This document shows, piece after piece, positions 1 through 37,369 of a DNA stretch of 37,369 bases. The stretch comes from an uncultured bacterium (GTDB taxonomy: Bacteria; Electryoneota; AABM5-125-24; Hatepunaeales; Hatepunaeaceae), in contig CAZAGU010000009.1 in assembly GCA_964484805.1 (NCBI GenBank), positions 1 to 37,369 on the forward strand. The letters are read 5' to 3'. The notes under the pieces are model-generated. The model had not been told where the DNA came from and did not search any database. It was given only the letters and a program-made list of their open reading frames with translations. The position numbers were made by a program, and so were the translations under genes. Numbering within the stretch: the first letter of the stretch is position 1; each line of letters opens with the position of its first letter.

Positions 1-453
1 CACCAGCGCTTCTATTCCCGCTGAGGGCAGTTTATCGTGTAAAGCACGGATGGTGTTCACATAATGCCCTGCGCCGCCGTCAGGCAAATCATCTCTATCG
101 ACTGAAGTCAGCACTATCCAGCGCAGCTTCAGCATCATAGCCGCTTCAGCCAGACGTCTTGGCTCATCTTCGTCAACAGGATCAGGTTTTCCGGTTTCAA
201 TTGCGCAAAATCGACAGTTGCGGGTACATGTGTTCCCTAAAATCATGAATGTCGCTGTTCCGCGGCTCCAACATTCACCGGCGTTAGGACAATGAGCACT
301 TTGGCAGACGGTGTGGAGCCTTTTTTCTTTGATCAGTTCAGCGACTTTCCGATGGGTTTCATTGGTGTTAAGGCGTATTTTGAGCCAGTCTGGCTTGCGA
401 ATGTATTTTTTTTCTTTCGTAACAGAAGGAGTTCTCAGTTCAACAGCTTTCAT
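1..453 (-). CDS. lipA: Lipoyl synthase LipA, N-terminal portion. The gene continues beyond the window start, so it is 3'-partial here.
   Basis: Minus-strand translation from the ATG at 451-453 gives [90 protein letters not shown]... It carries the CPNxGECW auxiliary-cluster motif and the CxxxCxxC radical-SAM motif typical of LipA. There is no stop codon before coordinate 1. Confidence 0.85.
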
Positions 454-959
454 TTATGCCTTCTTGATGTGTAACAGGTCAAATTTCTAAGCTTGTCCGA
501 ATGCTTCACATTCGGGCATCAAACTACCTAAATATAGTAAAAATAATCCCGTTTTGTAATCAAACCAACCCGAAAGCCTAAGAATTATCTCCTTAAATTT
601 CCTCACTAAACGGGTTTGCTTGATTCATGAGTTACGTTTTTTTGACTATCACCATTTGGGGTTTAAGGGAAGGCAAATGCTTGATGAAACCGGATTATGA
701 GCGTAAATGAATGGATTACTCAAAAATTTATCGCAAGTATCAAAGATATTTTACAAATTTAAAACATTATTCAATTGGTGTTTGCAAAGCTGAAAATAAT
801 ACTTATCTTGTTTTGATCTTAATCAGGGAGGAAGGCTCGCATGTATTTTGGAGCAAATGATTTTGCACATTTGGGCAAGATTTCCTTGGTTTAATCTGAT
901 GCGTTGATTTATCTGTCTCGTGATGCAGTTTGGCAGATAATTCCCTTCATGCAAATTTT

Positions 960-1340
960 TTACAGGCATGAGCGTATCAGAGTTGGTAGCTTCGAACGAC
1001 ACAGTTGACGGTCTCGACAAGCGAACCGTCGTTGCCCGGTTCAGACTGGCGCAACAGGTGGATTGCCACAAGGTTTTGCTTGTTTTTCTGGCTTGTCTCA
1101 TTCGTGAGGCATGGCGTTCTGCAAAGGGCGCATTAAGTAAGTTGATCGGCGTGTTTTTAGCTCGGACAGCCGCACGGGGATTTGCCTCGATGCGATGTGG
1201 AGCTCTACCAATACACAACAGTTGTATCATTAGTGCTCCACAGGGAGTTCTTCACAAGCCTTTGTCACGGGAAGATATTAATTTTACGGTCTTCTTTGGC
1301 TTCGTGAAAGCATGATATGTGACAAACAACAGGGGAATTG
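960..1340. other. GC-rich non-coding island of about 380 bp between lipA and the rbp gene. It could be a structured 5' leader or an unassigned ncRNA.
   Basis: The only ORFs here (823..1230 minus and 968..1315 plus) overlap antisense and have implausible composition. The region contains nested inverted repeats: GTGGAGC...GCTCCAC, GACGGT...ACCGTC and GGGGAattgTCCCC just before the rbp start. It is flanked by AT-rich DNA. Confidence 0.3.
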
Positions 1341-1364
1341 TCCCCATTTCGGAAAAGGCTGAAA

Positions 1365-1640
1365 ATGTTAAACATTTATGTAGGCAATCTGTCCTACAAC
1401 ACCACAGAAGACGATCTTCGCAACATGTTCGAAGCACACGGTCAAGTTGATCGCGTTAGTCTCGTCATTGATCGTGACACCAATCGTAGCAAAGGTTTTG
1501 GATTTGTTGAAATGCCCAATGAAGCTGAAGGCAGAAATGCCATTAGCGCGCTACATGAAACAGAAAAAGATGGTCGCAGAATTACGGTCAACGAAGCCAG
1601 ACCAAAGGCTGATCGTCCTGCTCGTCGCGAACGCTACTAA
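1365..1640 (+). CDS. Small RNA-binding protein with a single RRM domain (glycine-poor Rbp-like).
   Basis: MLNIYVGNLSYNTTEDDLRNMFEAHGQVDRVSLVIDRDTNRSKGFGFVEMPNEAEGRNAISALHETEKDGRRITVNEARPK carries the RNP2 (IYVGNL) and RNP1 (KGFGFVEM) motifs. An AAAAGG RBS precedes the ATG at 1365. The ORF-track start at 1338 is likely too far upstream. Confidence 0.8.
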   Translation: MLNIYVGNLSYNTTEDDLRNMFEAHGQVDRVSLVIDRDTNRSKGFGFVEMPNEAEGRNAISALHETEKDGRRITVNEARPKADRPARRERY

Positions 1641-1700
1641 ATTTTATTCTGTCCCTTGGTTATAATTTAATCTTCGGCGACAAAATAATTTAGCATTATA

Positions 1701-1738
1701 CCAAGCGCGGTCTATAAAAGATCGCGCTTGGTCTTTTT
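1701..1738 (+). terminator. Rho-independent terminator downstream of the rbp gene.
   Basis: CCAAGCGCG-(13 nt loop)-CGCGCTTGG followed by TCTTTTTG. Confidence 0.7.
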
Positions 1739-2153
1739 GTGAGAAGTATCATTCATTGCCGGGAGTGAAAATCTATCTCTGAATGCTAGCCGACAGTTCA
1801 CGCCTGTAATTGGTTTTGGAATTATGGAAAGCATGAACTAGCTTAAAGAAGTAAAAAATCAACGCTACGTTGCTTGAGGGCACTCGCATGTTTAATAAGA
1901 TATGAGTATGTTCTATGTTTGATGTAATTCTTAAGGCATAGTTAAATGAATCAAATTGACTTCATGTTCCAGTACGGATTACCTGCTGATGTCCCGATGG
2001 CTAATCAGACGCACGAGAGTAACCGCTCATGGCGACCACTCGAGATTCTACAGATCATTGAAGTGATGGGAAGGCTACTAATATTTGACCATCGCTTGGT
2101 AGGCTTCTGCTTGAGGCTGATGTCGATTGGTTGCAACTGCCGTTCTCAGACTG

Positions 2154-2321
2154 CTAATGCTTCTCGCAACCAAGCTCGTGGGTCAGCTCCGATGCCAAAG
2201 CACGCTCGATTATTGCCTTTGTTAATTGCTTCAAAATATCGTCTGAACCTGTGATATCCTCTGGTGTCTTGTAATCCTTCAACAACTCGTCGATTAACTC
2301 GATCGGTATCTTCGTGTCCAT
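2154..2321 (-). pseudogene. IS256/mutator-family transposase N-terminal remnant. It is truncated after about 55 aa by an in-frame stop.
   Basis: Minus-strand translation is MDTKIPIELIDELLKDYKTPEDITGSDDILKQLTKAIIERALASELTHELGCEKH*. The ...LLKQLTK..IERAL.aELtEHLGYEKH pattern is characteristic of the N-terminus of IS256-type transposases. The downstream sequence no longer reads as transposase in any frame. The ORF-track entry 1946..2254(+) is antisense to this remnant. Confidence 0.55.
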
Positions 2322-2432
2322 GTCTAACCTCCTGTGTAAATGCTTTAATAATCTAACACCATTTTCCTATTTACACAAAATTCAGACAGGCTCGTGTAAA
2401 TTGCATTAAAACACACCATATACACACCACGT

Positions 2433-2469
2433 AAAAAAAGCCCCCGGCTAAATAAATAGCTGAGGGCTT
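2433..2469 (-). terminator. Rho-independent terminator immediately 3' of tRNA-Glu.
   Basis: On the minus strand: AAGCCCTCAGCTA-tttatt-TAGCCGGGGGCTT followed by TTTTTTT. Confidence 0.7.
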
Positions 2470-2477
2470 AACTTGCG

Positions 2478-2549
2478 TAGCCCGTAGGGGAATCGAACCC
2501 CTGTTACCGGCGTGAGAGGCCGGCGTCCTAACCGCTGAACGAACGGGCC
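2478..2549 (-). tRNA. tRNA-Glu with anticodon CUC.
   Basis: Minus strand reads GGCCCGTTCGTTCAGCGGTTAGGACGCCGGCCTCTCACGCCGGTAACAGGGGTTCGATTCCCCTACGGGCTA. It has a 7-bp acceptor stem (one G-U pair), a D-arm, an anticodon stem CCGGC/GCCGG with loop CUCUCAC (anticodon CUC), and a T-arm GGGGTTCGATTCCCC. It is closely similar to canonical bacterial tRNA-Glu. CCA is not encoded. Confidence 0.85.
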
Positions 2550-2647
2550 AAAATCCCCGTCAAACGAGGACTTTTATTTGAATCTAGAATCTAATCACGT
2601 TTACACTTTTCCGCAAGTATTCTCGCGAAAAATTTTAGCAGATTCGA

Positions 2648-4978
2648 TTATTTTTCGCTGGCAATCTTCCACAACACGTCTTTGGTCTCTTCAACAGACA
2701 TGTTGGCAGTGTTCACGACATAGAATTCAACACGGTCAAGCATCCGCTTCCATTGACGACGCAATGGATCAATGCACTCGTCAATGCGCCCGATGATATA
2801 CTTGTTGTAGAATGGCATCTGCCGCCAGCCGCCCTTTTGGGACATATACGCGCCGTCTTCCAGGCGTTGCAATGCTTCAGTCGAATTCAGCTTATTCACC
2901 TTGCTGGCAAGCTGGTCATTCTGTAGCAAGACAACCTTAGACAGGATAGTCCGCTTGACGTGCTTTTCAGTACTGCCGATCCAATATGGATCAAGCAATA
3001 CCCGCGAATTGCCACGATGCACATAACAACGAGGCTCGCCACGCTTCAAAGGACATCCCTCGCCCAATGGGCAAGAATCGTCGTTTTCTGTTGCAACATT
3101 CTCAAGCTTACTGCGATCAAACAGCCCCGTCAATTCAGGCAGATTTCCAGCAAGTTTGGTGCGGACAAGCATTTTACGCTCGACTGAATCTGCCACGGGG
3201 TTGCCGCCAGCCCAGCGAACGAAAAATCCATTCATGCTGTGCAATTTGGCTTCCTGATGGCGCAACAGCCCGGCGAACTGTGTTGTACCGCCCGTTCCTG
3301 ATGGAGCGATTAGAGCTAATCCCTTGCCATTGACATCAACACAATCGCCGCCAATCATAAACATATCAAAAGCGCGTGTGGCAATGTCGTTCACCATGCC
3401 AAGCGCCATGGCGCGTAGCTGAGGATAGTAGGCAGTATTAAACATCAATCCAGTGCGCGTCTCCTGACTGTAGAAGGCGCTCGGTTCTCGGCCCGGTGCG
3501 CCTTTAACACCGTAAAGTACGCCATGAGGTTCAATGTCAGATTCCAGCGATGCCGGGTACCAGTTCTCCTGCCAGAAATCAATCAAGTGAGATGAATTGG
3601 TCGCGAGCTTCAAAATGATGCCACCGATGCTGACGTTCCACTCGTTGTAATTGTCGTAAGTCAGAACCGATTCGGCTTCCTTGACTAAACCGTCACGCAG
3701 TTGAGGATTAACCTTCGCTTCAAGCCGCACAGACTTATAAACCTTTGTACTTGTGTTTCGGATAGATTTTCTCTGGGCGCGAATTGTCGGCTTAAGATTT
3801 GCCAGACCTTCAGTGAGGCGATCCATAGCCTTCTCGAGATTTTCCATTGATGAGGCGTAGGAGATTCTGATGAATCCATCCATACCAAAAGCTTCACCCG
3901 GAACTACGGCGACATGAGCGTGTTTCAGAAGATAATAAGCCAGCCCAGCAGAATTCCGGATCGGCATTCCTTCAAACTGCTTCTCAAAATAATGCGATGT
4001 GTTTATGTAGAGGTAAAACGCACCTTCTGGCTTATAACATGAACAATGCGGAAGGCTATTCACGCGATAAAGCAGAGCATTTCGCCGCCGTTCAAACTCG
4101 GCAGTCATGCGGGTAATCTCGTGCTGAGGACCTGACAAAGCTTCAACACCTGCCCATTGTGCCATCGAGTTTGGGTTGGATGTTGAATGCTCCTGAACCT
4201 TTGTCATTCCACCGATAAGTTCTTCGGGACCCACTGCATAACCGAGCCGCCAGCCTGTCATGGCATAAGCTTTGGAAAATCCGTTGATAATTAAAGAATT
4301 GTTGCGGACTTTTTCACCAAATGAACACACAGACTTGTATCGGAAACCATCATAGACGAGCTTCTCATAAATCTCATCCGAAATGATTATTATCCCTTCA
4401 TCCATGCAAACATCAATTACTTTTTCAAGCTCAGACGCTGAGTATGTTGCGCCTGTGGGGTTTGATGGGTTATTGAGAATGATTGCCTTAGTCCGGGCGG
4501 ACATGGCACGACCCAAGTCTTCAGGTGTGACTTTGAATCCGTTTTCTTCTTTGGTGTTCACAAAAACGGGAACACCCTTGGCGAGGCTCACCATGTGGGG
4601 ATAAGACACCCAGTAGGGGACAGGGATCAGTACTTCATCACCTTTATTGAGCAACGCGATACAGGCATTGTAGAGCGCCTGTTTAGCTCCTGTGCAGGCT
4701 ATGACATTTTCTAGTTTGTAATCCGCCCCATATTCCTCGCGGAATTTACGCACAATAGCTTTCCTGAGTTCGGGAATCCCGCAGGTCGCTGTGTACGTCG
4801 TCTGATTTCTATCAAGAGCAGCTTTAGCCGCCGCTTTAATGTTTTCTGGGGTAGGGAAGTCCGGTTCGCCAACCGACAGGTTGATTATGTCAATTCCCTC
4901 TTGACGCATCTGCCGCGCTTTAGCGTTGATGCGTAAGGTGGAAGAGAAACCAATTCGTTGAATTCTATCTGCAATCAT
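2648..4978 (-). CDS. Two-domain protein: class-I (aspartate/aromatic) PLP-dependent aminotransferase fused to a C-terminal HPr-kinase/PEPCK-like P-loop domain with a degenerate Walker A.
   Basis: Single 776-aa ORF. The N-terminal ~400 aa carry aminotransferase motifs (NLSVGEPDFPTP, NPSNPTG, SFSKAYAMTGWRLGY, RISYASSMENLEKAMDRL). There is no Met and no stop between the domains. The C-terminal ~370 aa contain VDVNGKGLALIAPSGTGGTT, which resembles the HprK C-domain pattern V.V.G.GVLI.G.SG.GKS but with the Walker A lysine replaced by Gly. It might instead be two genes if a GTG start near 3760 is used. Confidence 0.6.
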   Translation of the reverse strand: MIADRIQRIGFSSTLRINAKARQMRQEGIDIINLSVGEPDFPTPENIKAAAKAALDRNQTTYTATCGIPELRKAIVRKFREEYGADYKLENVIACTGAKQALYNACIALLNKGDEVLIPVPYWVSYPHMVSLAKGVPVFVNTKEENGFKVTPEDLGRAMSARTKAIILNNPSNPTGATYSASELEKVIDVCMDEGIIIISDEIYEKLVYDGFRYKSVCSFGEKVRNNSLIINGFSKAYAMTGWRLGYAVGPEELIGGMTKVQEHSTSNPNSMAQWAGVEALSGPQHEITRMTAEFERRRNALLYRVNSLPHCSCYKPEGAFYLYINTSHYFEKQFEGMPIRNSAGLAYYLLKHAHVAVVPGEAFGMDGFIRISYASSMENLEKAMDRLTEGLANLKPTIRAQRKSIRNTSTKVYKSVRLEAKVNPQLRDGLVKEAESVLTYDNYNEWNVSIGGIILKLATNSSHLIDFWQENWYPASLESDIEPHGVLYGVKGAPGREPSAFYSQETRTGLMFNTAYYPQLRAMALGMVNDIATRAFDMFMIGGDCVDVNGKGLALIAPSGTGGTTQFAGLLRHQEAKLHSMNGFFVRWAGGNPVADSVERKMLVRTKLAGNLPELTGLFDRSKLENVATENDDSCPLGEGCPLKRGEPRCYVHRGNSRVLLDPYWIGSTEKHVKRTILSKVVLLQNDQLASKVNKLNSTEALQRLEDGAYMSQKGGWRQMPFYNKYIIGRIDECIDPLRRQWKRMLDRVEFYVVNTANMSVEETKDVLWKIASEK

Positions 4979-5136
4979 GGCTGTATTACACCGTAAAATG
5001 TAATTAATTTCTACGCGAAAAGCATGCTGAACTTTTCGTCAATGAACAGAATAGCCCCTATTGATGAACAGGGGCTTTCTGAATTCTCATTAACAGACAA
5101 AGAACATTGAATAAACTCTTAATCTAAAGTAAAAAT

Positions 5137-6570
5137 TTATTGTTCTTCAACTTCTTCTGTTACTTCCTTGGTTTTTCCACCAAGTATGTCTTTGCCGGTT
5201 AAAGTCTTTAAAATTACAGGAAGCTGAGCCATTATTTCTGCTGTCATGCCTGTAAGCTTACTCGCACCGGAAGCCCCGTCGCCAACCATTACAATCTTTT
5301 CGATCCTAGACATAGGTTCAGCGATAGATTTGAGCATCTCAGGCGCTTTTTCCAGAGCCATCTGGTAAATAGCCGCTTCATTGTAGTTGGCAAATGATTC
5401 GGCTTTAGCCTGCATAGCTTCTGCTTCAGCGATACCAAGCTTACGGGTGTACTCAACACGGCTGATTCCCTGCTGGCGAGTGACCTCAACCTGAGCTTCG
5501 CCTTCTGCAAGATTGGCTTTCGCACGACCTTCAGCTTCTGTAGTAAGGCGGTATTTCTCAGCATCAGCATCAATTTGAATCTGAATCCGGCGAGCTTCTG
5601 CGGGTTTGTGAATGGTTGATTCGAGTTCTAGCTCACGGCGCAGAATCTCTTTTTCTTCAACCTTAATCGCGGATTCTTTTTCAACCAGCTTAGTGTGATA
5701 CTCGGCTTGCTTTAAATCTGCGTTGACCTTGTTTCTTTCAAGATCATAAGCCAGATCAGACATTGCTTTACGCTTGTTAATATCAATCTGATATTCAGTG
5801 CGCTTGACTTCGTAGTCCTTGTTGGCTTCAGAAATCTGAGTCTCAACCTGGAATCTTACGATGTCCCCTTCTTTGCGAGCTTCGGCTGTTTTGATCGTCG
5901 TGTCGCGTTCTGCTTCAGCCTGTGCAACAGCAGCGTCGCGTTTAACCTGGGCTATTCTGGGAAGACCGAGAGAAGAAATGTAACCTTGCGAATCGGCAAT
6001 ATCCATCAGATTGAAGGAAATTACAACTAAGCCCATCCGACTGAAATCACCAGCGGCTTCTTTTCGCACCTTCTGAGCGAAAACATCGCGATTCTGATAG
6101 ATTTCCTCAACTGTCATTGATCCGATGATATTGCGAACAAAACCTTCGAGAATATGCTCGGTTACCTCTTTAATGGCGCTTGCGCCACCACTAAGGAATT
6201 GTTCAGCAGCACGCATGATGGAAATCTCATCCGACGCAACTTTAACCTGTGCGGCAGCTTCTGCAACGATGTGAACACCTTGTTTTGTTAAAACTTCGGG
6301 TGTTTTTACAGGAATAGTGTAAGTCTCAAGTGAAAGTTCTTGAGTGGATTCGATGAATGGTTTGACGAATGTACCGCCACCAATTTGCATCCTATATCCA
6401 ATCTTACGCTTCGTTCCATCTGTGTCTTGAACTACTCGTTTTTTACCACCAGAAACGATTAGAACTGTGTTAGGTCCAACCTTTTTGTACTGCTTGGCAA
6501 AGGCGAATATAAACAGCCCACCTATTACGACAACGACACCAATCAAAATCAGAATGGTCGTCAGATCCAT
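5137..6570 (-). CDS. Flotillin-like SPFH/band-7 domain membrane protein.
   Basis: N-terminal TM helix (ILILIGVVVVIGGLFIFAF), then an SPFH core, then a long Ala/Glu-rich coiled-coil (AEAERDTTIKTAEARKEGD...EAEGRAKANLAEGEAQ). This is the typical flotillin architecture. Confidence 0.75.
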   Translation of the reverse strand: MDLTTILILIGVVVVIGGLFIFAFAKQYKKVGPNTVLIVSGGKKRVVQDTDGTKRKIGYRMQIGGGTFVKPFIESTQELSLETYTIPVKTPEVLTKQGVHIVAEAAAQVKVASDEISIMRAAEQFLSGGASAIKEVTEHILEGFVRNIIGSMTVEEIYQNRDVFAQKVRKEAAGDFSRMGLVVISFNLMDIADSQGYISSLGLPRIAQVKRDAAVAQAEAERDTTIKTAEARKEGDIVRFQVETQISEANKDYEVKRTEYQIDINKRKAMSDLAYDLERNKVNADLKQAEYHTKLVEKESAIKVEEKEILRRELELESTIHKPAEARRIQIQIDADAEKYRLTTEAEGRAKANLAEGEAQVEVTRQQGISRVEYTRKLGIAEAEAMQAKAESFANYNEAAIYQMALEKAPEMLKSIAEPMSRIEKIVMVGDGASGASKLTGMTAEIMAQLPVILKTLTGKDILGGKTKEVTEEVEEQ

Positions 6571-7003
6571 GTTAAGCCTCTATTAGACTGTAATTTAATC
6601 AGATAACCCACTCGGACCTATCACTATTATCGCGCTGACATCTTGATGCGTCTGAGCTACGTAAATACCGATGATCGGGTGGAAAAATTACAAAACCATC
6701 GAAAATGTTTCAACAGTCGTCCTAATATAAACTCCTGAAACGAAAGAATGCAATCCTTTTCACAACCTTTTCACCCAGTAATGTAACTCGAAACAATAGA
6801 ACGATAGGATTCAAGATCGCCCGGATGTGTTTGAATCGAGGAATGCCCGTTTGAATCCACTTTTCATAACCAAAATGTGAAGACCTTTGTTCGTATCTAT
6901 TCAGTGAAGCTCATTGCTTGACTTATGCAACGAGATTATTAACATTATAGAGTTTAGGATTTCCAATTCTTCAAAGGGCGGATTGTTTAATCTGTGATGT
7001 CAA

Positions 7004-8104
7004 ATGCTCGAAGGACTTAATATTGATAGAAACGCCGGACGTCAGCCTCAATCATTAGGCTTAGTACTGAATCTCAGTGAGCGTGAGCGACTGATCTTAA
7101 TGTACATTGTCCACCATTTTATCCTGACGGCTCAACCAGTGGGCTCAAGAGCGCTGGTTCGGCGGTATGGGTTAACTCTGTCTGCAGCGACAATCAGAAA
7201 TACAATGGCTGATTTGGAAGCCCTGGGGTTGCTGACGCACCCGCACACTTCAGCAGGGCGGATACCAACCGACCTCGGTTATAGGATTTACGTTGATGAC
7301 CTGATGCACACAGAGGACATTGAGCCGGAAATCAGAAATTCTATTAGTTGTACTCTTCAGGAAAATTGCACGGAAGTAACCGATGTGCTCGATCATGTCA
7401 GCGAGCTTCTGGGGCAGGTGTCGCGCTTGCTCTCAGTAATCACAACCCCGGATCTATCCTCTGGAACGCTACATAAAGTCGAAATTGTGAAGCTATCGGC
7501 GGACAGAATCATGATTATCATAATGGTGATGTCTGGCATGGTCGAAACAATTACATTGGAACTGAAAAGCCAGATTTCCAGTGACGATATTAAAGGGGCC
7601 ACACGTTTCATTAATCAACGGCTTTCAGGACTGAAAATATCGAGCATCCCGAGCACTATAAATTCACGGCTTTCAGGCGAAGGTGAAAGTAGAAATGCGA
7701 TTGTCCGTTTGTTTCTCGAATTTCCAGAGCGTATCTTTATGCCGAGCACTCGCCAGGGCATGCACATTGGAGGCACGCGACATGTGCTCGACCAGCCCGA
7801 ATACAAAACCCCCGAAAAATTCAAGGGTATAATCGAGCTGGTGGAGGACAGAGATGTCATAGTTCACCTACTTAAAGACAGGCAACCAGGTCTTGAGGTG
7901 ACAATCGGAAATGAGCATGATGGCGAACAGCTCAAAGATTTCAGTGTGATCACATCAACCTACAGAATTGGAAATACACAAGGTACACTGGGAATAATTG
8001 GTCCAACTCGAATGGATTATTCCAAGTTAATCACTCTGGTTGACTATACATCCAGATTGGTTTCTGAACATGCTGAAAAGGGCGATAAGAGCAATCACGC
8101 TTGA
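7004..8104 (+). CDS. hrcA: Heat-inducible transcriptional repressor HrcA.
   Basis: LSERERLILMYIVHHFILTAQPVGSRALVRRYGLTLSAATIRNTMADLEALGLLTHPHTSAGRIPTDLGYRIYVDDL is the conserved HrcA N-terminal winged-helix region. It is followed directly by grpE and dnaJ. The exact start is uncertain. Confidence 0.85.
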   Translation: MLEGLNIDRNAGRQPQSLGLVLNLSERERLILMYIVHHFILTAQPVGSRALVRRYGLTLSAATIRNTMADLEALGLLTHPHTSAGRIPTDLGYRIYVDDLMHTEDIEPEIRNSISCTLQENCTEVTDVLDHVSELLGQVSRLLSVITTPDLSSGTLHKVEIVKLSADRIMIIIMVMSGMVETITLELKSQISSDDIKGATRFINQRLSGLKISSIPSTINSRLSGEGESRNAIVRLFLEFPERIFMPSTRQGMHIGGTRHVLDQPEYKTPEKFKGIIELVEDRDVIVHLLKDRQPGLEVTIGNEHDGEQLKDFSVITSTYRIGNTQGTLGIIGPTRMDYSKLITLVDYTSRLVSEHAEKGDKSNHA

Positions 8105-8141
8105 TGCCTAATTTGAAAAACAGGTCAATAAGTCGAAAAGA

Positions 8142-8792
8142 ATGAAGAAAAAACAAAAACAAGACACGGTCATAAGAGATACAGTGGAAATTTCATCCAA
8201 GTCCGAAGCAGAAGTAAATGCAGAGCGTGGCACTGATGAAAATCAGCAACAAAATGATGGCATAAATATCAGTATCCAGGACGGCGATGAGATCGAAGCG
8301 CTCAGGGAAGAGCTTAAAGCTTCGGAAAATGAGCTTGAAAAGGAGCGCGAACAACGGCTTCGGTTGTATGCAGAATACAACAACTACCGTCGCCGAACGC
8401 AGGAACAATTCAGAGTTCTGACCGAACTCGCTGGCGAGAGTATCATTGTCAAGCTCCTTCCGGTGATGGATGACTTCCAGCGTTTTTTTGAGCAACTCAA
8501 AGATAAAACAGATATTGAAAGCTTCGCACAAGGGATTCATTTGGTTCAGAAAAAACTTGAGGATGTTGTTTCATCTGAAGGTGTGCAACCAATTGACTCG
8601 GTTGGTCAAGAATTTGATGCTGAAATACACGAAGCTATTGCTCAAGTTAATGATCCTTCAAAACCGGGTGGATCCATATTAATTGAGGTCTTGAAAGGTT
8701 ACCGCTTGGGCGGCAAGATCATCCGCCACCCGAAAGTCGTGGTGAACATGCAGGCTGAATCACAAAACACAGATGAGACAGAGAATGAGTAA
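8142..8792 (+). CDS. grpE: Nucleotide exchange factor GrpE.
   Basis: Acidic N-terminus, coiled-coil with [12 protein letters not shown] (the GrpE signature resembling AEFENYRKR), and the C-terminal beta-domain [16 protein letters not shown]. Confidence 0.85.
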
Positions 8793-9930
8793 ACGCGATT
8801 ATTATGAAGTGTTGGGCATTCAGCGCGATGCTGGCGACGATGACATAAAAAAGGCATACCGCAAGCAGGCGATGCAGTATCACCCAGACAAGAATCCGGG
8901 CGACAAAAACGCTGAAGACAAGTTCAAGGAAATTGGCGAAGCTTACGCCGTCTTATCTGACAAAAACAAACGCGCCAGATTTGACCGCTACGGACATGCT
9001 GGAGCTCAATCGGGCAATGGCTTTGGAGGTTTCAATTTCGAAGGTGAAGGTTTTGATCCCATGGATCTCTTCCATTCATTTTTTGATAACTTTGGTGGTG
9101 GCGGTTTCGGTGGCTTTGGCGATGGAAGAGGGCAGGGGAGACGCCAGCGCAACGTCAGGCGCGGGAGCGATCTCAATATCAAGCTGAAGCTCACTTTGGA
9201 AGAGATTGCAACTGGCATCGAGAAGAAAGTAAAGATCAAATATCAGGCTCCTTGTAGCGAATGCAACGCCAGCGGCTCTAAGGATGGCAAGACAGACCCC
9301 TGCACGCAGTGCGGTGGTTCCGGTCAGGTGAGACAAGTCAGCAATTCTATATTCGGGCAATTTGTCAATGTCACGACCTGCCCAAATTGCCGAGGTGAAG
9401 GGGTTATCATCAGCACACCTTGCTCTTCCTGCAATGGAACAGGTTTGGAGCGAAATGAGAAGACAGTGGCAATTCATGTGCCTGCTGGTGTGTCTGAAGG
9501 CCAATATCTGAAGATGCAAGGGCTGGGCAATCATGGCGCACGTAGCGGTGAGCCAGGGGACATTATTGTTGAATTTCATGAGAAATCGCATGAGCATTTT
9601 ACAAGGCATGATGATGATGTGCTGTATGAATTGACGATCACCTATACTCAGGCGGTGTTGGGCAGTTCGGTTGAAGTGCCGACTTTAACTGGTCGAGTTA
9701 AGCTGAACATTCCTGCTGGAACAAACTCTGGCAAAGTGTTGCGCTTGAAAGGCAAAGGCATTCAACATCTGAATCATGTTGGTTCAGGCGACCAACTTGT
9801 CAGAATTTCCATCCTTGTTCCCAGGAAGGTGAATGCAAAAGCGACCGAACTGTTGGAAGCGCTTGAAGAAGAGCTTAAAGGGAGTAGCGAGGATAAAAGC
9901 TTCTTCAAGAAGGTATTCTCTGGAAAATAA
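8785..9930 (+). CDS. dnaJ: Chaperone DnaJ (J-domain, G/F region, four CxxCxGxG zinc-finger repeats, C-terminal domain).
   Basis: [37 protein letters not shown] matches the J-domain including HPD. The G/F-rich stretch and the motifs [32 protein letters not shown] follow. The ATG at 8785 overlaps the grpE stop (ATGAGTAA). Confidence 0.9.
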
Positions 9931-9980
9931 GCGATAGGCTTAATTTGGCATGTATATATTTTACCTAATATCGAAGCCAC

Positions 9981-10436
9981 ATGACTGACTCTCCAGAAGC
10001 AGAACAAAGGCAAAGGCGTTGCTGGTGGAAGTTGTCTGAGTGGGGTTTCAGTAGCCTTGAACGGCGCGCAATTACTCTGCTGGTCATTTTTATTCTGACT
10101 GGCGCTGTGGTGCGTTTTTTTCATAATTCTCAAATCGGTCGGCAGTTAGAGGTATGGTCGGCACAACCGACAAACTCAGCGCCTTTGGCAACTCAACCGA
10201 AATTGCAGAAAATCAACATCAACACCGCCAGTGTAGATGAGCTTGGACTTCTGCCGGGGATTGGACCCGTGCGTGCCGAGGCGATTGTTGCTTACCGCGC
10301 TAATCAGGGCGAATTTGGTTCTGCGGAAGATATACTTAACGTTGCTGGCATTGGAGAGAAAACTGTTGCGAAAATTTCACAGTACTTGCAATTCAGTTCA
10401 GATTCATCTGGGCATGATGAAAATCATGCCCACTGA
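9981..10436 (+). CDS. comEA: ComEA-like DNA-binding competence protein (TM anchor plus tandem helix-hairpin-helix).
   Basis: An N-terminal hydrophobic segment is followed by KININTASVDELGLLPGIGPVRAEAIVAYRANQGEFGSAEDILNVAGIGEKTVAKI, a typical ComEA HhH motif. Confidence 0.75.
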   Translation: MTDSPEAEQRQRRCWWKLSEWGFSSLERRAITLLVIFILTGAVVRFFHNSQIGRQLEVWSAQPTNSAPLATQPKLQKININTASVDELGLLPGIGPVRAEAIVAYRANQGEFGSAEDILNVAGIGEKTVAKISQYLQFSSDSSGHDENHAH

Positions 10437-10733
10437 AGCCATGTTTCAGATTGAATGTCGGGGTAATCGGGGCATTTGTGTTTTCAAGTTTGGAGAAATT
10501 CTGGTCTAATTAGTGGACACGAGAAGAGAATTGTTTATATTATACAGTTCAGGTTTAACTCGGAACGGTTCAAAAGTGTTGTCCATTTGCAACCTAAAGC
10601 CGAATTTTATCCGGTGTAGCCAAAATGAGCTTGCGCATTGCAACGCGAGGTCATATACTGGCAAATGGGATTTTAGTTGGACTCTACAAACGATGGTGAT
10701 CCCTTTTTTCAGGTCACCAATTCGGAGAAATAA

Positions 10734-12242
10734 ATGGCCGATAAAGTTAGTTCGAGATCCCCAGGGTCTATTATATTTGAGATAATTGCCGTAGTTCTGG
10801 TGATTGGTGTAATTTTTGCAATTATCACCCCGCAGAGCCAATGGAAAAAGCAAGCGGCGAAAACAGTAGTATGCCAGTTGAGTATGGAGAATGTTTACTA
10901 TGCTTCAAATTTCTACTACCGTAGCACTGGCAAATACACTGATAATCTGGCAGAAATGCTGACGTATGCCGAGCGAGAGTCCATTCTAGTTCATCCTGCA
11001 GGATTCAAACTTGACAGACTGACTCGTGAAGATACTGGAATTGATTCATTTCAGATTGATTACTTTGATCCCTATGGGCTGTTCAACCATTTTGAGTCTG
11101 TGATTGAAGCGAAATTTATCGGGGCGAAGCATGATTCGCTTGTCCTGATAACCAAGCCGAAAGCGCAGTATAGATTCCTTTCGCCAACAATGTACACCTT
11201 CGCCGCCGATGGACCAATAACAGCGACAGTTGACGACAGAGGCTCACAAGGCAAGTTTATGTTAGTGGGTTCTCAAGGCAAGATTCGTCGCCAGCAGATA
11301 CTTGGCGAAACAATGCGTGTTCCTGCCGCGAAGTACATCTACAATTCTGAGCCCGGTGCGGACATTGCGAAATGCCCATCAACTCACACGTCCTATCAAT
11401 TATATCTAAACGTCAAACTGGCGATAAACGCCGAAATGACAGGCACATTGTATGATGAAGTGGCTGACACAATTGCCACGTTGTCCTCATCCGAATTGTT
11501 CTCCACAATTGTTGTGTATCGTTGGCTGAAACAAGCTGATGCTTTTGCCAATGCTGAGCTGGTGCGGGAGAAGGCGTTTGAAATGATCGAGGATTCGATT
11601 ATCACCCTGCGCGGAGATGAATTCATCGCCAAGCGTGTCGCGACTTTAAACTCAGCCGGCAATGAACTTCTCGCCGGGGCTATTTCAGATTCGCTAGTTG
11701 AAAGTACGGCTCTGACAGAAGACAAAGACAAAGAAGAATGGGAAGTCATTCGCGAAGAGTTGTATGCCTTAATGAATGGTTTAAGGAATGATGCTGATTT
11801 TGCAAAACAACGAGATGACATTGTAAATGATAAAAAAACTGCCATAGCTAAAACAACTTTCGAAGAGAACATTGCAAAAGTTCTCAGTTCTAAAGAACTC
11901 ATTGTTTCCGAGTCCGGCATCATCAACACCATTACTGATTCAATTGACTACTACTCAAATGAAGATTTGATTAAAAACCGTTTGTTGAAGGTCAAAAAAG
12001 ACTCGGTGACTATCTCATATTTGAAGCGCGATGACATTCAGGAGCTTTTCAATCGCCTTGGTTATGTTGAAGGGTATAAAGTTGGCAGAATTGATTCTGT
12101 TGGTTTGTCGATTACCTGTCCGATTGAAGGCAAATTTGTTTCACCTGAGCGTTCCATACTCGAAAAAATGTTCTTCGTGGAGGGTGAGTCCAACCACGGC
12201 CACGTGAAAAATGGCGACTTGTCATGGGATGAGAAACGCTAA
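10734..12242 (+). CDS. Large (502 aa) type IV prepilin-like protein with a canonical class III signal peptide.
   Basis: MADKVSSRSPG|SIIFEIIAVVLVIGVIFAIITPQ has a short basic leader ending in Gly, Glu at +5, and a ~20-residue hydrophobic helix. This is the prepilin peptidase substrate signature. The large C-terminal domain has no recognisable motifs. Confidence 0.6.
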   Translation: MADKVSSRSPGSIIFEIIAVVLVIGVIFAIITPQSQWKKQAAKTVVCQLSMENVYYASNFYYRSTGKYTDNLAEMLTYAERESILVHPAGFKLDRLTREDTGIDSFQIDYFDPYGLFNHFESVIEAKFIGAKHDSLVLITKPKAQYRFLSPTMYTFAADGPITATVDDRGSQGKFMLVGSQGKIRRQQILGETMRVPAAKYIYNSEPGADIAKCPSTHTSYQLYLNVKLAINAEMTGTLYDEVADTIATLSSSELFSTIVVYRWLKQADAFANAELVREKAFEMIEDSIITLRGDEFIAKRVATLNSAGNELLAGAISDSLVESTALTEDKDKEEWEVIREELYALMNGLRNDADFAKQRDDIVNDKKTAIAKTTFEENIAKVLSSKELIVSESGIINTITDSIDYYSNEDLIKNRLLKVKKDSVTISYLKRDDIQELFNRLGYVEGYKVGRIDSVGLSITCPIEGKFVSPERSILEKMFFVEGESNHGHVKNGDLSWDEKR

Positions 12243-12392
12243 TTCTGTGATTTTACCAGCAGACCTGGTCTGTTTTTGAATAGATTTTCAAGGTTCTCCG
12301 TTAAAAAATAACGGAGAACCCATTTGAATAAAATATGGGATCAAGGTGATCCCGATATCCCCAGCTCTCCAGCCCAGAATTCCTGACGGGGA

Positions 12393-13673
12393 ATGAAACA
12401 AGTCAAACGGGGCGATTCTATGAGCGATTGCCTGGTAATTACCTGGGATAGCAGTGAACTCTGCTTGAGCCGTTTTCCTTGGCAAGGAACATGGCAAAGT
12501 CCCGCACATTCTCTACTTTCTAAAGTGTCATTGCTACGCCCGACTCGCATTGAACGAGCGCTGATAGCTTCCACACGTGAGAGTTTGACGAGTGCGCTTC
12601 GAGAGGTTTTTGTTGGCAATGAAACCGATCTACCAATCTGGTTTCTAATCCCGCCTTCATGGACGTTTTCTTATATTGTTCAATGTCCAGAACTACCATC
12701 CCAAGAAGCTACTCTCGATCATTTGATCTGGGAGAGTATTCAGCGCATCAATGGAGATGTCACACCCTACAGAATGTTGGCTCCTCACGCAGGCGCTGGC
12801 GCATGTGAGGTCATCTCAGTTCGCGGAAAATTGATAGATTTGATTGCTGAAGCTGCCTCTTCAGCCGATATTGTCCTTGATGGCATTAGTGTTCAGCCTA
12901 TTCAGGATGATATTTATTTTCTGGAGCCTTCGAGGGATCTGAGAAAAGCCGAACCGCTGATCGAGGAGAGTGACACCGAATATCTAAGCGGAACCTCTTC
13001 TCGCCGTGTGCCTATCTTTGCCTTCGTGATTATCTTCTTTGCTATGATCTCGCTTGGTATTTATTGGTTTTTATATTCCGGTAACGATCAACAACCCGAG
13101 ATGGCATCAAAGGATATAGAGCAGACTGCTCCAGACTCAGACGGTTTAACTTCTGAAATTTCAATGGATATGGAAGGCCCAACAGATTCTTCATTGACTA
13201 AGGTGGAAGAAGAAGCGTACATGCCGCCCAGTGTGTCGGTCAATCCTCTTCGTGGTGTTTGGCAGAGCTTGCCTGCCGGGGCTGCGATTGAATTCGTCGT
13301 TATTTCTCCAGCGGATATGAGGATGGAAATTTCAGGCTTGGTAAACAGCGCTCAATGGCTGGAGAAAACCAGAATGTTGCGATCCCTTTCTGAAGTAAAG
13401 ATTGATGGACGCTTTGACGGTTTCGCCGGGAAATCAATCGCAATGGTTCACCTCTCAAGGTGTGGCTTTTCCGAATCATCTGGCGCAAACAGCCTGACCA
13501 CATTTAACAAACTTGCCACTTCATCCGGTATGACTGTTGGGAAAAAGCAAACAGTCTGGGGAAGTTTCGAGAGCGCTGTTAAACTGGTCGAGCAACTTTG
13601 GGACAATCCAAACGGGATACAGAAGCTTTATATCTTCCCTGAGCAACAGCGATGGGGAGTAACTTTCCGTTAA
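12393..13673 (+). CDS. Hypothetical bitopic membrane protein with GspL/PilM-N-like topology: cytoplasmic N-domain, one TM near residue 210, periplasmic C-domain.
   Basis: The single hydrophobic helix VPIFAFVIIFFAMISLGIYWFLY sits mid-protein. The N-terminus (DCLVITWDSSELCLSRF) weakly recalls PilM/GspL actin-like N-termini. It lies directly downstream of the prepilin-like gene. Alternative start at 12420. Confidence 0.35.
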   Translation: MKQVKRGDSMSDCLVITWDSSELCLSRFPWQGTWQSPAHSLLSKVSLLRPTRIERALIASTRESLTSALREVFVGNETDLPIWFLIPPSWTFSYIVQCPELPSQEATLDHLIWESIQRINGDVTPYRMLAPHAGAGACEVISVRGKLIDLIAEAASSADIVLDGISVQPIQDDIYFLEPSRDLRKAEPLIEESDTEYLSGTSSRRVPIFAFVIIFFAMISLGIYWFLYSGNDQQPEMASKDIEQTAPDSDGLTSEISMDMEGPTDSSLTKVEEEAYMPPSVSVNPLRGVWQSLPAGAAIEFVVISPADMRMEISGLVNSAQWLEKTRMLRSLSEVKIDGRFDGFAGKSIAMVHLSRCGFSESSGANSLTTFNKLATSSGMTVGKKQTVWGSFESAVKLVEQLWDNPNGIQKLYIFPEQQRWGVTFR

Positions 13674-13696
13674 GTTTAAGGTTTTGAAATATTCAT

Positions 13697-13730
13697 AAAA
13701 CCGACTGTTCAACGGTCGGTTTTATTATTT
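13697..13730 (+). terminator. Rho-independent terminator.
   Basis: AACCGAC-tgttcaacg-GTCGGTT followed by TTATTATTT. Confidence 0.65.
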
Positions 13731-13742
13731 AACAGAGAAATT

Positions 13743-14336
13743 ATGCCAGTAATAGTTGGTGGAACAGCCAAAGGACGCAGGATAAAACTTCCGCCGGGAG
13801 ACGTTCGACCGGCTACATCAAAGGTTCGTCAGTCAACCTTCGACTATCTTGGCGAATTCATACTCGGCGTGCGGGTTCTCGATCTGTACAGCGGATCAGG
13901 TGGAATGGGTTTTGAAGCTCTCTCACGGGGAGCATCTTCCTGCGTTTTTGTTGATATTTCTGAGCGAGTGTTACGGGTGACCCGTGAAAACACTGAAACA
14001 CTGAAATTTTCAGACCGTTGCAGATTCATTGCCAAGGATGTCTTCCGTTTCCTGAAATCCTGGACAGACTACTTCCCAGACGACCCGGAAAAATACGACC
14101 TGCTGATCGTTTCACCACCATATAAAATTGCCGAGCCGCAGAAGCTTTTTGAAGAAATCGGCAAGTCTGAAATTATCGCCAAAGGCGGGTGTGTGTGCAT
14201 TGAATACTCCAGGCATACTGATCATCCTGAACCTGAAGGATTTACGCTGGATCGCCGGCGTGTATATGGCGAAACCGTGATGGACATCTGGGATTTTGGG
14301 CTGGACAAAGCTGAGTTGCCAAATGACAATGAGTAA
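13743..14336 (+). CDS. rsmD: 16S rRNA (guanine966-N2)-methyltransferase RsmD.
   Basis: RIKLPPGDVRPATSKVRQSTFDYLG, VLDLYSGSGGMGFEALSRGA (SAM-binding) and LLIVSPPY (the DPPY-type catalytic motif) together match the RsmD family. Confidence 0.8.
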   Translation: MPVIVGGTAKGRRIKLPPGDVRPATSKVRQSTFDYLGEFILGVRVLDLYSGSGGMGFEALSRGASSCVFVDISERVLRVTRENTETLKFSDRCRFIAKDVFRFLKSWTDYFPDDPEKYDLLIVSPPYKIAEPQKLFEEIGKSEIIAKGGCVCIEYSRHTDHPEPEGFTLDRRRVYGETVMDIWDFGLDKAELPNDNE

Positions 14337-15312
14337 CAGCTCTAAAAAGTCTGGAAATAGCGGGACAATCGGACTGGCGCTCGGTGGTGGCGCTGCGCGT
14401 GGCTTGGCTCATATTGGTGTAATTCGCAGGCTCGAAGAAGCGGGCTTGACGATTGACTGCATTGCTGGCACGAGCATCGGCGCGTTGATCGGGGCAGCGT
14501 ACGCTGTGGGAATTTCAGTTGATGAACTGGAGAACCTCACTGAAGAGCTTCACACATTTGAGCTACTGAAACTTTTTGCTCCGACATTTTCAAGATATTG
14601 CTTCATATCTGACAGTGCAATCATGGACTTGCTGGACTCATTGTATGGCGATGTCAAAATCGAAGACCTGTCCATGCCGTTTGCGGCGGTTGCGACGGAT
14701 TTTGCCACAGGTGAGCGGGTAGTGTTCCGGCAAGGTAAATTGATTGATGCGGTTCGCGCCAGCATCTCTGTGCCGATGGTTTTGCGACGGGTCGAATGCG
14801 CTGGCAGGAAACTTGTGGATGGAGGTCTGGTTGATCCTGTTCCCGTCAAAGCAGCGCGGGACTTGGGAGCGGAATTTCTGGTTGCGGTCTCCGTGTTGAC
14901 ACCTCCTAAAATAGAACAGCAAATGCCACCTAAAGAACCTGCAACTGAAATTATTAAACCTGCGCGGGTGAAGGAAGATGGGCTCAGCCCCTTGATGGAT
15001 AGCTTCAGGAATTTCCTGAATAAAAATATGATGGCGATTGAAACACAGATAGAAAAATTTCAAGAGCGTGATTTCCTCAGCAACGTCAATTTTATGAACA
15101 CCCTATCGCATATTTTCACAATTTCAGGCAACGAGATAGCGAGGTTGCAGTTTGAAATAAACCCACCGGAAGTTGTCATCTGCCCCAATGTCGGCTGGAT
15201 TAACATGTGGGACTTCCACAAAGCCCAGGAAGCCATTGAAGCTGGTGAGCTCGCCGGGGAAAACGCTTTGCGACAGCCAGAATTTCAGGCATTTCTGGAC
15301 GAAGTTCTATAA
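14323..15312 (+). CDS. Patatin-like phospholipase.
   Basis: GLALGGGAARGLAHIGVIRRLEEAG (oxyanion hole GGGxRG), GTSIGALIGAAYA (GxSxG nucleophile elbow) and a DGG motif (VDGGLVDPVP). Start chosen at the ATG overlapping the rsmD stop. Alternative starts at 14296 and 14329. Confidence 0.8.
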   Translation: MTMSNSSKKSGNSGTIGLALGGGAARGLAHIGVIRRLEEAGLTIDCIAGTSIGALIGAAYAVGISVDELENLTEELHTFELLKLFAPTFSRYCFISDSAIMDLLDSLYGDVKIEDLSMPFAAVATDFATGERVVFRQGKLIDAVRASISVPMVLRRVECAGRKLVDGGLVDPVPVKAARDLGAEFLVAVSVLTPPKIEQQMPPKEPATEIIKPARVKEDGLSPLMDSFRNFLNKNMMAIETQIEKFQERDFLSNVNFMNTLSHIFTISGNEIARLQFEINPPEVVICPNVGWINMWDFHKAQEAIEAGELAGENALRQPEFQAFLDEVL

Positions 15313-15317
15313 GCCAA

Positions 15318-15353
15318 AACGATAAAAGGAGCCCGAAAGCTCCCTTTATCGTT
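15318..15353. terminator. Intergenic hairpin with a 15-bp stem between convergent genes. Likely terminator for the minus-strand HDOD gene.
   Basis: AACGATAAAAGGAGC-ccgaaa-GCTCCCTTTATCGTT with one mismatch. The minus-strand reading is followed by a TTTTGG run. Confidence 0.55.
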
Positions 15354-15383
15354 CCTCAATGTGGGTGTGCTTGCCACATTTAC

Positions 15384-16637
15384 TCACAGCATTTCGAGTT
15401 TTTCTCTATCAATTCCAAGCTCTTCCCAAAGTTCTTCAAACGAAGTATCTTCCAATCCAAGATATTGTAGTGAACCATGCCAGGCTACGTCAGATACCGG
15501 GTTTCCGCTTTTGCCAATGTCTAAATGATGGCAGAGTACATTGGCGGTGTGAACCAGATGAATGACGCTGTTTCCTTGACCAGCGATGGCAGGGTTATGG
15601 TGGTATCGAATAGCTTTGACCAGTTGCACCGGCAGATTCCAGTTTTCGGCAACAAGACCGCCAATTTCAGCGTGGTCTATGTGGATCAGCTTCTTCTCAG
15701 TCTTGTTGAGTGATTGATTCAATTCAATGGTTTCTTTTAAAATGAACTGAAAAGTGTCCTTGAAATATAAATCCATAACGATCTTTCCAAAGTCATGAAG
15801 CAAACCGGCAACGAAAGCATCATCAGGTTTGATGTCTGGGGTTTTCACGCTCAGGGCGCGAGCGGTGTACGCCACACCCAGTGAATGAACCCAGAATTTA
15901 TCCCAGTCAAACAGTTCATTATAACCGCGCGGGAATGACTGTTTAATACTTGTCAATGCTAAATCCTTTATCTCATCAAAGCCGAGGATGATGATGGCTC
16001 TGTTAATGTTTCCAACCTCTCGATTGAATCCATAATAAGCGCTGTTGACTGTTTTCAGGATTCTCGCGGTCAGCGATGGGTCATTCTGAATAATATCCGC
16101 CAGCATTGACGAGGACGTTTCTGGGTTGTCGCTCATTTCCATCACAGCTTTAATATGTGACGGCAAGGGTGTAAGATGTTGGATATTTTTAATTTTGCCC
16201 CGAATGTCCACCCGTAACAAATCCTCTCTGTGAATTTCCGGCTCACTCACATTGATTAACTCATCCAGATAACCACTCAAAATGCGCGAATCCACCGGTT
16301 TGTTCTGCACCCCAAGCAGATTGAAGTTCTGAGTCTGACGTAGAATTTCACGCGCTGAGACATCGGAAACGATTAAAACAGGAATGTTTTTCCATTCATC
16401 GAATGATTGCAAAACTCTTAGCAGATCAAGTGCGGAGTAATCGGCCAGCTTCCATTCGGAAATAATTAAAGCCGGTGCTTCCGCGGTTATTTTCTGAATC
16501 GCATCCTTGACCGAATCCACCCGGATGACATTACAACCACCATGAACCATCAAAGCATTTTCAACTGCGGAGGGCGTGCGTAGATGCAGATCAAGTAATA
16601 GCACATTTGCGAGGTCTTGCTGTTCAATTAACTGCAT
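15384..16637 (-). CDS. Response-regulator-like protein with an N-terminal atypical receiver and a C-terminal HDOD domain.
   Basis: The N-terminal CheY-like fold has Glu at the expected phospho-acceptor position (LIISEWKL). The C-terminal region (LTPLPSHIKAVMEMSDNPETSSSMLADIIQNDPSLTARILKTVNSAYYGF...GLLHDFGKIVM...HAEIGGLVAENWNLP) matches the HDOD domain. Confidence 0.7.
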   Translation of the reverse strand: MQLIEQQDLANVLLLDLHLRTPSAVENALMVHGGCNVIRVDSVKDAIQKITAEAPALIISEWKLADYSALDLLRVLQSFDEWKNIPVLIVSDVSAREILRQTQNFNLLGVQNKPVDSRILSGYLDELINVSEPEIHREDLLRVDIRGKIKNIQHLTPLPSHIKAVMEMSDNPETSSSMLADIIQNDPSLTARILKTVNSAYYGFNREVGNINRAIIILGFDEIKDLALTSIKQSFPRGYNELFDWDKFWVHSLGVAYTARALSVKTPDIKPDDAFVAGLLHDFGKIVMDLYFKDTFQFILKETIELNQSLNKTEKKLIHIDHAEIGGLVAENWNLPVQLVKAIRYHHNPAIAGQGNSVIHLVHTANVLCHHLDIGKSGNPVSDVAWHGSLQYLGLEDTSFEELWEELGIDREKLEML

Positions 16638-16710
16638 GATAATTTATCCTCCACGTTTGCCCTGAAAAAGTTCGGGCAGTTAAAATTAATGAAATTTGCG
16701 CTGAGATTCG

Positions 16711-17931
16711 TCATGGTTTGACTTGCTCTTTTTGCTGGTAGTAGTTGTCAAAGCGCTTCTTGAATTGCTCAATGCTTTCTTTCACAGTTTCTTGTCTCTG
16801 GTGGTCTTCCATCTTTGTTTTAATGCGTTCTGTCAGAGTTGGGATTAAATCTGCCCGCAGAACAATGATAAGCTCTTTGCGGATGGTGTTGCTACTGACA
16901 TAACCAAAAACATACCGTAGCCCAAAGAACCACCAAGGGAGATCTTTTAGGATTGGCACTCCTTCACGTGTTTGACTGTCTTCATTGACGTAAAGCCCTC
17001 CGATCATCGTCTCTTCTCCATCAAGAAGAAGGACGGATGTCCGGGCCGAAGTTTTTTTAACCTCTATCCCAAGTTCGCTACTGCTGGCGTTGCTCCGTTG
17101 AACGTCAACCTGAAGATGGACGAAAGTAACCGTGTCTTCATTCTCAACCACTGTCAGTATATCGGGGGTTACCATGATAATTGATCCGGTCGAGAAGAAT
17201 TGCGTGACTGTATTGCCCGAAAAATCCTGCGTGGTCACTGAAAAATCACTGCCAATCTGAATCCTGCCTTCGGAGCCGGATTGCACCACAATCTGAGGGT
17301 TGGCGAGAATGTCACCGAGTTGTTTGCTCGCCATTGCTTTGAAAATTGTAGTCAGTGTGCCAAAGTCCAGGTCCTTGAGCGTGTTGAACTCGATCAAGCC
17401 GGATTTATTGTCAGCCGTGGTCATGTCAATTGACAGGTCTGTGCCATCAGAAAGATTCCAGCTGGAACCCATCTGAGAAAGGTCGCTGCTGTTGGCTTCA
17501 AAGAACAGTGCCGAGATGGACACCTCGCGAGTCTCAAATAGCTCGCGCGAAGTTCGAGTTTTCTCGTTGATAGTCTGGATTTTATACCGCTGGATTATGA
17601 AATGATCGTCGAATTCCTTAATTTCCAATCCGAAGTTCTCCAGTACGAGATCGAGCGCATCCAGCCAGTACATGTTATTTATATCCACGCCAATCGCGCC
17701 GTCTGTGCTTGTGGGATCAACGATAATCTTGCCGCGATAGCGTTTGGCAAGGTCATCAAAAACTACCAAAGCCTGCTTAAACGAGACGTTGCGCGTCATT
17801 GAAATCATCTCATCCTTTGATGCTTTCATTTTCGCCAGAGATCTGGCGCCTCGGCTCTCGGTGTGAGCAGGATTGACCAGAGGCTGAATGCAGAACAGAA
17901 GAATGAAAACAGTGATGTATTTCCAGTTCAT
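16711..17931 (-). CDS. pilQ: Type IV pilus secretin PilQ (short form).
   Basis: Signal peptide, an N0-like domain, and the secretin C-domain (GEETMIGGLYVNEDSQTREGVPILKDLPWWFFGLRYVFG). It is last in the pilM-N-O-P-Q gene order. Confidence 0.75.
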   Translation of the reverse strand: MNWKYITVFILLFCIQPLVNPAHTESRGARSLAKMKASKDEMISMTRNVSFKQALVVFDDLAKRYRGKIIVDPTSTDGAIGVDINNMYWLDALDLVLENFGLEIKEFDDHFIIQRYKIQTINEKTRTSRELFETREVSISALFFEANSSDLSQMGSSWNLSDGTDLSIDMTTADNKSGLIEFNTLKDLDFGTLTTIFKAMASKQLGDILANPQIVVQSGSEGRIQIGSDFSVTTQDFSGNTVTQFFSTGSIIMVTPDILTVVENEDTVTFVHLQVDVQRSNASSSELGIEVKKTSARTSVLLLDGEETMIGGLYVNEDSQTREGVPILKDLPWWFFGLRYVFGYVSSNTIRKELIIVLRADLIPTLTERIKTKMEDHQRQETVKESIEQFKKRFDNYYQQKEQVKP

Positions 17932-17945
17932 GTATTGAAATCCCC

Positions 17946-18839
17946 TTATTTTTCAGAAAAACCAAGACCAAGTTTGAACCGCTCGATGATCCCGCCCTTG
18001 TTGAGTGTAAACTCAACGATATTGTTGCGCGTGTCTATTCTGGTCATATAGCCCAGATAGACAGGATCACCCTCCTTGAGCACATGAAGCTGTCCTTCAT
18101 GATCGGCAATGATGGCGCGATCTGGCAGAATAACCCGTAGCTCTGCCCGTTCTGCTTCCAGAGCGCCATAAGTGTTCGGTGGCAGTGTGCGAGTGATCTC
18201 TGGCATGAAGATATTTCTGCCATCGGGAACGGTCAATCCCGCCAGTGTAGCTTCACGCACAGGCAGATCGGGAACATCAGCATATAATGCCCGCATTTGA
18301 ATTTCAAACGGGACGAGAATCTTGGGTACAGACATTAGATTTTTGGGGCCTTCGTCGCGAATACTTTCCACCCCGTGCATGTTCAAGCGGTCGATAGCAT
18401 AAACGCCCGGTCCCTTCTCCAGCGACCAGATTAACGACATGATGGATTCAAATGCGCCTTCACCAGCGATAACAATGATCTTATATCCATAACCACTGGC
18501 ATCAACTTCTTTGGTGGTATTTATAGCAAATTCGATTGACCCATAGCGGCGTTGAATCTGGTCAAGGTAGGTGAAAACTTCAGCCATGGAAACATCAGTA
18601 GTTATGACCTTGTCCAGATTGAGGATTCGATGTTTATTCTCTTCTATCGCTTTCTGGATGTCTTCAAGATATATTGCTCGCGCAGGAATCGCCGCTTCCA
18701 AGCTATCAAAGTGAGCAATCTCGAACTGCACGGTTTCCCTTTGGCTTGGGTAATACATATAAAGCACGTAGAAGCCACCAGCGCTCAATAGTAACACCAG
18801 AGTTATCAGGAAGAGTGTGTTCCTAAGTTTGAATGACAT
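17946..18839 (-). CDS. Pilus assembly protein PilO/PilP-like: N-terminal TM followed by a periplasmic domain.
   Basis: N-terminal TM helix (LFLITLVLLLSAGGFYVLYMY). Placed between the pilMN fusion and pilQ. The domain assignment rests on position and topology only. Confidence 0.5.
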   Translation of the reverse strand: MSFKLRNTLFLITLVLLLSAGGFYVLYMYYPSQRETVQFEIAHFDSLEAAIPARAIYLEDIQKAIEENKHRILNLDKVITTDVSMAEVFTYLDQIQRRYGSIEFAINTTKEVDASGYGYKIIVIAGEGAFESIMSLIWSLEKGPGVYAIDRLNMHGVESIRDEGPKNLMSVPKILVPFEIQMRALYADVPDLPVREATLAGLTVPDGRNIFMPEITRTLPPNTYGALEAERAELRVILPDRAIIADHEGQLHVLKEGDPVYLGYMTRIDTRNNIVEFTLNKGGIIERFKLGLGFSEK

Positions 18840-18840
18840 A

Positions 18841-20478
18841 TCAGCTCCCGCTCTTCGGAATTAGCTCGGCTTCAATCTCAAAGCGATATACGCGGCGCTC
18901 ACGGATTTCCTGCACTTCAACGGTGTTTAACTTGGCATTCCCAAGCTTATCGACGAATTCAGGGATTTTGGAGCGCGATATAGAATAACCCTGCATGACG
19001 ACTTTATCGCCCTCCGAGGCGTTAAAATCGGTAAACCATATCCCCCAGGTTTCTTCTGAAAGACGCATTAATTTCTCGATGAATGATCCGAATTTGTCTG
19101 TGCCGCTAAAAAGCGAATCGACAATGGCTAGTGATTTCTCATATTCAGCGAGTATGTTCTGCTGGACTTCAATCTGCTCCTCTATTTCAGCCACCCGAAG
19201 CGTGATCTCCTGTTTGTTTTTCAGGGTGTTTTTCATTCCATTCAAATCGAGCGCCATGCGATGTTGTCTTACCAGTGAGAAGGCAATAATGACAGGAATC
19301 AAGCCCAGTAGAATCCAACCGGGAGTAGAAATCATCAAGCGGTTCTGGCTCTCCCTGACAATAACAGGGGTGAGGTTAATCTGGCAGACACAGCGGTCGG
19401 GCTCCATTGCCCGCAAAGCTGCGCCTAATGCGGTAGAGTAGGGACCCAGAGAATCGCTCTTGACATTTTCCAATTCGCTCAGATTGAAGCTGTTAAAGCT
19501 GACCTGTTCGACGGGAACAGATTTTCCTGAGCCGTCGGTGAGATACTCCTTGACCCCAAGCGAAAAGTTGCTGTCGAAATATTCCTGCACGTCGCTATTA
19601 AAGTACTCATGCAAGCCCAACTCATACGCTTGACCTGTCAGCACGACGCGATCAATGCGTGGCAGATCGAGAGTGTCGAGGTCATACAACAGACGGCTGT
19701 AAAGAGTGCTCATTGCTCCGGCGGTATCGGCGCCTTCGCCGATGATTGATGAGATGTGGAGGATTTCTCGTCCGCGCAGGAAGATGAAGCGGCTATGTTC
19801 AGAAGTAACGTGAAGTATCAGTGTGATTGTTTCTTCTGCCGGGTCGTAGGTATCAACGACCAGATTGACCAGCGACAGGTCAGCGCTTTCGACAAAGGCA
19901 ATTTGAGGAAAACGCTTGTGCGTGAGCTTCTGGGCTTCATTCAGGATGTTAAACAGCGGTAATTCCCCTGATCGGATAATTCCCAGTACTTTTCCTTCGG
20001 CGAGTCTGGCGAAGTCAACCGAATCACGGGGAACTTCTGATAATTCCTCGTTGTTGGTGAGGAATTCCTGCTGAACTTTCTTCAGTAGCTTATTTCCAGA
20101 TAAATCCCAATCTGTGTCGAATGTATTGTAAAACACCTGTGGTTCGCCAACTGAAAAACCGATTCTGGTCTTACGATCTGCTACCATAGCGATGATGTCA
20201 ACCAGAGCGGTTGTGCCATTGTCAGAGTCGAACACGCTTGCAGACTCTTCGGTAAAATTCTGTTCTTCACCGGCGATGATGTCAATGGATTGTCTTTCAA
20301 TCGTATGGGAAGGCTCATGGCGCGTTTCAGCGACCTTGAGAGTAGATGCGCGCAGTCTGTAATGGCGGAGATCAAGTATTTTTACCCCATCATTACTGTG
20401 CTGGATTTTTACCACCCTGAGAGAATTTCCTTCATGGCTTACTCCAACCGCGAATTTTGCAACTCTTTTATTACTCAT
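18841..20478 (-). CDS. pilM: PilM-PilN fusion: actin-like cytoplasmic PilM domain, single TM, PilN periplasmic domain.
   Basis: 545 aa. The N-terminal ~380 aa are PilM-like. A TM helix (GWILLGLIPVIIAFSLV) near residue 390 is followed by a coiled-coil and a PilN-like C-terminal region. The gene sits immediately upstream of the pilO/P and pilQ genes. Confidence 0.65.
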   Translation of the reverse strand: MSNKRVAKFAVGVSHEGNSLRVVKIQHSNDGVKILDLRHYRLRASTLKVAETRHEPSHTIERQSIDIIAGEEQNFTEESASVFDSDNGTTALVDIIAMVADRKTRIGFSVGEPQVFYNTFDTDWDLSGNKLLKKVQQEFLTNNEELSEVPRDSVDFARLAEGKVLGIIRSGELPLFNILNEAQKLTHKRFPQIAFVESADLSLVNLVVDTYDPAEETITLILHVTSEHSRFIFLRGREILHISSIIGEGADTAGAMSTLYSRLLYDLDTLDLPRIDRVVLTGQAYELGLHEYFNSDVQEYFDSNFSLGVKEYLTDGSGKSVPVEQVSFNSFNLSELENVKSDSLGPYSTALGAALRAMEPDRCVCQINLTPVIVRESQNRLMISTPGWILLGLIPVIIAFSLVRQHRMALDLNGMKNTLKNKQEITLRVAEIEEQIEVQQNILAEYEKSLAIVDSLFSGTDKFGSFIEKLMRLSEETWGIWFTDFNASEGDKVVMQGYSISRSKIPEFVDKLGNAKLNTVEVQEIRERRVYRFEIEAELIPKSGS

Positions 20479-20479
20479 G

Positions 20480-21745
20480 TCAGAACCTCTGCAGTAGTTG
20501 TTGCATCATGCGTTTGTTGTTAGCAAAATTCATTGCTGTTTCCTGTGAAATCTTATTCTCCCTGACCAGATTGATTAAATCCTGCTCCATTGTGATCATT
20601 CCAAATTTTGAACCCTCATTAATCATCTGGTAAATCTCGCCAATGTTACGATTTTTAATGGCTGAACGAATTGATGGCATCATAACCATGATTTCTTTCG
20701 CCAGCACACGCTTTCCATCCTTGCTGGGCACAAGCTTCTGCGAGATGACACAACGTAGAATATCGCCGAGACGATTGCGAACACGATCCTGTGCGATTGG
20801 CGGCATTTCGCCGATCACTCGCTCGATACTCTCGACGGCAGAAGAAGTATGCAACGTCGAAAAAACCTTATGCCCACTGTCTGCCGCTTCCAAGCCAGCC
20901 AGGACAGTGTCCGGGTCGCGCATTTCGCCGATGACAATGATGTCAGGGTCTTGACGGAGTGCTTCAACTGTGCCGGATTTGAATGACTGAGTATCTCTGC
21001 CGACTTCACGGTGGCGTATAATGCAACGCTGTGAATGATGGACAAATTCGACTGGTGAGGCGATGATGACGATATGCCCATCAATAGTGCGGTTATTCAT
21101 GTCAATGATAGCGTCAAGGGTTGTGCTTTTCCCAGAACCAGTGATTCCAGTAACCAGAATCAGCCCTTCTTTGGTGTGTGTCAGGCTGAGCGATTGCTGG
21201 AGGAAGGGATGAAAGTTAAAACCTTCAAAACTTCTGATTTGTGTCTGGATTGATCGCATGTTTAAGGCAAGTGAGCCAAGGTCGAGGTAGATGTCGGCTC
21301 GATTGCGGTGAACAACGCCATCCTTGCCGCGGAAATGATAGGAGAAGTCCAGATTGCTGTTTTCGTACAGGTGTGAACGTTGATCCTCGGTCAACAAATT
21401 CTGGATCAGAATGTCGAACTCCCCTGTTTCGTATCTGCCGAAAGCGGTGAAAGGTTTTTTCGCACCGTGTATCCTAAACCATACCGCGCCACCGGCTCCC
21501 CAGCCGCCAAGGTCTATATCTGAAGCTTCGCGTCGGCGCATTTCACTCAAGCAGTAGTCCACAAATTCTTTAAGCATCAGCCGGTCTTTGTCTGGCAATC
21601 GCCCGATAATTTCTTTCCCGATAAACATCTGTCGTTCGAGGCTCTGCATCGTTTGCGGAACACGATTGGAAAGACGCTGGAGTGCGGCTTTAATGATGCC
21701 AATATTGATGCTTAGAGTTGGTTTTTGATTCATCATTCCCACCAT
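20480..21745 (-). CDS. pilT: Twitching-motility retraction ATPase of the PilT/PilU family, with a ~70-aa N-terminal extension.
   Basis: Walker A LVTGITGSGKSTTLDA, Asp box, Walker B IIVIGEMRD, His box STLHTSSAVESIERV. It lacks the PilB-type zinc-binding N-domain. The start may be a few codons downstream (Met at 21733/21736). Confidence 0.8.
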   Translation of the reverse strand: MVGMMNQKPTLSINIGIIKAALQRLSNRVPQTMQSLERQMFIGKEIIGRLPDKDRLMLKEFVDYCLSEMRRREASDIDLGGWGAGGAVWFRIHGAKKPFTAFGRYETGEFDILIQNLLTEDQRSHLYENSNLDFSYHFRGKDGVVHRNRADIYLDLGSLALNMRSIQTQIRSFEGFNFHPFLQQSLSLTHTKEGLILVTGITGSGKSTTLDAIIDMNNRTIDGHIVIIASPVEFVHHSQRCIIRHREVGRDTQSFKSGTVEALRQDPDIIVIGEMRDPDTVLAGLEAADSGHKVFSTLHTSSAVESIERVIGEMPPIAQDRVRNRLGDILRCVISQKLVPSKDGKRVLAKEIMVMMPSIRSAIKNRNIGEIYQMINEGSKFGMITMEQDLINLVRENKISQETAMNFANNKRMMQQLLQRF

Positions 21746-22989
21746 GCCACAAGTTTGAGCGCTCTGACGAATGGGTAATTGGGCGGACTGGCGGCAGCAA
21801 GCCGCAGGTCATAGTGGTAGCGTTTGGAGAAGCCTGTCGCAATCTCGCCGGACCACCAGGAGAATGTTCCAACAGGCCCCCGTTCGTTCTGACCAATGCT
21901 TCCAGTCAGGTTCAATGCTCCTGAATTTGGGCGGGTTGAGTAGTCTTCAGCGTAAAATTTATCTCCAGCCATAATACTGGCGTTAATATTTATGTCGCTG
22001 TTATTTGCGGCATTGTTGGTTATGATAACATCATCAGCCGAAACCAGCCCCAGCAAGTCGTTTGAATTTGGATTAGCGCGTGGATCATCGGCGTAAACCA
22101 TATCATTATCAATCCAGATGTCTGCCCCTGAATACAATGTCACTGAACCGTTTAGAGTGCCTTGAACGTGTATGTCACCAGCGCAATAAATGACCCCAGT
22201 GGGTGCAATTGAAGCGACAGAAACCGTGTCAGGCGCTCCACCGTCAACGATGCGAATGACATTGCCATTTGGGAGAAATTCCAGACTAATGTCAACATCG
22301 TAGAGGCATTTTGTGTTCATTGTGGCTCCTGCGTTTCCTGCTACAGCGGCGTTGTGAAGTGGTGTCATATCCGTTGGCAAAGAAACATCCACACCGACCT
22401 CCCAACCGCCGTAGTACTTTGCTCGATTTCTTCGGCTGGTTGGGCTGGGGCTGAAGCCAAGTCTTGCCGTTACTTTTCCGTAAAACACTGGTGATCCGCT
22501 GGTTTTAATGGCGCTGTTGCAGTGCATCGGTCCTTCGACAGTGTCGCCGGAAATCCAGTATATATTGCTTGCGGCTGTGTTGACGAACCAGAAATAATTC
22601 GACACTGGTGTATGGTAGGCGAAATAGGCATAAATGGAATCTCGCAGGGACAAAGCTTTGCCGTCGGTGGCATATTGTTCTTCATCGTAAACTGCTGTTA
22701 TGGTGGTAACTTTGACAAAGACTGTGTCTAAACCCAGTGTGTCAATGACGACTAACGAAGTGCATGGGGGAGCAATAATGCTTAGTGTGTCTGACATGGC
22801 GTCATCTGCCCAGACATGGTTGATGCCAATGTTCATCGCGTTCATGGCGTTCTCGTGGAGAATAGTCTCCATGTAGCGACGGTTGAAGGCGCTCGAGGCT
22901 TCAACTGTCAGCTTGCTGAGTTGCATCTGGTACAATGAAAAAATCATTGAAATAGCAGCTACATAAATTAACGCTCCTTTCCCGAACAT
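21733..22989 (-). CDS. Hypothetical protein with an N-terminal hydrophobic helix, possibly pilus-associated (PilX/PilY-like position).
   Basis: 418 aa. The N-terminus MFGKGALIYVAAISMIFSLY is pilin-like but lacks Glu5. No recognisable catalytic motifs. It is embedded between the minor-pilin-like genes and pilT. Confidence 0.4.
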   Translation of the reverse strand: MFGKGALIYVAAISMIFSLYQMQLSKLTVEASSAFNRRYMETILHENAMNAMNIGINHVWADDAMSDTLSIIAPPCTSLVVIDTLGLDTVFVKVTTITAVYDEEQYATDGKALSLRDSIYAYFAYHTPVSNYFWFVNTAASNIYWISGDTVEGPMHCNSAIKTSGSPVFYGKVTARLGFSPSPTSRRNRAKYYGGWEVGVDVSLPTDMTPLHNAAVAGNAGATMNTKCLYDVDISLEFLPNGNVIRIVDGGAPDTVSVASIAPTGVIYCAGDIHVQGTLNGSVTLYSGADIWIDNDMVYADDPRANPNSNDLLGLVSADDVIITNNAANNSDININASIMAGDKFYAEDYSTRPNSGALNLTGSIGQNERGPVGTFSWWSGEIATGFSKRYHYDLRLAAASPPNYPFVRALKLVAWWE

Positions 22990-22998
22990 AAGCCCCTC

Positions 22999-23679
22999 CT
23001 ATCGTCTTAAATTCTTAGATATTACTCTGGTCTGCCGCCAGTATGATGCGCTTATCAATCTTTGAAGCATGACAATGCGTTCATCGGGATTTGCAGCCGC
23101 AAGTAGCTCGCTGCTGCGATAGATGTCAGGGTTCACGCAGATTAGAGTAACTTCAACCATTTTGGTTGCATCAACAATCGGCGCGGGTTGACCGATCTGA
23201 TCGAGATAGCGGAAAACTGAATTGTTGGCGATCAACCCGACAATACCGGTAACTGGAGTCTCCTGGGTTACCGAAACTGTTCGCGTGATGCTGTACATAA
23301 CCAGCGATGTATCGACGAAAACGACGGTGTCAAAAGGTGCGATCACATACTCGATGGTGTCTGGAACCTCATCCATGTGGAGATTCCCATGAATGTTAAA
23401 AAAGTAATCACGTTCTTTGTTCAGGTTGCTGATGAACTTCAAGTGTGTCGGCTGTGCGGTGACCAGAATAGTGTTTTGCTGAGATTCAGGGATGCCAAAG
23501 CCCATCTTCCGCAGGTCTTCCTGTAATATCTGGTTCAGATCAGCAAGTTCAATCTGCGCGATAGCATCGGCATTATAGTTGATAAAATGCTGAGTGGCGT
23601 TGTCGATGGCTTTAATTCCGACCAAAAGCAGGACTGAACCAATCATTGACGCTACTAATATGTCCCAGATTGTTCCCAT
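22999..23679 (-). CDS. Minor pilin-like protein.
   Basis: MGTIWDILVASMIGSVLLLVGIKAI has an N-terminal hydrophobic helix after a Gly, the pseudopilin-like architecture. It is located in the pilus operon. Confidence 0.4.
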   Translation of the reverse strand: MGTIWDILVASMIGSVLLLVGIKAIDNATQHFINYNADAIAQIELADLNQILQEDLRKMGFGIPESQQNTILVTAQPTHLKFISNLNKERDYFFNIHGNLHMDEVPDTIEYVIAPFDTVVFVDTSLVMYSITRTVSVTQETPVTGIVGLIANNSVFRYLDQIGQPAPIVDATKMVEVTLICVNPDIYRSSELLAAANPDERIVMLQRLISASYWRQTRVISKNLRR

Positions 23680-23686
23680 TACACCC

Positions 23687-24226
23687 TCAGTTGTAGAACC
23701 AGTAACTGACCACAGTGCTGATTCTTAATGTGTCTCGCATCCTTGCATTGCCGTTCATCGAGTAAATCATCGGTGGATTAAAGGCATCGCTGACGCTGAT
23801 TGTTACTCGTTTGTGCCATTGCCGCAAATCGGAATGCACTATCGCCCCTGAAGAAAGCCTGACGTATTCGACATTGTAGTCAACATGGTAAATCACACCG
23901 CTTATTCCAGTGTCCACCACTGTTGTCCCGTGCAGGTCATCAATGTCATCAACGACGGTGCTGTCATCGGCATCCCAGCCGAAATGTGCGGGCAGAGCGA
24001 AATCGCCGAGTGCCTTCTCTGAAGTAATGTCGGTTGAAACTTCGTCGAAGAAGTACTGTGAGAGTTGCTCAATATGGGAAGTCAGCACGGATAGCCCTTC
24101 AAGATGAAACCGGCTGAAATCCAGTGAAGTGCTAATATCGTTGGATGTCCGATAAAAGTTCATCACTAATACTGAAATCAACATCAATGCCCCGATGGTT
24201 AAAACAGATTGTCCTGTGCCACCCAT
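23687..24226 (-). CDS. Minor pilin-like protein.
   Basis: Start taken at the internal Met (MGGTGQSVLTIGALMLISVLVMNFY), which avoids overlap with pilB. It has an N-terminal hydrophobic helix. The ORF-track start at 24313 would overlap pilB by 77 bp. Confidence 0.4.
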   Translation of the reverse strand: MGGTGQSVLTIGALMLISVLVMNFYRTSNDISTSLDFSRFHLEGLSVLTSHIEQLSQYFFDEVSTDITSEKALGDFALPAHFGWDADDSTVVDDIDDLHGTTVVDTGISGVIYHVDYNVEYVRLSSGAIVHSDLRQWHKRVTISVSDAFNPPMIYSMNGNARMRDTLRISTVVSYWFYN

Positions 24227-24236
24227 GATTACCTCA

Positions 24237-26081
24237 TTAATCTGTTGTCGTTGTTCTTGCCAATTCCCTGAAATCGGTAGCCCCTTCAAGCACCCGTTCC
24301 CGCGCGGAATCACGAAGCGTTTTCATGCCGCCACGAATTGCTTCCTGCCGGATTACCTCCTCGTTAATATCCCCTTTGGCTTCAAAGATTAATTGGCGTA
24401 TTTTTTTACTGAAAAATAATGCTTCATGAATTGCCACGCGTCCTTTGTATCCGCCGTGGCAACGATCGCAACCGACGGCTTCGTAAAATGTGTTGTTGTC
24501 AATATCTTCATCCGAGAACCCCAGTGATTCAGGAATAACCCGCTCCATTTCAGTCATTGGTCGTTTGCAGTGCGAGCATAGCCGGCGCATGAGTCGCTGG
24601 GCGATGATGAGATTGATGGCGTAGGCGATCAGGAAGGTCTCAATGCCCATCTTGAACAAACGCGACACTGCGCTGGGCGCGTCGTTGGTGTGAAGTGTCG
24701 TGAAGGTCAAGTGCCCAGTGTTGGCGAGCTTGATCGCAGTTTCACCGGTCATCTTGTCGCGAATCTCACCCAGCATCACCACGTCAGGATCATGGCGGAG
24801 AATTGCCCGCAAAGCCAGCTCGAAGTCCATCTTCAAGCCGATCTTTAGCTGACGCACGCCGGGAATGATGTATTCCACCGGGTCTTCAACAGTCAACACA
24901 TTCACCTCAGGATTGACGATGTGACTGAGTGCGGCGATGAGCGTCGTGGACTTGCCACTGCCAGTGGGACCTGTTACGATGACCATACCTTGCGGTTGAT
25001 TGATGGCTTTCAGGAAAAAATCCTTGGCTGTGCCGTGTAGTCCCAGTTTGTCAAGGTCGGTGATGACTGAGCGGTCATCGAGGATTCGGATGACGATGCT
25101 CTCAAACTTGTACTGATATTCCTGACCAACGATAGGGATCGAAGAGAAGCGGAAACGGATGTTATGCCCATCAACTTTGCGCTGAATAAAACCATCCTGT
25201 GCCCGTTCGCGCTCGAAGCGGTCAACATTTTTCGCCCGGTCTTTCATTACCGCGGCGATGGCTTCAGGGCGAACGCCGTCTAATTCCTGCCAAGAACGCA
25301 ACATGCCGTCAACGCGAAACATGATGTTTGTTGAATTTGAGCTGACTGGTATAATATGAATATCACTTGCGCCAAGTCTGACGGCTTCGACAAGCATCCC
25401 CTCAGCAAGGTTGACCAGCATACTTTTGTTGATTTCAGCTTCAATCTCAGCTTCATCCAAATCCTCATCTTCCTGATCTAAATCATCAATTGCCAGGTCT
25501 TGTTCTTCGAGGTCTTTCAGAAACTGGTTTTCGGGAGGATAGATTTTGTCGAAGGTCATTTTAATTGTGCTGAGCCTGACGTAGCAGACCTCATAACTCT
25601 GAACCCGCATGGTTCGGGCGATGACGAGAATCATGCGGTCTGTGGGATCAGGTGAAACAAAGATCATTTTACCGGGGCGGTCTGGATCATAGCGATAAGG
25701 AAGGATATGCTTATTTAGCATATAATCGCGAGTTGATGCCGGTAATGACTCAAGCAGTTTTTTGATAAACACGACCCGCTTTTCGGGGACTTTCTTAGCG
25801 TCAATACTGATCTCACGGAAACCATAGATCGAAGCGACCTGAGAGAAGACTATATCGTGGTCAATGTTGAAATCATCAACAAGAATATTGGCAAGCCCGC
25901 GTTTGGATCGACGGTCATGAACATCGGCGTTAACTTTCTCCTTGCGGCGCAACGCTTCATCAATGATGTCTGACCCAACCAGCCCTTGTTTGACAAGACT
26001 GATCGCCAGCTTGTCTTTAATCTTCCAGCCAGTTTCCATTTGCTTAGTCAGTTCAACGTTTGGTTTCAACGGGGTTTGCAT
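24237..26081 (-). CDS. pilB: Type IV pilus assembly (extension) ATPase PilB, GspE family.
   Basis: Walker A VTGPTGSGKSTT, Walker B VVMLGEIRD, His box TLHTNDAPSAVSRL, and the tetracysteine zinc motif CSHCKRP...CDRCHGGYKGR. Confidence 0.85.
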   Translation of the reverse strand: MQTPLKPNVELTKQMETGWKIKDKLAISLVKQGLVGSDIIDEALRRKEKVNADVHDRRSKRGLANILVDDFNIDHDIVFSQVASIYGFREISIDAKKVPEKRVVFIKKLLESLPASTRDYMLNKHILPYRYDPDRPGKMIFVSPDPTDRMILVIARTMRVQSYEVCYVRLSTIKMTFDKIYPPENQFLKDLEEQDLAIDDLDQEDEDLDEAEIEAEINKSMLVNLAEGMLVEAVRLGASDIHIIPVSSNSTNIMFRVDGMLRSWQELDGVRPEAIAAVMKDRAKNVDRFERERAQDGFIQRKVDGHNIRFRFSSIPIVGQEYQYKFESIVIRILDDRSVITDLDKLGLHGTAKDFFLKAINQPQGMVIVTGPTGSGKSTTLIAALSHIVNPEVNVLTVEDPVEYIIPGVRQLKIGLKMDFELALRAILRHDPDVVMLGEIRDKMTGETAIKLANTGHLTFTTLHTNDAPSAVSRLFKMGIETFLIAYAINLIIAQRLMRRLCSHCKRPMTEMERVIPESLGFSDEDIDNNTFYEAVGCDRCHGGYKGRVAIHEALFFSKKIRQLIFEAKGDINEEVIRQEAIRGGMKTLRDSARERVLEGATDFRELARTTTTD

Positions 26082-26121
26082 TGTTCTTCTTTGCCTTTTC
26101 CTTTACTTGGATGTCCGAAAG

Positions 26122-27456
26122 CTAAAATCTACTCGGTTTTATGGTCGCTGTTTCGGTGGAAACGATTGTCAGCGCTGCCATCACAACCATAATCACAATG
26201 GCTATGATGATCTGCATGAAATCCACTATGTTCTTCAGTTTGTAAACGGTTTCCTTCTGATAATAATTCGCCAGTTGCAGGGCTGTTTGTTTGATAGTGC
26301 CGGTTTCCGCGCCTGAGTGGAAACGCGATAGCGCAGTCTTTGTGAAAACGCCTGTCGCCTCAAGGGCTTGCACCAGCCCAACGCCCTTAGACAACATCAG
26401 TGGGATGGCTACGGATTTAATCTGCCTTTCCATATATTTGTTGCCGCAGGCCTCGGCAGATAGTTTAATAGCATCGACACTCTCGCCAGAACCACTGTAA
26501 AGTGCATAAAAAACCCGGCAGAAGATCTCGATGGTTGTCTTGTGAATCAAGGATCCCATGATCGGCAATGAAAATAATAACTTGTCGCGATAGAGCTGCA
26601 CCTTCTGCATTTGCATGAGAAAGAATGCTCCCACACACATCGCCACGGTTATTATTGAGAGCACAACGATGTTTTCCAGAAGAAAATCGCTCATGTCCAT
26701 CGTTGCTTTGGTCATTGGCGGCAGTTCAATCCCCATTTGCACAAACATTTTTGCTGTTTCAGGGAAGATATACGCCACATAAAACATCACAGCACCGAAC
26801 ATCACAATTAGCGTGAATAGTGGCATGATGAGCGCGCTACGGATTGATTTTTTAAAGTCAGCCTGGCGCTCGAGGAAGGTGGCGGTGCTCTCATAAATAT
26901 CCGCCATGTTACCGCTTTTGGATGCTAACCCAAGCATTCGCGCTGTAAATTTACCAAGATATTTTTCCTGCCGAACGAAGGCTTCCTCGCTGTCTTTCCC
27001 ATGATGCAGATCATTGTTGACTTCTTTGATAGCTTCGCGCAGGCTGGCGTTTTCTATGTCATTGACCAGTAATTGTAGAATTTCATTGAACGGGAGTTTT
27101 TCACGCAATAGATCAGCGCTGACTCGAACGAAGGTAACAATATCTGTGTTGGGTGGTTTGCCGCGAAAATTAAATAACTTGGGTTTCACGCTGGTTACGG
27201 TGTAACCGAGCCGTTCTAAGGCAATCTTAACTTCTTCGGGAGTGAATGCTTTTTGCTGACCTGTGGATGGCGCTTCATTTCTGCGTGTTGCCCGGTAGGT
27301 GAAGACTCGGCGTTGGAAGATATGCTCGATTTTGAAGCGTTTGTTTTCGGCGAGTGTATGAATTTTCTCTTTTGCTCGCTTCAGGTTGTCGGCTTCAATG
27401 ATGCCATGAACCTTTCTACCGTTGAATGATATTCCTTCAAATCTGAAGTCTGGCAT
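26122..27456 (-). CDS. pilC: Type IV pilus inner-membrane platform protein PilC, GspF family.
   Basis: Duplicated GspF domain architecture with three TM segments. Conserved stretches such as LSIITVAMCVGAFFLM and ALSRFHSGAETG. Confidence 0.8.
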   Translation of the reverse strand: MPDFRFEGISFNGRKVHGIIEADNLKRAKEKIHTLAENKRFKIEHIFQRRVFTYRATRRNEAPSTGQQKAFTPEEVKIALERLGYTVTSVKPKLFNFRGKPPNTDIVTFVRVSADLLREKLPFNEILQLLVNDIENASLREAIKEVNNDLHHGKDSEEAFVRQEKYLGKFTARMLGLASKSGNMADIYESTATFLERQADFKKSIRSALIMPLFTLIVMFGAVMFYVAYIFPETAKMFVQMGIELPPMTKATMDMSDFLLENIVVLSIITVAMCVGAFFLMQMQKVQLYRDKLLFSLPIMGSLIHKTTIEIFCRVFYALYSGSGESVDAIKLSAEACGNKYMERQIKSVAIPLMLSKGVGLVQALEATGVFTKTALSRFHSGAETGTIKQTALQLANYYQKETVYKLKNIVDFMQIIIAIVIMVVMAALTIVSTETATIKPSRF

Positions 27457-27485
27457 TGAAGTTCCATTGGTTAAGTCCGCTCATT

Positions 27486-27516
27486 AAAAACCGGAGGTAA
27501 GAGAACCTACCTCCGG
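27486..27516 (-). terminator. Strong rho-independent terminator after the pilin-like gene.
   Basis: Minus strand: CCGGAGGTA-ggttctct-TACCTCCGG followed by TTTTTAA. Confidence 0.8.
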
Positions 27517-27540
27517 ATTCCGCAGTGTACCACAGAGGGC

Positions 27541-27999
27541 TTAGTTAAGTATCTCACCCTCAATGGATGTAGCCGTCACAAGCGTATATACCATTGTTAG
27601 GTTGGTGTTGTCGCGTCCCTTTTCCGAGCCGTATCCAATGATATAAAGCGAGTCGGTATCAGCAGTAGCGATAGCAGTGTTTGCAGTTGCCGCGGCAGGA
27701 GCTGTTGTAGCTTTGCTGGCAGAAGTTGGCGCAGTTGTTGCGACTCTGAATTCCCCGTTCTGATTCGTTTGATCAAGTGAACCCAGCGTAAAGCCGTCAA
27801 AATCATTGCCTCCTCCACCCATCGTGGTCGGTTTTTTGAAATGTTGCTGAGCTTTAGAAGCAAGATGCGTTACATCTGATGAGAGCGAATTGCGATTGGC
27901 ATCTACAGCGCTGCTGGAAAACATGTTGATTCCAACTGCCACGGCAATCCCGACGATAATGACGCCGAGGACTAAAAGAAGTAGTTGTTGTTGACCCAT
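27541..27999 (-). CDS. Putative major structural subunit (pilin-like) with a non-canonical N-terminus. Sigma-54 dependent.
   Basis: MGQQQLLLLVLGVIIVGIAVAVGINMF forms a hydrophobic N-terminal helix. The C-terminal part is Thr/Ala/Gly-rich. AAAGGG RBS. There is a sigma-54 promoter ~140 bp upstream and a strong terminator downstream. An in-frame TGA 15 nt upstream rules out a longer leader. No GFTLIE motif. Confidence 0.5.
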   Translation of the reverse strand: MGQQQLLLLVLGVIIVGIAVAVGINMFSSSAVDANRNSLSSDVTHLASKAQQHFKKPTTMGGGGNDFDGFTLGSLDQTNQNGEFRVATTAPTSASKATTAPAAATANTAIATADTDSLYIIGYGSEKGRDNTNLTMVYTLVTATSIEGEILN

Positions 28000-28135
28000 G
28001 GTTTTACCCTTTCAAATTTCTGGTTCTGTAAATTTAAAGCATTATGATTTTTATCAAGGTTCTGAAAGCTGGGCTGTTGTATTCTGGAAGTGATCATTTA
28101 TGCTCACCAGCCTCGTTGTTTTCATGGCTTATAAC

Positions 28136-28152
28136 AGCAACATGAATGCCAA
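28136..28152 (-). promoter_or_regulatory. Sigma-54 (-24/-12) promoter for the pilin-like gene.
   Basis: Minus strand reads TGGCATtcatgTTGCT, matching TGGCAC-N5-TTGCW with the invariant GG and GC. It lies ~137 bp upstream of the ATG at 27999. Confidence 0.75.
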
Positions 28153-28318
28153 GCTTGAAAAATTCGATAAATTACAATCGAATTTCAGTTGGATTTGAAG
28201 ATGATTTCATCTTAACTATTTGTTATAAAAAGAATAAGAATTGTGTCGTTTTTTTTGTTGAATATAGTTTGCCACATAAAAATCTGGTGGCTAACAGTGT
28301 TGGCGCCGAAGTTCAGTC

Positions 28319-28357
28319 TGTGTGAATATTGACGAGTGTGTGAATTGGGCCGGTAGA
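28319..28357 (-). promoter_or_regulatory. Putative enhancer (UAS) for the sigma-54 activator, copy A.
   Basis: GTGTGAAT-N~11-GTGTGTGAATTGGGCCGGTAGA lies ~185-220 bp upstream of the minus-strand sigma-54 promoter. The 22-mer recurs as an exact reverse complement at 31646-31667. Confidence 0.5.
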
Positions 28358-28466
28358 ATTTGGGCTATTGTTGGAAATGTTACAATCAAGAAGTTTTTTA
28401 TGTTTGAACTGTGATTAAAACCTTGCATTGTCTGGATCATAAATTTACCTTACTTAAAGTTAGCTT

Positions 28467-30173
28467 TTGTTAATTAAAAGAAAAGCTCAATGCTCTGACA
28501 ATGCTTCAAAGGACTTTGAAAAAATTGGTGAAATGACAGAAAAACAAAACCATATACATCTGATTGACTCAAATGCCGAACGATTTGAGACAGTCAGAAC
28601 TCTGTTGCTTTCATTCAATGTTCAGGCTTGGCATACCGAAGATGATTTCCTAAGGGATTCTGATGAGCTATGCTTAACCGTTTGGATGTGTCAGGAAGCA
28701 TCAGAGGCAACGCCAGAAAACCTGGGTCGAATGAACCCAGAAATCCCTCTTCTTGTCATCTTGTCAGACCCAAAGCGAATGGCTTCGTTGTTCAATCAAC
28801 TTGTGGAATCTGGCTTCAAGGAATACTTGCTGGACATTTTTCCTGCAATAGCACCACTTTCTCACATAGAATCGGCTAACTTGATTATGCAGGTGGTCGA
28901 AAAGCGACATGCTCAGACGGAATTGGATAAGCTCAAAGTTGAAATGGGCAACCTCCGAGCACAGACCAATCATTTCAATGACAGCATCAGACTGGGTATT
29001 GTACTCCACGACAAACAGGGATTGATTGTTTACGTCAATAATTTGGCAGCTAGAATATTCAAGCGACCGCCGGGTGAAATGCTGAATAAAACCCTGGTTG
29101 ACCCGATTTTTATGCCGCAGTATGCCGATGGATCGCTGGTCTCTCAAGCCAACCATCCATCTCATATTGCAGTAAGCGAGCGAATTGCGCAGAGGGGAAG
29201 CGCCTTTATCATGCTGGATGCCACTGGCGAGAAAAAATGGGTCGAGCTCAGAGCATTTCCACTGCCAGGGTATGGTAATAATAATAAAATTGTCGCCTGC
29301 ACCACGCTCAGGGATGTCAATGAGGTTAAGCGAGTCGAGAAAGAGCACAAGTCCTTTGTCAGAGATCGTTTGGATGCAGAGCGAAAGATGAGTGAATCGT
29401 TGCAACTATCTGAAGAGGCGGCGCGGCTGGCATCATTAGGTGTGATGGCGGCGGGTTTCACCCATGAGCTTAACCAACCACTCAATGCCATTCAGGTTCA
29501 TGCCGACACTGCGCTCTACCTTCAGCAGATCGGCAGGGTTAACCTTCCCGAATCCATTACCAACATCTTCAAGGGCATTCTTGAAGGTTCTAAGCGCATT
29601 GATGGCATCATCAAACATGTGCGTTCCTACTGGTCATCGCCTCAGTCGCAACCATTGCGAGTGCTTGATCTGAATGAATCAATCCGGAGTGCGTTGACTT
29701 TGACCGCAAGGAAGGTGCTGTCGCATTCAATAAAAATGGATTTGAACTTCACTGAGGAAGCATTGCCGATTTTGGCAAATGTTGCTCAACTGGAGCAGAT
29801 TGTCATTAACCTTCTAAATAATGCGGTCTATTCACTGGATCAGGTCGAATCTGAGGACAAACAGATATTAATTTCCACAGGCATTACAAGCGAACTCGGC
29901 ACAGCAAAGAAAATTATAGCGAATCATCCTGTGTCTGCCTATTTTCAAGTCGAAGATAATGGGATTGGCTTGCCGACAACAGATCTGACTGCATTGTTTG
30001 ATCCATTCAGGCATAAAGATCACACGGATGATAAGGCTGGGTTGGGATTGGCGATTGTGAACATGTTTGTTGGATATTTCAATGGCGCTATTCATGCCGA
30101 AAATAACCCAGATGGCGGCGCAACCTTCAGAGTCGCATTTCCGCTGGTAATCGGAAACATTACAGAGAAATAA
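28467..30173 (+). CDS. Soluble sensor histidine kinase (PilS/NtrB-like): N-terminal pseudo-receiver, PAS, HisKA, HATPase_c.
   Basis: PAS region (IVLHDKQGLIVYVNNLAARIF...). H-box MAAGFTHELNQPLNAIQ. N-box LLNNAVYSL. G-boxes EDNGIGL and GLGLAIV. No TM segments. Alternative start at 28533 (GGTGA RBS). Confidence 0.8.
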   Translation: MLIKRKAQCSDNASKDFEKIGEMTEKQNHIHLIDSNAERFETVRTLLLSFNVQAWHTEDDFLRDSDELCLTVWMCQEASEATPENLGRMNPEIPLLVILSDPKRMASLFNQLVESGFKEYLLDIFPAIAPLSHIESANLIMQVVEKRHAQTELDKLKVEMGNLRAQTNHFNDSIRLGIVLHDKQGLIVYVNNLAARIFKRPPGEMLNKTLVDPIFMPQYADGSLVSQANHPSHIAVSERIAQRGSAFIMLDATGEKKWVELRAFPLPGYGNNNKIVACTTLRDVNEVKRVEKEHKSFVRDRLDAERKMSESLQLSEEAARLASLGVMAAGFTHELNQPLNAIQVHADTALYLQQIGRVNLPESITNIFKGILEGSKRIDGIIKHVRSYWSSPQSQPLRVLDLNESIRSALTLTARKVLSHSIKMDLNFTEEALPILANVAQLEQIVINLLNNAVYSLDQVESEDKQILISTGITSELGTAKKIIANHPVSAYFQVEDNGIGLPTTDLTALFDPFRHKDHTDDKAGLGLAIVNMFVGYFNGAIHAENNPDGGATFRVAFPLVIGNITEK

Positions 30174-31609
30174 TGCAGATATTATTAGTTGACGACGATA
30201 ATTTCGCTCGCGAAGCCATAGCAAATTTCCTCGTAACTGCTCTGGATCATCAGATTGTTCAAGCCGAGAACGGCAAGGATGCCTTAGTGCTATTCGAACA
30301 GGAAGAGTTCCCGATTGTCATCACAGATATTAGAATGCCTGGCATGAGTGGACTGGAACTTCTGAAATCCATTAAGTCAACCCCAAAGGGAAGAGCAAGT
30401 TGTGTCGTTTTAGTTACTGGTTTTTCTGATCTTAATTCGGCCGTGTTTGCTTTGCGAGAAGGTGCCTTTGACTATCTCAGCAAACCAATAGATGTAATGG
30501 AACTTGCGGGAGTAATTAATCGCTGGGAAGCGACGAATTTGAAAATCCATGATGACTCCTTCAATGTAGCTAAAACCATCAAGAAGTCTGTTCATAGCTC
30601 TCTGGCAGATTTTAAACTAGAGAACAGCGTTTTTCGAGAGGTATCTGGAGTAGGAAAAGTGGGGCTGTTTTCAGATGCTTTAAAAACGGCAGTAATTCTG
30701 GCTCTGAGGTTTCATGACGACAGAAATGTTCCTGTTCTGATCGAGGGTGAAACTGGCACCGGTAAGGAGGTGCTTGCCAGAGTTGTTCATCAGGGCAATA
30801 TGACAGAACCACCGCCATTTATTTCGGTGAACTGTTCTGCACTCTCGCCGTCGCTGATTGAAAGCGAGTTGTTTGGATATGAGAGCGGATCATTTACAGG
30901 TGCCAATAGCAAGGGCTCGAAAGGTAAACTGGAACTTGCTCAAGGGAGTACACTTTTCCTCGATGAAATTGGTGAAATGCCAATGGAGCTACAGCCAAAG
31001 TTGCTGCGAGCTTTACAGGAACGAGAGATATATCGAATTGGCGGTCAGAAACCGATCAAACTTGATGTGCGGTTTATTGCTGCCACAAACCGCGATCTGC
31101 TCAAATGTACTCAGGATGGGACATTCAGGAAAGACCTCTACTATCGCTTGAATTTGGGACGGATTTACCTGCCACCACTCAGGGAACAACGCGAGTCAAT
31201 CGTGCCATTGGCACATCTATATTTGATCCAGTTTTCTGCTGAAAAGAAGAGACGTTTCCGCTTTATTGAGAAAGAGGCTATGCGAACTCTGGAAGAGTAC
31301 GACTGGCCAGGTAATGTTCGTGAATTGAGAAATACAATTGAAAGAATCACTGTGTTTTACGATGAGTTTGAGCTTCGGGCTGAGCATCTGGATTTTCTTG
31401 GGCAGTTAGACCAGCCTGCGCCTAAGGATTCCGGTAGCGTTCTCAAGCTCGGTCAGATAGTTTTACCGCCTGATAAACTTAATCTGCAAGATGTCGAGAA
31501 CGAGATTGTTACCAAGGCGATGGAAATGTTCAGCAACAATCAGACCCGTGCCGCAGAATATCTTGGTCTGTCCCGCCATGCACTGCGAACAAGACTTAAT
31601 CGAAACTGA
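30173..31609 (+). CDS. pilR: Sigma-54-dependent response regulator of the NtrC/PilR family (REC, AAA+ sigma-54 activator, HTH).
   Basis: MQILLVDDD...DIRMPGMSGLELL...DYLSKP (receiver). GETGTGKE (Walker A). ESELFGYESGSFTGA (GAFTGA sigma-54 contact motif). GTLFLDEIGEMP (Walker B). C-terminal HTH (TRAAEYLGLSRHALRTRL). Confidence 0.85.
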   Translation: MQILLVDDDNFAREAIANFLVTALDHQIVQAENGKDALVLFEQEEFPIVITDIRMPGMSGLELLKSIKSTPKGRASCVVLVTGFSDLNSAVFALREGAFDYLSKPIDVMELAGVINRWEATNLKIHDDSFNVAKTIKKSVHSSLADFKLENSVFREVSGVGKVGLFSDALKTAVILALRFHDDRNVPVLIEGETGTGKEVLARVVHQGNMTEPPPFISVNCSALSPSLIESELFGYESGSFTGANSKGSKGKLELAQGSTLFLDEIGEMPMELQPKLLRALQEREIYRIGGQKPIKLDVRFIAATNRDLLKCTQDGTFRKDLYYRLNLGRIYLPPLREQRESIVPLAHLYLIQFSAEKKRRFRFIEKEAMRTLEEYDWPGNVRELRNTIERITVFYDEFELRAEHLDFLGQLDQPAPKDSGSVLKLGQIVLPPDKLNLQDVENEIVTKAMEMFSNNQTRAAEYLGLSRHALRTRLNRN

Positions 31610-31645
31610 GCATTTTAAGGTTAGATTTCACACTTTAGAAACGAA

Positions 31646-31683
31646 TCTACCGGCCCAATTCACACACCTGTAACAATTCACAC
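31646..31683 (+). promoter_or_regulatory. Putative enhancer (UAS) for the sigma-54 activator, copy B.
   Basis: TCTACCGGCCCAATTCACACAC-N8-ATTCACAC lies ~220-255 bp upstream of the plus-strand sigma-54 promoter at 31901. It is the reverse complement of copy A and so has the same orientation relative to its promoter. Confidence 0.5.
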
Positions 31684-31900
31684 CCCTTGCTTTGGATTGA
31701 CTTGATTATAAATTGCACTATAATTATTCCTATAAAAATGCCATTGCATAAGTGGCTGTTCTCGCCTGCATTCTAGGACGCAAGAGGACATAAGAACGGA
31801 CTTGCCGGATACTAAACTCAAAACAAACTCCAGACTTCATCCCACTTGTTTCACCTGAATACTAACGCTCAGACAAGACGCATTTGAGAATCTTAACTCT

Positions 31901-31918
31901 CTGGCACAATGGTTGCAA
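31901..31918 (+). promoter_or_regulatory. Sigma-54 (-24/-12) promoter for the receiver / V4R-like / REC-PATAN operon.
   Basis: CTGGCACaatggTTGCAaat is a perfect TGGCAC-N5-TTGCA. It lies ~50 bp upstream of the ATG at 31970. Confidence 0.75.
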
Positions 31919-31969
31919 ATAATTCGGTCAGTCCTTTTCTGCGCCGCAAAGCAACAAGTGAGGTTTCAA

Positions 31970-32377
31970 ATGCGAATTCTACTGATTGACGATCATTCAT
32001 TAGTGCTCAGTAGCATCTCAAATGCGCTTGAACTATTTAACCATCAATGTGATGCCTTTCAAAGCCCCAAAATGGCGCTTGAGATGGTGGATGAAAACCG
32101 CTATGATGTGGCAATAGTTGACTACAGTATGATCGAGATGAATGGTGTGGAGGTTATTAACGTAATCCACGAGAAAGATGCTCAGGTTAAATTGATTTTA
32201 ATGAGTGGGTATGGCGATGTTGCCAGCGAAGTTTTAAGTCAAGGGCAACATGTTCACGCGTTTTTTACCAAACCCCTTAAAATTGTCAATCTTATTGAAA
32301 CGCTTGAACAAATTAATCGGGATAAATACTTTAATTTCGGCGAGCTTAGTTTTCATCATGCTGTGCTTTGTCATTAG
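31970..32377 (+). CDS. Single-domain CheY-like response regulator.
   Basis: MRILLIDDHSLV..., phospho-acceptor Asp in VAIVDYSM, and the conserved Lys in FFTKPL. GTGAGG RBS. The ORF-track start at 31913 is probably too long. Confidence 0.75.
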   Translation: MRILLIDDHSLVLSSISNALELFNHQCDAFQSPKMALEMVDENRYDVAIVDYSMIEMNGVEVINVIHEKDAQVKLILMSGYGDVASEVLSQGQHVHAFFTKPLKIVNLIETLEQINRDKYFNFGELSFHHAVLCH

Positions 32378-32414
32378 TGTTTAGTGAACACAAAAGTATT
32401 AAAGGACTAATCCA

Positions 32415-32963
32415 ATGACATTAGAAATGGAACTTCCACAGCATTTGGATATACAAACCTTCACCGATTATTTAATGAATAATCTGAACAACAGGTCAAA
32501 CCATTACTTTCTTGCGGTTTATACCCAAATTGCTGGTCGCATACCCATGAGTGGCACGGCAAAGATACTGACGGATATTTCCGAAGAAGTCTTTTATTCG
32601 AGTCTGAAAACCTTGATGGAGTCGGATCATGCCAGCACAATTCCCCATCGATTTTACATCGCGGAATTATACTACGCTGCCGTGGGACTCGGGAAGTTAA
32701 AATTCAACCTGGAAAAAAATGAAGGCATATTATCTCACTCGATGCTCGATAACGCTTGGATAAGATTATTCAGCACTTCAACAACGCCGATCAACTTTGT
32801 AACATCGGGCTATATAGCGGCGACTTTTGGACTCGTTTTTGGGAAACCACTGCATAGCTACCGGGTTTCTGAGAAAAAAAGTATTGCCTGTGGTGAATCA
32901 TTTTCGATTTTCAAGATTCAACGAGCGGAAGATGTGATTAAAACCCTCTTGTCTGTGAACTGA
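32415..32963 (+). CDS. Hypothetical protein with a C-terminal V4R-like (4-vinyl reductase / hydrocarbon-binding) domain.
   Basis: The C-terminal region SGYIAATFGLVFGKPLHSYRVSEKKSIACGESFSIFKI resembles the V4R consensus (G...G......E.kC...G...C.F.I), with the second Cys replaced by Ser. The assignment is tentative. Confidence 0.4.
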   Translation: MTLEMELPQHLDIQTFTDYLMNNLNNRSNHYFLAVYTQIAGRIPMSGTAKILTDISEEVFYSSLKTLMESDHASTIPHRFYIAELYYAAVGLGKLKFNLEKNEGILSHSMLDNAWIRLFSTSTTPINFVTSGYIAATFGLVFGKPLHSYRVSEKKSIACGESFSIFKIQRAEDVIKTLLSVN

Positions 32964-33018
32964 TCGTGGATTATCAGGTCAACCTGATTAGGATCAAAAC
33001 GTCAATGGGAAGATTATT

Positions 33019-34899
33019 ATGAAAGAAGGAAACGTGTCAGAGCAAATTGTTGAGCAAAAACAGCCCATAGAAAATGAGCAGACTGCTTCGGCAAATTCAT
33101 CGTCCCAAAGTTTGCTGGATGACGATGGTACAGGACTGCCAAAGGTTCTGATTGTCAATCAACTCAGACCAATTACAGATATGGTGCGCAACTTCTGCCA
33201 GCAATATAGCGAGGAATTCTCTCTCGTTGCTTCAAATCGTCCCGATGGCATTTTGACCACCCTGGAAGAACATCAGGACGTAAAACTGATCGTTACGGAC
33301 TATCGGTTACTGGCTGAGCAGGGTGTGGATATTATAGATCAGGTCAGAGAGGTTTATCCATACATTCATTTCATTTTAATGCCGGGGCATGAGACAGAGG
33401 AGTGTGTTGAAAAAGTAGATGGATTGGGCTTTGTGCGTTCGTTGACTGCGCCATTCGGAATGCCGGAACTTGTTCGCACAATCAGAGAGATACTCCCTTT
33501 GACCGTCAGCCTCACCGACGTTTTAAATCTTGCAATGGCGAGTGGTGGCGGGACTTTGATAAAAATTTCTTGCTCAGAGGGATCGGGTGAAATTGAATTC
33601 GCAAATGGAGAAATCGTACACGCTGAAGTGGGTGAATTAACCGGCGCTGAAGGCTTTTTCAAAATAGCCAGTTGGCAGAATATCGAATTTGATCTTTGCG
33701 ATCCACCCAAGAAACGGGAGCGCACGATCTACCACTCGTTGGATCAACTCTGGGCGGAAGCTTCTCAGAGACGGAACCAGATTGCCGATGAAACAAGCTC
33801 AACACACCGAATCATTTCAGATGAGACCTGCCGATCTGATGCCCATGTTCTTGACGATACAATATCTACTAAAAGGGAAGCTGGAGATTTTAACAAGCCG
33901 TTGCCGACCGGCATGAATGAGGCAATAAATAATTTTGCTGGTTTTACTACGGGTTTTAGCGAAGAATTGCCTGAATCACTTCCTGCTGAGCCGCGACATT
34001 CGACTGGTTCTCCCTGGGACAACCTTTTCATCGAGGACATTGCCAAGCCTTTTGATGTTGAAGACATTCTCTCTGAGGAAGGAACGCTTTTCACAAATGA
34101 AATGCCTGTTTTTGGTGAGCTTGGAATAGAAGACCTCAACGCTGAATCCTGCGTAAATTATTATCAGGATATATTTCCTGCTGGAATAGATGTCTTGAAC
34201 ATCGAAGAGTTACCTTTGCAAAATCTAGAGCCGTTGCTGAAGCGGCATTTAGTTTGCAAACTTCAGTGGAGTGCAAGCTCAATAGTTCATACGGAGAATG
34301 CCCCGTTTAGCCTCGAAAATCCGAGAATTGCCGCGGCGGTTTCAAACTTACAAAATGCTGTGTTTCGGTATTGGCGGTTATCGCGAAGTGATTTCACTGA
34401 GTTGCTCTGGGAAGCGGCTATTTTTCACCTCGCGCGCTCGCTGAATCCTTGCGGAACGGTGGCTGAATACCTGCATAATCACTGTGAAGGCAAGCTAAAC
34501 CGCATGAAGGATTTTCTCAGCATGATGCTGATCCGACAGGTGCTGGAGTCTGAATATCAACCACTTTATCAGATTATATCCGGCTACGAGTCAAAAACAT
34601 ACAGCCGCGCCAGTATTCCAGCCAGCAAGATATCTGAGCAATTCCGCAATTATTTCTCCGAGAATGTCGATGATATTCTGAGCATCGAAATGCCGCTGGC
34701 AATTAAACGCATTCTGGAAATAAACGCCATTGGGAACGACAATCCGCCTCAGTCTATTCAGCAACATATTTTGATCGAAATGCTTCAGAAGCGAGGGCTT
34801 TGGGATGCGGCAGATTACATCCGACAGGTGTTGCCCGAGCCTGACGCTGGGGTCAGTCTGCCAGTTTATCATCAGCTGTTGAGGAATTTTATCCTTTAA
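33019..34899 (+). CDS. Multidomain regulator: atypical receiver, a DUF4388/PATAN domain, and a ~330-aa acidic C-terminal region of unknown function.
   Basis: REC-like region (VLIVNQLRP...KLIVTDYRL, with the conserved Lys replaced in SLTAPF). It is followed by LTDVLNLAMASGGGTLIKISCSEGSGEIEFANGEIVHAEVGELTGAEGFFKIASWQNIEFDL, which matches the DUF4388 pattern (G.L.......GEI.F..G.IVHA...G..G..A......W..G.F.F). Confidence 0.6.
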   Translation: MKEGNVSEQIVEQKQPIENEQTASANSSSQSLLDDDGTGLPKVLIVNQLRPITDMVRNFCQQYSEEFSLVASNRPDGILTTLEEHQDVKLIVTDYRLLAEQGVDIIDQVREVYPYIHFILMPGHETEECVEKVDGLGFVRSLTAPFGMPELVRTIREILPLTVSLTDVLNLAMASGGGTLIKISCSEGSGEIEFANGEIVHAEVGELTGAEGFFKIASWQNIEFDLCDPPKKRERTIYHSLDQLWAEASQRRNQIADETSSTHRIISDETCRSDAHVLDDTISTKREAGDFNKPLPTGMNEAINNFAGFTTGFSEELPESLPAEPRHSTGSPWDNLFIEDIAKPFDVEDILSEEGTLFTNEMPVFGELGIEDLNAESCVNYYQDIFPAGIDVLNIEELPLQNLEPLLKRHLVCKLQWSASSIVHTENAPFSLENPRIAAAVSNLQNAVFRYWRLSRSDFTELLWEAAIFHLARSLNPCGTVAEYLHNHCEGKLNRMKDFLSMMLIRQVLESEYQPLYQIISGYESKTYSRASIPASKISEQFRNYFSENVDDILSIEMPLAIKRILEINAIGNDNPPQSIQQHILIEMLQKRGLWDAADYIRQVLPEPDAGVSLPVYHQLLRNFIL

Positions 34900-34915
34900 C
34901 ATTCTCTGGAAAAAG

Positions 34916-34940
34916 AAACGGGGACGTTGCCGCCCCCGTT
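34916..34940. terminator. Bidirectional intrinsic terminator between convergent genes.
   Basis: AAACGGGG-acgttgccg-CCCCGTTT is flanked by an A-run on the left and TTTGTGGTTTT on the right. Confidence 0.6.
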
Positions 34941-34979
34941 TGTGGTTTTAAACCTGCCTCATCAGTTGCTGATTAACTC

Positions 34980-35327
34980 TTAATGTGCCCGGATTACAAC
35001 GGCAATCTCATCCCAATCTTCACTGTTTTTAACTCCCAATCCATCGGAAACTTTCAAGCGCACTGTGTATGTTCCCGGTGTGATGTAGCTATGGTATGCT
35101 TGCTGACCAATGGCTGTGGACTTATCGCCGAAATCCCAGAAGTAGGTGAGAGGGTCACCATCGGAATCGCTTGACCCACCAGCATTGAAGTAAATCATGT
35201 CGTGAGCACCACCGAAGAATCCTTCCTGATTACCGCCGGCATTGGCAACTGGAGCCGCATTGATGCGAACGATACAATCATCTGAGGCTGAAGCGGTGAG
35301 CGTTCCAGAATCATCACGAACTGTCAA
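34980..35327 (-). CDS. PKD-domain protein fragment. The 5' end is uncertain and it is probably a truncated remnant.
   Basis: AAPVANAGGNQ...GGSSDSDGDPLTYFWDFGDKSTAIGQQAYHSYITPGTYTVRLKVSDGLG is a complete PKD repeat including the WDFGDG-type motif. The ORF has no ATG. The track starts it at TTG 35327. The reading frame stays open antisense through the dehydrogenase N-terminus. Confidence 0.4.
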   Translation of the reverse strand: MTVRDDSGTLTASASDDCIVRINAAPVANAGGNQEGFFGGAHDMIYFNAGGSSDSDGDPLTYFWDFGDKSTAIGQQAYHSYITPGTYTVRLKVSDGLGVKNSEDWDEIAVVIRAH

Positions 35328-35338
35328 CGATACTAAAA

Positions 35339-35672
35339 ATGTGCCGCCGCGAGTGTGTCGTCGGGGTTGTTGGAATGGGCTATGTAGGATTGCCGCTCGC
35401 GCTGGAGTATGCAGAAAAAGGCTTTTCTGTGCTTGGATTTGATATAGATGTGAAAAAAGTCGGAGCGCTCAATTCCGGCGAAACCTACATCAAGCATATC
35501 CCGAAGCACGCAATAAAAGCCGCTGTCGATAGTGGAAAGCTCGTGGCGACGACGGACTTGCAATGGACTTCAGGGTGTGATGCAATACTAATCGCTGTGC
35601 CAACGCCACTGCCTTCACACACTACGCCTGCACCCAAATTCATGGATGCAGGACGCAGAGCGATAGGCCCAG
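35339..35672 (+). pseudogene. Nucleotide-sugar dehydrogenase (UDP-glucose/GDP-mannose dehydrogenase family) N-terminal fragment, interrupted after about 110 aa.
   Basis: VVGVVGMGYVGLPLALEYAEKGFSVLGFDIDVKKVGALNSGETYIKHI...ILIAVPTPL...AIGPGL matches the NAD-binding Rossmann N-domain of the TviB/WbpA/Ugd family (GxGYVGLPLA, VPTP). Similarity stops at ~35672, where the TTTTTACA repeat tract begins. The rest of ORF 35339..36055 is read-through with no similarity. Confidence 0.6.
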
Positions 35673-35675
35673 GGC

Positions 35676-35708
35676 TTACATTTTTACATTTTTACACGGT
35701 TTTTTACA
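35676..35708. repeat. Tandem TTTTTACA repeats (about 4 copies) at the dehydrogenase/insert junction.
   Basis: cTTACATTTTTACATTTTTACAcggTTTTTTACAct. It overlaps the stop codon of the minus-strand 62-aa gene. Confidence 0.6.
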
Positions 35709-35892
35709 CTCTTGCTTTAACTTCATCAAGGAGTACTTCGCAATGTGCCTTTATGTTTGAAGAGTTGGAATGCAAGCCAGCAAGGTATTTATACCCTTCG
35801 GAACCTTCGTCTAAGCTACACATCATGGCATTTACCTCGTCATCAAGCTTTTTAAGCTCTCCAACGATATATTCTAAAAAATCTTTGTCCAT
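35704..35892 (-). CDS. Small hypothetical protein (62 aa) downstream of the PrimPol-like gene.
   Basis: MMDKDFLEYIVGELKKLDDEVNAMMCSLDEGSEGYKYLAGLHSNSSNIKAHCEVLLDEVKARV. AAGGA lies upstream of the ATG. It starts 5 bp after the PrimPol stop. The ORF-track version 35704..36063 is extended upstream into the PrimPol gene. Confidence 0.45.
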   Translation of the reverse strand: MDKDFLEYIVGELKKLDDEVNAMMCSLDEGSEGYKYLAGLHSNSSNIKAHCEVLLDEVKARV

Positions 35893-35896
35893 CATT

Positions 35897-36958
35897 TTAA
35901 TCCTGTCCTTTAACATACTGAACACCAGCTTTGGCATACAAGAACCTAAGAGCACTGTTACGATTAAAACCCCTAAAAGCAACAAGATAGTCCCAAGGCA
36001 AGTACATGGATCCATCTCTGAAAGCATAAACAGTTCCACGGACCCTGCCAAGTGACTGAGCACCGTTCCAAACTCTCATACTGGGATGAAGATCACCCGT
36101 TTCACTTCTAAGATCTTTGCAGTTAACCCATAGTTTACTGTCTGAGTACGCAACTAAACGATCTCCGTAAATCCACCGAGGGTCAACTTTTTCAAGAGCA
36201 TTTTTAATGCTATAATAAGTCCCTTGGTTCAATTTGTCGCAATTTGTAAGAAATTGATTGTTGCTGTCGCCATTTTTTTCTTTAGGAATTTGAGAGTCTA
36301 ATTCCTGACAAGCTCTAAGAAAATCTCCTGCATGGTTGCAGGCAATGAAATTAGGATCGCTGAATTTCTCAATGATCTGCTCTTTTTTCTGATAGCTAAG
36401 AGTATGACAGAAGGGATACCACAAATTCCCTCCGAAATCCCTAGCTGACAATGGGAAGTTGTCAATAGAAACACCAGAGCAAAGCGACTTCGAAGCAGTG
36501 ATGAGCAAAGAAATTGGAACGACACGATCCAATAGAATATAAATGTGAATTCCCTTTCCGGTGTCCGAGGGCAACTCCATGAACTTTATCTTTGCCTTGT
36601 TTGCAAACATGACGAAGGCTTCATAAGCATTTCTGTTGAAATCATCTTTGTGATCATCAAAGTCGAGACAGACAAACCTAAACAAACCATGTGCTTCATT
36701 GAGATACCGCCCGACTTTAATTTCAGCGTTGCGCATTTTACCGCCAACGCTAGAGACCATATCACAGCGAGTGCCTAAAACATGGTATCTCAGATAATCA
36801 AGTGGATTTCCTTCAACTCTGAGATGCACCAAAGATCCATCTCGTTTGAAAATCCTCACTGGGAATGTATCTCTGCGAATTGTTGTCATCTCACAGAACT
36901 CCCCGAAATTATTATAAGCTTGCGCTTTAGCAGTTTTACCTTTAAAAATTACAGTCAT
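35897..36958 (-). CDS. Primase-polymerase (archaeo-eukaryotic primase superfamily, PrimPol/LigD-Pol-like) protein. Likely the replication-initiation protein of an integrated element.
   Basis: Three AEP motifs with canonical spacing: motif I FVCLDFDDH (hhhDhD), motif II ELPSDTGKGIHIYILLD (sGxGxHxY, as in SGSKGLHLYVPL of LigD-Pol), motif III SGVSIDNF (hD). No similarity in the C-terminal ~180 aa. It is preceded by a (GAAAGGAA)x3 leader and iteron-like repeats. Confidence 0.55.
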   Translation of the reverse strand: MTVIFKGKTAKAQAYNNFGEFCEMTTIRRDTFPVRIFKRDGSLVHLRVEGNPLDYLRYHVLGTRCDMVSSVGGKMRNAEIKVGRYLNEAHGLFRFVCLDFDDHKDDFNRNAYEAFVMFANKAKIKFMELPSDTGKGIHIYILLDRVVPISLLITASKSLCSGVSIDNFPLSARDFGGNLWYPFCHTLSYQKKEQIIEKFSDPNFIACNHAGDFLRACQELDSQIPKEKNGDSNNQFLTNCDKLNQGTYYSIKNALEKVDPRWIYGDRLVAYSDSKLWVNCKDLRSETGDLHPSMRVWNGAQSLGRVRGTVYAFRDGSMYLPWDYLVAFRGFNRNSALRFLYAKAGVQYVKGQD

Positions 36959-36964
36959 TCTATT

Positions 36965-36988
36965 TTCCTTTCTTCCTTTCTTCCTTTC
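36965..36988. repeat. (TTCCTTTC)x3 perfect tandem repeat, which reads (GAAAGGAA)x3 on the coding strand. It sits immediately 5' of the PrimPol-like start codon.
   Basis: tattTTCCTTTCTTCCTTTCTTCCTTTCttttacccc. On the minus strand this places three AAGGAA Shine-Dalgarno-like motifs within 35 nt of the ATG. Confidence 0.7.
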
Positions 36989-37005
36989 TTTTACCCCTGC
37001 GCACG

Positions 37006-37061
37006 CCCGTAAGAAGTTAAGCGTGGGTTATTCAGCTAGTATAATATATTACTCTTACGGG
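37006..37061. repeat. Imperfect inverted repeat (arms CCCGTAAGA / TCTTACGGG) enclosing an AT-rich core that contains TATAAT.
   Basis: gcacgCCCGTAAGAagttaagcgtgggttattcagctagTATAATatattacTCTTACGGGcgagcacgc. The position between the iteron-like repeats and the primase gene is origin/promoter-like. Confidence 0.5.
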
Positions 37062-37086
37062 CGAGCACGCGGGTACTGTTAACGTC

Positions 37087-37369
37087 ACTACTCGTTCCCA
37101 CGCTCCTGCGTGGGAATGCTATGTTTCTCCTGATTGCAGTTTCCCTAATCTGTTAAATCCGTTCAATCTGTTGTGAATTATAGACTAGGGATGAATGCGA
37201 TGGATACCTGCCTTCGCAGGTATGACAGCGGCGGGTACAGCTGGCGCGCGCGGTGATTTGGGGGCGTTACTACTCGTTCCCACGCTCCTGCGTGGGAATG
37301 CTATGTTTCTCCTGATTGCAGTTTCCCTAATCTGTTAAATCCGTTCAATCTGTTGTGAATTATAGACTA
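37087..37369. repeat. Long tandem direct repeats: an identical 101-bp unit at 37087-37187 and 37269-37369 with 182-bp periodicity. The array is cut by the window end.
   Basis: ACTACTCGTTCCCACGCTCCTGCGTGGGAATGCTATGTTTCTCCTGATTGCAGTTTCCCTAATCTGTTAAATCCGTTCAATCTGTTGTGAATTATAGACTA occurs twice exactly. Each unit contains the perfect hairpin TTCCCACGC-tcct-GCGTGGGAA and the sub-repeats AATCTGTT x2. The 81-bp spacer contains the palindrome ATACCTGCCTTCGCAGGTAT. Confidence 0.8.

Follow-up and report, generated by a model that had tools for sequence, protein, structure and literature searches.

Two inverted four-unit modules bracket a kinase-activator gene pair and probably act as enhancers for two divergent sigma-54 promoters

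The kinase and the activator

The locus belongs to an uncultured bacterium, and the window is the whole 37,369-nucleotide stretch of DNA that was analysed. Two adjacent genes on its plus strand encode a sensor kinase and an NtrC-type enhancer-binding protein. The kinase (28533..30173) is a soluble protein with a PAS-HisKA-HATPase architecture. Pfam finds only PAS, HisKA, and HATPase_c in it, and the N-terminal ~150 amino acids match no family. No transmembrane segment is predicted in the kinase, where the highest Kyte-Doolittle average over 19 residues is 1.47. PilS is a six-helix membrane protein, and the PilS-like label that the initial annotation gave to the kinase does not suit a soluble protein.

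The activator (30173..31609) is composed of a receiver domain (REC), an AAA+ domain, and a Fis-type helix-turn-helix (HTH). It matches Sigma54_activat (4.9e-62) and HTH_8 (7.9e-9) in Pfam. Its motifs include GSFTGA at 239, Walker A at 192, and the receiver aspartate, and its recognition helix is SRHALRTRL. With a GAFTGA-type loop in the AAA+ domain and an HTH, its predicted domains make the activator competent for sigma-54 activation.

Neither protein belongs clearly to a named family. The best NCBIfam match of the kinase is AtoS, which at 117 is far below the cut-off of 646. The best matches of the activator are AtoC (366, cut-off 714) and NtrC (347, cut-off 559), both far below cut-off, and no PilR model is among its top 25 NCBIfam matches. 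Neither protein reaches the equivalog cut-off for AtoS-AtoC.

The flanking operons and their promoters

The right-hand operon (31970..34899, plus strand; Pfam) is made up of three genes. These encode a single-domain receiver (31970-32377), a 182-aa protein (32415-32963), and a REC-DUF4388/PATAN protein (33019-34899). The 182-aa protein had been described as V4R-like, a description that gains no confirmation from Pfam, NCBIfam, or PDB, where the protein has no match.

On the left, the genes are on the minus strand and form a type IV pilus-like operon. The gene nearest to the left promoter encodes a pilin-like protein of 152 aa (27541..27999) whose translation begins MGQQQLLLLVLGVIIVGIAVAVGIN. 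The protein has a hydrophobic N-terminal helix (KD19 3.18) and is without a canonical prepilin leader. Residues 7-55 weakly match Geobacter PilA-N (E=0.011). In an AlphaFold model made from the single sequence, the mean pLDDT is 43.6, and nothing beyond the long N-terminal helix can be trusted. A strong intrinsic terminator-like hairpin (27491..27516, minus strand), with 11 pairs followed by a T run, separates the pilin gene from the PilC-like gene.

The remaining type IV pilus-like cluster extends over 15384..27456 (minus strand; Pfam). Its genes are T2SSF, T2SSE, two unknowns, a DUF4900-like gene, a second T2SSE ATPase, a PilN-like gene, one gene without an assigned family, a secretin, and REC-HDOD. 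Three related pilus clusters (L130-L132) have the same gene order and the same pilin gene in first position. In these three, the neighbouring activator is absent, as are the module described below and any sigma-54 promoter at up to 3 mismatches.

Each flanking operon in the window has a sigma-54 type -24/-12 promoter. The left promoter, TGGCATTCATGTTGCT (28136..28151, minus strand), precedes the pilin-like gene by 136 nt, and the right promoter, TGGCACAATGGTTGCA (31902..31917, plus strand), precedes the receiver gene by 52 nt. No other perfect match to TGGCAY-N5-TTGCW occurs in the window. The initial annotation had named the same two promoters, with coordinates about one base off. Both promoters lie outside the two copies of the repeat and point away from them. 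A sigma-54 promoter upstream of the pilin gene is a feature of PilS-PilR systems, and at the level of sequence it is present here.

Anatomy of the repeat

The 22-mer GTGTGTGAATTGGGCCGGTAGA occurs in two exact copies in the 37-kb window, at 28336-28357 (plus strand) and 31646-31667 (minus strand). The copies are inverted, as first annotated. No further match is found in the window at up to 3 mismatches, and no match is found in 100 dinucleotide-preserving shuffles. A metagenome scan with the exact 22-mer gave 0 matches. A scan of a genome collection with GTGTGAAT-N10-GTGTGAAT, which has 16 specified bases, was too unspecific and returned at least 120 unrelated matches. Within the 37 kb, GTGTGAAT itself has four copies (28320, 28338, 31658, and 31676), all inside the two modules.

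The exact 22-mer had been taken as the motif, and it proves to be part of a longer element. The full repeat is a 64-nt inverted repeat, 28320-28383 versus 31620-31683, in which 47/64 positions are identical. Given that level of identity and mismatches placed at random, 22 identities in a row would arise with P=0.003. The mismatches between the two modules fall in spacers, which have diverged between the window copies almost to randomness, and four short units per module are conserved. The unit consensus is roughly (G/C)AWTTC-N-AC. Beyond the 22-mer, the 64-nt repeat contains an additional unit, GTTGGAAA in the left copy and GTGTGAAA in the right. The second GTGTGAAT half-site, initially placed on the promoter-distal side of the 22-mer, is promoter-proximal in both copies.

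The left module (28320..28383, minus strand) is defined by the inverted repeat, by alignment, and by a match to a profile built only from orthologues. On the minus strand, its orientation matches that of the right module. Its units are unit 1 (28370-28379), unit 2 (28351-28360), unit 3 (28338-28347), and unit 4 (28320-28329), the last being nearest to the promoter. The left 22-mer covers unit 3 and most of unit 2. The right module (31620..31683, plus strand) begins 11 nt past the activator stop codon. Its units are GATTTCACAC (31624-31633), GAATCTACCG (31643-31652), and CAATTCACAC twice, at 31656-31665 and, nearest to the promoter, at 31674-31683. Alternate units are 31-32 bp apart, or about three helical turns. 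The unit core GAAWTC is near-palindromic, and the profile also matches the reverse strand, so the sites could be direct or dyad repeats.

Several sites at a distance from the promoter are characteristic of enhancers. Each module has four units and lies within the roughly 80-300 bp expected, the left one 169-232 bp and the right one 219-282 bp from its promoter. The 22-mers are 185-206 bp and 235-256 bp upstream of their promoters in the same relative orientation, consistent with the geometry first proposed. No IHF consensus occurs between module and promoter in the window. A NifA-type site was considered and rejected; TGT-N10-ACA is found once, at 28369 in left unit 1 only, and the right copy does not have it.

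Conservation of the module among orthologous loci

Six orthologous loci were compared, all from uncultured FCB-group bacteria, with activators 58-74% identical to that of the window. The order of kinase, activator, gap, and small receiver gene is kept in all six, and a sigma-54 promoter precedes the receiver gene in every case. The gene that follows the activator shares 30-57% identity with the window receiver in 6/6 loci. The phospho-acceptor aspartate of the receiver has been lost in several lineages.

A homologous module is located just past the activator stop codon in five of the six loci (L003, L005, L127, L128, and L129), 195-307 bp upstream of the sigma-54 promoter. Each of the five has a single copy, after the activator gene, and none is found upstream of their kinases. 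The intergenic GC of the organisms that carry the module ranges from 29 to 50%. An IHF consensus is present as one site at the same position in L003 and L005. The closest locus, L001 (74% identity, same recognition helix), lacks the module, and its promoter starts 51 bp past the stop codon. In Ancylomarina longa (L213, 52% identity), the synteny and the helix are different and there is no module, so the cassette does not reach that clade.

For cross-validation, a profile was built from the five orthologous modules only, without the window copies. Its best match in the window is the right module (E=4.5e-5) and its second is the left module (E=4.5e-3, minus strand). Besides weaker opposite-strand matches to both modules, the next match has E=0.2. 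With a profile of all seven copies, no match improves on E=0.5, either across unrelated loci totalling 0.9 Mb or across loci of NtrC-family paralogues, which total 0.6 Mb. A metagenome scan with the activator protein was saturated by a generic AAA+ peptide, and the matches listed were paralogues at 33-40% identity or short fragments at 57%; the metagenome paralogue loci served solely as a negative control for the module profile.

The units differ among lineages. The SRHAL recognition helix is found with CACAC-type units in the window and L128, and the SRQTL helix with ACAGTTG/ACAATTG-type units in L003, L005, and L129. Unit sequence thus tracks the recognition helix of the activator; the six lineages fall into two or three groups, and the pattern may simply reflect shared ancestry.

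Proposed regulation and origin of the locus

Both 64-bp modules are probably enhancers for the NtrC-type activator encoded between them and serve the two flanking sigma-54 promoters. This reading is built on observed features, namely the layout of the sequence, the way it is conserved, its presence together with sigma-54 promoters, and an activator whose domains are competent. A shared enhancer had been proposed in the initial annotation, and that part of the claim is supported. The module is conserved beside orthologous activators upstream of sigma-54 promoters, the related pilus clusters have neither the module nor a sigma-54 promoter, and the unit sequence appears to follow the recognition helix. 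The naming of the pair as PilS and PilR is not supported.

In the proposed mechanism, the soluble PAS kinase would phosphorylate the activator, and the phosphorylated activator would assemble on the module units. Looping over 170-280 bp of AT-rich DNA, it would then reach each flanking -24/-12 promoter, where ATP would power its opening of the sigma-54 holoenzyme complex. The pilin-like gene would be transcribed from the left promoter, and part of this transcription would continue into the pilus machinery genes. The right promoter would drive the operon of the receiver, the 182-aa protein, and the REC-PATAN protein. The left module may also autoregulate the kinase-activator operon because it is only ~150 bp upstream of the kinase start. 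Binding by the activator, looping, sigma-54 dependence, and autoregulation are what we infer from the arrangement.

The PAS kinase, NtrC-type activator, four-unit enhancer, sigma-54 promoter, and single-domain receiver would make up an old cassette that is kept across uncultured FCB-group lineages. In the activator clade, the ancestral cassette would consist of the receiver gene together with the right module and its promoter. The left module and its promoter would be a lineage-specific addition that put the pilus operon under the same control. Tentatively, the regulon was rewired by enhancer copying, in which the old cassette gained a second, inverted enhancer and a new sigma-54 promoter and so captured the pilus-like operon. 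It is likewise conceivable that the captured type IV pilus-like operon is otherwise sigma-54-independent and that the acquisition took place in one lineage. The conserved target of the cassette is a lone receiver whose aspartate is lost in several lineages, which suggests a built-in feedback partner.

The locus provides a testable cis-regulatory map of an uncharacterised two-component sigma-54 system, with module boundaries, four units, and two target promoters. The map links this system of uncultured FCB-group bacteria to expression of an unusual type IV pilus-like cluster. The understanding of sigma-54 activation is unchanged by the locus, which offers a natural comparison for how a bacterial enhancer can be copied and recruit a new operon.

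Alternative roles for the modules

The left module might instead be mainly an operator for the activator's own kinase-activator operon, with a role as pilin enhancer that is secondary or absent. This is unlikely, though it overlaps with the enhancer reading and is not exclusive of it. About 150 bp separate the end of the left module from the kinase start codon (28533), and a TAnnTTTG-like element, TATGTTTG (28399-28406), abuts unit 1. There is also a parallel in the orp system, where the site of the activator overlaps its own sigma-70 promoter and gives negative feedback (PMC3897727). However, a near-consensus sigma-54 promoter faces the pilin gene 169 bp beyond the left module, and the related pilus clusters are without both promoter and module. 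A consensus scan gave no convincing sigma-70 promoter for the kinase, and the five module-bearing orthologous loci have no second copy upstream of the kinase.

It is improbable that the modules are bound by a different DNA-binding protein (a global regulator or nucleoid protein, for example) and lie near the activator gene by chance. GTGTGAAT contains a TGTGA half-site typical of CRP/FNR-type regulators, but the TGTGA-N6-TCACA dyad is absent, and a site of that type was rejected for this reason. Moreover, the module follows the activator clade across the full 29 to 50% range of intergenic GC, always upstream of a sigma-54 promoter. The unit sequence changes with the recognition helix of the activator, and the module is absent from the loci of NtrC paralogues.

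The inverted copies bracket a 3.3-kb two-gene segment, as would the terminal inverted repeats of a mobile kinase-activator cassette or the recombination sites of an invertible segment. Such an origin is very improbable. Pfam, covering most of the larger ORFs in the window, finds no transposase or recombinase domain, and the flanks (CAGTCT and CCCTTG) show no target-site duplication. In the orthologues the module is single and keeps the same place with respect to the activator gene, and conservation is by units rather than outward from the ends. Because both sigma-54 promoters are outside the repeats, inversion of the segment would reconnect no promoter.

An RNA element (a 3' UTR, terminator, or small RNA of the activator transcript) would agree with a right module that begins 11 nt past the activator stop and in the same place in orthologues, but is scarcely credible: either copy on either strand folds no better than shuffled sequence (z -0.08 to +1.05), there is no Rfam match and no terminator-like site overlapping either module, and the left module is in a divergent promoter region, which should not yield a comparable transcript.

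Comparison with known systems

Among named families, the activator scores best against AtoC and NtrC and the kinase against AtoS. In E. coli atoSC, the target operon atoDAEB is directly downstream and the binding sites are in the gap. At glnAp2, NtrC has two strong sites ~32 bp (three turns) apart, a spacing that resembles that of alternate units in the window. The site sequences are unrelated to those of the AtoC and NtrC systems, with no TGCACC half-site, and the targets are different.

PilS-PilR systems are described in Pseudomonas, Geobacter, Myxococcus, and Dichelobacter. They control the major pilin gene through a sigma-54 promoter and several upstream sites and are reported to have larger regulons (PMC6058289). 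Reported hallmarks of PilR are TGT-N11-AGA plus GTCT/(C/G)TGTC elements (PMC6058289). The window is similar in having a two-component NtrC-type activator near pilus genes and a sigma-54 promoter before a pilin gene. It differs in its soluble PAS kinase and in the absence of the PilR hallmarks. TGT-N11-AGA is missing from both intergenic regions, and the one GTGTC in them is outside the modules. Activator orthologues are linked to the small receiver gene, not to pili, and the related pilus clusters are without sigma-54 control. With AtoC and NtrC, both below cut-off, as its best family matches, the activator likewise gives the PilR label no support.

A close known arrangement is the orp cluster of D. 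vulgaris. There, two divergent sigma-54 operons, orp1 and orp2, flank the gene for the activator DVU2106/OrpR, and the activator has one binding site to either side of its gene (PMC3897727). As in the window, the activator gene is between divergent sigma-54 operons with its own site upstream of each -24/-12 promoter, and expression of the activator may feed back through one site (PMC3897727). In orp, the palindromic sites require IHF and are ~90-130 bp away from where transcription starts, and OrpR is not the response regulator of a co-encoded two-component pair. In the window, each module has four units 170-280 bp upstream with no IHF consensus, and the putative targets are a pilus operon and a receiver operon. 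The orp cluster is a direct precedent, so the arrangement in the window is of an already known type. Control of this sort is ordinary among bacteria, and the probable case of it here is well supported.

Organization of the modules and promoters

The 22-mer GTGTGTGAATTGGGCCGGTAGA is found by window search at 28336-28357 (+) and 31646-31667 (-). No third copy is present in the window at up to 3 mismatches, and none of 100 shuffled sequences contained a match. The initial annotation described an exact inverted pair of 22 bp. The copies are indeed exact; the true repeat, as delimited by a repeat finder, is 64 nt long (28320-28383 and 31620-31683) and includes an extra unit on the distal side of the 22-mer, GTTGGAAA in the left module and GTGTGAAA in the right. 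Across the 37-kb window there are four occurrences of GTGTGAAT, every one inside one of the two repeat sites. Its second copy, originally placed on the side away from the promoter, lies between the 22-mer and the promoter.

Each module is composed of four units. By alignment, those of the right module are GATTTCACAC (31624-31633), GAATCTACCG (31643-31652), CAATTCACAC (31656-31665), and a second CAATTCACAC (31674-31683), and the 22-mer corresponds to unit 3 and most of unit 2. Alternate units are spaced 31-32 bp apart. The unit core, GAAWTC, is close to a palindrome and compatible with direct or dyad repeats, and the module profile therefore also scores on the reverse strand. The left and right modules are identical at 47 of 64 positions. 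The mismatches fall in the spacers, which look near-random, and random mismatch placement would give 22 consecutive identities with P=0.003. This pattern indicates selection on the units and not a recent duplication.

A search for TGGCAY-N5-TTGCW in the window gives two perfect matches and no more, 28136-28151 (-) and 31902-31917 (+), which agree with the two divergent sigma-54 promoters first described there. Both are outside the repeats and outward-facing. No IHF consensus was found between module and promoter in the window.

Conservation in orthologous loci

Six independent loci with orthologous activators, 58-74% identical to the window activator, were compared. The gene order kinase, activator, gap, small receiver is kept in all six, as is a sigma-54 promoter 5' of the receiver gene (60-71 nt from the start in most). 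The receivers share 30-57% identity with that of the window. In five of the loci (L003, L005, L127, L128, and L129), a homologue of 31620-31683 of about 65 nt directly follows the activator stop codon, 195-307 bp upstream of the promoter, even though the GC content of the intergenic regions varies between 29 and 50%. The module is absent from the closest relative, L001, where the promoter begins 51 bp past the stop codon. The right cassette looks ancestral.

The alignment columns ATTT, AC, and CCG are invariant in all seven module sequences. A profile made from the five orthologous modules, with the window copies excluded, ranks the two window modules at the top (E=4.5e-5 and 4.5e-3) in the expected orientations. 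The next window match has E=0.2, leaving aside weaker opposite-strand matches to the same modules. A seven-copy control profile gave no match better than E=0.5 in either 0.9 Mb of unrelated loci or 0.6 Mb of NtrC-family paralogue loci.

In the HTH alignment, these regions are highly conserved, and the recognition helices split into classes. The helix SRHAL(R/Q)TRL is found in the window, L001, and L128; SRQTLRT(R/L)L in L003, L005, and L129; and SRHSLRTLL in L127. Units are of the CACAC type in the window and L128 and of the ACAGTTG or ACAATTG type in L003, L005, and L129. That unit sequence follows recognition-helix class is suggestive only, given the few lineages.

The modules could instead be occupied by a different DNA-binding protein, which is possible but unlikely because the module closely tracks this activator clade. 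Mobile-element ends or an invertible switch are rejected: Pfam scans of most larger window ORFs detected no transposase or recombinase domain, target duplication is absent, the module is single-copy in the orthologues, and the repeats enclose neither promoter. An RNA element is likewise rejected, with folding z-scores of -0.08 to +1.05 and no Rfam match. Chance origin is excluded by the shuffles and by the top ranking of the window modules with the orthologue-only profile.

Several other features of these loci vary. The receiver phospho-acceptor aspartate is retained in the window (31970-32377), L001 (3150-3560), and L128 (8067-8468). This position is A or T in the pseudo-receivers of L003 (7848-8216), L005 (8099-8470), L127 (7837-8214), and L129 (7265-7633), a split that approximately matches that of the recognition helix. 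L003 and L005 contain an IHF-consensus site at an identical position, 7677-7689 (AATCAGTGTGTTG and AATCAATGCATTA, respectively), with the sigma-54 promoter about 95 bp further downstream. Just upstream of the L129 kinase are an ISL3-family transposase (1465-2412 (-)) and a 98-aa sigma-54 activator fragment (2847-3143 (+)), which suggests a rearrangement near this cassette.

Genes of the two-component cassette

The window is one complete NCBI contig. According to Pfam, the activator (30173-31609 (+)) is an NtrC-type protein made up of REC, AAA+, and Fis-type HTH domains, and it retains GSFTGA and Walker A motifs as well as the aspartate of the receiver domain. Its nearest homologues are from uncultured FCB-group bacteria (names such as Zixibacteria-like, "Candidatus Tariuqbacter", and "FCB group bacterium"). 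The overlapping kinase gene (28533-30173 (+)) encodes a PAS-HisKA-HATPase protein in which no transmembrane segment was found. No family match was obtained for the N-terminal ~150 residues of the kinase (28533-29000 (+)), which on visual inspection look like a degenerate receiver domain without the acidic pocket. Orthologous kinases possess other N-terminal sensors, e.g., a periplasmic binding domain (L128) or extra PAS domains (L127 and L129).

The rightward genes encode the single-domain receiver, a 182-aa protein without a family match, and a REC-DUF4388 (PATAN) protein (Pfam). Directly 3' of the right module is a near-consensus sigma-70-type promoter, TTGACT-16-TATAAT (31697-31724 (+); 11/12 to consensus), with the sigma-54 promoter ~180 bp further downstream. 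This element may give the receiver operon a second promoter, or it may be a coincidental match in an AT-rich stretch.

Where other window ORFs could be assigned to a family, they are ordinary chromosomal genes, e.g., hrcA-grpE-dnaJ. In a 238-aa ORF at 35339-36055 (+), UDP-glucose dehydrogenase is represented by its N-terminal domain alone. The ORF is overlapped by a 353-aa ORF (35897-36958 (-)) with a weak AEP-TOTE primase-like match below the cut-off (E=1.7e-4), and the pair may represent a disrupted gene or an insertion.

The pilus cluster

The first leftward gene (27541-27999 (-)) encodes a 152-aa pilin-like protein. The protein starts MGQQQLLLLVLGVIIVGIAVAVGINMFSSSAVDANR, has a very hydrophobic N-terminal helix, and matches Geobacter PilA-N weakly (E=0.011). 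It lacks both a canonical prepilin leader and a G/FTLIE-type cleavage motif, and neither Pfam nor NCBIfam has a match for it. The ~60 N-terminal residues are nearly identical in the pilin-like proteins of three other FCB-group pilus clusters, L130 (7443-7883), L131 (7450-7899), and L132 (7356-7811). By sequence, it looks like an undescribed pilin class.

A strong terminator-like hairpin (27491-27516 (-)) of 11 pairs, 7 of which are G-C, followed by a T run, separates the pilin gene from the PilC-like gene. This arrangement suggests high pilin output with attenuated read-through to the machinery genes. Past the hairpin, Pfam identifies a full type IV pilus-like set made up of T2SSF, two T2SSE ATPases, a PilN-like protein, a secretin, and REC-HDOD. 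The REC-HDOD protein (15384-16637 (-)) closes the cluster. In L128, the kinase-activator-receiver cassette is also flanked by HDOD proteins (2160-3704 and 11042-12430), and a functional association is possible.

The three related clusters were found via PilC homologues (70-74% identical); PilC homologues carry names such as Calditrichia and KSB1. All three share the MGQQQLLL... pilin gene and the gene order of the window cluster, next to unrelated upstream genes. The module is absent from all three, and none has a GG-N10-GC promoter within three mismatches of consensus. Module and sigma-54 promoter in the pilus clusters therefore co-occur or are both missing. The left module, together with its promoter, looks to have been added in this lineage specifically.

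Proposed mechanism

The best reading of the modules, as an enhancer pair for the encoded activator, is well supported by sequence evidence: module and promoter anatomy, conservation beside orthologous activators, module-promoter co-occurrence, and activator domain competence. The missing module in L001 and the lack of an IHF consensus in the window count against it. The phosphorylated activator would assemble on the four units, and the DNA would loop over the 170-280 bp of AT-rich sequence between module and promoter. The activator would then open the complex at both sigma-54 promoters, making both transcripts sigma-54 dependent. Their predicted start sites are near 28124 (-) and 31929 (+), ~12 nt past the GC elements. 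Autoregulation may occur via the left module, ~150 bp upstream of the kinase start. The second enhancer copy would bring the pilus operon into the circuit, a modest twist on known regulatory architecture.

Comparison with known systems

The shared-enhancer reading of the initial annotation is supported by the comparative evidence; its naming of the pair as PilS/PilR is not. The system resembles PilS-PilR control of pilin genes in its working, but the kinase is a soluble protein, the activator scores best against the AtoC and NtrC families (both below cut-off), and its orthologues show no linkage to pili. TGT-N11-AGA, the hallmark reported for PilR (PMC6058289), is absent at the window locus. 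Among known systems, the D. vulgaris orp cluster comes closest as a precedent. Two divergent sigma-54 operons flank its activator, DVU2106, which has one binding site to either side and feeds back on its own promoter (PMC3897727).

Follow-up and report, generated by a model that had tools for sequence, protein, structure and literature searches.

The window analysed here, a 37,369-nt contig from an uncultured bacterium of the Electryoneota taken at its full length, is chromosomal, with hrcA-grpE-dnaJ and type IV pilus/secretion-type genes as markers, and holds at its right-hand end a small cassette built around a gene for a helicase-less primase-polymerase (Table 1). The contig ends 411 nt upstream of this gene, so that further element genes could lie beyond it. 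By base composition the cassette is foreign: the GC3 of the primase gene is 0.38, against 0.43-0.55 for host genes, and the 62/63-aa ORF behind it has the same value (0.38). The cassette comes without any gene for a helicase, an initiator, partition or integration, and, in agreement with the original prediction, no integrase, cas gene or reverse transcriptase was found nearby among the ORFs scanned with Pfam. A tRNA attachment site was considered and set aside, the sole tRNA gene of the window lying at 2477-2549.

Table 1. Features of the primase cassette and its left flank in the window, with the corresponding features of the relatives' loci L001 and L003
Feature	Position	Strand	Basis or remark
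3' fragment of PKD-domain gene, truncated N-terminally	34980..35327	-	Pfam PKD_4, 3.9e-24
Inverted copy of 9-mer ACATTTTTA	35334..35342	-	at breakpoint between PKD and dehydrogenase fragments
Orphan 5' fragment of UDP-sugar dehydrogenase gene, ~335 nt	35339..35668	+	Pfam PF03721
GTGTAA/TGTAA hexamer array (TTTTTACA tract)	35675..35709	-	spacing 12, 8, 8 nt; overlaps operon stop codon
62/63-aa acidic ORF	35704..35895	-	starts 1-4 nt past primase stop codon
Helicase-less primase-polymerase gene, 353 aa	35897..36958	-	ORF and catalytic motifs
AEP Prim-Pol domain	~residues 1-225 of 353-aa protein		D99/D101, G136/H138, D166
Low-confidence linker	residues 228-241 of 353-aa protein		
DnaG-type zinc-binding-domain fold	~residues 245-345 of 353-aa protein		first Cys (C280) alone kept by pattern alignment
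(GAAAGGAA)x3 purine tract	36965..36990	-	period 8, 3.2 copies, 100% match; likely ribosome-binding site inside
Inverted repeat, 23-nt arms	36992..37075	-	arms 36992-37014 / 37053-37075, 38-nt loop
Proximal 105-nt direct repeat	37083..37187	-	~65-nt cassette-specific part (9-bp stem, AATCTGTT x2) and REP hairpin
REP-type hairpin GTTCCCACGC-TCCT-GCGTGGGAAT	37094..37119	.	second copy 37276-37301
Second REP-type hairpin ACCTGCCTTCGCAGGT	37194..37231	.	within 77-nt spacer
Distal 105-nt direct repeat	37265..37369	-	ends at contig end
Hexamer array GTGAAC x3	L001 6349-6375		at/5 nt past stop codon
Hexamer array GTGTAC/GTGAAC x3	L003 1190-1217		at/5 nt past stop codon
AT-rich boxes upstream of start codon	L001 ~5291-5303; L003 ~120-133		

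The prediction of an archaeo-eukaryotic primase (AEP) with three properly spaced motifs is borne out by motifs, fold and profile matches. Motifs I-III, defined as hhhDhD/E, sxH and hD/E (PMC5862659), appear as FVCLDFDD (D99, D101), SDTGKGIHIYILLD (GKGIH, H138) and SIDN (D166); across a 20-sequence alignment conservation reaches at least 90% for D99, D101 and H138, while motif III has either D or E. The AEP/Prim-Pol catalytic fold, and not a non-AEP one, emerges from the profile comparison, in which profile A2 matches the Prim-Pol structures of a CRISPR-associated Prim-Pol (CAPP; 7nqd/7nqf) with E 9e-15. The C-terminal half had been described as lacking any recognisable similarity; it has instead the zinc-ribbon fold of the DnaG-type zinc-binding domain (profile A2 against 1d0q, E 0.08). 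Of the CHC2 ligand positions of DnaG/T7-type primases a by-eye pattern alignment recovers C280 only, placing L283, A312 and D315 at the remaining three, and unlike in those primases the ribbon is attached to an AEP catalytic domain rather than to TOPRIM. The sole Pfam match of the protein is PF22548 (AEP-TOTE), scored for the single sequence at 21.7 bits (E 1.7e-4), below the curated gathering threshold of 27 bits, and remote relatives score 46-78 bits, so that the relationship holds at the profile level only. PHROGs returned one 16-bit primase match and nothing else, PADLOC and NCBIfam gave no match for the primase or the neighbouring ORF, a single-sequence PDB search gave nothing useful, and an AF2 model built without an alignment (pLDDT 35) was uninformative. 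Judged by its sequence, the protein is an AEP primase-polymerase resembling initiators of mobile-element replication, with a Prim-Pol domain whose motifs make it look active.

Relatives of similar length number two among ~15 billion proteins searched, both full-length: P0002, from a scan of 1.84 billion representatives, and P0028, from a search of 5.8 billion clusters. A word-index protein search returned the query itself only and a profile search of the same database added little, while tblastn found nothing in 72,556 plasmids or in 50,697 phages, and the IMG/VR locus search gave no relative. The three proteins (335-353 aa, pairwise identity 33-53%) have intact frames and all catalytic residues, and the primase is under purifying selection, with pN 0.315 against pS 0.704. 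More remotely, profile A1 positions 7-335 align to the N-terminal ~370 aa of mobile-element and phage primase-helicases (AEP, Zn-binding and VapE/VirE or D5-type helicase domains), with which the protein shares the catalytic motifs and the CRDxxSxxGDxxPS...RG..F ribbon signature; the best viral matches are likewise phage primase-helicases. It differs from them in ending after the ribbon domain, with neither a winged-helix tail nor a helicase or ATPase (VapE/VirE, D5, DnaB, DUF927), fused or adjacent, in its identity of only 21-26%, and in lying in a ~2-kb cassette devoid of other element genes. The PrimQH and All3500 families (Kazlauskas et al. 2018) offer a comparison for such primase-helicases.

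Both relatives reside in cassettes of ~1.8 kb, in loci L001 and L003, with hexamer arrays at or beside the stop codon, longer repeats on the upstream side and hairpin repeats of the host between the two, and the same layout is found in all three loci. In the window the 62-aa ORF ends in the TTTTTACA tract, as had been noted from the sequence, its TAA stop codon lying within the first GTGTAA. This ORF is probably translated together with the primase and is specific to the window lineage: it has no counterpart in L001 or L003 by DNA comparison of the flanks and no family match in Pfam, PHROGs, PADLOC or NCBIfam, and the independent contig L130 encodes an identical product. The tract itself had been interpreted as the insertion junction, which holds in so far as the dehydrogenase frame stops there, but since similar hexamer arrays stand at or 5 nt past the stop codon in both relatives, it is probably part of the element and not merely its boundary. 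The window tract shares with these arrays its position and a similar hexamer (5/6 nt), with no alignable similarity, and the same is true of the non-coding DNA as a whole, so that the correspondence between the repeat arrays of the window and of its relatives rests on position, periodicity and the hexamer match.

L001 and L003 have in common a 27-nt unit, TGWACTTRTGWACNTNRTGWAYNWAA. One copy is in the promoter, another at or 5 nt past the stop codon, and a third 172/173 nt beyond that. L001 has in addition two inverted copies upstream, and its outermost units pair as an inverted repeat of 27 nt with 96% complementarity (24 nt perfect), whose arms stand 1.6 kb apart around the single gene; a 226-nt segment lies between the inverted units. 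In GTDB representatives TGWACTTRTGWACNTNRTGWAYNWAA has four single-copy matches, consistent with chance, and in IMG/VR none. L001, in which both flanks are seen, is a ~1.8-kb unit with cellular-type genes within ~2 kb on each side, no other element gene in the flanks, and a 5' cydA fragment (profile positions 1-96 of 418) adjoining it. No helicase gene adjoins the primase in either L001 or L003. One of the two options in the original prediction placed the other end of the element beyond 37369; as L001 is a unit of ~1.8 kb with host-type genes on either side, there is no need to assume a large element that runs far past that position.

Upstream of the primase gene, AGGAA stands ~6-7 nt ahead of the ATG, and the purine tract and AT-rich palindromic box expected there were both located, at 36965-36990 and 37042-37051. 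The loop of the 23-nt-arm inverted repeat carries the AT-rich box GTAATATATTATAC (37039-37052) and, within the same loop, the palindrome TAATATATTA. Further out, the direct repeats agree with their earlier description as at least two copies with a 182-nt period, internal hairpins and sub-repeats that run to the window edge, which is also the end of the contig, but they measure 105 nt rather than 101 and are 99% identical. Each contains a perfect 9-bp-stem hairpin, of which shuffled windows never gave two matches, and AATCTGTT twice, 18 nt apart.

Part of each unit is nevertheless generic. At least 120 unrelated metagenome contigs contain the exact hairpin 24-mer, in settings that vary and in either orientation, frequently as paired copies, with only 30-40 nt of shared sequence, and the ACCTGCCTTCGCAGGT hairpin matches contig L100 at 38/38 nt, beside other hairpin repeats there. 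As short imperfect palindromes that are dispersed in both orientations and have conserved flanks, the hairpin parts are REP/BIME repeats. They explain only part of the 182-nt unit, namely the hairpin part (~37085-37125, about a third of the repeat) and most of the spacer (37194-37231); ~65 nt per unit, like the rest of the cassette, is specific to it. An iteron-type (theta) origin consists of several tandem initiator-binding repeats of ~17-22 bp and an AT-rich region, with a rep gene alongside, against which the window offers two 105-nt repeats visible before the contig ends, short arrays with a period of 8-9 nt and the AT-rich box. With generic REP hairpins in them, the 182-nt units do not look like plasmid-type iterons, and the earlier reading of a theta-type or satellite iteron origin is not supported as it stood. 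A 30-mer from the window repeat is absent from GTDB representative genomes, and an Rfam scan of 34800-37369 (E <= 1) gave no match, so that no known RNA family accounts for the repeats; sigma-70 promoter and terminator scans were uninformative. A CRISPR-like array was ruled out by the repeat length (105 nt) and the REP content.

To the left of the cassette lies a scar of broken genes. The PF03721 (UDPG_MGDP_dh_N) match runs from residue 8 to residue 110, corresponding to positions 3-108 of the 187 in the profile, and stops at ~nt 35668, 8 nt short of the tract, where the reading frame indeed ends, as had been claimed. A simple insertion into the dehydrogenase gene, by contrast, does not describe the locus: the piece is an orphan fragment, joined within ~12 nt to the 3' fragment of a PKD-domain gene whose ORF opens mid-domain, and on its two sides stand mutually inverted copies of ACATTTTTA, a 9-mer with three copies in the whole 37-kb window, the other two lying in the tract at 35678 and 35686. 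A sequencing frameshift was rejected as the cause of the truncation, there being no further Pfam match in the scanned + strand ORFs, and the opposite strand of the region being taken up by the primase operon. The cassette/dehydrogenase junction is reproduced in L130, from a different sample and assembly, at 99.77% identity (2 mismatches/869 nt), and the PKD-fragment sequence is common to contig L129, which ends at 35312. Relevant features reach left to ~35330, further than the original prediction had placed them.

Bacterial AEPs lie almost always in integrated mobile elements, and there are precedents, ColE2 Rep among them, for AEP initiators that lack a helicase (PMC5862659). Normally a bacterial AEP primase is part of a primase-helicase in a prophage, plasmid or conjugative element; here a priming module stands alone, and selection maintains it in three uncultivated bacteria distant from one another, together with its own repeat arrays but no helicase or integrase. 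The reading preferred here, tentatively and at somewhat less than even confidence, is that the cassette is a compact foreign origin-like priming module of ~1.7-2 kb derived from a mobile element. Its one conserved gene would encode a primase-polymerase that has lost the helicase of its relatives and in which a DnaG-type domain for template recognition follows the AEP Prim-Pol domain. Around this gene stand the cassette's own repeats, RTGWAM hexamers ~8 nt apart from the operon stop codon and longer direct repeats upstream, with host REP hairpins having settled between the units. In effect it may be a primase-helicase of the kind by which integrated mobile elements, phages and satellites are replicated, reduced to its priming part: the DnaG-like domain would read the hexamer arrays, the AEP domain would make a primer there, and host enzymes would extend it. 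We infer in this way the binding of the repeats, priming at them and the replication that would follow, and similarly a route by which the cassette may have arrived and might move. Against this reading stand the lack of alignable non-coding DNA in L001 and L003, the want of helicase, initiator, partition and integration genes, the two visible copies of the long repeat with a large generic REP share in their 182-nt period, the single-sequence Pfam score below its cut-off, and the oddity of a replicon within a chromosome that has no obvious role there.

A functional analogy may be proposed with ColE2 Rep and its origin or with RSF1010 RepB' and its ssi sites. The ColE2 Rep protein, of ~300-350 aa, acts alone at a short cognate site, and the ColE2 origin lies just downstream of rep. 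The second domain of RepB', which acts at ssiA/ssiB, is a helix bundle, unlike that of the window protein; moreover, RSF1010 has a helicase (RepA) and an initiator (RepC) as proteins of their own. The hairpins of the window are generic host REPs. The Rep of ColE2-P9 resembles the window protein in being a helicase-less AEP-family initiator (PMC5862659) but carries PriCT-1 and HTH domains after the AEP, has no DnaG-like ribbon and serves an autonomous plasmid. The window protein has no PriCT or HTH match and ends in the DnaG-like ribbon, and no sequence match to it was found in the 72,556 plasmids. If priming at the arrays is true, the cassette would rank with the smallest known units of origin and initiator and be a simple model for the choice of start sites by a primase with a DnaG-like reader domain.

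An unlikely alternative is a small IS-like transposable element, whose repeats would be the ends that are cut and joined and whose primase would be either the mobility enzyme itself or cargo moved by an enzyme encoded elsewhere. The 27-nt inverted repeat formed by the outermost units of L001 speaks for it, as does the missing remainder of the 5' gene fragments that border two of the three cassettes (dehydrogenase in the window, cydA in L001), a pattern produced by the adjacent deletions of mobile elements; the tract 9-mer, with its few copies, recurs inverted at the other breakpoint of the dehydrogenase fragment, and an integrase is absent. However, neither a target-site duplication nor a transposase was seen, both ends are visible as inverted terminal units in L001 only, identical units also occur at the promoter and within the cassette, no contig holds a second copy, and the L001/L003 unit has only chance-level single-copy matches in GTDB representatives and none in IMG/VR. 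AEP enzymes are not known to cut or join DNA. Were the repeats recombination ends, they would indicate that DNA can move by a route so far undescribed.

Improbable, too, is a decaying remnant of a larger integrated element (prophage, satellite or conjugative element) that has lost its helicase part and become non-functional. Its relatives among primase-helicases, the near-constant residence of bacterial AEPs in integrated elements (PMC5862659), a locus full of gene fragments and the nearby contig end would all fit such decay, but three proteins with intact frames, like length and all catalytic residues at 33-53% identity, with pN well below pS, would not, and neither would the conserved repeat layout of L001 and L003 or the ordinary cellular-type genes around L001, among which there is no other element gene.

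It is a rather far-fetched thought that the cassette represents a new kind of mobile element, in which a primase-polymerase would be the sole protein and inverted short-repeat arrays the bounds, and which would copy or move itself by priming at its ends, causing adjacent deletions and picking up host fragments. The candidate picked-up fragments would then be the ACATTTTTA-bracketed dehydrogenase piece and the 226-nt segment of L001.

Very little probability is given to a defence or conflict module with the Prim-Pol as effector, as in TOTE systems or CRISPR-associated Prim-Pols, even though the sole Pfam match is AEP-TOTE and the closest solved structure is a CRISPR-associated Prim-Pol. A TOTE conflict system combines its effector with neighbouring TPR, OB-fold and TBP genes (PMC12458937); the neighbouring ORFs scanned in the window or recorded for L001 have no TPR, OB-fold, TBP, cas or reverse-transcriptase Pfam match, none is apparent in L003, PADLOC found nothing, and the same Pfam family also matches ordinary primase-helicases. 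From the CAPP of Marinitoga (7NQD/7NQF/7P9J), whose solved fragment has no DnaG-like domain, the window protein differs by its identity of 15-18% and by a surrounding without CRISPR array or TPR region, no cas-type family occurring among the Pfam-scanned neighbouring ORFs; the 105-nt repeats with REP hairpins are themselves unlike CRISPR.

That assembly across repeats created the mosaic of fragments and cassette as a chimera is scarcely credible: the assembly is a draft, the contig ends inside a repeat, the fragments abut without intergenic DNA and L129, from another sample, ends 15-25 nt before the PKD/dehydrogenase breakpoint, but neither breakpoint carries a long repeat, and L130 spans the cassette/dehydrogenase junction. 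The accumulation of host REP hairpins between foreign repeat units could mean that the DNA there is often single-stranded.

Every element described in the original prediction is present in the sequence, with a chance expectation of none for each (see table). The window is an entire 37,369-nt contig of an NCBI assembly and ends where the second 105-nt repeat ends.

Features of the primase cassette at the contig end
Feature	Position	Strand	Remark
Primase ORF, 353 aa	35897-36958	minus	
Small ORF, 62/63 aa	35704-35895	minus	start 1-4 nt past the primase stop codon
Array GTGTAA-N6-GTGTAA-N3-TGTAA-N3-TGTAA	35675-35709	minus	stop codon TAA of the small ORF inside the array
(GAAAGGAA)x3 tract	36965-36990	minus	upstream of the 353-aa gene
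Inverted repeat, 23-nt arms	36992-37075	minus	AT-rich palindrome TAATATATTA in the loop
Two 105-nt direct repeats	37083-37187 and 37265-37369	minus	99% identical, 182 nt apart

As a single sequence, the 353-aa protein has AEP-TOTE (archaeo-eukaryotic primase, AEP) as its sole Pfam match, at 21.7 bits and under the cut-off of 27, and a primase match at 16 bits in PHROGs; searches of PADLOC, NCBIfam and the PDB gave no match. When 1.84 billion representative proteins were scanned exhaustively with HMMER, a sole full-length relative came up, P0002 (341 aa, 33% identity, E 7e-47), together with about 25 remote matches; the latter fall almost all within the N-terminal ~370 residues of proteins 800-1100 aa long. 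AEP-TOTE reaches 46-78 bits in the remote long proteins scanned, and in some of these it is accompanied by helicase domains of VapE or D5 type. A further search yielded a second short relative, P0028 (335 aa, 53% identical to P0002), and positions 7-335 of a profile of the short proteins align with the module at the N terminus of the long proteins. A 20-sequence alignment preserves D99, D101, H138 and the acidic residue of motif III, as well as the C-terminal signature C-R-D-x2-S-x2-G-D-x2-P-S ... R-G ... F. The profile of this alignment matches, in the PDB, the Prim-Pol domain of the Marinitoga CRISPR-associated Prim-Pol (CAPP; 7nqd/7nqf, E 9e-15), LigD and NHEJ polymerases weakly, and the Bacillus DnaG zinc-binding domain (1d0q, E 0.08). 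Scored against known domains, the protein gives 13.9 for the CAPP Prim-Pol and 10.0 for the DnaG zinc-binding domain, followed by Prim-PolC (8.9), LigD-Pol (8.5), Aquifex DnaG (8.4) and RepB' (6.6), with which Foldseek agrees. These matches make the protein an AEP primase-polymerase to which a reader domain of DnaG type is joined; the claim that its C-terminal half lacks recognisable similarity does not hold. Of the four CHC2 zinc ligands, pattern alignment suggests that just the first is retained. The best viral matches are phage primase-helicases.

Nine separate stretches of a 2357-aa protein, P0004, match residues 279-321 of the query, its ribbon segment; P0004 therefore seems to hold many copies of this DnaG-like ribbon. 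A 403-aa stand-alone relative with AEP and ribbon (P0026, locus L128:1-9389) lies at a contig end beside genes for an SNF2-type helicase and an Eco57I-like restriction enzyme, as is typical of mobile or defence islands.

Two related cassettes lie on an 11.5-kb ENA metagenome contig (L001) and a 4.4-kb NCBI MAG contig (L003), neither of which carries other mobile-element genes. Both share a ~27-nt unit, TGWACTTRTGWACNTNRTGWAYNWAA, with three hexamers spaced 8-9 nt. It occurs directly upstream of the primase gene beside an AT-rich box, again at the stop codon or 5 nt past it (overlapping TGA in L001), and a third time a further 172 nt (L001) or 173 nt (L003) away. The hairpins between the latter two units are REP-type and mutually unrelated. 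Over these stretches (L001:6349-6547, L003:1190-1390) the spacing is near-equal and the DNA inside unrelated: L001 has 39-nt hairpin repeats, three in tandem, and L003 an inverted repeat of a different hairpin with 29-nt arms. In L001 two more units lie upstream, inverted and flanking a (GTAATTC)n run. This heptamer run upstream of the primase gene is kept in both loci (L001:4921-4958, L003:1-53), the proteins being just 53% identical, and the contig breaks of L003 and of another contig, L002, both fall inside it. A 226-nt, relatively GC-rich segment (L001:5051-5262) between an inverted and a direct unit, directly upstream of the primase gene, has a single 42-aa ORF with no Pfam match.

The window corresponds to both loci in having a similar hexamer (GTGTAA versus GTGTAC or GTGAAC), a similar ~8-nt period, the stop-codon overlap, the upstream AT-rich box, the longer upstream direct repeats and the REP hairpins between units. 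Its flanks have no alignable sequence in L001 or L003, and the 62-aa ORF has no counterpart there. In each of the three cassettes the box has the form TAAT-W3-ATATAC and precedes the start codon (window 37039-37052; L001:5291-5303; L003:120-133), at roughly 20, 45 and 80 nt across them; it may be the promoter.

The long direct repeats, originally called iteron-like, are genuine, with two copies visible, but do not qualify as iterons as the term is used for plasmids. Their hairpin 24-mer is present in at least 120 metagenome contigs, in both orientations, often paired and with conserved flanks; the matches of those contigs to the window are confined to ~37085-37125 (with its second copy) and 37190-37235, and the remaining cassette is unique. 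The second hairpin, which lies in the spacer, recurs in contig L100 amid other hairpin families. Much of each 182-nt period is therefore REP sequence of a generic kind, whereas some 65 nt, which fold into a 9-bp stem and hold AATCTGTT twice, are cassette-specific. In one metagenome contig (L087:1-340; Ga0172375_10063927), three tandem 106-nt units combine the REP hairpin of the window with the octamers CACTTGTA CACTTGCC CACTTGAA CACTTGTA, beside a tRNA gene and without a primase gene; the octamers hold TGTAC and TGAAC as in the L001 and L003 units, which may be coincidence.

The best-supported reading is that of a pared-down priming module derived from a mobile element, in which an initiator primase would act with cognate repeat arrays, in the manner of ColE2 Rep and its origin or of RepB' and ssi sites; binding, priming and replication are predicted activities. 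AEP initiators that lack a helicase are on record, and bacterial AEPs nearly always belong to integrated elements (PMC5862659). The original prediction is confirmed in its observations and borne out in part in its interpretation. There is a small chance that the cassette is of a far more unusual kind.

In the window and in L001 the cassette lies beside a broken gene. The Pfam match of the UDP-sugar dehydrogenase spans profile positions 3-108 of 187 and stops at ~35668; the plus-strand ORFs contain no further match to it, so a frameshift is excluded. At its opposite end the fragment lies at most ~12 nt from a PKD-domain gene fragment (34980-35327), at the truncated N-terminal side of the latter. 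In L001 a cydA fragment (profile positions 1-96 of 418) abuts the cassette on the left, and the right neighbour is essentially complete. The main rival explanation, a small transposon-like element with the repeat units as recombination ends, draws on these one-sided truncations, on the outermost TGWACTTRTGWACNTNRTGWAYNWAA pair of L001, an inverted repeat of 27 nt whose 96% complementary copies are separated by 1.6 kb, and on the 9-mer ACATTTTTA at both breakpoints: of its three copies in the 37-kb window, two are in the GTGTAA/TGTAA array and one, inverted (35334-35342), sits exactly at the PKD/dehydrogenase breakpoint. Against it, no duplication, transposase or second copy was seen.

A decaying remnant is less likely, fitting poorly with selection and conserved length: the frames are intact and of the same length in the three short proteins despite 33-53% identity, and the primase is under purifying selection, since pN is 0.315 and pS 0.704 between the L001 and L003 genes. 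A defence module is also less likely, since Pfam showed no partner gene among the neighbouring ORFs scanned. Cassettes with the helicase-less combination of AEP and DnaG-like domain have three occurrences in the databases searched, and no alignable match was found in 72,556 plasmids, 50,697 phages or IMG/VR. GC3 is 0.38 in the primase gene and small ORF versus 0.43-0.55 in five host genes; the remaining contig is chromosomal, with hrcA-grpE-dnaJ, a type IV pilus/secretion-type cluster and two-component regulators.

An assembly chimera, likewise less likely, is contradicted at the sole checkable junction: a contig of another sample (L130) spans the cassette/dehydrogenase boundary and mismatches the window at 2 of 869 nt; this junction is therefore not an artefact. 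A further independent contig (L129), 99.98% identical to window positions 30850-35312, ends 15-25 nt before the PKD/dehydrogenase breakpoint; this end may be a branch in that assembly graph, or could mark a junction polymorphic in that sample.
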